Origin: an uncultured virus (IMG/VR IMGVR_UViG_3300037483_001817)
Lineage: Duplodnaviria > Heunggongvirae > Uroviricota > Caudoviricetes
Direction: 5' to 3' (one strand)
DNA length: 42,685 bases
IMG/VR virus record: IMGVR_UViG_3300037483_001817
Shown here: positions 1 to 42,685 of the stretch, piece by piece
How the letters are laid out: each line of letters begins with the position of its first letter
Position numbering within the stretch: position 1 is the stretch's first letter
Notes under the pieces: model-generated
What the model was told of the DNA's origin: nothing
Database searches by the model: none
Seen by the model: the letters and a program-made list of their open reading frames with translations, nothing else
Position numbers and translations under genes: made by a program

Positions 1-2
1 CG

Positions 3-203
3 ATGGAGGACTTCCACGCTGAGATGCGTCGCCGTGGCGTGCGTAAGGATGGCCCACAGATCACGGCTCCCGCAGCAACACAGGTCCCTGACGGCGCGGT
101 CACCAGAATCGTCCGGTGCGGCGTCCACCCGATGCATTTTGTCAGGATCAGCGCGAGTGGCGCTCGCAGTGGCTGCCCCATGTGCGAAGCGGCCAGACGA
201 TGA
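3..203 (+). CDS. hypothetical protein with C-terminal CxxC (probably 5'-truncated by window edge)
   Basis: ORF track; ends CPMC; stop overlaps next ATG (ATGA at 200-203). Confidence 0.55.
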   Translation: MEDFHAEMRRRGVRKDGPQITAPAATQVPDGAVTRIVRCGVHPMHFVRISASGARSGCPMCEAARR

Positions 204-508
204 CGAACCAGAAAGATCTAACCGTGGTGAGTCCACATAACCCACTACCCTTTCGAACCGTGAACGGAGATCCACAGCATGCTCCGAGTGTCGCCCACGA
301 TCGTGCGCGGATCATCACGCGGATCATCGGCTGCACCTGCGGCTGGCAAACGCCGTCCGGCACCACCGATTCCGATGAAGCTTTCACCATGCACTGTGCT
401 GTCGTCAGTGTGCATCCTGGCATGGACGTCTATCTCGAGCTGCGAAACGAACGTGGCATTCCCGCCAAACCACACGCTGCACTTCTGGTCCAAGAGGAAA
501 CTACGTGA
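200..508 (+). CDS. hypothetical protein (CTCGW...H motif)
   Basis: Start re-assigned to ATG 200 (ATGA coupling); GTGA coupling with next gene. Confidence 0.65.
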   Translation: MTNQKDLTVVSPHNPLPFRTVNGDPQHAPSVAHDRARIITRIIGCTCGWQTPSGTTDSDEAFTMHCAVVSVHPGMDVYLELRNERGIPAKPHAALLVQEETT

Positions 509-846
509 GCATCCGCCGTCCCAAGACGAAGACGAAACGCTGCGCGCACTGCAAACGCCGTCGACCCCGCCTCACGATCGAATGGCATCCGGGGATCGAG
601 GAATGGCAATGCTCGAATTTTAGCTCGTGCGACGAGGTGATCTTTCGCAACGAGGCTCGCAAACGCGAACGTGAGCGGCTGCTCCACGCGCGCCTGACCC
701 AGGCTACCGACAAGGCATTCTGGAAGAGCACTCGGTACAAGCCTGGTCAGAAACTCGACATGTCCAACCCACAGGATCGGAAAATGTCTCCGGTTTGGAT
801 GGGCATCTTCCAGCAAAAGCAACGTGAAGCGAAGGAGTCCACATGA
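505..846 (+). CDS. hypothetical basic protein with CxxC...Cx5C putative Zn site
   Basis: GAGG SD upstream, coupled both ends; CAHC and CSNFSSC. Confidence 0.65.
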   Translation: MSIRRPKTKTKRCAHCKRRRPRLTIEWHPGIEEWQCSNFSSCDEVIFRNEARKRERERLLHARLTQATDKAFWKSTRYKPGQKLDMSNPQDRKMSPVWMGIFQQKQREAKEST

Positions 847-1220
847 TTGGTCTCGATGATGACACCCTCAAGAAACGTCGTGTCCCAACGACACCAGAGG
901 ATCCTTCGCTAAGTCGCCTCGTGATGGCCCGATACGTCCTCCCGCCAGCGATCCGCTGCTTCTTCCATGTGTACGAGGAGCGCATCGGCACGTACGGCTT
1001 TCGCGTACTCAAGCACGTGCTGGTCTATCCAGGGAACGCCCGACCCGGGATGACGACGGGCTGCGAGTGCGACGTCCATCCCCATGAATACGTCATCGTC
1101 AGCAACAACATTGTTGTCGACCGGACTTGGTGCCGGGCTTGCGTCGCCGCCGTCGACAGGGAATCGAGACGTGGTCATTCACCAACGCGACGCACGCCAG
1201 CCAAAGAAGAGATCACCTGA
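843..1220 (+). CDS. hypothetical protein (CEC...CRAC)
   Basis: AAGGAG SD, ATGA overlap, TGATG overlap with next gene. Confidence 0.65.
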   Translation: MIGLDDDTLKKRRVPTTPEDPSLSRLVMARYVLPPAIRCFFHVYEERIGTYGFRVLKHVLVYPGNARPGMTTGCECDVHPHEYVIVSNNIVVDRTWCRACVAAVDRESRRGHSPTRRTPAKEEIT

Positions 1221-1946
1221 TGCCACGCCACCAGCAAGTCACGACCTGTCGCAAAGGCGGTCCCGTCGAAAAGTTCTGCAACTGCGAAAACTGCTCGTTG
1301 TCGGTGTGCTCGGTCTGCGGTGCCTACGAAGACGGGCTCACGACCGATTGTCCAGGATTGAAGGTCGCCTTCAACCGTCAGAAGGAGGTCTACGAAACCA
1401 GCCTCGACTACACAGACGAACGTGGCTGGCACCTGGGAGCGCCGATGAAGCGCAGAACGCCGCGCTTCGAATCGACGAAGCTGCTGCCCGAGCTGCCACG
1501 CGTCGATCCGCGGACGGTCATCGCGCCGTCGATCTACTGGGCCGCAGTCGATCGTCATGTGAGTCTCCAGCACGAGCTCGCACAGAAGGCGATCGCATGG
1601 GCGCTTGCAGAAAGCACAGCCGAGGATCACTATCGCCGCGATCACCGGGAAGATCAACCTGCGCGAACCGAACGAGCATACGCAAGAGCTACTCGGCAAG
1701 CTCGAACACGCGAAGCTGGAATTCCGTCTCGCGAACCAGCGTGCAGAGACGTGTGACGACGAGTTCCGGCAAGCAGCAAGGACGCTCGTCACCGCGTTGA
1801 AGGAGGGCCAAGTCGCTGCCGTCGCCAACGATAAGACGCTGTTCACGCGTACGTGCGGCTGCACGGTCGTCGCAGGAGCGGCGTGCCCGCACTTCGTCGC
1901 CGCGAACAGCGGCATCGGGGAACCCCGGAAAACCACAGTTCGGTAA
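1220..1946 (+). pseudogene. Cys-rich/coiled-coil hypothetical protein apparently split by a +1 frameshift near 1634
   Basis: Frame from ATG 1220 is protein-like to ...AEDHY then degenerates (stop 1756); the +1 frame continues AAITGKINLREPNEHTQELLGKLEHAKLEF... to 1946 with no good start of its own. Confidence 0.55.
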
Positions 1947-2084
1947 TCAGCCAAATCCCGCGGGACCCCAGGTGAGATCGGCCCTCAGGATCTGCTAACA
2001 GATCCGCTAACGATACGTTAGACTGTCCCCCAGCTGTGCTGCCATCGCCACGCCGCTCCCGCCGATCCGTGGACTCCTCGACAC

Positions 2085-2100
2085 GGGTACCTATCTACCC
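2085..2100. promoter_or_regulatory. Palindromic operator GGGTA-N6-TACCC (copy 1), upstream of TM-RuvA-III gene
   Basis: GGGTAcctatcTACCC, intergenic, 67 nt before ATG 2168; recurs at 4386, 4441, 40654, 40707. Confidence 0.7.
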
Positions 2101-2167
2101 AGGTTTACTGATCCAAACGTTACCTGCGGTCTCGAGCTGGCCCAGGAGTCGCACCTAGGTTCAAGGC

Positions 2168-2554
2168 ATGCACCCGCTTTCAATGCTATTCGGAGCAGCA
2201 CTCTTCGCCCTCGGCGTTCTCGCCGTCGCGCTCGCAGATCGCATCCGCGGCCTGCGCGTCTCTCGCGATATGGCGCCGCCGCGTGAGCGGGCGCCCCGCG
2301 CGCCTTCGGTCTCCGCCCAGCCCGTCGAGACTGCCGAGCTGCTCCGGTCGACTCTCCCAAAGCCGCCCCGCGCGCCGCGCGCCGAACCGAAGGTCGCCAG
2401 CGCCGAGGACGACGTGATCGCCGCACTCGTGACCGCGGGCTACAAGAAGTCGATCGCGACGGAAGCGGCGTGGGCGTGCAGCCCCGCCGAGCGCACGACG
2501 GTCGAGCGCTGGACGGCGGCAGCACTCCGCTGCGCGCACGGAGGGATGTCGTGA
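2168..2554 (+). CDS. N-terminal transmembrane helix + Pro/Ala linker + RuvA C-terminal (domain III)-like domain
   Basis: Hydrophobic LSMLFGAALFALGVLAVALA; C-terminus AEDDVIAALVTAGYKKSIATEAA...TVERWTAAALR resembles RuvA domain III (AVAALVALGYK...E.LIREALR). Confidence 0.7.
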   Translation: MHPLSMLFGAALFALGVLAVALADRIRGLRVSRDMAPPRERAPRAPSVSAQPVETAELLRSTLPKPPRAPRAEPKVASAEDDVIAALVTAGYKKSIATEAAWACSPAERTTVERWTAAALRCAHGGMS

Positions 2555-2805
2555 GCCGCGTCGGCGTCTACCAGGCCGCAGCCGCTCGCTGTGGCACCAC
2601 GATCGAACGTGCCTCCAACGGCATCCCGCCGCGTATCGGCGGAGGCATCACCAAACACCCTCTCGCGCGAGACGTCGCCGAAACACTCGTCCGTGATCTC
2701 AAGGCGCTCGGTGCAGAGGCGAAGGTTTGCTCCCACGGGCCGCAGGACGATCAGGCGTTCGTCTACCTGTCGGGCTGCTCGTTCCAAAAGGGCGACCTCT
2801 CGTGA
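2551..2805 (+). CDS. hypothetical protein
   Basis: GGAGG SD, GTGA overlap with upstream stop. Confidence 0.6.
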   Translation: MSRVGVYQAAAARCGTTIERASNGIPPRIGGGITKHPLARDVAETLVRDLKALGAEAKVCSHGPQDDQAFVYLSGCSFQKGDLS

Positions 2806-2879
2806 CCAAGTTCAACCTCTCGATCGACCTTCGCACGCACGGTGATAGCGCTAGCGCTACTGCGAGCATGTTCCCATGA
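2802..2879 (+). CDS. 25-aa micro-ORF (MTKFNLSIDLRTHGDSASATASMFP)
   Basis: GTGA overlap at start and ATGA overlap at end; below ORF-track cutoff. Confidence 0.4.
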   Translation: MTKFNLSIDLRTHGDSASATASMFP

Positions 2880-3187
2880 AGGCGAAGCTGCTCGCACCGC
2901 CGCTGCCCCGGCAGCCGATCGTCGATACGATGTGCACGTCGTGCCCATTCAGACCGAACGCAGGCAAGCCAAAGATCAACGTGACGCCGGCAGAGCTGGA
3001 GAAGTTCAAGGACACTGCCCGGCGCAGCGAGTTCTACTGTCACGAGACCGTGCTCGAAGACCCGCGCACGACTGTCGGCGCCGATAGCGAGCCGTCGCCT
3101 CGCGTGCAGTCTCACTTCCGCGTCTGCCGTGGCGGGTGGGGGCTCAAGCTCAAGCACCTCGGAGCAGCGCGACGGAAAGAACAGTAG
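2876..3187 (+). CDS. Cys/His-rich phage protein (CxxCPF...FxCH...CxG, DUF6283-like)
   Basis: CTSCPFR, FYCHET, CRGG motifs. Confidence 0.6.
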   Translation: MKAKLLAPPLPRQPIVDTMCTSCPFRPNAGKPKINVTPAELEKFKDTARRSEFYCHETVLEDPRTTVGADSEPSPRVQSHFRVCRGGWGLKLKHLGAARRKEQ

Positions 3188-3190
3188 CCC

Positions 3191-3517
3191 ATGGTCAAGC
3201 TCGAACGGATCACCGAGGAGACCCTGACGCCCGAGCACACCGAGCGCGTTCGGCGTGCGGTGCTCGGCATCCCCCGCAAGAACTCAGTCCACCGCGCGAT
3301 CCTCGCCGACTGCGCGCGCGTGCTCACCGGTGACAAGGCCGCTCGCGCGACCATCGTGCGCACCTGGAACGCGATGGTCACGCCGATCGACGAGCTGATC
3401 GAAAACTCCTCGCTGGGCGCCGCCATGCGGGACATCAAGGAGCGCGGCCTGGATGCGCACCTCAAGACCCTGGACGAAGAGCTGCGCCCCAAGCGTCGCG
3501 TGCGGAGGAAGCCGTAG
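3191..3517 (+). CDS. hypothetical protein
   Basis: ORF track, high-GC3 codon usage, follows previous stop by 3 nt. Confidence 0.6.
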   Translation: MVKLERITEETLTPEHTERVRRAVLGIPRKNSVHRAILADCARVLTGDKAARATIVRTWNAMVTPIDELIENSSLGAAMRDIKERGLDAHLKTLDEELRPKRRVRRKP

Positions 3518-3574
3518 CGATGTCCAGGCACAACAAACCCTGCTTGCCCAGCTATCACCCAAGTGGAGCGAACG

Positions 3575-3808
3575 ATGCGCGATGAAAGCCCGGGATGGTG
3601 CAAGCCGCGCAAACCGTGCGTCGGGTGCGACGAAATTGTAGCGACTGGAATCAGCTACCAACCGCACACGTGTCTAGCCTCAACGCCTGTCGGGGCGGCT
3701 ATCGGCCTTGGCCCGTGTGCTGAGTGCGAGTCGCTGCGCGACGACCCGTGCCGTTCTCCGAGCAGGCGTACGCGACTGCCCCATGCGGGTCGTAGGAGGG
3801 TTGGATGA
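3575..3808 (+). CDS. Cys-rich hypothetical protein
   Basis: GGAG SD before ATG 3575; CVGC, CAEC; ATGA overlap downstream. Confidence 0.5.
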   Translation: MRDESPGWCKPRKPCVGCDEIVATGISYQPHTCLASTPVGAAIGLGPCAECESLRDDPCRSPSRRTRLPHAGRRRVG

Positions 3809-4152
3809 CAAACGAACCGACCAAGGTGGCAGCGGAGAGCGAGGCTCCCGATCACCGCTTCCTCACGAACATCCACCAACGCAAACTCGAAACCGATCAG
3901 ATGATCCAGCGACGGCGACGGTTCACAAACTACGCCACGCCCGCAGAGAACCTGCCGATGAAGCGATGGACCGCGGGAATCGCCGCGCTACGCCGGTTCG
4001 CTGCCGGCGAACGATGGAATCGCCGCACGAGGCGGCTCACCGTGCAGCGCCTCTACGTCGAGGGGCTGATCGATGATGTCGGCGATGACTACAACTGGAA
4101 AATAACCGAAGCCGGCAAGGAGTTCCTGTTCCGGCTCGACGGAGGCTGCTGA
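3805..4152 (+). CDS. hypothetical protein, C-terminal winged-helix-like ending
   Basis: AGGAGG SD; VQRLYVEGLI...WKITEAGKEFL is typical of a wHTH wing. Confidence 0.6.
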   Translation: MTNEPTKVAAESEAPDHRFLTNIHQRKLETDQMIQRRRRFTNYATPAENLPMKRWTAGIAALRRFAAGERWNRRTRRLTVQRLYVEGLIDDVGDDYNWKITEAGKEFLFRLDGGC

Positions 4153-4382
4153 TGGGTCGTCACGACCACGTCCACGTCCACGCGTCCGAGACCCGCGTCG
4201 ACGTCGTGTGCGAGTCCTGTCAGGCGCCGATCAACGTCGCGTGCTCATGTGCCGAAGGAACCCTGACGTCGGACCGAGCAACGTCTGACCGTGCGTCCGA
4301 GACCCGCGTCGACGTCGTGTGCGAGTCCTGTCAGGCTCCGGTCGGAGTCGCGTGCACGTGCGCCGACGGAGTTTTCACGTGA
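4152..4382 (+). CDS. small duplicated Zn-ribbon-like protein (2x ASETRVDVVCESCQAP..VACxCAxG)
   Basis: GGAGG SD, TGATG overlap; internal repeat with a 37-codon period. Confidence 0.65.
   Translation: MGRHDHVHVHASETRVDVVCESCQAPINVACSCAEGTLTSDRATSDRASETRVDVVCESCQAPVGVACTCADGVFT
4182..4336 (+). repeat. 44-bp perfect direct repeat (4182-4225 and 4293-4336)
   Basis: GCGTCCGAGACCCGCGTCGACGTCGTGTGCGAGTCCTGTCAGGC twice, period 111 nt. Confidence 0.9.
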
Positions 4383-4385
4383 CCG

Positions 4386-4456
4386 GGGTACTTCGATACC
4401 CGGCTCAGCACCGCCACGCGATGTGTGAACCGCGAGCTCTGGGTAGCTACCTACCC
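4386..4456. promoter_or_regulatory. Paired operators GGGTA-N6-TACCC (4386-4401, 4441-4456) upstream of ruvB
   Basis: GGGTActtcgaTACCC and GGGTAgctaccTACCC, intergenic; proximal box ends 65 nt before ATG 4522. Confidence 0.75.
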
Positions 4457-4521
4457 ACGGTCACCTCTCGCGAACTTACGTGCAGATCGGACCGGCACGC
4501 GGGTCGCATTGAAGGATTGCC

Positions 4522-5559
4522 ATGAACGCTCCTGCACTCCGCCTCGTTCCCGACGCGTCTCCGCACTCGACCCGCTCGACGGCGACGGCAGAGGATCCGG
4601 CCCTCCGCCCGACCTCGTTCGACGACTACATCGGCCAGGCAGACGTGATCGCGAACCTGCGCCAATCGGTTCGCGCCGCCAAGCGCGGCGGCTGGCAGCT
4701 CGACCACATGCTGTTCGGTGGTCCTGCGGGCCTCGGCAAAACCTCGCTCGCGGCAGTCGTCGCGGCCGAGCTGGGCGGAAAGTTCCGAGCGACCTCAGCC
4801 CCCGCGATCGAGCACAAGGGTGCCCTCGCGTCGCTGCTCACCACGCTGGAGGACGGCGACGTCCTCTTCATCGACGAGATCCACGCGCTCGATCGCGCCG
4901 TCGCCGAGTGCCTGTATTCGGCCATGGAGGATCGCGTGATCGATCTGCCGGCTGGCAAGCGGGTCATCCGCGTGCCACTGCCAAAGTTCACGCTGCTCGG
5001 AGCCACGACCCACGCAGGCAAGCTCTCCAAGCCGCTGCTCGATCGCTTCGGCTTCATCTGGCAGCTCAAGCCCTACACGCTGCCCGAGCTGGCAACGATC
5101 CTCGCCCGATCGGCGAGAAAGCTCGGCGTCGCGATCGACGAAGAAGGCGCTCTCGCAATCGCGGGGGCATCTCGCGGCACCCCGCGCATCGCCAACCGCC
5201 TGTTGCGCCGCGTGCGTGACGTCGCCGCGAACGCCGCGGACGACGGTGCGCTCGTCCTGGGCGGACTCGAAGACCTGACGTGCGCGAACGGTACCGTCAA
5301 CGGTCCGCTCGTAGTCGCCGCGCTCGCGCAGCTCGGCATCGATCACCTGGGCCTCGACTCGCTCGATCGCCGCTACCTCGCGGTCGTGCTCGATCGCCCG
5401 GTGGGCATCGAGGCGATCTGCGCCGAGCTGGCCGAAGATCGCAGCACGATCGAGGACGCCGTCGAGCCCTTCCTCATGCAGGCGGGACTCATCAAGCGCG
5501 GCGGCAAGGGGCGCCTCGCCACGGAAGCGGGCCGCACGCACCTCGCGGAGGTTGCATGA
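4522..5559 (+). CDS. ruvB: Holliday junction branch migration AAA+ ATPase RuvB (divergent)
   Basis: LRPTSFDDYIGQ, Walker A GPAGLGKT, Walker B LFIDEIH, LYSAMED, FTLLGATT, DRFG, SRGTPRIANRLLRRVRD, PVG..TIED.VEPFL. Confidence 0.95.
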   Translation: MNAPALRLVPDASPHSTRSTATAEDPALRPTSFDDYIGQADVIANLRQSVRAAKRGGWQLDHMLFGGPAGLGKTSLAAVVAAELGGKFRATSAPAIEHKGALASLLTTLEDGDVLFIDEIHALDRAVAECLYSAMEDRVIDLPAGKRVIRVPLPKFTLLGATTHAGKLSKPLLDRFGFIWQLKPYTLPELATILARSARKLGVAIDEEGALAIAGASRGTPRIANRLLRRVRDVAANAADDGALVLGGLEDLTCANGTVNGPLVVAALAQLGIDHLGLDSLDRRYLAVVLDRPVGIEAICAELAEDRSTIEDAVEPFLMQAGLIKRGGKGRLATEAGRTHLAEVA

Positions 5560-5978
5560 TGCGAGGCGCGGACGATATCCACCGCCTCTTCCAGAGTGCG
5601 GCGCAGGTCATCATGAACCCTGTGCTCCGGGACGGTATCGTCACTGGCGCAGACGGGCGGAAGGCCATCGACTATGCCGCCTGCGTGACCTTCGCGATCG
5701 AGTGCCCTCCAATCGACACTCCTTGTGCGCCAACGACGCGAGAGGCTGCCCTCCCCCAGATCCTGCTCCAGGGTCCCTTCAAGGGTGCGCCCACCCTTCA
5801 GGGAGTGGTCTTCTACATCGGCATCGGTTTCATCACGCTTCGCGAGGTCAGTGCCAAGCGCTGCTCCTACGAGATAACCGGGATCAATGGCGATGGCCTC
5901 GAAGCGCGTCTCGCGTTCCTATTGGCAGCCCGTGACCTCTTCTTCAACGACGTACAGCTTGAGAGGAATCCCTCGTAG
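5556..5978 (+). CDS. hypothetical protein, paralog of 6364-6747
   Basis: GGAGG SD, ATGA overlap with ruvB; shares LFxSAA, LLxGPFxG, FYxGIGFI, GDG, AARDLFF. Confidence 0.75.
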   Translation: MMRGADDIHRLFQSAAQVIMNPVLRDGIVTGADGRKAIDYAACVTFAIECPPIDTPCAPTTREAALPQILLQGPFKGAPTLQGVVFYIGIGFITLREVSAKRCSYEITGINGDGLEARLAFLLAARDLFFNDVQLERNPS

Positions 5979-5980
5979 CC

Positions 5981-6361
5981 ATGAGCAACCTTGCCGTGCC
6001 GAAGGACCTCGGCGATGCCGGTCGTCGTGCCTACGCGATCATCACGGCATACCTCCAAGAGCACGACTGCGCCGACACCGGCGGCTGCAAGGCGTTCTAC
6101 TCGCCGGCCGAATGGAGCGCACGGAACGAAGCCTACGGCACGAAGTCGCATCTCGTTGTCGTGCACGGAGGGGCGATGCGCTCGGTGTTCAGCATGGACG
6201 CTGCGTACGACCTCGACTGCGCCGTCTACGAAGAGACCGGACAGCCACACGCGCCGTACTCGCTGTACGACGGCATGCAGGCGAAGCTCCGTGCGGCGGG
6301 ACTCTACTTCGAGGAGTGCACCCGCGGGTATTGTGCGATCTACAGCGTTGAGGGCGCCTAA
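5981..6361 (+). CDS. hypothetical phage protein
   Basis: ORF track, protein-like composition, in operon. Confidence 0.7.
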   Translation: MSNLAVPKDLGDAGRRAYAIITAYLQEHDCADTGGCKAFYSPAEWSARNEAYGTKSHLVVVHGGAMRSVFSMDAAYDLDCAVYEETGQPHAPYSLYDGMQAKLRAAGLYFEECTRGYCAIYSVEGA

Positions 6362-6363
6362 CC

Positions 6364-6747
6364 GTGCCGAGACACGCCAACGACATCGACAACCTCTTCC
6401 GCAGCGCGGCAGAGGTCCTGGTCACGCTGGAAGCGCAGCAGAAGTACGAGGCATGGGCCGACGCAATCGATGCCCCTGCGATGAGACCTTCTGTCCCGAC
6501 GACGCGCGCGAATGCCGTCCCGGACGTCCTGCTCCGCGGACCGTTCGAGGGGACCCCAGACCTGATCGCAGTGGCCTTCTACCCTGGCATCGGCTTCATC
6601 GAGATCAGCAAGCTTGACGTCGTGTACTGCACCTACTTGACAACGGTAATCGATGGGGACGGCATCCAGGAGCGCGATACGTTCCTGATGGCAGCCCGCG
6701 ATCTCTTCTTCCACGACGTCAAGTTTCAACAGGAGATCCACGCGTGA
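6364..6747 (+). CDS. hypothetical protein, paralog of 5556-5978
   Basis: Shared motifs as above. Confidence 0.75.
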   Translation: MPRHANDIDNLFRSAAEVLVTLEAQQKYEAWADAIDAPAMRPSVPTTRANAVPDVLLRGPFEGTPDLIAVAFYPGIGFIEISKLDVVYCTYLTTVIDGDGIQERDTFLMAARDLFFHDVKFQQEIHA

Positions 6748-7091
6748 ACACGTCCACCTCCGTCCCCACCGAGCTGCTCGTCCTGTCCGGCAAGGGCATT
6801 CGCATCGGCCTTGTGGGCCACTACGGCCTGTTCGATGAGACGCCGACCTTCGAGGCTGCGGTCAAGCTGGCCCGCGCGTACATCGCCAAGCACAACGGAA
6901 ACGCCCGCGGATTCGTCGCGATCCGGATCGAGGCCGCGGTCATCGACGGCATCGGTGACGGTACCGATCGCGAGCTGGTCCGCTTCGAGGTCTACCCCGA
7001 TCGTGTCGCACTGGTGCCGGTCGAACAGGGCGGCCTTTCCGATGCGCAGAAGGCGAAGGCACACGCACTGCCGAAGAAGGGACTGCTATGA
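6744..7091 (+). CDS. hypothetical protein
   Basis: AGGAG SD, GTGA overlap. Confidence 0.7.
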   Translation: MNTSTSVPTELLVLSGKGIRIGLVGHYGLFDETPTFEAAVKLARAYIAKHNGNARGFVAIRIEAAVIDGIGDGTDRELVRFEVYPDRVALVPVEQGGLSDAQKAKAHALPKKGLL

Positions 7092-7591
7092 AAGAACAGT
7101 ACCTGCGCGCGCTCGTGCGAATTTGCCGCCAGCTCGGCGGACGGCTCGCGATCGTCTCGCAGCAAGCGTACGACGACTTGTTCCACGATCGCGATGCCAA
7201 GCACATCGACGGCAATCTACATGATTCTCCGTTCACGGCCGCGCACGGCCTGCACTGGAATCGCAAGATCATCTACACGGTCCGCGGACGCGAAGAGGTC
7301 GGCTCGATTATCCACGAGATGGGCCACGTATTCGCCGACGTGCATCATCCCGAGCATGTTGAGTGTCGCGAATGGAGCTGGCTCGGTTGGGAGATCGCGC
7401 TCGCGCGTCAAATCGGAGCGGGACGCACGTGGTCGCGACAGAACGGCGACTACGTCACCGGTGAGACCGGATGTAACGAATGGGGGACGCTCACCGCAAA
7501 GCAGCGCCGCGCCGTCGTCTCCGATCGCCTCGCCTGTGCGCGTACGATCGGCGTATTCGACGCTGCCGGTATTCCGAGGAGCATCCGATGA
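7088..7591 (+). CDS. putative HExxH zinc metallopeptidase-like protein
   Basis: IIHEMGHVFA followed by downstream Glu residues. Confidence 0.55.
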   Translation: MKEQYLRALVRICRQLGGRLAIVSQQAYDDLFHDRDAKHIDGNLHDSPFTAAHGLHWNRKIIYTVRGREEVGSIIHEMGHVFADVHHPEHVECREWSWLGWEIALARQIGAGRTWSRQNGDYVTGETGCNEWGTLTAKQRRAVVSDRLACARTIGVFDAAGIPRSIR

Positions 7592-8133
7592 CCGCCGAAG
7601 AAGGCCCTCTTGTGATGCGACGTCAGCCACCGTGCGCGCCGTATTATCTCATCACCAACATCGCCAACGTGACGCTCACGGGCGGCACCCCGAACGTCTA
7701 CGGATCCACGGACGTGCACCTCCACGTCTCAGCGATCCTCCTTGCGCGTGAGGAACACTCCGTGCGCGATAAAGCCACGTGCCGGATCCGTCTCTTCGGT
7801 CCTGACGCCGCGTGGCCGATCACCGAACTCGCCGCCACGTCGCTCGACCACACGATCACTTCGATCCCCTGCGATATACCTGGCGTGGTCGTGATCCAGA
7901 GCCTCTACGCCTTGCGCGTCGACAGTCGCTGGAACCTCAAGCTCCGCACCGAGTCGGAAGACGGAGCGCCACCCGAGGTCACCGCGTATCCAGACGGTAC
8001 GCCGATCGAAAACGTCTGGCAGGACCTGCGTGCGAAGGTTGCCAAGCACTGGTCGGCTCCCAACATGCCCATCCTCGAATGGGTACCGGCTGACTACGTG
8101 AGGCAGCTGCGCAAGACCGTGAAGGAATCGTAA
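7588..8133 (+). CDS. hypothetical protein
   Basis: GAGGAG SD, ATGA overlap; start re-assigned to 7588. Confidence 0.65.
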   Translation: MTAEEGPLVMRRQPPCAPYYLITNIANVTLTGGTPNVYGSTDVHLHVSAILLAREEHSVRDKATCRIRLFGPDAAWPITELAATSLDHTITSIPCDIPGVVVIQSLYALRVDSRWNLKLRTESEDGAPPEVTAYPDGTPIENVWQDLRAKVAKHWSAPNMPILEWVPADYVRQLRKTVKES

Positions 8134-8442
8134 ATGCCCAGTAACTGCATGACCCGCATCTTCACGCTCGAATACGAACACACGTGGCCAGTAGAGCGCT
8201 GGTCTGATGATCTCATTCTCGCGCCTGATGTCCCACAGGAGATCTGGGGAGAGGACGCTGGGAAGCCAACGGGCCAAAGGTTTTTGCGTGACGTATCGGC
8301 TGTGCGGAATCACGAGCACGCTTGGGAGATCGTACGTTCTGACGCTCGCCCTGGTTTCGGAACCGTCCTGCACTCGGTGACGCCGCAAACGCACGAGTAC
8401 GTCAGCCAAGGGTTCCGCAGGAAGGATCACCGTGCCCCGTAA
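8134..8442 (+). CDS. hypothetical protein
   Basis: Abuts previous stop; ORF track. Confidence 0.5.
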   Translation: MPSNCMTRIFTLEYEHTWPVERWSDDLILAPDVPQEIWGEDAGKPTGQRFLRDVSAVRNHEHAWEIVRSDARPGFGTVLHSVTPQTHEYVSQGFRRKDHRAP

Positions 8443-8614
8443 CTGGTGTCCGCCATCGCGCCGTGGCCACACATGGCAAGAGCTGCCTCTCGTACCGCCG
8501 TCGCAAGGCGGCCCGAACATCCGCCAACTGTTCGCGCTGCGCCGATGCGCACGCTGCCAGGCGCTCGGGCGCGTGAACAAGAACGGCCTCATCGACGTCG
8601 TGGAGAAGCCGTGA
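8432..8614 (+). CDS. small Cys-containing hypothetical protein
   Basis: AAGGA SD; HTW...CARC. Confidence 0.5.
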   Translation: MPRNWCPPSRRGHTWQELPLVPPSQGGPNIRQLFALRRCARCQALGRVNKNGLIDVVEKP

Positions 8615-8841
8615 AAAGGAAGCGCCACGCCAAACGTACGATCGTCGTCGACGGCGTCACGTACACCTGGAAGTACGGCGACTGGGTCGAGATCCGTCGC
8701 GGTCGTGCCGTCGTGTTCCGGCGTCCCATCACCGACATCCTCGGCATCACGTGGGAGGCCCTAGAGCGCGGAGAGCGCAAAGGCTACGGCTTTCCGCTCA
8801 CCCCCAAGCGCGTGGCCGCACTGATCAAGGAACTACCATGA
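8611..8841 (+). CDS. hypothetical phage protein (RTIVVDGVTYTW...TPKRVAALI)
   Basis: GGAG SD, GTGA overlap; start re-assigned to 8611. Confidence 0.65.
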   Translation: MKRKRHAKRTIVVDGVTYTWKYGDWVEIRRGRAVVFRRPITDILGITWEALERGERKGYGFPLTPKRVAALIKELP

Positions 8842-9095
8842 CCCTCACCGACTCCGACGTGCGCACCATCATCCACGAGCTGCTCGACAGCAAGAGCGTG
8901 CCCACCCACGATCGCACGCGCTACGTGCGTGAGAACCGGAACTCGGTCGCGTTCCTGCGCGCGCTCCCGGCCCTCGTCGATCGCTACCTCAAGATCGTCG
9001 ACCCGCCGCGCACATGCCAGGTCGAGCACGACCACTGGGAGGGACCGATGATCTGCGGCAACACGCTGCCCTGCTCGCGACACGGAGGGCGCTGA
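8838..9095 (+). CDS. hypothetical protein with C-terminal Cys/His motif
   Basis: AAGGA SD, ATGA overlap; CGNTLPCSRH. Confidence 0.6.
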   Translation: MTLTDSDVRTIIHELLDSKSVPTHDRTRYVRENRNSVAFLRALPALVDRYLKIVDPPRTCQVEHDHWEGPMICGNTLPCSRHGGR

Positions 9096-9099
9096 TTTC

Positions 9100-9681
9100 A
9101 TGAGCCGGAAGAAACCGCCATCGAGCTTTCCTGCGCGTAGCGTCGTGTTCACGAACCTCGACCACGTGGTTGTTCGTGGCCTCAGGCTGACGTGCCAAAC
9201 GATTGTGATCAACGACGATCCCGATCTGAACGAGGGAAAAGAACGCCGCTTTCGTCTCGACGGCTACGGCACGACCTGCGTATGGCACGTCTTCTCGATG
9301 ACGTTGCGATCGAACAAGCACAAATGGGCGCCGATCGCCACTCCCAAGGGCGGCCCGTCGTTGCGCGGTGTGCTGCATGTCGATGCGAACGATGCAGAAG
9401 GATTCACAAGCCTCCAACTCGTGACTCGAGATTGGGATCGCGGCGTCCGCGTTCAGAGCTTCACCGGCAGTTGGACGCCGCGGCCCGACAACGCGGCGGA
9501 CGCTGATGCCCCGACGGACTGGCACGACTACAACCAACGCGTCATGCGTTGCGTCTTCGAGCAGAGCTGCGCCGAAACGTCCGCGCCGAACATGCTCATC
9601 GCACTAGCGATGCCGCCTGACACAGCGCGCCGGTTGCTCGATGCCGATGGCTCATCGTTCCGCTCACTGCCCAATCACTAG
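9100..9681 (+). CDS. hypothetical protein
   Basis: GGAGG SD; ORF track. Confidence 0.65.
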   Translation: MSRKKPPSSFPARSVVFTNLDHVVVRGLRLTCQTIVINDDPDLNEGKERRFRLDGYGTTCVWHVFSMTLRSNKHKWAPIATPKGGPSLRGVLHVDANDAEGFTSLQLVTRDWDRGVRVQSFTGSWTPRPDNAADADAPTDWHDYNQRVMRCVFEQSCAETSAPNMLIALAMPPDTARRLLDADGSSFRSLPNH

Positions 9682-9957
9682 ATGTCAAAGAACCTCAACA
9701 TGCCGCGCTTCCAGCTCAAAGTCTGGACCTCTCCGAAAGGAGTACGCCTCCCCGTGGGCTTCGGAATGCTCGTCGGTATGACCCACATCAGTGCGACGGT
9801 CATCGGAGCCAACACAGTTCAGTTCGTGCGCTTCACCATCGATGAATGGAACAAGCTTCCGATCTTTTGGTTCAAGGAAGATGGCGTGTATGACGGCCCG
9901 CGGCAATCCACGGAGATCCCTCCCCCTGCCAAGAAAGCAAGGAAAGACAGTCATTGA
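9682..9957 (+). CDS. hypothetical protein
   Basis: Abuts previous stop; ORF track. Confidence 0.55.
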   Translation: MSKNLNMPRFQLKVWTSPKGVRLPVGFGMLVGMTHISATVIGANTVQFVRFTIDEWNKLPIFWFKEDGVYDGPRQSTEIPPPAKKARKDSH

Positions 9958-10541
9958 TGACGAAGATCTGGCTCGACTGGTCTGACGGTCGCTACTCGAC
10001 CCGCCTGCTCACTGACGAAGAGGCGCAGGAGCGTGAGGCCATGAACCTCGACGTCGCGTACGTCGAAGACACGATCTGGCAGGCGTACCTCCGTGACTGC
10101 GAGCGCGACGCCATCTGGCAGGCGTACTGGCGAGCCATCAGCAACGAACACTACATGCGTCGGCGCGAGAAAGAGCTGCAACCTCTCGAGGACGCCCAGC
10201 GCGAGATCGAACGCCTCAAGTACGAGTTGGCGACAGCCAAGCGCATGGAAGCGTTCTACGAGGAGCAATACGCGAAGAACCTCAGAGATCGACACCGCGA
10301 GAAGTACGTCGAATACACCTGCATTTTTCCTCAGCCCGGCTGCAAGATCGAAGTCCTCCGGCCCGAGTGGCAGGAGAGAGCGCAGGAAATCATGGAGCAG
10401 TACAACGCGGCACGCATGGAGGGCAGCCTAAAGTATCAGGGCTGCTGCTGCGGCCACGAGCACAAGCTGCTCGATGCCGTGGAAGCCGGCATGCTCCGCG
10501 CCGCAGGCTTTCTCGTCGAGAACGCCACGGAGGTCGTGTAA
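9957..10541 (+). CDS. hypothetical coiled-coil protein with C-terminal GCCCGHEH motif
   Basis: TGATG overlap; Glu/Arg-rich helical middle. Confidence 0.7.
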   Translation: MTKIWLDWSDGRYSTRLLTDEEAQEREAMNLDVAYVEDTIWQAYLRDCERDAIWQAYWRAISNEHYMRRREKELQPLEDAQREIERLKYELATAKRMEAFYEEQYAKNLRDRHREKYVEYTCIFPQPGCKIEVLRPEWQERAQEIMEQYNAARMEGSLKYQGCCCGHEHKLLDAVEAGMLRAAGFLVENATEVV

Positions 10542-10544
10542 CAC

Positions 10545-10889
10545 GTGTCATCTCCGACGGAAGCCACGCACGTCCGTGCGACGCATCGCTACTATCCGAG
10601 TCGCGTACGCTTCGTCGGTACGATCCCCCACGGCAGAAACTTGCGTGAGATTGCGATCGACGTCGATCCCGAGCTGATCCTACGCATCGCAGACGCCCTT
10701 CGGGCGACGGACGGCGGTCGGAAATGCTTCTGGGTTGGTGGAAATGGTCCTCGCCATCCCAACCCGTACGGGAACATCGGCCACGCGCTGTGGCACGTGG
10801 AGAACCCCGATCACCCAATGCCTTGCATCGATCACTCGACCGTCATCGACGTCGGCTCACTCCCCGCAGGAACCCCGGAGGACAAGTGA
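10545..10889 (+). CDS. hypothetical protein
   Basis: GGAGG SD; ORF track. Confidence 0.55.
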   Translation: MSSPTEATHVRATHRYYPSRVRFVGTIPHGRNLREIAIDVDPELILRIADALRATDGGRKCFWVGGNGPRHPNPYGNIGHALWHVENPDHPMPCIDHSTVIDVGSLPAGTPEDK

Positions 10890-11068
10890 AACTCTTGGTC
10901 CCGGAGCGAACGGCGTTGTCGCAGATCCGCATGGCCCGACCGCATCGAGGAAGGTCTGAAATGTGCCAGGACTGCTGCGCCTACGAGTACAAACTGCTCG
11001 ACAACGCGGCAGCTCAGAAGCTCCGCGACGCAGGCTTTCTCGTCGAGTACGACACCGAGACCCAGTAA
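10886..11068 (+). CDS. short protein whose C-terminus duplicates the end of 9957-10541 (possible remnant)
   Basis: CCAYEYKLLD...KLRDAGFLVE vs CCGHEHKLLD...MLRAAGFLVE; GGAGG SD, GTGA overlap. Confidence 0.5.
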   Translation: MKLLVPERTALSQIRMARPHRGRSEMCQDCCAYEYKLLDNAAAQKLRDAGFLVEYDTETQ

Positions 11069-11083
11069 AGAGGAGCCGAGGAA

Positions 11084-11323
11084 ATGATCACCGCGTTCAT
11101 GTCTGACAACGAGTTGCACGGCGTCTACGTCATCCGCCGGGAAGGGTTGACGAAGATTCGCGCGGGAGGCTTCTGCGGCAAAGAGGACGACGCCGGCCCT
11201 GGCGTCTACCAGGTCCCCGAGTGGGCGTTCGACGGGCGGCCCACGTACGGCCCGCCCGGTGGAGAGATCACCGTATGCGCCAAGTGCTCGCACACCGTCG
11301 TGTCCCTGAAGCACCCCAGGTGA
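11084..11323 (+). CDS. hypothetical protein with C-terminal CxxC
   Basis: GAGGAG SD; CAKC. Confidence 0.6.
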   Translation: MITAFMSDNELHGVYVIRREGLTKIRAGGFCGKEDDAGPGVYQVPEWAFDGRPTYGPPGGEITVCAKCSHTVVSLKHPR

Positions 11324-12828
11324 TGCTGATGTCCACCACCTCCGACGACGAGCGAACCGGGCCGAAGCTCTCCGATCCAACCACGATCGATGCGGAGAAC
11401 CCGTTCGGCTCGACCGACGAAGGCACCAAGGTTGACATTGAGCGGCAGACCCAGCTGACGTTGGAGCCGCAGACCTCGCTCGTGCGCCGAAATAGCTTCC
11501 GCGAGCTGCCGCCCGGATCGGTCGTCGGCGATACCTACGAGATCGACGCGCGCCTCGGAGCAGGTGCCATGGGCGAGGTCTACGCGGCGAGGCACGTCAA
11601 CCTCGGCAAGCGCGTCGCGATCAAGGTGATCGGCCAGCGCCTCTCCGATGACGCCGACGCGATCGAGCGCTTCACGATGGAGGCGCGCACGCTCGCGCAG
11701 ATCCAGCACCCTGCGATCGTGGCTGTCGAGCACGTCGGAGAGCTGGCCGACGGACGCGCGTATTTCGTGATGGAGTTCTTGCGCGGGGAGTCGCTGTTCG
11801 AAAGACTCCAGCGTGGTCGCGTGTCATTGCCCGAGGCACTTCGCATCCTCGACCAAATGGCGCGCGGACTCGACGCTGCACACGGCGAGGGAGTTACCCA
11901 CCGCGATCTCAAGCCGGAGAACACGTTCTTGGTTCAGTTGCCCGGCGAACCGCCGACCATCAAGCTCCTCGACTTTGGCTTGGCGAAGCTTGCCGCGGAC
12001 CACGCTGGCCACGCCGACGTCGATCGTCGTGCAGAGCGCACGCAGAGCGGCGTCGCGATCGGCACGCCGATGTACATGTCCCCCGAGCAGATGCGCGGCC
12101 CTGACGTCGATCACCGCACCGACATCTATGCGCTCGGCTGCGTCGCGTACGAGCTGGTGCTCGGTGTCCCGCCCTTCGCACACGCCAAGACCACGCCTGA
12201 GCTCTACGCGGCGCACCTGCACGAAGCACCCCCGCTACCGAGATCGATCTGGCCGGAGATTCCTCCGCAGCTCGACCTCGCGCTGTTCGCGTTGCTCGCC
12301 AAGGATCCGGCGCACCGCCCCACACTCGCGCAGTTCCGGGCAGTCATCGCAGGCACACGAGTGACGACACCGTCGCAACGTGCGGCCACCGAGTTCGTCG
12401 GCCCTCGCGCGCCGATCACGACGGCACGGAAGCTGACCATCCTGACGGTCATGGTGATCGCGATTGCCGCCCTGATCGGCGGAATCTCGATCGGAATGAA
12501 GCTGCTCTCCGTGTCGAAAGGTCCGCCATCCCCGACCGCACCGATCACACCCACTGCACCGAAGATCGCGTCGCCGGCAGTGCTGCCGCCAGACGTGCCC
12601 GCACCCTCGCCCGTCAAGACTCCGCGCGTCGCGGAGCCGGTGCGATCGCCATCGGCACCGTCGCGTGGAACGAAAGGTGGCAACAGCTCGAAAAAGCCGC
12701 CGACTGTGCCGCAAAACGTTGCCAGCGACGCCGGGGTCGAGCCCGATCCTTCACAGGCACCGAAGTATCCACCCGTTGTCGATCGCAACCAGACCATCAA
12801 CCCGTTCAAGCGCAAGGTGAGCCCGTGA
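11323..12828 (+). CDS. Hanks-type Ser/Thr protein kinase, membrane-anchored, Pro-rich C-terminal tail
   Basis: LGAGAMGEVY, VAIK, HRDLKPEN, DFGLAK, GTPMYMSPEQ, DIYALG; TM ILTVMVIAIAALIGGISIG; tail ending INPF; start set at TGATG overlap. Confidence 0.95.
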   Translation: MLMSTTSDDERTGPKLSDPTTIDAENPFGSTDEGTKVDIERQTQLTLEPQTSLVRRNSFRELPPGSVVGDTYEIDARLGAGAMGEVYAARHVNLGKRVAIKVIGQRLSDDADAIERFTMEARTLAQIQHPAIVAVEHVGELADGRAYFVMEFLRGESLFERLQRGRVSLPEALRILDQMARGLDAAHGEGVTHRDLKPENTFLVQLPGEPPTIKLLDFGLAKLAADHAGHADVDRRAERTQSGVAIGTPMYMSPEQMRGPDVDHRTDIYALGCVAYELVLGVPPFAHAKTTPELYAAHLHEAPPLPRSIWPEIPPQLDLALFALLAKDPAHRPTLAQFRAVIAGTRVTTPSQRAATEFVGPRAPITTARKLTILTVMVIAIAALIGGISIGMKLLSVSKGPPSPTAPITPTAPKIASPAVLPPDVPAPSPVKTPRVAEPVRSPSAPSRGTKGGNSSKKPPTVPQNVASDAGVEPDPSQAPKYPPVVDRNQTINPFKRKVSP

Positions 12829-13313
12829 CCTACGAAGATCTTCTCAATCGCATCATCGCCGACGGTATCGCGGAGGTCCGCGTGGCATACGACGACCCCA
12901 AGGAACATCACAAGCGTGACGGCGCGATCGAAGGCTTCGAAGCGTGCAGCGGCAAAACGCCGAACGACCTCGTGGCCCTATGGACAGAGGCCGAGCGGAG
13001 AGCGGCTCAGCTCATGCGAAACACGACGAGCCTTCCACCACTAGATCACGTACTTGGTGGTGGTCTTATGGTGCCGGCCGTCGTAGGACTCCCACGTGAT
13101 CGTCAGGAGACCTCATCCAGCGAGGCACAGGATTACGTACGACAGCGCTACAAGGCGCTGCAAATCGAATTTGTTTTGAACGTCCTTTCGATCGCCCTAG
13201 AAAAGCCGTTGCTGGCGCACCTGCCGACCGCGCGCGGCTCCATGAAGTACGCCGCGATGGTCGCCGCGTACGCCGCGATCGTCAACGTACGCGACGAAGG
13301 CGTCAGCGCGTGA
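12825..13313 (+). CDS. hypothetical protein
   Basis: GTGA coupling both ends. Confidence 0.65.
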   Translation: MTYEDLLNRIIADGIAEVRVAYDDPKEHHKRDGAIEGFEACSGKTPNDLVALWTEAERRAAQLMRNTTSLPPLDHVLGGGLMVPAVVGLPRDRQETSSSEAQDYVRQRYKALQIEFVLNVLSIALEKPLLAHLPTARGSMKYAAMVAAYAAIVNVRDEGVSA

Positions 13314-13519
13314 AGCTCATAATCTACCAGCCCGGTGGTGAGCCGATCGAGATCGAAGCCCATCGTGTCCGCGTGCTGTGCGGGCTCGATCACTTCGAGA
13401 TGCGTGAGCAATCCGGGCTGCTCGTTCGACTCGAAGAGCACGCCGGTAACCTCACGTCGGAACTCGCCGTGTTCCCGAACGGCGGGAACACCGTACGGTT
13501 GAAAGGAGGACTTCGATGA
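13310..13519 (+). CDS. hypothetical protein
   Basis: Coupled both ends. Confidence 0.55.
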   Translation: MKLIIYQPGGEPIEIEAHRVRVLCGLDHFEMREQSGLLVRLEEHAGNLTSELAVFPNGGNTVRLKGGLR

Positions 13520-13737
13520 AGATCAAAAGCGGAAACGAACTCGACTGGGAGATGGCGCTCAAAGCCGCACAGGACCTCGTCAAGCAGTGCGAGGCCGCCT
13601 TCTACGCGCCACCCGAAGCGGTCAGCTCCCATTTCGTTCACGTCAACCGTGTCTGCGTCGCAATGGACGCGATCGTCGACGCCCTCAAGCTCCAGCACGG
13701 GTCGGGCAACCCACCGACGCGTGTGGAGTCACCATGA
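13516..13737 (+). CDS. hypothetical protein
   Basis: AGGAGG SD, ATGA overlaps. Confidence 0.6.
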   Translation: MKIKSGNELDWEMALKAAQDLVKQCEAAFYAPPEAVSSHFVHVNRVCVAMDAIVDALKLQHGSGNPPTRVESP

Positions 13738-14495
13738 AGACCGCGCTGATCATCGTCTGCGTGATCACCACTGTCTCGGCCACCGCACGCGCGCAGCCCA
13801 GCGCAGAGGAGCTCTACACGGAAGGACAGACAGCCTACGACCACGGTGACTACGCGACGGCGGTCGTGAAGTGGCAGGCAGCCTACGATCTGTCGAAGGC
13901 GAGCGGCCTGCTCTTCAACCTCGCTCAAGCCAAGCGCCTCTCGGGCAACTGCGTCGGCGCGGTCGCGACCTACCGCCGCTTCATTACGGACGACCCAGAT
14001 TCTACGTCCGAGCAGCACAAGCTCGCCAAGGATCTCGCGCTCGAGCTAGAGGGGAAGTGCCCGACGCAAACGGCTGTGCTGCCACCACCGAAGGTGGTCA
14101 ACGATCCAACGTCAGGTAACGGAGCCCAAGGGCGGAGCGCCCCTACCGTGGTCACCACGCAGTCAGGCCGGCCGTGGAAGCTTGCCGGCCTCGTCACGGA
14201 CGGTGCCGGCGTCGTGGTGTTTGCTGTCGGGTTGGGCCTCGGGAGCCACGGCGCCTCGATCGGCGACGAGGTGACCACCGCGTGCCGGGCGAGCTGCGAC
14301 TGGGCAGCGTTGAAGGACAAGGACGCGCGGGGGAAGCGCGCGGTCACGATCGGCAAGGTGCTCGACGGCGTCGGCGTAGCCGCGATCGCCGGTGGAGCCG
14401 TCTTCTACTTCCTTGGCGTCCACAAAGAAACGCTCACGATCACGCCCGCCCCAGGCGGTGGTGGGGGCGTCGTTTCATGGAGAGCTTCATGGTGA
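13734..14495 (+). CDS. secreted TPR protein of myxobacterial type with C-terminal hydrophobic segments
   Basis: Signal peptide MKTALIIVCVITTVSATARA; TPR AEELYTEGQTAYDHGDYATAVVKWQAAY...LLFNLAQAKRL; terminal aromatic (VSWRASW). Confidence 0.8.
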   Translation: MKTALIIVCVITTVSATARAQPSAEELYTEGQTAYDHGDYATAVVKWQAAYDLSKASGLLFNLAQAKRLSGNCVGAVATYRRFITDDPDSTSEQHKLAKDLALELEGKCPTQTAVLPPPKVVNDPTSGNGAQGRSAPTVVTTQSGRPWKLAGLVTDGAGVVVFAVGLGLGSHGASIGDEVTTACRASCDWAALKDKDARGKRAVTIGKVLDGVGVAAIAGGAVFYFLGVHKETLTITPAPGGGGGVVSWRASW

Positions 14496-15475
14496 GATTA
14501 CTCGCAGCGCTTTCGATCGTCCTCTCCGCGTGCGCGTACGACGCGAGCTACGGAGACTGCGCAGTCCACTGCACGACCGACTCGGGATGCCCGGACGGCC
14601 TGACCTGCGGACCTGAGAACCTGTGCCGCACCGCGGACGCGGAAGCGTGCCTGCTGCCGAACGATGGCACAGGCGGCACGATCACCCACGTCGACGGCCG
14701 CACCATCCACATGTTCTCGGCAAGCCAGTCGGGCTCGACGTTCGAGGCACCGTCGGACATGGCAAACGTCGAGCTGCTGGTCGTTGCAGGTGGCGGTGGC
14801 GGTGGCTCGACGCGCGGTGGCGGCGGAGGTGGCGGCGGTGGCGTAATGCACACGGCAAGCTACGCGATCACACAACCGTCGTACGTAGTCATGGTCGGCT
14901 ACGGCGGCGCGCCGTCCATGAACGGCGGCAGCTCGACGTTCGGGACGATCACGACGGTTGGCGGCGGAGCCGGTCGGGCTAGTGCCTCGGCAGATGGTGG
15001 AAGCGGCGGAGGTGCGAGTCATGACACGAACGACGGTCCCGCTGGCTTTGGAACTTCCGGTCAAGGCAATCGTGGCGGGTTGAACGGCTCTTACAACCTC
15101 AGCAGCCTGACCTTCATGGGAGCTGGAGGTGGAGGTGCGGGCGGAGGCGGAGAAAACGGCACTCCGGGTGCTGGTGGAACAGGTGGTCCTGGATTGGCCT
15201 TCGCAATCTCCGGCACGCCGAGCTACTACGGGGGCGGTGGAGGCGGCGGAGATCAGGACCTCGGGAGCCACGGACTCTCTCCGGGCATCGGTGGCATCGG
15301 TGGTGGTGGCGACGGTGGCCTCAATTCAATGGGCAAAGATGCAGTAAACGGGACTGGTGGCGGTGGCGGCGGTGGCGGCGGTGGCGACGTCAACGACAAC
15401 TTCTACAAAGGCGGTCGCGGCGGCGACGGCGTCGTGTTTGTCAGCTACGTGACCGCACTGGTGAACGGGAACTAG
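14489..15475 (+). CDS. lipoprotein with Cys-rich N-domain fused to a glycine-rich (phage fibre-like) domain
   Basis: Lipobox LSAC; CTTDSGCPDGLTCGPENLC; VELLVVAGGGGGG...YYGGGGGGG...GGDGVVFVSY. Confidence 0.8.
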   Translation: MVRLLAALSIVLSACAYDASYGDCAVHCTTDSGCPDGLTCGPENLCRTADAEACLLPNDGTGGTITHVDGRTIHMFSASQSGSTFEAPSDMANVELLVVAGGGGGGSTRGGGGGGGGGVMHTASYAITQPSYVVMVGYGGAPSMNGGSSTFGTITTVGGGAGRASASADGGSGGGASHDTNDGPAGFGTSGQGNRGGLNGSYNLSSLTFMGAGGGGAGGGGENGTPGAGGTGGPGLAFAISGTPSYYGGGGGGGDQDLGSHGLSPGIGGIGGGGDGGLNSMGKDAVNGTGGGGGGGGGGDVNDNFYKGGRGGDGVVFVSYVTALVNGN

Positions 15476-15770
15476 CAGCTCGAAATGTCCCTTCTTCGAG
15501 GACAGCCCCCTCAAGACCTTCGGCGGCATCCTCGTGAAAGCACTCATGGCCGAGTCAAAGACCGGGCTCTGCAACCTTCTACCGTCCGGTGAATTCCTGC
15601 CCACCACCGACCTCAAGCCCGGCCTTCCGCCCGGACCACAGCGCAACGCAGAGGAGCCACGATTCGCCAAGGCACGATCGCGACGCGTCGTCTACGACAA
15701 GCAGCTGATCCCGGACGACTGCCCGCTCAGGCAAGACGACTGGACAGTCACGATCACAGACGACAACTGA
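15465..15770 (+). pseudogene. 5'-truncated Cys-motif phage gene (xSKCPFF...C...PDDCPL); in-frame GTG at 15534
   Basis: Reading frame stays protein-like upstream of 15534 (SSKCPFFEDSPLKTFGGIL) up to a TGA at 15462 inside the lipoprotein gene end. Confidence 0.4.
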
Positions 15771-16070
15771 TGGCGCCACGACACTCACCGCGTTGGCAAG
15801 TTCCAGCTCGACAGCGCGCAACGCAGGAGAACGTTCCAGCACCCCTGCATGTAACAGCGTGCGAGGACGTTCCAGCGCGCGCGATCGTTCCAACTCGGCT
15901 GCAAGCAGCTCGAGCACAGCGATGTCATCAGCAGTGGCGTTACGCATGAAGTCCAAGTCCAAAAACCAGAGGGACCTTCTACCACGCACCGCCGCCATTG
16001 CCGATGCGGCGCAGATCTCCAGCGGTGACGTGCTGGGGAAGTCGGGACTGATCTTCATGCAGGAGCGTTG

Positions 16071-16391
16071 ATGCCCGGACCAAAACACATGCGGAAGCCA
16101 CTGCCCGAGTACCGGGTTATCAAGGACGCACGTGTCATTCGGGTGCACGCGCTCGGATCCGCCGAGTCGACGGCATGGCCGTGGCCGTTCTCTGTCGACA
16201 AGGATGGCAACGATGCGCATGACGACGCTGCGCACCGCGCCCGCTACGCGCCGCATCTGCTGACCAAGGCGGACGCGATGGAGCTTGCTGGGATCGCCGA
16301 CGCCTACAAGACCCTGATCACCCATCCGGCCTCAAGCATGCGCGACATGGTCCGCACGCTGCACCGCATCTTCTGTAAAGAGTTCCGGTGA
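16071..16391 (+). CDS. hypothetical protein
   Basis: AGGAG SD, TGATG overlap. Confidence 0.6.
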   Translation: MPGPKHMRKPLPEYRVIKDARVIRVHALGSAESTAWPWPFSVDKDGNDAHDDAAHRARYAPHLLTKADAMELAGIADAYKTLITHPASSMRDMVRTLHRIFCKEFR

Positions 16392-16726
16392 AGCTTGCCG
16401 ACGTGATGCGATCTTCAACACGGCGCCTACTACCCGCCGAGCTACGGGACGGTCGCTACGTAAAGCCCTGCGCCCTCCTGGAGATCGAGCAGCTCTGGGC
16501 CGGCAGACGCGAGGTCTGGACGAAGTCTCATGGGCGGGCAACCTGCTACCACGTCATGGTCGATAGTGCGGTTGCTGCCTGCCGACCGTTCCGACATGAC
16601 CGCTGGAGCTACTACAACGGCATCATTATCTGCGAAGCTACGCTAGTGCCGATCGGCCAGGTTCCTTCGCACATGCTCTGCCGACGCAACGGATGTCGGC
16701 AGATCTTCGACGCGTTCTTGACCTGA
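16388..16726 (+). CDS. hypothetical protein with Cys motifs
   Basis: GTGA overlap; CRRNGC. Confidence 0.55.
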   Translation: MKLADVMRSSTRRLLPAELRDGRYVKPCALLEIEQLWAGRREVWTKSHGRATCYHVMVDSAVAACRPFRHDRWSYYNGIIICEATLVPIGQVPSHMLCRRNGCRQIFDAFLT

Positions 16727-16782
16727 AACTCGCGCCACCATGCACGTTCACCTACGATCAGTCCCAGAGACACGCACGAGCC

Positions 16783-17097
16783 ATGAGTAAGAAGAAGTCG
16801 CCGATGGTTCTCGGCTACACGCGTAGCGGCCATCCCGTGCTGCTGCCGACGCGTCATACGCCGGATATGGACCAGTTCATCAGCTGGACACCCGGCGACC
16901 ACCTCGACGCGTCGCGTATCCTCGTGGAGCACGGAGAACGCGAAGTCGATCCGATCGGGCCCTGGTGCACGCACTGGGCAGGCGCTCACGGGGAGCTTGG
17001 CAAGAACGCCAAGAAGAAAGCGCGCCGAGCGCGCCGAATCCGAAGCCAGATTCGCGGAGCTGCGGAAGCTACGATCCTCTCGGGCCGACGTCGCTGA
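16783..17097 (+). CDS. basic hypothetical protein (LGYTRSGHPV...WTPGDHLDA)
   Basis: Start re-assigned to ATG 16783; TACGAT candidate -10 upstream. Confidence 0.6.
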   Translation: MSKKKSPMVLGYTRSGHPVLLPTRHTPDMDQFISWTPGDHLDASRILVEHGEREVDPIGPWCTHWAGAHGELGKNAKKKARRARRIRSQIRGAAEATILSGRRR

Positions 17098-17126
17098 CAC
17101 GCACTGAAAACGCGAACGACCGCCGA

Positions 17127-17651
17127 TCAGGCGCCCTGACTCACGATGATGAAGAAGGCCGTATCTCCGAGCGATCCGGATACCGGAAAGTCGGTCCGAT
17201 TGCGTACGGTGACGATGCCTCCGAATACGTTTGCCTGGATGATGCCGAACGCTCCTACACCATCAATGGTCACCACAGGAACGACCTTGGCATCCGCCGG
17301 AGGGATTCCTCCGAGGGTCAGGTCGTACGTTCCAAGCGACGTTCTTGCAATGGCCGAAAATCCGGTGTTGGCCAAGACGGTGCCATCGGCGGCAACATGT
17401 GCAACTGCAAGGATCGGAGCCCCACTTGCGGCAGGCCCCGTCGATCCCGTCGATCCTGTTGGACCTGTCGGTCCAGTCGGCCCCGTCGGACCTGTGGCAC
17501 CGAAGCCCGTCGGTCCCGTAAATCCCGTCGGTCCGGTGTCACCGTCGTGACCGCGGTGACCGCGATGGCCGCGGTGACCACGCTCTCCGCGCTCGCCGCC
17601 CTCGCCTTCACAGTCGTCGCAGTTCGGAATGCGTGGGGTCAAATCAGCCAT
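17127..17651 (-). CDS. collagen-like protein with beta-rich C-terminal head
   Basis: Continuous G-X-Y run (GER, GHR, GPT); N-terminal [14 protein letters not shown]. Confidence 0.85.
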
Positions 17652-17683
17652 GCACGAAGGCTATCAGCGCCCTCGATCGAAGG

Positions 17684-17722
17684 CCAAAAACCGGCGAAGT
17701 CTACCAAAAACCGGCGAAGTCT
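17684..17722. repeat. 19-bp tandem duplication CCAAAAACCGGCGAAGTCT; near-identical copy at 18983-19000
   Basis: Copies at 17684-17702 and 17704-17722; both loci lie upstream of collagen genes. Confidence 0.85.
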
Positions 17723-18090
17723 TACTGCGTACGCCCGTACCGATCTTCCAGCCTCACAACATCCTCCAGTTCTGGTGTCGACACCTCGAGCACGTCTGTA
17801 TCTACGACGGCTAGCATCCGATGCCGCAGACCAGGAGCGATGTGGAACGGCTCACGCGGTCCCAGCTCGCGGACACGCGGCTCCTCACCCTCGGCGAAGA
17901 ACTCGAACCTGAGCTGACCGGAAAGGACCATGATCGTCTCGTCCTTCACCAAGTGGTACTGGAGCGACAGGGCCTCCCCAGCTTTCACATGGAGGATCTT
18001 ACCGACGTAGCGCGAGGTCTTGGCCCAGATCAGCTCATGGCCCCAGGGCTTGTCGACGACCGTGGACTTGAAATTCGTGGGTTCTTGCAC
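17722..18090 (-). CDS. cupin, mannose-6-phosphate isomerase type II C-terminal-like
   Basis: VDKPWGHE, LSLQYH..KDET, PGLRHRM, LEVST...DVVRLED.YGR; start set to GTG 18090. Confidence 0.85.
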   Translation of the reverse strand: MQEPTNFKSTVVDKPWGHELIWAKTSRYVGKILHVKAGEALSLQYHLVKDETIMVLSGQLRFEFFAEGEEPRVRELGPREPFHIAPGLRHRMLAVVDTDVLEVSTPELEDVVRLEDRYGRTQ

Positions 18091-18116
18091 GCGCACTACA
18101 TTACCGCGTGGAGGTA

Positions 18117-18950
18117 CTACGAGTACTCCTCGATGATCCAAATGCCCGGCGACCCATCACCACCGTCGTGTGGGGGATCGTTGTTCGCGGATGCGGCGCC
18201 GCTGCCGCCAGCGCCATTGCCGCTCGCATCAAGACCATCACCCGTGGTGTTGGCCAGGCTGCGACCACCGACGCCGAAGTTGCCGCTCCCTCCGAAGCCG
18301 CCCAAAAGGCCGACGTTGCTGAGCTGAAGCCCGAACCCAGCACCGCCTAAGGTACAGGCTTGGTAATCGCCATCAACGGGCACGCCCTGCGCCGTTGGCC
18401 CGATGACGATAGGCGGAATGAAGCCAGATCCGCCCGTGTCTCCACCCGCACCTCCCCGCGCCGTCAACAGCACTCCACCGATCAGTAGCGTCGAGTCGCC
18501 GCCGTTGGAAGGCGAGCCATTACCGATCATACCGGGAGCGCCGACACCGACCGTGACGGGACCACCAGTCAAGAACGTATTGGGAGGCGCCACGCTTCGA
18601 ACCTCGATCGCGACACCCGAGTTCCCGCCAGGAGCTCCAGCGACGGCAGTTGGATTGGTGGCCCCGATGCCGCCACCGCCACCACCACCACCACTGCCAC
18701 GCACGATCGCCGAGCGTGTGCCTGGCGTGGGGGTGTACGTGCCGCTACCAGCTACGTCGAAAACTTGGCGACCAAGCAACGCACCAGCTTCTGGTCCGGT
18801 CGGACCCGTCGGACCCGTCGGTCCGGTGGCGCCGTCATCACCGCGGTGACCACGGTGGCCGCGGTGGCCGCGGTGACCACGCTCTCCGCGCTCGCCGCCC
18901 TTGCCTTCACAGTCATCGCAGTCCGGAATGCGGGGCGTTGAATCAGCCAT
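18117..18950 (-). CDS. collagen-like protein with glycine-rich phage fibre-type C-terminal domain
   Basis: Same leader MADSTPRIPDCDDC + G-X-Y; SGTYTPTPGT..IVRGSGGGGGGG...GDGSPGIWIIEEYS. Confidence 0.85.
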   Translation of the reverse strand: MADSTPRIPDCDDCEGKGGERGERGHRGHRGHRGHRGDDGATGPTGPTGPTGPEAGALLGRQVFDVAGSGTYTPTPGTRSAIVRGSGGGGGGGGIGATNPTAVAGAPGGNSGVAIEVRSVAPPNTFLTGGPVTVGVGAPGMIGNGSPSNGGDSTLLIGGVLLTARGGAGGDTGGSGFIPPIVIGPTAQGVPVDGDYQACTLGGAGFGLQLSNVGLLGGFGGSGNFGVGGRSLANTTGDGLDASGNGAGGSGAASANNDPPHDGGDGSPGIWIIEEYS

Positions 18951-19016
18951 GCATGAAGGCTATCAGCGCTCTCGTTCGAAGGCCAAAAACCGGAGAAGTC
19001 GAGCTATACATCAGAC

Positions 19017-19400
19017 ATGTCCGCCGTGATCAAGGTGCCGTTCACGCGCCTGGTCCTGGGCCACCACGAAATCGGCTGTCACCGCGGTCGACGATGGGGC
19101 TTTCGCCAGGTGTTTGGCTTTCCCACACTCCAGAACTTACCCTTCATCCACCTGGGAAGCAGGGTCAAGCGCGCCTACGAAGGCAAGGACACGCCGAGAC
19201 ACGAGGGCTGGCCTGCCCAGCGCGAAGCGATCCAATGGCTCGTCGACCGCGGACGTGACGAAATCTACGCACTCGACAAAAACGGCATCAACGTCAAAGC
19301 CACGCCGTTTCGCAGCTACGCCATCACCGATGGCAACCATCGCGCGCTCGCCCTCTACATCTTGGGCGAAAGCTTGGTTCTGGCGCGCGTCAAAAATTGA
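19017..19400 (+). CDS. ParB/Srx N-terminal-like domain protein
   Basis: YAITDGNHRALALYILG resembles the ParB/Srx DGxHR motif. Confidence 0.55.
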   Translation: MSAVIKVPFTRLVLGHHEIGCHRGRRWGFRQVFGFPTLQNLPFIHLGSRVKRAYEGKDTPRHEGWPAQREAIQWLVDRGRDEIYALDKNGINVKATPFRSYAITDGNHRALALYILGESLVLARVKN

Positions 19401-19884
19401 AACAAGAGCCTGCTACGTCGATGCTACGGACGTCAGATCTCTCTGGCCGTACCACTCTTGGATGAGGGCGCGTCCGAACGGAGCATGGTTCCCCGCAGAG
19501 GCTGCCGACGATTTTGTCGATCATCTCGTCGAGATCTTGATCATCCATCCCCAGAGCGATCAGCTCCGCGTCGCGCGCGCTGTTGATGCGGTCCTCGGAG
19601 TCGCGTAGCTCCGCGGCGATCAAGCAGCGTTGGCAGCTCGCACCCAGGCAACCGCCACACGAAGCTTCTACCAGGCGTGCGCAACGCTCTACGATGCAGA
19701 CGCCCTTGCGTCGCGCCGGTGTGACCGCTCCCATCAGCACGGTTCCTGCGTTACCTCCTGACATCGAGCGCGCTCCTTGAATGAATTCGCGCGCCGTGAG
19801 CTTGAGTAAGTCGTCGCCGTCTCGCATGGGGAGCGAGCGGAAGGACTCGTTTGCGCAGATCACGCAGTTTCCCTCAAGCTTCAT
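19390..19884 (-). CDS. Cys-rich hypothetical protein
   Basis: GAGGAGG SD before ATG 19884; several CxxC. Confidence 0.55.
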   Translation of the reverse strand: MKLEGNCVICANESFRSLPMRDGDDLLKLTAREFIQGARSMSGGNAGTVLMGAVTPARRKGVCIVERCARLVEASCGGCLGASCQRCLIAAELRDSEDRINSARDAELIALGMDDQDLDEMIDKIVGSLCGEPCSVRTRPHPRVVRPERSDVRSIDVAGSCFNF

Positions 19885-19889
19885 ATTCG

Positions 19890-20438
19890 TTACCTCCTCA
19901 CGTCGAACGCGATCGTGATTCTCGGCAGATCTCCGGTATAGGACGGAAGACGATGCCACGTCTCGCCACGAGAAATCACGAGGCGCCCTGGATGTGGCTC
20001 GACCTCCAGCTCATAGTCCTTCGGCCGGCCGTCGCATGGGCACTCGTACACGGTCGGAGTTGCCGGGCTTCCGGCCGCAACGTAATACACACCCGAGAGG
20101 GTCGCGATCCGATGCTGGTGCCTCGGATGGTGGCTACCCGCGCGATTCACCATGGCCCAGGCAATCGGCGAACGAGCGCCGACCAGCTCGACGATCACCT
20201 GGCGAAGCTCCTGCACCGCCGCATCGGGCCACGCAAAGAAGTCTTCACCCGATTTCCACCCACCGACATTGAGCGATCCCGTCTTGCGGCCACGATCCCT
20301 CTGCATCCGATCCAAGATGATCTGCTCAAGCACGACGCAGAGATCGGGTCGAACAGCTTCGAAGATGATCGGTTGATCGCGGCACTGCGCCACGAGCTGC
20401 TGCCTCAAGGGATCTGTCGCCGCAACGGCCTGGGTCAT
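19890..20438 (-). CDS. putative 2OG-Fe(II) oxygenase (TIGR02466-like), paralog A
   Basis: WAMVN..G..HPRHQH..LSGVYYV...PGRLVI...WH...RITIAF. Confidence 0.8.
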   Translation of the reverse strand: MTQAVAATDPLRQQLVAQCRDQPIIFEAVRPDLCVVLEQIILDRMQRDRGRKTGSLNVGGWKSGEDFFAWPDAAVQELRQVIVELVGARSPIAWAMVNRAGSHHPRHQHRIATLSGVYYVAAGSPATPTVYECPCDGRPKDYELEVEPHPGRLVISRGETWHRLPSYTGDLPRITIAFDVRR

Positions 20439-20578
20439 GGCCCGTTATCTCACGACGCAAGATTGCTCGCCAGAACCACCCGTCAGCGCCGCCGCGGTGC
20501 GCGGCGCTCGGCGTACGTCAAACACGATCGGCTCACCAGGAGATGCCGAGCCCGGTGCACTCATGGCAAAAATGTTTT

Positions 20579-21139
20579 TCACTGGCGCCTCACATCAAAA
20601 GCTACGGTAATGCGAGGAAGACTTCCTTTATAGGAAGGCACAAAATGCCACGTCTCTCCACGGAAAAGAGCAAGCCGACCCGGATACGGCTCTATCTCCA
20701 GATCGTAGCGATCGCCGGATCGACCGTCACACGGGCATTCGAATACCGTCGGTGTAATCATGTCCTGACTGCCGGATGTCACGTAATAGACCCCCACGAG
20801 GGGCGCGGAAAGATGCTGGTGTCGCGGATGGTGACTGCCAGAACGATTCACCATAGCCCAGGCAACCGGTGAGCGCGCACCAACCCTCTCGACGATCACC
20901 TGGCGAAGCTCCTGCACCGCCGCATCGGGCCACGCGAAGAAATCCTCACCCGACTTCCACCCGCCAACGTTGAGCGATCCGGTTTTCTTGTGCCGATCAC
21001 TTTGCATCCGACCCAGGATGACCTGCTCAAGCTGCGGGCAAAGATCGGGGCGGACGTCGTCGAAGACGATCGGTTGCTCACGGCACTGCGCCACGAGCTG
21101 CGTCAAGAAATTCATCGTCGCCGTGGCTGCCTGGACCAT
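20579..21139 (-). CDS. putative 2OG-Fe(II) oxygenase (TIGR02466-like), paralog B
   Basis: Same motifs; long identical blocks with paralog A. Confidence 0.8.
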   Translation of the reverse strand: MVQAATATMNFLTQLVAQCREQPIVFDDVRPDLCPQLEQVILGRMQSDRHKKTGSLNVGGWKSGEDFFAWPDAAVQELRQVIVERVGARSPVAWAMVNRSGSHHPRHQHLSAPLVGVYYVTSGSQDMITPTVFECPCDGRSGDRYDLEIEPYPGRLALFRGETWHFVPSYKGSLPRITVAFDVRRQ

Positions 21140-21181
21140 GGCCCATTATCGCACTCGATGCGCGAGGTCACCAGCGCACGT

Positions 21182-24100
21182 TCAGATCACGAAATTTTTG
21201 CGCAGCTTGCTACGCACACGCTGCCAGTCGAAGACTCCCAGGCGTGCAGATCCATCGTTGACGGCGTAGCTCGCCACGAGCTTGCCGTCCACCAGCGCCA
21301 GGCCCGCACAGAATTCAATGCCCAGCTTTTCGAAGTAGAACGGATCGGTCATCGACACCAGCTCCAGCTTGTCGTCGATCAGCACGAAACGGTGGAGGTA
21401 CATCCGGCCAGAACCCGGGAAGGCAACGTCGTGGACGACGAACAGCCAGCCCTCATCAACGCGCACGGCCTGCGAACCACCACGCAGCCGCCCATGACCG
21501 TATACCGCGTCGGCTGGGGGTTGGATCGAGTAGCGCGGACGCGCATCCGCGCTGTCCGCCTCGACCAGGTCGAAGATCGTCGTCGATCCAACATCGCCAT
21601 TGAGACTCGTCGCGTAGATGAACTTCACGCGATCGCTCGCGGCATCAACAATCGGCATCCAGTTCTTCTGCGCGTGGACGCTCCATGGACCCCGCAGTGC
21701 TTCGGCACGAACCACCCCTCCGTCATCGTCGAGCTGGAGCAATGCAATCTCGCGGCGGCCGTCCTCGGTGAAGTCGCAGACCGTCGCCGTCGCCCACCAA
21801 CCGCCCTTCCACGCGAACAGCCGTGCGTCCTCGAAGCCGTGGACCGGATAGCCTGTTCGCTCGTCACCCGTCTTGTCCATGATCTCGACGACACGAGTCG
21901 TCTTGAGATCAGCGTCGAGATCAAGCAGGAAATTGCGTGTACGGATGATCTGATAACCCTTGTAGGGCCCTTCGTCCCTGACCCAGTCTTCGGGAGGCGT
22001 CGTATAGCTGCCGTTGATGAGCTTGTAGTTCACGGTGCGAACGATGCAGCGTGCCTGTTCACCATCGAAATAGATCGATGGGTTACTCGCGTTCCAACCC
22101 GGCTCGGGAGAGAAGTCGATCGCTTGCGCCGTCGCGCCGAACAGCTCGCTCGCACTCGGAGCATAGAACGCTCGATTCGCCCGCAACCGCTCGTCGCCGG
22201 GCCGGTAGCTCACCGCCTGCTCGGCGAAGTCACGGCCATCCTCCTTGTGCCCGGAGTAGTACGAAGAGATAGCTGCGCGATCTGCCGCCTTCCAGGTGTA
22301 GACATCCTCGTCGAGGAAGAGATCGGTCGGAGGCTTGGGCATCTCCGCTGCGACCGTGGCGAACAGACGCGAGACGGAGTGAATGCCCTTATCGTACCAA
22401 TACTGCGAGATCGCGTAGAGCGGCTCCCCTCGCCGCGGATCGTGCGCATACGCTTCCAGATACGCTTGCTGGATCTCGGCCCACGGCCGACCGAGCCGTT
22501 CCATCATCTTGCCGATGCGGAACTTCGCCTCGAACACCTCGTCGAAGTAGCCGCCCATCGTCGCGCGCTGTTCGTACATCTCGAGCGCCTGCGCGGGCTG
22601 CCCCAGGCACTCATGCGTTTGGCCCAGATAGAAATAGGGCCTTGGATCCTTGGGATCCTCAATGCGATCACGGTTGAGCAGATCAAGGTCGCGCGTCCAA
22701 CGCGTGCGCCACTCGTCGGAGCTGCGCGTGCCACGATCACGAACGACTGTTACATCCGGGATCGCCGGACCGGTGTTTGGTCCCATCGCGCACTCGTGCG
22801 TCCGCCACTTGTAGCGCCACCCGAATCCCGTGCGCATCACGAGCGGGTGGTAGTAGTGGCCAGGTGAGATGCGTACGCGATACGCGCCAGCAAAATCTCG
22901 GCGATGCGCGTCGAGAAAGCTCACCAGCGCGGCTCCGCCCTGGAGTACGTCACCGTTGGGCATGATCGAGAACACCGTGGACAGTCCGTGCAGCTCGAGC
23001 GCGCGATTTCTGCTCGTCGCGAAGTCGACGAAGGGCTCCTCGTGCAGGACACCTGGAATGCCGGCCAGCTCGCGCTTGATCAGGTCCTGCGTGCCGTCAG
23101 TCGATCCGGTATCGAGGATCGTCCACATGTCGACGTAGGGCCGATACGACGCGAGCACTGTTGCGATCCGCTTCGCTTCATTCTTGACGATCATCACCAA
23201 CCCGAGCAACGGCCGATCTGGAAGAGACGCCGTCGCACGGAGTCCCTGTATGAGGGCGGTGGTCTCCGTGGGCACCGGTGGTGTCTCGGGACTCCGAACC
23301 GTCTCTTCGGGCGTGGAAACAGCCACCGAAGATCGCTTCACCCCAGGCTCAACAAGCAGCATTTGCGGCCAACCCTGAACAGGCACCACGCTGTAGCCGA
23401 GATCGCTGACATGCGCGATCAGCTGCGCGCGCTCACGTGCGAACCACTCGTGGTCCCACGCCTCCAGTAGAAGCGTCGGCCGGTGCTTCTCCAGAGTCTT
23501 CGCCGCTCCGCGCAAGATGTCGATCTCGAAACCTTCGGCGTCGATCTTGATGACGCCGACGTTGTCGAACGCGAAGTCATCGAGCTGTGCGCAGCGCACC
23601 CGCTCTACTCCGAGCACGGCGCCGAGCTCCTGCCGGTGACGAAGCGTCGAACCACCACCATCCACCGAAACGACGTGCAGATCGAGATCACCCTGGCCGC
23701 CGAGCGCCACGTCGTGGCAGACCACGTTGCGGAGCTTGGCCCGTTGAACACCCTCGTGGAGGCGATCGTACGTCGAACGCTGGGGCTCGAACGCATGGAC
23801 CTGTTTGCACTTCAGCGCGAAGTGCTGCGCCCATGTCCCGACGTGCGCACCCACGTCGACGAAGGTCTCGTCATGCGCGATGAACTGCGTCGCCCACTCG
23901 ATCAGCGCCGCCTCGGGAGCGCCACCGTGCCGCGCGAAGTACGCTTCTTCGGCGGCATCGCGCAGGAGGTAACAGGACCCGGGGGAGAATGCCGGACGAA
24001 AAACCCGGAACTTCGCCGGTGTAAAGTGAAGCTCGGTCGTCTCGTCTCCGCGGGCCTCATGCTGTGGCGTGGCATCGGTCATGATCTGCTCCTCAGCCTT

Positions 24101-24799
24101 CTCGGCTTCGTAGTTCGTAAACATCGTCGCGTCGTGGCCGGCCTTGTACCAACGGATGGGCAAGAGCTTCCGGCGCTCGACCTCTGCCCAGTCGTTCACC
24201 TCCCACGTCACGCGCCCCGTCTTCGCCAACCGCTCCAAAGTCACCTCCCGCACGGCCTCGTGGAAGGCAAGCACGAGTTCACGCGGCACGACGAGAGACC
24301 CTCCGCAAAAGCGCCAGTCGGGCGAGTCGATCGACGCGCTGGAGACAACGTGACAGCCCGGGATCGCGATCTCGCAACGCGCGGCGACGCGGCCCAAGAA
24401 GTCGTCGATCACGTCCGCGGTGACCCCAGGTACGTGGAAGATCCCATAGTCGAGCCACACCAGAACGTCCGCCAGTGGGTTGGTCTCCAGCGCGGAGACG
24501 AGCCACGCGGTCTTTTGATGTTGAACGACGTGGTAAGCGAGCGAGTTCTTCTTCGGATTGTCGGCGACAGTGTGATCGACGCGCCGATCGCGGACATGAT
24601 CGTAGAGCCAGCAGTCCTCCAGCGCACATCGAAACACACGCACCGGAGCCACGCGGAGTTCTCGGAGCCGGGCGCCGAGACGCTCGTACTCGTCAGGGCT
24701 CCGCGGGAAGTCCGGTATCTGCACGTATCCGGTCACGACAGCAACCTTGGTTTCGCGCTGCCGTGATTCTTCGTCGAAGGACGCTTTGTCCATTCCCAT
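21182..24799 (-). CDS. multidomain enzyme: HtrL/WlaTC-like GT + FkbM methyltransferase + GT2-like + TPR + GH130-like beta-propeller
   Basis: VWLDYGI..WRFCGG..WEVNDW; VDVGAHVG..AFEP..IKIDAEGFE; MIVKNE..DTGSTDGT..F...RNRAL; TPR helices; NPSI..EDARL..QKNWMP..LRGGSQ..IEFCAGL. Confidence 0.85.
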   Translation of the reverse strand: MGMDKASFDEESRQRETKVAVVTGYVQIPDFPRSPDEYERLGARLRELRVAPVRVFRCALEDCWLYDHVRDRRVDHTVADNPKKNSLAYHVVQHQKTAWLVSALETNPLADVLVWLDYGIFHVPGVTADVIDDFLGRVAARCEIAIPGCHVVSSASIDSPDWRFCGGSLVVPRELVLAFHEAVREVTLERLAKTGRVTWEVNDWAEVERRKLLPIRWYKAGHDATMFTNYEAEKAEEQIMTDATPQHEARGDETTELHFTPAKFRVFRPAFSPGSCYLLRDAAEEAYFARHGGAPEAALIEWATQFIAHDETFVDVGAHVGTWAQHFALKCKQVHAFEPQRSTYDRLHEGVQRAKLRNVVCHDVALGGQGDLDLHVVSVDGGGSTLRHRQELGAVLGVERVRCAQLDDFAFDNVGVIKIDAEGFEIDILRGAAKTLEKHRPTLLLEAWDHEWFARERAQLIAHVSDLGYSVVPVQGWPQMLLVEPGVKRSSVAVSTPEETVRSPETPPVPTETTALIQGLRATASLPDRPLLGLVMIVKNEAKRIATVLASYRPYVDMWTILDTGSTDGTQDLIKRELAGIPGVLHEEPFVDFATSRNRALELHGLSTVFSIMPNGDVLQGGAALVSFLDAHRRDFAGAYRVRISPGHYYHPLVMRTGFGWRYKWRTHECAMGPNTGPAIPDVTVVRDRGTRSSDEWRTRWTRDLDLLNRDRIEDPKDPRPYFYLGQTHECLGQPAQALEMYEQRATMGGYFDEVFEAKFRIGKMMERLGRPWAEIQQAYLEAYAHDPRRGEPLYAISQYWYDKGIHSVSRLFATVAAEMPKPPTDLFLDEDVYTWKAADRAAISSYYSGHKEDGRDFAEQAVSYRPGDERLRANRAFYAPSASELFGATAQAIDFSPEPGWNASNPSIYFDGEQARCIVRTVNYKLINGSYTTPPEDWVRDEGPYKGYQIIRTRNFLLDLDADLKTTRVVEIMDKTGDERTGYPVHGFEDARLFAWKGGWWATATVCDFTEDGRREIALLQLDDDGGVVRAEALRGPWSVHAQKNWMPIVDAASDRVKFIYATSLNGDVGSTTIFDLVEADSADARPRYSIQPPADAVYGHGRLRGGSQAVRVDEGWLFVVHDVAFPGSGRMYLHRFVLIDDKLELVSMTDPFYFEKLGIEFCAGLALVDGKLVASYAVNDGSARLGVFDWQRVRSKLRKNFVI

Positions 24800-24808
24800 G
24801 GAAGGGCC

Positions 24809-25459
24809 TCAGTAGTTCGCGCGCTTCGAGCCGAGCTTGTCCTTCTGGAGTACACAGAGGTTGTTCTTGAGCCCGACGAAGAAGTACGGCACGTCGCTGC
24901 CGACGATCTCTTTGATCACGTGAGGTTCTGTACTCAGGCAACTTCCTGGATAGATGTCCTCGATGATGTATAGGCCACCATCACGGAGGAATGGCCAGAA
25001 GTTTCGCAGCGTGACCAGTTGGCTCTGGTCAATATGATCTCCGTCATCGATGATCACGTCGAGCTTGCCATCGAAATCGACGAACGAGTTACGTACGGAG
25101 GTCTCATTCATCGAATTGCAGAGACACGTTCGGATTCGGGGCTCTGCGAACTGCGTGTCAGACTGCACGTCGCAGCCCAAGATCTGAGCCTCAGGAAACC
25201 AATCTCTCCAGGCGCGAAGAGAACCTCCAGGCGCGTAGCCTTCAAGCGCATAGCCCTGCATCGACGAGTGAACGCCCGGAAGCATCGTACCGATTCCGAT
25301 TTCTAAGAAGACCTTCACATGTGCGCGTTGTGGTGACAGGAGGACATGGTAGAGCTGGGCGTAACCATTGCGATCCTTGTCGCTGCCGTAGTGATTGAAG
25401 AGCTGCGCAAGATCCATGAGGGCTCCGTCGATGATCGGGGTTCGCGGTTCGCTCCGCAT
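24809..25459 (-). CDS. class I SAM-dependent (sugar O-)methyltransferase
   Basis: YGSDK, LEIGIG, GGSLRAWRDWFP, DVIIDDGDH, GGLYIIED; start may be ATG 25417. Confidence 0.85.
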   Translation of the reverse strand: MRSEPRTPIIDGALMDLAQLFNHYGSDKDRNGYAQLYHVLLSPQRAHVKVFLEIGIGTMLPGVHSSMQGYALEGYAPGGSLRAWRDWFPEAQILGCDVQSDTQFAEPRIRTCLCNSMNETSVRNSFVDFDGKLDVIIDDGDHIDQSQLVTLRNFWPFLRDGGLYIIEDIYPGSCLSTEPHVIKEIVGSDVPYFFVGLKNNLCVLQKDKLGSKRANY

Positions 25460-25478
25460 TGACGAGATTCATACGTCA
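25459..25478. promoter_or_regulatory. TTGACG -35-like box overlapped by inverted repeat TGACG-N9-CGTCA between divergent MTase and RHH genes
   Basis: TGACG 25460-25464, CGTCA 25474-25478. Confidence 0.45.
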
Positions 25479-25496
25479 GCAGTACAAGCGAGTGCA

Positions 25497-25670
25497 ATGG
25501 CGAAGAGGCCCAAGACGGTGATGCTCACGCTGCGTGTGCCGATCTCGCTTCGTGCGAAGCTGCGTGACGCTGCCAAGGGTGACCATCGATCAGTTAACGG
25601 GCTGGTCGTTGCGCTGCTCTGGAAATCACTTCACGAAGAACCGGCGCAAACGGGCGGCGAATCTTCCTAG
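25497..25670 (+). CDS. Arc-like ribbon-helix-helix transcriptional regulator
   Basis: MLTLRVP..LRAKLRDAA..DHRSVNGLVVALL; start re-assigned to ATG 25497. Confidence 0.8.
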   Translation: MAKRPKTVMLTLRVPISLRAKLRDAAKGDHRSVNGLVVALLWKSLHEEPAQTGGESS

Positions 25671-25696
25671 GAAGTGCACGATCGTAAAGGCGGACT

Positions 25697-26272
25697 TCAT
25701 CGACGCACTCCTAAGTACCAGCTGTAGCGCGGGTCGATTGACACAGTGTCGTACCAGTTGCGCAGGTAGCCCAACACAGCCTCGGTCTTTCGATGATCAC
25801 CGTGCAAGAAATCGTGGAAGCTGACTGCGATCTGATCGACGCACTCAAACAAACGCTCCGGCATTGTCATCAAGATCTCTATCTCGGAGCCCTCGACGTT
25901 GAGCTTGAGCACGGAAACGTCGGCAATGTTGTAACGCTGAAACAGATCCAGCAACGAGAGCGCCTCGACGGGCGTTGTGTGATCTGTGGCAGCGAAGCGC
26001 GTCGAAGATCCGTGACCGTTCAACTTCATTTTTAGAACGCTGGGAGTCGCTGCGATTGCTCCCTTCCAGATCTCGACGCCCGCGACCCCAGGATCATTCT
26101 CGAACGGATCTACACCAACCACGCGCTTCTTCCCGAAGAAACGCTGCGACCAGTCCCACGAAGCACAGCCAAGATCGACGATCGCGCCGGGATGATCCCA
26201 CACGCGTCGATGAAGGCGTGTCCATGGCTCGCCCACGTTCGCAGCGACCTCAAGATCCGCCTCCTTGATCAT
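25697..26272 (-). CDS. FkbM-family methyltransferase
   Basis: IVDLGC, VGVDP, VLKLNVEGSE, QIAVSFH. Confidence 0.75.
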   Translation of the reverse strand: MIKEADLEVAANVGEPWTRLHRRVWDHPGAIVDLGCASWDWSQRFFGKKRVVGVDPFENDPGVAGVEIWKGAIAATPSVLKMKLNGHGSSTRFAATDHTTPVEALSLLDLFQRYNIADVSVLKLNVEGSEIEILMTMPERLFECVDQIAVSFHDFLHGDHRKTEAVLGYLRNWYDTVSIDPRYSWYLGVRR

Positions 26273-26371
26273 GACCCTCGTTGCTCCTTACGTGTCAGTG
26301 TATACTTCCATCGGAAATCGGAAGTGCATCAAGCACTGGTAGTGTCCATGGACACGTTGCCGTTTCGATCC

Positions 26372-27076
26372 TCAGCGTTTCACGAAGAGCGCGCCACCCC
26401 CAAGGCCGGGCCCGAAGTAGTTCGGCAGCTCGGCTTCGCGCTCAGGCTTGTCCCGCAGAAAGACCTCGCAAGCCTTCTTCACACCCGGCAACAGCTCCCA
26501 CTCGTAGTCGTCAATGACGACACGCGCGCCGCTCGACAACTTCGCGTACACCTTGTTGAAGCTGTCGATGATCGACGAGTACATGTCGCCGTCGAAAAAG
26601 GCGAACGCGATCGAAGACGGGTACTCCGCATCGGGAATCGCGGAGAACCAGCCAGAGTGGACGTGAGACGGGCGTAGACCGCTACGCTCGAAATTCTTGT
26701 CGAAGACCTTGCGGGGAGTCATGCAAAAGCCCTCCTCGAACAAAGGTACATCACCGATCGGTTTGTCCTCTGAGGTCGGAGCAGGCACCCCTTGCCAGGA
26801 ATCATAGACGTGCAATTCCCGGTCGTCCTGCCGCAGAGCATCAAGTAGCCGCCGCATCATGATCGTCGTCGTGCCCTGGAAACACCCCAGCTCAACCACG
26901 TGCCCCGGAACACCCGCGCGTACGACGCGCTCAAGTTCCATCAGCACGTGGTACATCTTGCTCGGCGAGGACTGACCTATCGGCACAGGATGCTCGCCGA
27001 GTATCTGCCGCACCAGGTCGTCACCCGGGGCAGGAGGCGGCATCATTCCGAAGAGTGGGTGCTGGGCTTTATGCAC
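26372..27076 (-). CDS. TylF/MycF/NovP-family sugar O-methyltransferase
   Basis: VPGHVVELGCFQG, YDSWQG, GWF, FFDGDMYSS, VIDDY, PGVKKA. Confidence 0.9.
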   Translation of the reverse strand: MHKAQHPLFGMMPPPAPGDDLVRQILGEHPVPIGQSSPSKMYHVLMELERVVRAGVPGHVVELGCFQGTTTIMMRRLLDALRQDDRELHVYDSWQGVPAPTSEDKPIGDVPLFEEGFCMTPRKVFDKNFERSGLRPSHVHSGWFSAIPDAEYPSSIAFAFFDGDMYSSIIDSFNKVYAKLSSGARVVIDDYEWELLPGVKKACEVFLRDKPEREAELPNYFGPGLGGGALFVKR

Positions 27077-27083
27077 GGCGGTC

Positions 27084-27398
27084 CTACTTCACAGCGGACG
27101 TGAGTTTTGCATTCTCGACCGTGAGCGTCGTGACCTGTTCGAGCAGGCTCATGTTCTGCTGGCTGAGCACACGGATCGTGCGTTCAAACAGCTCCGCGTT
27201 GCAGTGCATGAGCTTGTTCACGGGACTCAAGCGATCAGCTAGGGCCACGATGACACGTTGAATCTCGACGGCCATGTCTGGCGTTGACCGTTCCAGATGC
27301 CGACGTGCAGCAGCAACCTGTTCGTCAAGTTCCTGCGGCGTGAGTGGAGGTCTGGCAAGAAGCCACTGTGGGAGCGAACCGATCTGCCTTGCCGTCAT
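27084..27398 (-). CDS. hypothetical coiled-coil protein
   Basis: Heptad-like C-terminus LSQQNMSLLEQVTTLTVENAKL. Confidence 0.55.
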   Translation of the reverse strand: MTARQIGSLPQWLLARPPLTPQELDEQVAAARRHLERSTPDMAVEIQRVIVALADRLSPVNKLMHCNAELFERTIRVLSQQNMSLLEQVTTLTVENAKLTSAVK

Positions 27399-27467
27399 CG
27401 TGCGTCCGAGCCTACTACTCCCCAGCAGAACAAAACAGAACCGTAGACAGCGGCGGCGGTTAACAGG

Positions 27468-28619
27468 TTACCGCCAAAACTCGTCCGGCACTGCGCTATG
27501 CCCGAACGCCCACGACGGCCGACCTTCGACCTCGTTCCAGTTGACGTACGGCTCCTTGATCTTCTTCTCGAGGACGGTGATGTTGCTGGCGACGCCATCG
27601 ACCGCTTCGTTGAACGTCACACGGCCGATGCTCTCGTGAAACTCCTCGATGACCCGGGTGACGGTCTTGACGTGATGGAGGCCGCGGGTGTCGTGGAACA
27701 GCAGATGCCCGCCGATCCGTAGATGCGAGAAGCAGCGCAGCGCGAACGCCAGCCGAAGCTCAGCCGCGCCGTCGTTGAACACCAGATCGAACTGCTCGCC
27801 TGGCGTCGGATTCCACTGATCGTAACTCTGCATCGAGACGTGAGGCCGAACGCCCAGCCTCTGGAGGTTTCCCTCGGTCGTCGCGATCCACGCAGGATCG
27901 GTGTCCAAGCTCAAGAACCGCGTGCCAGAGGCGATCGACTGAGCAATGATCTGCGTGCTGCCACCGACACCGAATTCGAGGACCGCGCTCGCTCTCTGCG
28001 CGTACGTCTGTATCAGCCTGGCATCTTGCGAGCTGAGATCTCCGATGAACTTCGGAGGGAGCTCGCTCGCGAGGCGCTCCCCCTCGAACGTCCAACCAGA
28101 GACATCGATGAAGTTCGAAAAGACGGTGGTCCAGGGCAGACGGCGCTTGTACGTCGTGCGGTAGCGGAAGAGCCCACTGATCTGGTTGAAGTAGTCTTCG
28201 CTGTTCGTGTCGTGGGCCACGACAACCTGCGCGAGCTGCGCGAGCTGCCTGATGTCGACGATCCGCTGCTCGACAGGTGCGTGATCGACAAAGGCGATCG
28301 CGTAGGGCAGCTCATCGCCTTCGAGGGGTCGTACCGGGTCAAGTTCGCTCCACGAACGCATGTACCCAATCGCATGGTTGTTCGAGCGAAGATGCTCGAA
28401 CCGCTCGAACCACTCGCGGTCGCTCTCGAGCGTGACGATCCGCCTACCCGTCGCCAGCGAAACCTCATGCAAAGGCAGCGTACTGCCCTCACCAGCTCCC
28501 AGCTCCAAGACAATGCCGTCCGGGACGCGGAGCACCGCTTCACACAACACAGGGCGATGCGTCTCGTAGGAATTGCGGACACCAGCGAAAGCTGCACGGA
28601 TGATGCGTTCTGTATTCAC
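27468..28619 (-). CDS. tandem two-domain class I SAM methyltransferase
   Basis: Motif I twice (VLELGAGEGST, VLEFGVGGST), each followed by FVDH/FNDG and AHDT/FHDT. Confidence 0.8.
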   Translation of the reverse strand: MNTERIIRAAFAGVRNSYETHRPVLCEAVLRVPDGIVLELGAGEGSTLPLHEVSLATGRRIVTLESDREWFERFEHLRSNNHAIGYMRSWSELDPVRPLEGDELPYAIAFVDHAPVEQRIVDIRQLAQLAQVVVAHDTNSEDYFNQISGLFRYRTTYKRRLPWTTVFSNFIDVSGWTFEGERLASELPPKFIGDLSSQDARLIQTYAQRASAVLEFGVGGSTQIIAQSIASGTRFLSLDTDPAWIATTEGNLQRLGVRPHVSMQSYDQWNPTPGEQFDLVFNDGAAELRLAFALRCFSHLRIGGHLLFHDTRGLHHVKTVTRVIEEFHESIGRVTFNEAVDGVASNITVLEKKIKEPYVNWNEVEGRPSWAFGHSAVPDEFWR

Positions 28620-28683
28620 GTAAAATTCCTTCGTGGGCCACGGCGTTCGTTGAGTGCTTATCCGATTGTCCGGTTATCACCCA

Positions 28684-28926
28684 TCACAGCAACCCTGCCT
28701 TCTTAGCCACGTCGATCACGTTGTCCAGCATGTACTGCATTCGTTCGAGCGCTGCTTTCGTTGCGCGCTTGGCAGATGCGGGTGACTTCTTGGGGTCAGG
28801 CCAAGAATCCTTGTCGGTTCCAGAACAAATCTCGATTCCGGTGTCAGTCAAGATCCTTGCTTCAATGGTCGTATCGTTGTTCCCGACGTGGCTGGTCTCA
28901 AACTTCGTAACGATCTCGATCTTCAT
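28684..28926 (-). CDS. hypothetical protein
   Basis: GGGAG SD; ORF track. Confidence 0.5.
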   Translation of the reverse strand: MKIEIVTKFETSHVGNNDTTIEARILTDTGIEICSGTDKDSWPDPKKSPASAKRATKAALERMQYMLDNVIDVAKKAGLL

Positions 28927-28968
28927 GCTTCATGACTCCCTGGGCGACAATCGAATAAGCATGCTTCG

Positions 28969-29913
28969 TTACCGCAGGACAGTCTCCAACAGCGTCTTCA
29001 TTCGGTTCGTGTACGTGTGGTGCTGCCGAACGGCTTCGAACGTGCGATCCGCGTGCTCGCGGCGTTCTTGGTCATTAGCCAGGAAGTAGTCGATCTTCGA
29101 TTGCAGATCCACGAGGTCGCGCGGGCGATACGTGACGAGCCCCGGGATATCCAGGCCCTCGACAGCGGGATGAATGAGAAACCCGCCACGGCCCAGAGTC
29201 TCGGGGACGCGATCACTCCAGTACCTCGGGATCCCCGCGAAGCACGAGTCGCCAACGACCACCTTGACGCTCGCGTAGAGGTCGTTGAGCCGCCCCTCGC
29301 GGAACACACCTGTCGTGTCCCCGTTGAAACGTCGAAAACGTGCGCCGTAGGTTTGCTCGAGCCATCGGATCAGTTCGCCGCGGAACGGGTACTCGGGGTG
29401 GTAGTCCCGGGCACCGACGAAGGCTACGTCCGTCGCGAGCTCGGGGCGGGCCGTTCCACGAAAACAACCGCGCTCGACGACCGCTGCCGGCAGCCAGATG
29501 TGGTTGACACCGCGCGACGAAAACTCCTGCTGACGGCCACCATCGGCCGTGAAGACGTAGTCGGTCTTCCAGAAGGCATGGTCACCGACGCGATCTTGCC
29601 GCGCGTCGAGAGCGTTCAAGCCCCAGTATAGGTCCAAGTGAAAGCTGGCGGTCTTGATGTCGCGCTTGCGTAGCTTCTTGAACAGACGCTCCAGTGACAA
29701 CTCGCCGGGCGTTGTCCAGCCGTGCGTGTGCACGTACAGCAGCAACGCGGCGTGCTCACGCTTGCACGACTTGTAGATGTCCTCGGTCTTGTCACGGTTC
29801 TCCTGGAAGCGAAGCACGCGACGCCCCAGGTGCTCTAACGTCCAGGCCAGCTCTGACTCGGTGCTGTAGCTCTCGGAGTGGTTGCCAAGCAGTGCGACGG
29901 TTTGCTTACCCAT
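28969..29913 (-). CDS. GT-B glycosyltransferase (CgeB/Glyco_trans_1_2-like, phage type)
   Basis: DVAFVG, LNDLYASVKVVVGDS, YWSDRVPETLGRGGFLIHP, HTYTNR; GGAGG SD before ATG 29913. Confidence 0.85.
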   Translation of the reverse strand: MGKQTVALLGNHSESYSTESELAWTLEHLGRRVLRFQENRDKTEDIYKSCKREHAALLLYVHTHGWTTPGELSLERLFKKLRKRDIKTASFHLDLYWGLNALDARQDRVGDHAFWKTDYVFTADGGRQQEFSSRGVNHIWLPAAVVERGCFRGTARPELATDVAFVGARDYHPEYPFRGELIRWLEQTYGARFRRFNGDTTGVFREGRLNDLYASVKVVVGDSCFAGIPRYWSDRVPETLGRGGFLIHPAVEGLDIPGLVTYRPRDLVDLQSKIDYFLANDQERREHADRTFEAVRQHHTYTNRMKTLLETVLR

Positions 29914-30811
29914 TGACGACCTCCAAGATGCGAGCACGGAAGCTCGATCGCTCCTGCTCGAAGTGTGCGCGCGACGCACGAGAAATCTCCTGAATCCGCG
30001 TCGACGACAGCTTCGCTACGTGCCGAACACGATCGATCACGGCCTCGGCCGTGACCTCGTGCAACCGCGCCAGGCACATGTTTGCGCCCAGGGTCGTCGG
30101 CACGAGGAGATCCTTCGGCAACGACAGCTCGTTCATGGGCGGACCATCGCTCGTAACGACGACTGCACCCACACCCATCGCCTCGTGAATGTAGTGCCCA
30201 AAGCCTTCGTACTTGCTCGGACACAGATGGAACTGGCGGCTGTTCATGAGCTGCCGCAGCTTATCGTCAGACACGCGCTCGTACGCCTTCACGTGAGGCA
30301 ACTTCGATGCCTGTCGATAGTAGTACGGCGAGACGACCGTCAATCGGTACGGAAGCTTCTTCCATGCCTTGAGGATCGCCTCCGTGTTCTTGAGCTGGCT
30401 GTTGCCGGCCAGGTGCAAGAACCTCGGCTTGCGCTCGACGTCGGCCTGGTACAAATCGCGCGACATGAAGCCGACGTAGCACGCGCGATCGCCAGCGAGC
30501 TTTCGAAACAGCTCGTAGGCATGGTGGGTCTTGCACAAAACGCGCGTGACGGCAGGCAGCGCACGCTGGTACTCGTCGTGCCACCACTCGGGGTTCGGCA
30601 TGACCCAGTTCTCGGGCGAAGCACTGAAGACCGAGGGCACCACGGTCTCGAGGAACAGGTTCACGTCAGCCGGTGGACAGCGCGACGTATTCTGGAAATC
30701 GACGCCGGTCACGGCGTGCCCTGCGGGAATGAGTATGTCGCGAAGGATCTCGTACTCGCGCTGGAGCCCCACTCCGTTGGCGAGGTTGGTGATGATGTTG
30801 AAACGCGTCAT
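29906..30811 (-). CDS. GT-B glycosyltransferase (GT4/Glycos_transf_1-like)
   Basis: FLHLAG..KNT, CPSKYEGFGHYIHEAMGVGAVVVTSDGPPMNE. Confidence 0.85.
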   Translation of the reverse strand: MTRFNIITNLANGVGLQREYEILRDILIPAGHAVTGVDFQNTSRCPPADVNLFLETVVPSVFSASPENWVMPNPEWWHDEYQRALPAVTRVLCKTHHAYELFRKLAGDRACYVGFMSRDLYQADVERKPRFLHLAGNSQLKNTEAILKAWKKLPYRLTVVSPYYYRQASKLPHVKAYERVSDDKLRQLMNSRQFHLCPSKYEGFGHYIHEAMGVGAVVVTSDGPPMNELSLPKDLLVPTTLGANMCLARLHEVTAEAVIDRVRHVAKLSSTRIQEISRASRAHFEQERSSFRARILEVVNG

Positions 30812-31743
30812 GCGGGGTTACGAGCGTGATCCTCTAGTTCCTGCATGTCGATGTGCGCATCTCGAATCGGACTGTCGTCGTACCAGTCACGATAGTCGTA
30901 GCCCGGATCCGGTTTCGGAAACGACTGGCCACGCGAGAGCGTCTTGCGCAACGCCACGAGGTCAGGCGTGAACTCCGTGCGCGAGCGCTTGAAGAAACGT
31001 GTTTGTAGGGCCTGGCGCTTGTTGTTCGGCGCTTGTCCCTTGTCTTGCCGTGGGAAATGCACCGGATGCAGAAAGCCACGAGGGTCGTGGCGATCCTGCT
31101 CTACAGCCATCTCGGGAACGAAGTCGAGTCGATATCCTGCGTTGCTGAGCATCTGCCCGAATACGCAATCTTCAACACCGACGGGATCACAGCCCTCCTC
31201 GAACCCGTTGACCTTGAGCGCCCACTTGAGCGGCAGCCCTAGATTGCAGCCGTAGCTCCACGCCGGCAGACATTTCTTCTTCCCCTTCGGATGGGACTCG
31301 CGGCGATGGTCCATCGAGATCCCGCCGTTCCAATGCTTGGTGTAAGAACCGCAGAGCACCGCTTCGTGTTTCCTCTCCCCACGCCGAACCGCGTCGAGCC
31401 AACCCGAGCCGAGCTTGCAGCGATCGTCCAGGAAGCAAATGTACTCTGTCGTGCAGAGAGCGATGGCCGTGTTGCGTGCGTTCGCGTTGGCGAAGAAGTC
31501 GTGCGCTGTGATGCGCTGCTCCCCCTGCCAAAGGGTCGGTTTAGGCTTGGTCTGGACGAGCTTCTTTATCTCTTTGACCGGCCGGTAACCGATCGCGGTG
31601 GCCGGGCGACCAAGGGCGTCGACGACGATCAGCTCGATCTTGTCCTCCGATCGAGCCTGCTTTTCGATGCCGTCACAGAGCCACTCGAGATGAGGCTCCT
31701 CCCGCGCGGTGATATAGGCGACGGTGAACTTCATATCGATCAC
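30808..31743 (-). CDS. GT-A glycosyltransferase (GT2-like)
   Basis: ELIVVD, ANARNTAI, YICFLDD, VNGFEE, ED. Confidence 0.85.
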   Translation of the reverse strand: MIDMKFTVAYITAREEPHLEWLCDGIEKQARSEDKIELIVVDALGRPATAIGYRPVKEIKKLVQTKPKPTLWQGEQRITAHDFFANANARNTAIALCTTEYICFLDDRCKLGSGWLDAVRRGERKHEAVLCGSYTKHWNGGISMDHRRESHPKGKKKCLPAWSYGCNLGLPLKWALKVNGFEEGCDPVGVEDCVFGQMLSNAGYRLDFVPEMAVEQDRHDPRGFLHPVHFPRQDKGQAPNNKRQALQTRFFKRSRTEFTPDLVALRKTLSRGQSFPKPDPGYDYRDWYDDSPIRDAHIDMQELEDHARNPA

Positions 31744-32825
31744 CCGATCGGCTGAAGGATCTCCAGCACGGCCGACAGTGCCGTCTCACCCACGCAACAA
31801 TCCATGTCATCGACACCAAACGAAACCACGACACGCTCGCCGTCGATCGCCAACCCCGCGGCGAACTCGATCCCGTTGGGCACCAACTTCATGGGAACAC
31901 TTGCTGACTTCATACTGCCTCGCGAGTCGACCAAATACCAAACGTGCCAGTAATACTTCAATTTATCGACGAACTTCATCGCGTGGCCGACACCGAGCCA
32001 TGCGTCATCGCCCACACGCACGAGCTGCGTCCCACCGCGTAGACCTTCGTAGCTCCGTCCTCCCACGGTCAGATTCGCGCGGTCCCGTTCACGCTTCTTC
32101 TTGCGCTCGTCACGCGTTCGCTCCTCGCGCTCCTCTTCGGATTCCTGTGCGCGCTCCTGCGCTCGACGCACGGCCCGCTGTGGCGTCTCGAAGGTCCGGC
32201 GCGAGCGCGTCGACGGATGCACCAGCGCGTCCTCGTAACGAAGCTCGCCGCGCTCGTCGAACAGCATTCCTTTGTCGATCGCATAAAGGAAGCGAGGTTC
32301 TGCACAACGGTCGAACGGCACCCAGTTTTTTTGCGGTGCGTAGCTGAACGCCTCGCCCCGGATCGGACGGGCCTGCACGACATTGTATTCGGCGTCGAAC
32401 CAGAGCAGCACCTGCTCGGCGATCTGCTTTCTCCGGTCGTTCCGCTGAAGGTGGAGCGCCGCCGCTACCCCCTGGAGTCCGTCCTTGTCCGTCCAGAAGA
32501 GCCGAACATCCTCGTATCCCACGCTGCCCGCGCTCGCACGCGGCAGCTCGTCGCGCTCGCGCATCTTGTAGATCTCGACGGGTTTCCATGACCGCGGATC
32601 GAAGATGACCATCGCGTTCTTGGTCCGCGACTCACCCGGCTTCGCCTTGCTACTTCGGATCAACGTGCCACCAGGCATTGCGTAATCCGAACAGCGCAGC
32701 ACGCACCGCCAGAGCTGACCGTCGAAGTGAATCGACGGATTCATCGACCACATCTCTTTGTGCGGCCGAAAGGAGATGTCCGTGATCCTCCAAGGAATGA
32801 GTTCGTCGGCTCTCTTCACGTTCAC
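31740..32825 (-). CDS. GH130-like five-bladed beta-propeller protein, paralog A
   Basis: NPSI, YEDVRL, QKNWVPF, LRGGTQ, IEFAAG, SFGVDD. Confidence 0.7.
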   Translation of the reverse strand: MNVKRADELIPWRITDISFRPHKEMWSMNPSIHFDGQLWRCVLRCSDYAMPGGTLIRSSKAKPGESRTKNAMVIFDPRSWKPVEIYKMRERDELPRASAGSVGYEDVRLFWTDKDGLQGVAAALHLQRNDRRKQIAEQVLLWFDAEYNVVQARPIRGEAFSYAPQKNWVPFDRCAEPRFLYAIDKGMLFDERGELRYEDALVHPSTRSRRTFETPQRAVRRAQERAQESEEEREERTRDERKKKRERDRANLTVGGRSYEGLRGGTQLVRVGDDAWLGVGHAMKFVDKLKYYWHVWYLVDSRGSMKSASVPMKLVPNGIEFAAGLAIDGERVVVSFGVDDMDCCVGETALSAVLEILQPIG

Positions 32826-34120
32826 CCCCCGATCGGCCGCAACAGCTCCATGACCGCGGACAGCCGGGTCTCACCGAGGCGGCAATGCATGTCGTCGACA
32901 CCGAACGAAACAACGACACGATCACCATCGATCGCCATCCCGGCAGCAAACTCGATGCCCTCCGGCGCGAGCTTCATCGACTCGCTGGTGGCCGTCATCT
33001 TGCCGCCCGAGTCGACGCAATAAAACACGTGCCAGTAATACTTCTTGCCATCGACGAACTTCATCTCGTGGCCCACGCCGAGCCACGAGTCCTCGGCCAC
33101 GCGTACGAGCTGCGTCCCACCGCGGAGCCCGTTGTACTTCGGCAAGAGCATCCGACCCGAGCCCATGACTCGCGTGGAGTCGCTGCTGTGCCTTTGCGTG
33201 CCTCGCTGCTGCTGCGCAGAATGCGTCGCCGGTCGCGACGACGGCCGCGAGACCATCGCGTCGAGCTTGATCCGTCCACCGCGCACGATGCGAACGTCAC
33301 CGCCTCGAATCCGCGGCAGCTTGCGCTCCGGCGCCTTCGCACGCTTGCCCTGATCACGATCGCGCTGATCCTGGTCCTGGTTGTGCTGCGGCGGAGGCGG
33401 CGGCGGCGGCGGCTCGGGCAGAGGTCCTGCCTCAACATCACCCAGCGCGCTCGGCTCGCTCGGCGCCTCACGAACCCGCGCCGATGGGCTGACGCGTGCC
33501 TCGTCACCGTGCAATGTCCCGCGATCGCCGAACATCGTGCCCTTGTCGATCGAATACAAGAAACGAGGTTCCGTGCTGTGGTCGAACGGCACCCAATTCT
33601 TCTGGGGCGTGCCGCTCCACCCGTCGCCGCGGATCGGATGTGCGCCGACGATATCGTAGTTGTCGTCGAACGAAAGCAACACCTGCTCGGGCGGCTGGTG
33701 CTGCGGCTTCATCCCAGATGCAGCGGTGCGAGGCTCGCGATCACGCCTGAGGTGGAGCGCGGCGGCGATCCCTTGCAGTCCACCCTTGTCCGTCTTGAAC
33801 AGCCGCATGTCCTCGTAACCCACGTGAGGACACGACTCGCGGACCAGGCGGTCGTTCTCGTGCATCTTGAACACCTGAACAGCCTTCCACGATCTCGGAT
33901 CGAAGATGACCATCGCGTTCTTGGTCTGCTGCCCTGTCGACCGCGCGCTCTTGCTCCGAATCGTCGTACCGTCGGGCATCGCGTAGTCACAGCAGCGCAG
34001 AACGCAGCGCCAAGTGTCACCGTCAAAGTGAATCGACGGATTGAAGGACCAGTAACCGTCGTACGGACGAATCGAAATATCCGTGACCATCCACGGGATA
34101 ACGTCCTGGGCAGCCTTCAT
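32822..34120 (-). CDS. GH130-like five-bladed beta-propeller protein, paralog B (long low-complexity insert)
   Basis: Same motifs; poly-Pro/Arg-rich insertion. Confidence 0.7.
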   Translation of the reverse strand: MKAAQDVIPWMVTDISIRPYDGYWSFNPSIHFDGDTWRCVLRCCDYAMPDGTTIRSKSARSTGQQTKNAMVIFDPRSWKAVQVFKMHENDRLVRESCPHVGYEDMRLFKTDKGGLQGIAAALHLRRDREPRTAASGMKPQHQPPEQVLLSFDDNYDIVGAHPIRGDGWSGTPQKNWVPFDHSTEPRFLYSIDKGTMFGDRGTLHGDEARVSPSARVREAPSEPSALGDVEAGPLPEPPPPPPPPQHNQDQDQRDRDQGKRAKAPERKLPRIRGGDVRIVRGGRIKLDAMVSRPSSRPATHSAQQQRGTQRHSSDSTRVMGSGRMLLPKYNGLRGGTQLVRVAEDSWLGVGHEMKFVDGKKYYWHVFYCVDSGGKMTATSESMKLAPEGIEFAAGMAIDGDRVVVSFGVDDMHCRLGETRLSAVMELLRPIGG

Positions 34121-34283
34121 GGATGAGCTTGTTTTCTCACGAAATCGCTACAGCCCGCACGCCCTGAGATCCCTTGCACGCGGGAAGGAAGATCTCGCCC
34201 GGCGTACTGGATGCGCGGCAGGCGATCCTCTTGATCCACTTGCACGCTTGCGCGCCCCATCTTCACCGCGCTACGTTGATCTT

Positions 34284-34443
34284 GGCACCTACCGGGATGC
34301 CTGAGCCCCATCGACCAGCCGCACCCTGGTCGCTCCACGGGGGGATGAAGGGGATGACCCGCCGGGATGTGCTCTTGAATCTCTCTCTGCTCGAACGAGC
34401 GATCGGTGCGGGACAGCTCGAACGAGACGATGAGAGGTTTCAA
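34284..34443 (+). ncRNA. candidate structured cis-regulatory 5' leader
   Basis: TACGTT -10 at 34272; nested stems GGCAC/GTGCT, CCGG/CCGG, CCCC/GGGG, CGACCAG/CTGGTCG; TTGAATCTCTC can pair with GAGAGGTTTCAA covering the SD and the A of ATG (folded by eye). Confidence 0.5.
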
Positions 34444-36581
34444 TGAGCGACGACAAGAAGCGTGATCGTGCGTTGCAGCGCCGCGTGCGCGAACGCCAGG
34501 CCAAAACCGGCGAGAGCTATCAAACCGCGTGGCGACAGCTGACGGCTGACGCGACGCAGGATCCCTCCAGCAAGCCCGAAACTCCCAAGACCGCTCGCCG
34601 TGTCCCTTTACCAATGGGCACCGCCATCAAAGTCCTGCCTGGCCAAGTTGTGCTGATCACGGTGCGGCCTCAACTCAAGTCGTTTTGGCCCGAGCGTCTT
34701 TTAATCAAGAACGCTGATCGTTGGAACGTCAAGCGTCTCGCTGTCGAGCATCGGAACTCGTTACTTGAAGCTGGACCTCGTACGTCCACAACCTTCTCGC
34801 TAGACACGTGGCACCCACTCACTGCGCGAGAAGTTCACTGCGGCGAGGACGTCAGCGTAGAGGTGACTTACACCGGCCTCAACAAGGATGGCGAATCCTT
34901 CGAGGCCGCCTTGTTCGGCTGGGAGGGCGATCCTCCTGCAAAGTCAACGGATCGCGACAACGCGGATCGCTCGGAACGTGTTTCAGAACGCGCAGAATCT
35001 TCAAGCGTGCCTGGAGCGAACAGTCCAGTCATCGAGCTGCCGTTGATCGTCACGTCCCCTACTCTCTTCGTAGATCGCCTCACGATCACGGACGCGAAAG
35101 ACTGGATCGTGCATGACATCCGAACGCGCGGGAAATCAATCTTCGTGCAGAGTGGAGATCTGCCCGGGGAGATGTTCTCGGAGTCCGCACATGTAATCTT
35201 GGAGCCACTGACCGCGGATGACCGTGTCCTGGTCCTGGCGACCTATGTCGGAAAGGACACGACCGCACGTCTCGTGGTCACGCTATCGGGCACGACAGCG
35301 CCTCCGAACAGCCCACGCGTGTGCAGCTACTTCTTGCCAATGTCTACAGGCATTCCAATCTTGCCCGCACAAAGCGCGCAGATCACGGGTCGCCCCCAGT
35401 CGAACTTTCTGCCAGAGCGCCTGGTCATCGCTGACCCAGACGACTGGATCATCAACGACATCAAGGCAGGAATTCGCAGTCAGCTCGCCGCCGTTGGTGA
35501 CATTCCAGGCCAAGCTTTCTCTAGCCGCACCGTCGGCGGTCACGTGACGCTCGATCCCGTACGAAGAAGCCAGGACTTCATCGTAGTCGTGACGCGCGGA
35601 GAAGACTGCAAGAAGGGCGCAAGTTTCTTCTGTGGTGTTCAAGGACGTGTGTTGCAGCACAACGAGCACGAACGCCAAACAGAAACCGACGAGCAGCTAG
35701 TTACCGCGACCGAGATCAACGCTGAGGCTAACACCATCGCCCGACGCCTCGTCCTTCCGCTCCATCTTCCTCATGTGCCGCCGCACCAACCGACACGCGT
35801 GACTGCTCGTACGGACAACGCCATGGACATTCACAGCATTCACATATCGAGCGCCGGTACGAACGGTGGCGCCGCCGCTTGGGTCGTGAACGACATCGAG
35901 ATCGATGGTCGATCGCAGCTCACGCTCAAAGATCTGCCCGGCGCCTTGTTTGGGGGCAACGGCGTCGCGGCTGCGAAACACGCAACGGCCAAGCTTTCGC
36001 TGGAAGGCTTCGATCCCGTAGAGCGAAATCGCGAACTGGCCCTTATCGTGACCTATGTTGGTCCCAATCCTGAGGGGGCAGTCTTCTACGCCGCTGCCGT
36101 GGGCTTCAAGCCGCCGCAACGGCCCACCATTGTACCCATCGCATCAAAGTCTCCACTTCCACCGATAACGGAAGCAACGATCACGGCACGTATTCAAAAC
36201 GCGCCCTTCCAGATGACCAGGATCGAGATCGACGCCGGACACACCCCAGGTGGAGCGGCTGACTGGATCGTTAAAGATCTACGCATCAACGGGAGAACCC
36301 AATTCGCGCAGTCTGGTGACATCCCAGGAGATATGTTCGCGAGCAGCGCGATCGACACCTTCGTCAAGATGGAGGCTTGCGAAGCTGGCAATGCGATCGA
36401 GATTGACGTGACCTATATCGGGCTGAATGAAAGCGGCGCTATTTTTTCCGCACGGCTCGAAGGCGTCGTCACGCGAGGCGACTACAACGTCCCGCCACCA
36501 GACTTGAACGTGCTCGTTGAGACATCCGGTCAGGGTCCTGGAGAATTCGTCGTCGCGACATGCAACTGGCGCGCGCCGTAA
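34443..36581 (+). CDS. protein with short basic N-domain (RRVRERQAKTGESYQTAWRQL) and five tandem ~110-120 aa beta-sandwich repeats
   Basis: Recurring LP[ML]..IT.RPQ..F.PERL.I..DWIV.DI..G.SQ..GD[IL]PG..F..VTY.G..F...L.G. Confidence 0.8.
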   Translation: MSDDKKRDRALQRRVRERQAKTGESYQTAWRQLTADATQDPSSKPETPKTARRVPLPMGTAIKVLPGQVVLITVRPQLKSFWPERLLIKNADRWNVKRLAVEHRNSLLEAGPRTSTTFSLDTWHPLTAREVHCGEDVSVEVTYTGLNKDGESFEAALFGWEGDPPAKSTDRDNADRSERVSERAESSSVPGANSPVIELPLIVTSPTLFVDRLTITDAKDWIVHDIRTRGKSIFVQSGDLPGEMFSESAHVILEPLTADDRVLVLATYVGKDTTARLVVTLSGTTAPPNSPRVCSYFLPMSTGIPILPAQSAQITGRPQSNFLPERLVIADPDDWIINDIKAGIRSQLAAVGDIPGQAFSSRTVGGHVTLDPVRRSQDFIVVVTRGEDCKKGASFFCGVQGRVLQHNEHERQTETDEQLVTATEINAEANTIARRLVLPLHLPHVPPHQPTRVTARTDNAMDIHSIHISSAGTNGGAAAWVVNDIEIDGRSQLTLKDLPGALFGGNGVAAAKHATAKLSLEGFDPVERNRELALIVTYVGPNPEGAVFYAAAVGFKPPQRPTIVPIASKSPLPPITEATITARIQNAPFQMTRIEIDAGHTPGGAADWIVKDLRINGRTQFAQSGDIPGDMFASSAIDTFVKMEACEAGNAIEIDVTYIGLNESGAIFSARLEGVVTRGDYNVPPPDLNVLVETSGQGPGEFVVATCNWRAP

Positions 36582-36669
36582 CTTCACCCCGTTCACTGCC
36601 GTGTGCTTTGTCGAAAGCGTTACTTGAGTTCGCGAAGAGCCGGTAGCAGCAGCAAATGATCCAGCACGA

Positions 36670-37269
36670 TTAGATGGCACTGCCGATCATCGCCGAAAAG
36701 AATGTACAGTCGTTCAAACCGATGTACATGACGTCAACCTCGATCGACTCCTTGCACGCGTGATACTCGACGACGGTATCCACAGCATTCGTCGCGAACA
36801 GATCTCCGGGGACCGGGCCCGGCTGCTTGAACTGCGACTTTCCGTCACCACGAAGATCCTCGATCAGCCAGTCAGCGGCACCCCCGATCGAGCCGGCGTT
36901 GCTAACGACGAAACGGCTGGGAAGGAAGGGGCCACCTAGAATCGGAAGCTTCAGGGTCACTTTCTGCATAGCCCGCACGCGAGGCTCAGTGGTGGGTTTG
37001 GTAGTTGCATCCTCCGCTGTGTAGTGAACGGCCGAGCTGATCGGCATGATCATCCGCCGCTCTCCGTTGGGCGCAGCGAGAACGGCCGCATAGATCTCGG
37101 TGATGAATCCAAGCGCTTCGGGTGGCAACTCGAACGAGCGGCGAATCTCGTCGCAGGTCTTGATATCGATCTTCTTCAGCAGCGCGACGGTCTGTTGCTT
37201 CGCTGCCTCGCGTGCCTGATCGGAGATGTCGCGAAAACGGAGGTTGGCGAGGTGTTGGAGGTTGTGCAT
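36670..37269 (-). CDS. helical N-domain + single copy of the same beta-sandwich repeat
   Basis: MPISS..FLPSRFVVSNAG..GGAADWLIEDLR..GKSQF..GPVPGDLFA..IEVDVMYIGLN..FFSAMIG; closest to repeat 5 of 34443-36581. Confidence 0.8.
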   Translation of the reverse strand: MHNLQHLANLRFRDISDQAREAAKQQTVALLKKIDIKTCDEIRRSFELPPEALGFITEIYAAVLAAPNGERRMIMPISSAVHYTAEDATTKPTTEPRVRAMQKVTLKLPILGGPFLPSRFVVSNAGSIGGAADWLIEDLRGDGKSQFKQPGPVPGDLFATNAVDTVVEYHACKESIEVDVMYIGLNDCTFFSAMIGSAI

Positions 37270-37311
37270 CGAACGATCTTACACCCCGTCACCCCGTCAG
37301 GTCTTAGTGCG

Positions 37312-38268
37312 TTAGAACCAGGCGCGGCCGGCAACGGCGGAAGTCCGTGCAGCCGAGCCCCACACGCGACCGACGAACTCGGCGTTGCGCAGCGTGTCTT
37401 CGAGACGATTCGCGAGGCCGCGCTTGCTCGGCGCGTTCCATAGCCGCTGGAGACCATCACCCATCTGGGCAAGGGGGAACGACATCACCTTCTGCCGCAG
37501 ATCGTTCCAGCTCGTCGGCGGCGAGCCATCGCGCCGCGTGATCTTGGGGACCAGCTCGGTGATCACGGCCGGAGCTGCATGGATCTGCTTGACCGCCGAT
37601 CCGAAATCGAAGCTCGTCTCCGGCCAGTTGATGCCGTTCTGCGCGAACACACGACGAACCGCGTCGCGCGACGCCAGCACCTTTCGGAGACCAGCCCCCA
37701 CCTGCCACCCTGAGCTCGGGATGATCTTCAACACGTGCGGCCGATAGTTTTGATTCACCTTGCGCGTGTGCTTCATCGCAAGCAGTTCCAGACCGTGCTC
37801 CCCCAGGAGATGCTCTGCGGTACTTTCAACCGCGTCGTACCACTGGCGGTAGACTTCCTCCTGCGCCTCGCGCTCTGCCTCCATCTGGGCATCTTCGCCT
37901 TCCGCTCCCCGAGACATTTCCCAATAGTGCTGCTGGTTCCTCTCGTCGACACTGTCCCAGTCGGGAAGACCGAAGAGCTTCGCGAGCTGGTCGATGGTGA
38001 TCTTGTCGCTAGGTGGCGCCTTCGCCGCCGCCGCTGCTGCCTTCGCCGCGGTAGGGGTCGGGGCTCTTTTCGTCGCGTGACTCCGCTGCGGAGCAACGCG
38101 CGCCTTCGGCCGGGACGACGGCGCGCTCATCAGTGCGAATGGTCCGCCTCCACCGTAGTTGGAGTACCCAGGCACCGATCGCCGCGACGATTGTGTGCGG
38201 AGAGCTTCGGCGATCTCGCGTTCGAGCTGGCGGGGCGATTTCGATCGGGGGCTTCGTGAGCGTTGCAT
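37312..38268 (-). CDS. hypothetical protein with N-terminal KSPRQLEREIAEAL tag and basic disordered linker
   Basis: ORF track; AAGGA SD. Confidence 0.7.
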   Translation of the reverse strand: MQRSRSPRSKSPRQLEREIAEALRTQSSRRSVPGYSNYGGGGPFALMSAPSSRPKARVAPQRSHATKRAPTPTAAKAAAAAAKAPPSDKITIDQLAKLFGLPDWDSVDERNQQHYWEMSRGAEGEDAQMEAEREAQEEVYRQWYDAVESTAEHLLGEHGLELLAMKHTRKVNQNYRPHVLKIIPSSGWQVGAGLRKVLASRDAVRRVFAQNGINWPETSFDFGSAVKQIHAAPAVITELVPKITRRDGSPPTSWNDLRQKVMSFPLAQMGDGLQRLWNAPSKRGLANRLEDTLRNAEFVGRVWGSAARTSAVAGRAWF

Positions 38269-38417
38269 GGGATCCTTCGTGCATCATGCAGCCCGGGTTC
38301 GCGGGCCGCAATGTTCCGTCAGTTACCGTCGTCCAGGGCGCGAAGCCTCCGGCCGAGCTGCCCGGTGCAGATGCGGCGTGCGATAGCGAGCACGTGTTCT
38401 GGTACGCGCATCGTGAC

Positions 38418-38681
38418 CTAACGCCCAAGCATGTAGAAAGACCACCCGATGAACCACGCGACGCCAGGTGGCGTTAGGCTGATCGGTCGTCCATGAGAGT
38501 GAAGGAGAACAAACGCACTCCCATTCGTCGTCACTTGATCAGGACACACGACTCCGTATCCAGACCAGAGCCACACCGAGCTTCCGTGCTTGGTGTGTCC
38601 CAAAAGCACGTTGCGACAAGGATCGCCGAACGCTCCCTGATGCCATTCTGTTGGGCTGATATCCACGTGTTCACCGTTCAC
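38418..38681 (-). CDS. hypothetical protein
   Basis: ORF track, co-oriented with neighbours; weak start. Confidence 0.4.
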   Translation of the reverse strand: MNGEHVDISPTEWHQGAFGDPCRNVLLGHTKHGSSVWLWSGYGVVCPDQVTTNGSAFVLLHSHGRPISLTPPGVAWFIGWSFYMLGR

Positions 38682-38693
38682 CGAACAGACTTG

Positions 38694-39266
38694 TTATTCT
38701 GCGCGGTCGACCAGGGTTTTGATCTCTTCCCAGACTTCCAGGTCACGACGCGTCCGCTCGTCGTCTGCCTCCGACCTGGGCTGCCGAACCTTGTTGACGG
38801 TCATGAAGACCTCGCCACTGAGCAGGGCCCGCAGAAACTTCAGCTTCGCTGGGACCACCTTCCGCAGCTCGCGCATGTCTGCACCAGGGAACATCGTGAC
38901 GAACGCGAGGATCTTCTGCGCGTCCGAGTACACACCAACGCCGTCCCAGTGAACGTGCCCCTTGTCGTCGAGAAACATTGCCCCGCCCCACTCGGTGTAC
39001 GTGGACGTCTTGGGCTTGTTCCAGCGGCCTGTTTGGGGGTTGAGGGTCTGCGAGACGAAGCGCCAGCCCTTCTTCGGCTTGGGACCTTCGAGCCAATATC
39101 TGATCTGGGTCCTTTTCGTGAACCCGTACGGGTAATCAGCGACGACGTACGCCGTGGCCTCGCTCGTGTGGCCGTAAAGCGGCTGCTTGCCTTCGACTGC
39201 CGCGCCGATCGGACGCGAGAGAGATTCGGCGATTTCGCGATCGAGCTGGGCGGGGGTCTTGGTCAT
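38694..39266 (-). CDS. phage-type hypothetical protein (GHTS..TAYVV.DYPYGF...WNKPK.STY) with N-terminal KTPAQLDREIAESL tag
   Basis: GAGG SD 6 nt before ATG 39266. Confidence 0.75.
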   Translation of the reverse strand: MTKTPAQLDREIAESLSRPIGAAVEGKQPLYGHTSEATAYVVADYPYGFTKRTQIRYWLEGPKPKKGWRFVSQTLNPQTGRWNKPKTSTYTEWGGAMFLDDKGHVHWDGVGVYSDAQKILAFVTMFPGADMRELRKVVPAKLKFLRALLSGEVFMTVNKVRQPRSEADDERTRRDLEVWEEIKTLVDRAE

Positions 39267-39282
39267 GGTCATCCTCGATTGG

Positions 39283-39639
39283 TCAGCGGGTGAGATCGGC
39301 GTAGGCGCGGGAGAGCGGACTCTCCGGGTCTGGGTTGCGCGCGAGCTGCGCATCGGCCTCTGCACGATTCTGGGGCCAGGTAACGGTGTAGACAGTGACC
39401 TTGCCCGAGGCGTCACGAATCGTGACCCGTCCCGTTTTGGCCAGCTTCACCGTTGCACCCAGCGCGCGAAGCTTGCGCAGGTAGAACGCGGTTCCCGCGG
39501 TGTGAATGCCATCCTTTAGGCCGACGATGTGGATCGTCTTGGATGCCCTCTTGGCGATCGGCGCAGCCGCAGTCGCCGGGGCAGGCTGCGAAAGTGCTTC
39601 GGCGATTTCGCGTTCGAGTTGGGCGGGAGTCTTGCGCAT
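39283..39639 (-). CDS. hypothetical protein with N-terminal KTPAQLEREIAEAL tag
   Basis: ORF track; 1 nt after upstream stop. Confidence 0.7.
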   Translation of the reverse strand: MRKTPAQLEREIAEALSQPAPATAAAPIAKRASKTIHIVGLKDGIHTAGTAFYLRKLRALGATVKLAKTGRVTIRDASGKVTVYTVTWPQNRAEADAQLARNPDPESPLSRAYADLTR

Positions 39640-39640
39640 G

Positions 39641-39847
39641 TCAGCGCACCAGCTTCTTGGTACGAGCGACGCTGGCTTCCGCCATCGTCAGATTCTTGCG
39701 TGCTTCCCGCAGTGCCGGGTAGGTGTCGGCCTTGCGGCGCGCGTTTTCGTGAGCACGCTCGGCCTGCGCGAGCAGGGTGCGCGCTCTTCCCATCTCGGCG
39801 GAGACCGCGACCAGGACGTCGAGCATTTCGTCTCGGGGCGTGCTCAC
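39641..39847 (-). CDS. small coiled-coil protein
   Basis: GGAGG SD, GTGA overlap. Confidence 0.6.
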   Translation of the reverse strand: MSTPRDEMLDVLVAVSAEMGRARTLLAQAERAHENARRKADTYPALREARKNLTMAEASVARTKKLVR

Positions 39848-39897
39848 GATCCTCCACCAACGTACGCGTGATCGAGTTGTGCGGGAGTCTTGGCCAT
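39844..39897 (-). CDS. 17-aa micro-ORF MAKTPAQLDHAYVGGGS (truncated tag)
   Basis: First 9 residues match the tag; TAGGAT 5 nt upstream; coupled to next gene. Confidence 0.45.
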   Translation of the reverse strand: MAKTPAQLDHAYVGGGS

Positions 39898-39925
39898 GGG
39901 AGATCCTATTCCGTGGGAGGGAACG

Positions 39926-40588
39926 TTACGCCAAGAGCCTCTGCTCGGACACAATCTCGGCGTCGATGACGTCGTCCTGCATGGTCGGGTTCCAACGGGG
40001 TGCCGTTTCGACCGGGCTACGGCGCGGGCTCGGACGCGAGGGCGCTGGCGCCTCATCAACGGCGATCGGGTTCTCGACGGGCACGTTCGCCCGCCCGCCG
40101 CGGCTCTTGCGCGCGCGTGTCGCCGCAGCCCGCGCCGCAGCCTCGTGCTTCTTGCAGGCGGCCTCGCGAGCAAGTGCGATCGACGATCCATTCGCGAGTG
40201 CGTTGATCAGGACCAGCACGACGAGGGCGACCGTGCTCGTTGCACCGGTAGACACCAGCATGACGCCTTCGATGGCGAGGACAAAGCCGAGCGCTTTGCG
40301 GGTGTCATTGAACGTGGCACGACCGAACTTGTAGACCGTGATCGCGGAGAAGAGCGCGCAGCCAAGCACGACCGCGAGCATGACCATCGCGAGTCCCGAG
40401 TTACCGGAGGACCAGGTGGCCGGCAGCTGCCCGTGCGCCAGGGTGCGCGCGAACCAGGGAACGACAGCGCCGACCAGGGCACCGATCAGCGTCGCCTGCG
40501 GATAGCGGATCGCGCATGCGAGCTGCGTGACGATGTCGGTGGTAGCGGACTTGTCGGAGGTCACTCGGGTCCTGCGGCGCTTGCTCAT
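39926..40588 (-). CDS. four-TM membrane protein with basic/disordered C-terminal tail
   Basis: Four hydrophobic segments; start re-assigned to ATG 40588. Confidence 0.75.
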   Translation of the reverse strand: MSKRRRTRVTSDKSATTDIVTQLACAIRYPQATLIGALVGAVVPWFARTLAHGQLPATWSSGNSGLAMVMLAVVLGCALFSAITVYKFGRATFNDTRKALGFVLAIEGVMLVSTGATSTVALVVLVLINALANGSSIALAREAACKKHEAAARAAATRARKSRGGRANVPVENPIAVDEAPAPSRPSPRRSPVETAPRWNPTMQDDVIDAEIVSEQRLLA

Positions 40589-40653
40589 GGGGCGGAGTAA
40601 GAGCACCCCGCGTGCCGTGTGCAAGACCGCGCAAGTATGCGGCTCGAAACCGT

Positions 40654-40722
40654 GGGTAGCTACGCACCCGTCTCTCTCGCGTTGAGGCTCGGGGTGATGC
40701 AGACACGGGTATTGTAGTACCC
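40654..40722. promoter_or_regulatory. Paired operators GGGTA-N6-TACCC (40654-40669 one mismatch; 40707-40722 perfect)
   Basis: GGGTAgctacgCACCC and GGGTAttgtagTACCC; proximal box 65 nt from ATG 40588 (- strand). Confidence 0.7.
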
Positions 40723-40865
40723 ATAGTCGCGTGGCTGCCAGCTGGCCGCTGGCCGCTGCTCTCTGCCGTGCGAACACAGCTGGGGAGTGTGGGGGCGTCT
40801 AGATCAGCTCGTCGAGAGGTAACAGAACGAGGCGCCAAGCCAATATTTTGTTACCTTCGGCCAGG

Positions 40866-41201
40866 ATGACTACCGCTCCCCTGACTTCCCGACGCTCAAC
40901 GAAGAAGGCTCCTCCGATGCAGCCGATGCAGCGCTACGTGGTGGGTGACATCGTCGAGTTGAACTCCGGCGGTCCTCCGATGACCGTAGCCGGCATCAGC
41001 ACACCGGGTCGCAACACCGACGTCCCCGGTACCTCCGACATCGTCGTGTGGTGGCGGTTGAAGAGCGGCAAGCCCCAGATCGCCGAACTCGACTCGCGTT
41101 GCGTGCATCGCAACGCGACTGCGCTCCAGATGAATCGCCTCGCACGTGCGCTCCAGCAGGATCGGCACCCGAAGAAGAAGCCGCACCGCCGCCGCGTCTA
41201 G
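40866..41201 (+). CDS. YodC/DUF2158-like small protein
   Basis: VGDIVELNSGGPPMTV...VWW. Confidence 0.7.
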   Translation: MTTAPLTSRRSTKKAPPMQPMQRYVVGDIVELNSGGPPMTVAGISTPGRNTDVPGTSDIVVWWRLKSGKPQIAELDSRCVHRNATALQMNRLARALQQDRHPKKKPHRRRV

Positions 41202-41430
41202 CTCGGTTCTAATTCTGTCGAGTTTTGAGGAAACGCGGTTCGATTCATGTCGGCACCCGTGCGAATTCCGTCGCCACGGCGCGGAAAACGCGTGCGAGTT
41301 CCTCGATCGCGGCGCGCCGTTTTCGATGGTTGGCTAGGGTTCTGAGGAAGCCCGAGGGGTATCTGGGAAACACGGGGTTTCAGGGCACACTCCTGGCCGC
41401 TGGCCGCTGGCCGCGGGCCGTAATGCGGCG

Positions 41431-42207
41431 TCATGCCGTTTTTCGTTGCTGCACGAGGGTGACCAGCTCTGTGACGCTCGCAAACGGACCGAGAACCTGC
41501 GCCAACGCTTTCTTGGCTTCGTCGTTGAGTACCCAGATTGCGCGGCTGTCGTCGAGCCATCTCTCGTACAGCTCGTGGACCTTGTCTGAGGTTTGACGCA
41601 TCTCGATGACGACATCGCTGAAGGCCCTGTTCTGCTCGAACATCTCGAAGCAGCGCGCGTAGATTTCTCCGGGCTCCCGGGGAGAAAACGGCCGCCCGAT
41701 CCCGCGTGGCAGCTTTGCCAGTTCTTTGGGGTCGTACACCACGACTACTTGCTCGTGTCCTCTGGCATCTCGTCGAGGGACGCGAGCTGGATGTAGCAAC
41801 CCGCGCTCCTCGTAGTTCTTGAGGGTTTGTATCGAGATGCTGAGAGCATCAGTGCTCTCGTTACGCGTCAGCCACGTGCTCGTGTCGATCGTGTTCGCTG
41901 ACTTGGTTGGTCTAGTCAGCTCCTGAAGTTTATCGCGTAGTTTGGTCAACTCTCTTGGATCGTGCATCACGACGACGTGCTCGCGCCCCTTGGTGTCTTG
42001 TCGAGACACACGCTGCGGACACAGCAGTCCACGCCGTTCGTAGTTTTTGATCGTCGACACCGCGACGCCCAAGAGGCGTCCACTCTCCTCTCGGGTGAGC
42101 CAGCCTTCGGTCTCAGACGGATCAAGCGAATCTGACGTTTCAGACGGATCAGATTTTTGGATCTCCTTGTTGGGGACATCTGCGTGTGTGTTGTGTCGGG
42201 TAACCAT
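41431..42207 (-). CDS. DNA-binding protein with two tandem MerR/excisionase-like HTH repeats and a possible third HTH
   Basis: WLTREES..LLGV.VSTIKNYERRGLL.P and WLTRNES..LSISIQTLKNYEERGLLHP. Confidence 0.8.
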   Translation of the reverse strand: MVTRHNTHADVPNKEIQKSDPSETSDSLDPSETEGWLTREESGRLLGVAVSTIKNYERRGLLCPQRVSRQDTKGREHVVVMHDPRELTKLRDKLQELTRPTKSANTIDTSTWLTRNESTDALSISIQTLKNYEERGLLHPARVPRRDARGHEQVVVVYDPKELAKLPRGIGRPFSPREPGEIYARCFEMFEQNRAFSDVVIEMRQTSDKVHELYERWLDDSRAIWVLNDEAKKALAQVLGPFASVTELVTLVQQRKTA

Positions 42208-42331
42208 CTATGTTCGCGATCAAGGATGGCTGTTTGCGGGCTGGAAGGCAATGTTTTGGCTGGCCAGCAAACCAGTTAGGGCGGGGGCAACATTCACGAT
42301 TTGCCCTTACGGATCGGCTAAAGCTGGATAG

Positions 42332-42685
42332 GTGCCGGACGAAACCACCAGCGCAATCGACCGTGTTTTCGACCTCATTGACAGTGGGGTCAACGCGGCT
42401 GACCGCGTGCTCAACCGGCACAAGTACACGGAAGAGACGCTCCAGCAGACACGGCGCGGCAAGCGTCGCGAGGTCATCGACGTCGAGCATTCCGACAAGC
42501 CGAAGGCCAAGCCGTCTTCCTCCACCGCGGTAGCGAAGAGACTGCACTTCTACATCGTCGAGACGGTCGATCCGAAGTCCGGCAGCACGATCTTCGTCGT
42601 CACTGACGGCGGCAACGCGCGTACGGAGTGCAGCACACGCGCGTTCGCAGCCCAGATCCTGCGGGCGCTGGAGAAGGCGTCGTGA
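42332..42685 (+). CDS. hypothetical protein
   Basis: ORF track, divergent from HTH gene. Confidence 0.6.
   Translation: MPDETTSAIDRVFDLIDSGVNAADRVLNRHKYTEETLQQTRRGKRREVIDVEHSDKPKAKPSSSTAVAKRLHFYIVETVDPKSGSTIFVVTDGGNARTECSTRAFAAQILRALEKAS

Follow-up and report, generated by a model that had tools for sequence, protein, structure and literature searches.

An uncultured virus of the Caudoviricetes encodes a small protein, here called TM-D3, in which the RuvB-binding domain III (D3) of RuvA appears, by sequence profile and fold, behind a predicted membrane anchor, upstream of an intact ruvB. We propose, with a probability of about 0.5, that TM-D3 is the membrane-tethered cognate adaptor of the phage's own RuvB, and that the two proteins together form a dsDNA translocase. 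Both genes lie on the same strand of the 42,685-nucleotide stretch of DNA that was analysed, hereafter the window, with the following features:

2168 to 2554, + strand: TM-D3 gene, encoding a 128-residue protein, predicted to be single-pass, with a C-terminal RuvA domain III
2177 to 2236, + strand: predicted TM helix, residues 4-23, from the Kyte-Doolittle maximum over 19 residues (2.43), flanking charges and a helix in the AF2 model
2402 to 2530, + strand: RuvA domain III-like three-helix domain, residues 79-121, from Pfam alignment, PDB profile matches and Foldseek
2551 to 2805, + strand: accessory ORF of 84 residues, overlapping the stop codon of TM-D3 with its GTG start (GTGA)
4522 to 5559, + strand: RuvB, 345 residues, AAA+ dsDNA translocase, from Pfam, NCBIfam and motifs

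ORF 2168-2554 is a real coding sequence, since its GC3 (0.83) exceeds its GC2 (0.61) and 190 homologous clusters are found at E<=0.01. Its product consists of three parts, a hydrophobic N-terminal helix, a disordered Pro/Ala/Arg linker and a C-terminal three-helix domain, which the preliminary description, made from the sequence alone, had read as a TM helix, a Pro/Ala linker and RuvA domain III; each of these assignments was borne out. The highest-scoring 19-residue Kyte-Doolittle window covers residues 4-22, all 35 aligned relatives score at least 1.89, and the AF2 model contains a helix at residues 3-33 (pLDDT 86-90), of which G9 and G16 are invariant in our alignment A1. Among the best 150 family representatives, 144 carry a segment scoring at least 1.6, and an automatic test found the TM segment placed before the C-terminal domain in at least 135. 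The 15 residues preceding the hydrophobic segment are free of Lys and Arg in 34 of the 35 aligned relatives, while the 15 residues following it contain 3-5. Because TM-D3 itself has no positive charge before the helix and four Lys or Arg after it, the positive-inside rule predicts an N-out/C-in topology. The N-terminus does not resemble a cleaved signal peptide, a possibility mentioned beforehand: an n-region with positive charge is missing, hydrophobic residues extend over about 20 positions, and the positive charges come after them. The linker (residues 34-77) contains 10 Pro, 8 Ala and 6 Arg among its 44 residues, and pLDDT drops below 50 over residues 47-62, indicating disorder.

The assignment of the C-terminal domain to RuvA domain III holds at the level of both sequence profile and predicted fold. 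In Pfam, residues 79-121 align to positions 2-44 of the 47-position RuvA_C profile (PF07499). Such a match had been named beforehand as a check, and it succeeded for the family rather than for the single protein: TM-D3 of the window alone reaches E 0.048 and 14.6 bits, under the 24-bit gathering cut-off, while RuvA_C is matched by 25 of 35 and by 46 of 55 family members, the latter counted at E<=0.1 (best 7.9e-8). When a family profile was compared with the PDB, all ten best matches were RuvA (best E 6e-4). Foldseek, searched with the AF2 model, whose D3 domain has a pLDDT of 83-89, likewise returned RuvA D3 ten times out of ten, with 7pbl_G giving a TM score of 0.83 and an rmsd of 1.8 Å over 47 columns. 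An hhalign comparison of our alignment A3 with one canonical RuvA aligned the right region, albeit weakly (E 0.042, probability 1.2%). Compared with full-length RuvA, TM-D3 retains domain III and lacks domains I and II: Pfam yielded no match to RuvA_N (domain I, OB fold) at E<=1 and none to HHH_5 (domain II, helix-hairpin-helix), and of its only 128 residues the first 33 form the TM helix and residues 34-77 the disordered linker. No PHROGs or NCBIfam family matched TM-D3, and a search for fused or longer forms at E<=0.001 gave none, a negative result of little weight.

As the domain is short, its E-values are modest and UBA models are also touched by 3 of the 55 family members, one might view it as a generic UBA-like three-helix bundle in a small membrane protein whose role, for example in superinfection exclusion or the timing of lysis, would be independent of RuvB; the two of nine informative loci without a nearby RuvB (see below) would fit this. 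We nevertheless consider it very improbable, given that every method ranked RuvA first and UBA domains behind it, and that synteny, a common DNA motif and sister-group RuvBs connect TM-D3 with RuvB.

The ruvB gene, previously described as intact and about 2 kb downstream, indeed starts 1,968 nt after the TM-D3 stop codon. Its further description as divergent was overstated, because the protein passes both NCBIfam equivalog cut-offs (NF000868, 362.1 bits, cut-off 282; TIGR00635, 323.6 bits, cut-off 299.05), and it retains all catalytic motifs. Pfam recognises RuvB_N (1e-54), AAA_lid_4 and RuvB_C, and the sequence contains Walker A (GPAGLGKT, 67-74), Walker B (LFIDE, 115-119), sensor 1 (GATT, 160-163), the Arg finger (DRFG, 174-177), sensor 2 (RGTPR, 218-222) and the K/R-rich C-terminal DNA hairpin (KRGGKGR, 325-331), the columns of the catalytic and DNA-contact motifs being invariant in 34 sequences. 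Judged by these motifs, RuvB is orthodox and catalytically complete. Relative to E. coli RuvB it has an insertion of about 16 residues between lid and winged helix, while the segment that we assign to helix α3 is little changed. The presensor-1 β-hairpin is present and four residues shorter than in canonical RuvB (18 instead of 22, counted from AMED to FTL). This short form was rejected as a signature of partnership with D3, as two IMG/VR RuvBs (L020, L022) have it without D3; likewise, longer RuvB database entries (393-512 residues), considered as possible D3 fusions, turned out to be upstream read-through.

In a hand register, L87 of TM-D3 is aligned with E. coli RuvA L167 and is conserved, and A90 is aligned with L170, a position that is small across the family (A/S/C/M in the displayed rows of A3). 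G91-Y92 of the L-x-x-L-G-Y helix, which contacts RuvB and whose leucines we take to be L167 and L170 in E. coli numbering, are retained. According to PMC9477746, D3 binds helix α3 and the presensor-1 hairpin of RuvB, acts as its nucleotide-exchange factor and ATPase activator, and couples it to the junction-bound core of RuvA, a tether that lets RuvB pull DNA, whereas RuvB without it walks along the DNA. For the L170A mutant of E. coli RuvA, PMC2628435, citing Nishino 1998, reports that RuvB activity is abolished in vivo. The Ala at the L170 position, combined with the shortened RuvB hairpin, is a caution against assuming canonical docking from sequence.

These details also bear on the alternative, raised in the preliminary description, that TM-D3 is an anti-host decoy, which would trap host RuvB at the membrane and so disable the RuvABC system of the host. 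The phage RuvB would escape through its altered hairpin and replace the host enzyme. Binding of RuvB is the task of D3 by itself (PMC9477746, PMC2628435) and the phage hairpin tip is four residues shorter, both as a decoy would have it. However, with a small residue in place of L170, E. coli RuvA no longer acts on canonical RuvB (PMC2628435), and the phage RuvB differs little from the E. coli protein in the putative helix α3. Moreover, a decoy would not need the membrane anchor that 144 of 150 representatives have kept, and the operon-like abutment and shared promoter-region motif described below are better suited to cognate partners. The decoy idea is weakened accordingly, and we find it decidedly doubtful.

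The two genes are linked beyond the window. Co-occurrence with ruvB in related contigs, suggested earlier as a check, was found at 7 of the 9 related loci whose sequence continues downstream for 0.9 kb or more. RuvB there lies downstream of TM-D3; the two genes overlap or abut in L009 and L011 and are separated by about 180 nt in L002, an IMG/VR phage contig; L003 and L010 have no RuvB in the 3.1 and 4.4 kb inspected. Among the contigs of the 119 TM-D3 and 120 RuvB matches listed, 32 lengths are in common. In a RuvB tree, the clade of the window has a support of 100/99, and its sister, with moderate support (94/72), is the RuvB of L025, which is located on the same contig as L002 and represents the only other D3-bearing phage in the tree. 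A palindrome, GGGT-N8-ACCC, provides a further connection:

2085 to 2100, + strand: 16-bp palindrome GGGTACCTATCTACCC, preceding the TM-D3 start codon by 83 nt
4386 to 4401, + strand: distal palindrome copy, 136 nt upstream of ruvB
4441 to 4456, + strand: proximal palindrome copy, 81 nt upstream of ruvB
40654 to 40722, + strand: third palindrome pair (40654-40669 and 40707-40722), preceding the DUF2158 gene at 40848-41201

The window contains six such sites against 0.39 expected, a number that none of 100 shuffles reached. In L003-L008 and L011 the palindrome precedes the TM-D3 gene by 89-168 nt, and the pair upstream of ruvB, with a spacing of 54-63 nt, is conserved in L004, L005/L006 and L008. 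Relatives in which the genes are apart have a palindrome before each, and where they abut (L011) it precedes the first only. It is not known to match a LexA box, and scans of positions 1500-6500 for sigma-70 promoters and terminators gave none. Conserved synteny, shared palindrome and sister-group RuvBs together support the functional pairing that had been suggested.

Phage-borne RuvB relatives in IMG/VR present a different picture. They resemble the RuvB of the window in lacking a canonical RuvA, which a Pfam scan upstream of 38 non-duplicate loci detected only in L017 (duplicate L018), as part of a RuvC-RuvA-RuvB operon. They differ in being only 24-49% identical to it and in having no TM-D3 partner, except at 1 of 44 loci (L025); hidden TM-D3-like proteins were not seen upstream of the others. 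Since both RuvA and TM-D3 are missing near most of these genes, D3 may be dispensable for a phage RuvB. TM-D3 also bears on the question of how RuvB comes to be present, and RuvA missing, in many phage contigs.

For the tethered adaptor that we favour, the following mechanism can be envisaged. TM-D3 would be a phage-type single-pass protein of the inner membrane, its N-terminus short and outside, with the linker of about 45 residues and D3 in the cytoplasm. It would have arisen within a ruvA-ruvB operon, when a lipid anchor replaced domains I and II of RuvA, which bind the junction. RuvB subunits would be recruited by D3, which would influence their ATPase cycle as in RuvAB, while the membrane, replacing the RuvA-Holliday-junction core, would offer the fixed point from which a RuvB hexamer pulls duplex DNA. 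The outcome would be a membrane-tethered translocase with an FtsK-like logic, acting on the phage's own DNA in membrane-associated replication or recombination, or in the handling of a very long genome. Of these elements, we infer the topology, the D3-RuvB binding, the tethering and the DNA substrate; the function as a DNA pump is conjectural. In a bolder version, which we rate as unlikely, a dimerising TM helix would present two D3 modules that fix and fire the RuvB hexamer at the inner membrane face. Duplex DNA would then be reeled in at a stationary site, which could bring the rest of a very long genome into the cell once ejection has begun, or serve in moving or segregating genomes after replication, with no involvement of Holliday junctions. 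If the tethered adaptor is real, a change of fixed point can direct the RuvB motor to a new target, a simple two-protein system becomes available for testing the fulcrum model, and phage biology gains a new kind of membrane-associated DNA motor.

The closest known system is bacterial RuvA-RuvB (PDB 7pbl-7pbt, 7x7p/7x7q, 1ixr/1ixs; PMC9477746, PMC10071043), with which the phage pair shares the gene order, D3 coming shortly before the hexameric AAA+ dsDNA translocase RuvB, as well as a flexible linker ahead of D3 and the catalytic and DNA-contact motifs of RuvB. It deviates in that a single TM helix takes the place of the OB-fold and HhH domains responsible for junction binding and tetramerisation, in the small residue at the L170 position, in the hairpin and the insertion of RuvB, and in its phage rather than cellular context with no ruvC nearby. 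FtsK/SpoIIIE resemble the pair in design only, combining a membrane anchor, a long Pro-rich linker and a hexameric dsDNA pump. FtsK, however, unites a RecA-fold motor with several TM helices in a single chain, compared with two proteins, an AAA+ motor and one TM helix here, and there is no sequence relationship, neither TM-D3 nor RuvB matching FtsK_SpoIIIE in Pfam or NCBIfam. Another parallel is phi29 p16.7, a small phage protein that organises replication at the membrane. As proposed for TM-D3, a spacer connects its N-terminal TM helix to a functional domain in the cytoplasm, and DNA transactions are thereby brought to the membrane. DNA and terminal protein are direct ligands of p16.7, whereas the cytoplasmic domain of TM-D3 would be a motor-docking module.

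It is also conceivable, though we regard it as unlikely, that branch migration of Holliday junctions is still the task of the pair when the phage replicates by way of recombination, with junction recognition either dispensable or supplied by another protein, and that the anchor only places the reaction at a membrane-attached replication site. The orthodox equivalog status of RuvB is in line with this, and the D3-bearing phage G001 (L002) encodes, besides TerL (1e-116), a UvsX-like recombinase, SbcCD, SSB and a RusA-like resolvase. In addition, the small coupled ORF accompanies TM-D3 in three lineages, its homologues in L010 (ATGA overlap) and L012 being 49-53% identical and abutting TM-D3 on the other side. 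It is, however, missing from most TM-D3 loci. The absence of a full ruvA or ruvC, remarked upon earlier, also speaks against branch migration: none of the 70 ORF translations of the window matched RuvA_N, HHH_5, RuvC or RusA, no resolvase being seen there, and RuvA_N or HhH were found neither in 59 ORFs of related loci nor in G001. The 84-residue ORF itself matched nothing in Pfam or the Atlas, and its AF2 model (pLDDT 60.6) was too poor for a fold search.

A published description of a membrane-anchored RuvA D3 was not found in the literature, and database labels consist of the automatic "RuvA C-terminal domain-containing protein" and one JGI name. The family is large and unnamed, with 279 clusters at 50% identity, and constitutes a natural set of proteins that retain only D3 on a membrane anchor, linked to an intact RuvB. 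A pattern scan of 185,579 species genomes gave a single match. The source is probably a large soil phage. The nearest ESM Atlas clusters to TM-D3 are labelled Viruses/Uroviricota, which we treat as a lead only because their scores are 0.79-0.86. The window, which is part of a 288,627-bp contig, contains no phage hallmark genes, tRNAs or Rfam families. Against 50,697 phage records, neither megablast of positions 1-12000 nor tblastn of TM-D3 gave a match, and tblastn of two other window proteins returned nothing for one and a weak glycosyltransferase match for the other.

The 128-residue protein TM-D3 (2168-2554, plus strand) consists of a transmembrane (TM) helix, a Pro/Ala/Arg linker and a C-terminus that the preliminary description had aligned by eye with RuvA domain III (D3). 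While the TM-D3 sequence alone matches the Pfam model RuvA_C only below threshold (aa 79-121 onto model positions 2-44 of 47; E 0.048, 14.6 bits against a cut-off of 24), its family bears out the assignment: RuvA_C is matched individually by 25 of 35 close and by 46 of 55 diverse members, with best E-values of 7.7e-6 and 7.9e-8, and every other family is matched by at most three members. A PDB search with a profile of the diverse alignment returned RuvA as all ten top sequences, led by an isolated D3 (7x7p_C, E 6e-4), and RuvA also provided all ten top Foldseek matches of the TM-D3 model. Here, the shortness of the domain keeps E-values weak; 7pbl_G superimposes at a TM-score of 0.83 and an rmsd of 1.8 Å (47 columns, 32% identity). 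Against one canonical RuvA, from a virus locus with a complete ruv operon (L017), hhalign aligned the right region at an E-value of only 0.042. We accept that the C-terminus is homologous to RuvA D3; TM-D3 is, however, not a RuvA, because domains I and II are absent.

The TM-D3 reading frame has a clear coding signal (GC3 0.83 versus GC2 0.61) and belongs to a sizeable family. In a 90%-identity protein collection, 190 homologous clusters were found at E<=0.01; among the matches listed, proteins measure 123-181 aa and source contigs reach 531,777 bp, and the cluster of TM-D3 itself lies on a contig of 288,627 bp. When 1.84 billion representatives were searched exhaustively with a profile, 279 clusters matched at E<=0.001, of which 201 remained at E<=1e-10; the top 150 of the 279 span 62-182 aa.

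The proposed TM helix was likewise confirmed, with hydropathy in a 19-residue Kyte-Doolittle window peaking at 2.43 (aa 4-22) and reaching at least 1.89 in all 35 aligned relatives. A cleaved Sec signal peptide would have the opposite charge pattern to that of TM-D3, in which the 15 residues before the segment carry no Lys or Arg in 34 of the 35 and the 15 after it carry three to five in all; the N-terminus thus does not look like such a peptide, and the positive-inside rule would place the C-terminus in the cytoplasm. In the AF2 model, a helix (aa 3-33, pLDDT 86-90) is followed by disorder (pLDDT <50 over aa 47-62) and a C-terminal three-helix domain (pLDDT 83-89); the linker, aa 34-77, contains 10 Pro, 8 Ala and 6 Arg in 44 residues. 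G9 and G16, seven residues apart on the same helix face, are invariant among close relatives, and in the diverse alignment their conservation is 90% or higher, as is that of L12, V13, A21 and D24; R27 is invariant; this face could mediate helix-helix pairing. Among the top 150 representatives, a segment with a hydropathy of at least 1.6 is present in 144 and the C-terminal domain in 147, and 135 passed an automatic test for the former preceding the latter. The 15 that failed comprise six envelope artefacts with both parts, eight truncated-looking sequences and P0362, in which a Cys-rich zinc-ribbon N-terminus, resembling what the conserved upstream gene 1127-1756 encodes, replaces the TM helix; it is probably a deletion fusion.

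The second component is a 345-residue RuvB (4522-5559, plus strand) with Pfam matches to RuvB_N (1e-54), the RuvB lid and RuvB_C. To call it divergent, as was done initially, is an overstatement, since it exceeds both NCBIfam RuvB equivalog cut-offs (362 versus 282 and 323.6 versus 299 bits) and its Walker A and B motifs, sensor 1, Arg finger, sensor 2 and basic C-terminal hairpin are invariant among 34 relatives. In the Pseudomonas aeruginosa counterpart, this last hairpin is described as contacting DNA through R314, R317 and R319 (PMC10071043). Compared with E. coli RuvB, there are three indels: a presensor-1 hairpin tip shorter by four residues, about 16 residues added between lid and winged helix, and four residues lost near aa 292. 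We considered a short presensor-1 hairpin as a mark of D3-partnered RuvBs and rejected it, as the RuvBs of two loci without a D3 neighbour (L020, L022) also have one, of 18 residues versus the canonical 22; many of the 44 RuvB-like genes retrieved from IMG/VR fall below canonical length here. Many database entries of the window's RuvB clade (among P0125-P0232) are 380-512 aa long. These are not domain fusions; their N-terminal extensions arose because gene callers ran through a conserved upstream non-coding region, which contains the pair of palindromes described below.

Of 13 related TM-D3 loci recovered, nine have 0.9 kb or more of sequence past the 3' end of the TM-D3 gene, and seven of these encode RuvB there, spaced as follows:

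L009: genes overlapping by 4 nt (our ORF call)
L011: gap of about 3-6 nt
L002: gap of about 180 nt
L004 and L005/L006: gap of about 0.4 kb
L008: gap of about 2.5 kb

As L005 and L006 are near-identical, these represent six independent cases. Judged from this synteny, the genes between the window's pair are insertions into an ancestral ruvA-ruvB-like pair. No RuvB follows in L003 (where the contig ends after 3.1 kb) or L010 (4.4 kb), and only one of the 44 IMG/VR loci that encode RuvB relatives (24-49% identity to the window RuvB) has a TM-D3. A crude sign of common contigs is that 32 entries have exactly equal source-contig sizes in the TM-D3 (119) and RuvB (120) matches listed. A RuvB tree of 37 rows places the window clade (100/99) as sister, at 94/72, to the RuvB of L025, which is the contig of L002, the only other D3-bearing phage. 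The tree omits L020, whose translation has an internal stop, and 16 IMG/VR loci that were duplicate, partial or very divergent. By Pfam matches of upstream ORFs, the canonical RuvC-RuvA-RuvB operon occurs in only one of 38 non-duplicate RuvB loci (L017, with its duplicate L018). On IMG/VR contigs, which here reach 441 kb, RuvB-like genes occur fairly often, and nearly all are without a RuvA neighbour.

Both genes share a palindrome, GGGT-N8-ACCC (consensus gacacGGGTA-N6-TACCCagg), with six sites in the window versus 0.39 expected, a number reached in 0 of 100 shuffles:

-83 from the TM-D3 start: one site
-136 and -81 from the ruvB start: a pair
40654-40722: a pair, 53 nt apart, 5' of a small DUF2158 gene (40848-41201, plus strand)
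within a glycosyltransferase gene: one site, probably by chance

The palindrome also precedes TM-D3 in L003-L008 and L011, and in L013 at -349. Pairs precede ruvB in all four other loci with separated genes (L004, L005/L006, L008), and in L011, where ruvB abuts TM-D3 and upstream sequence is available, the sole site lies 5' of TM-D3; the palindrome is missing from the divergent loci L001, L002, L010 and L012. This distribution fits a common promoter or operator. The pair 5' of the DUF2158 gene suggests that this gene, TM-D3 and ruvB form a small regulon. Separately, gene 1605-1946 and TM-D3 are set apart by a 220-nt spacer that contains a perfect 7-bp inverted repeat (1978-1996, GGATCTG-CTAA-CAGATCC), which could form a terminator-like or operator-like hairpin.

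In RuvAB, D3 is described as docking to a hydrophobic surface formed by RuvB helix α3 and the presensor-1 hairpin and as acting as nucleotide-exchange factor and ATPase activator; repositioning of RuvB without a tether would mean walking along DNA (PMC9477746). Of the two possibilities raised initially, a membrane-tethered motor and a decoy for host RuvB, we prefer the former, reading TM-D3 as a membrane-tethered adaptor predicted to bind the phage's own RuvB, because a membrane anchor in place of the junction-bound core would retain the fulcrum while dropping junction specificity. A decoy would pair with a resistant phage RuvB, and TM-D3 might also be a small membrane protein unrelated to RuvB; the conserved anchor, the operon-like abutment and the common palindrome argue most strongly against both. 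Alternatively, junction processing might take place at the membrane, with some further protein binding the junction. For the adaptor reading, two features caution against simple canonical docking. In a hand register of the alignment, E. coli L167 corresponds to the conserved L87, but L170 to Ala (A/S/C/M among the diverse rows shown), and both L167A and L170A are reported to eliminate the in vivo activity of RuvB (PMC2628435); moreover, the shortened hairpin tip sits in the D3 docking element (PMC9477746). Either the D3-RuvB interface has co-adapted or docking differs. A full-text literature search found no published account of a membrane-anchored D3. We rate the pair as a RuvAB derivative.

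A large tailed phage is the probable identity of the element. The window has a G+C content of 59-66%, no tRNAs, no Rfam matches and no close relatives among 50,697 phage records; its first 19 kb carry short genes on one strand, the majority without family match. PHROG matches include a Ser/Thr kinase, a glycine-rich protein, 2OG oxygenases, glycosyl- and methyltransferases and a MerR/excisionase-like protein. The 36-kb contig of the distant family member L002 (G001, CheckV completeness 31%) encodes a large terminase (1e-116), a UvsX-like recombinase, SbcCD, SSB and a RusA-like resolvase, and no RuvA_N. In 185,579 species genomes, a pattern scan recovered a single occurrence of the family, on a MAG contig of 2.9 kb. 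The closest ESM Atlas clusters bear the label Viruses/Uroviricota, a lead only, since their scores (0.79-0.86) lie below the tool's bar of 0.9.

Several further genes accompany the pair:

2551-2805, plus strand: 84-aa ORF whose GTG start overlaps the TM-D3 stop (GTGA)
4152-4382, plus strand: 76-aa protein of two CxxC-rich zinc-ribbon-like repeats
5556-5978, plus strand: next after ruvB, ATG start overlapping its stop (ATGA); no family match
5981-6361, plus strand: between two paralogues
6364-6747, plus strand: paralogue of 5556-5978 (42% identity over 136 aa, E 7e-35)
11221-12828, plus strand: 535-aa Ser/Thr protein kinase (Pkinase 3e-47)

Homologues of the 84-aa ORF (49-53% identity) adjoin TM-D3 on the opposite side in L010 (5214-5459, ATGA overlap) and L012 (about 50-298); it is missing from other loci, matches no family and models poorly (AF2 pLDDT 60.6). 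The zinc-ribbon-like repeats stem from a 78-nt direct duplication (4182-4259 and 4293-4370, 88% identical). Among the loci compared, only L008 has a homologue of 5556-5978, while the kinase is conserved (56-64% identity) and syntenic downstream of ruvB in related contigs, as in L004 (14645-16324) and L006 (8255-9883). Farther on, a mostly minus-strand block of sugar- and methyl-modification genes (17722-34614) includes a cupin, two 2OG-Fe(II) oxygenases, TylF-like and other methyltransferases, several glycosyltransferases and a 1205-aa FkbM-methyltransferase/glycosyltransferase/TPR protein.
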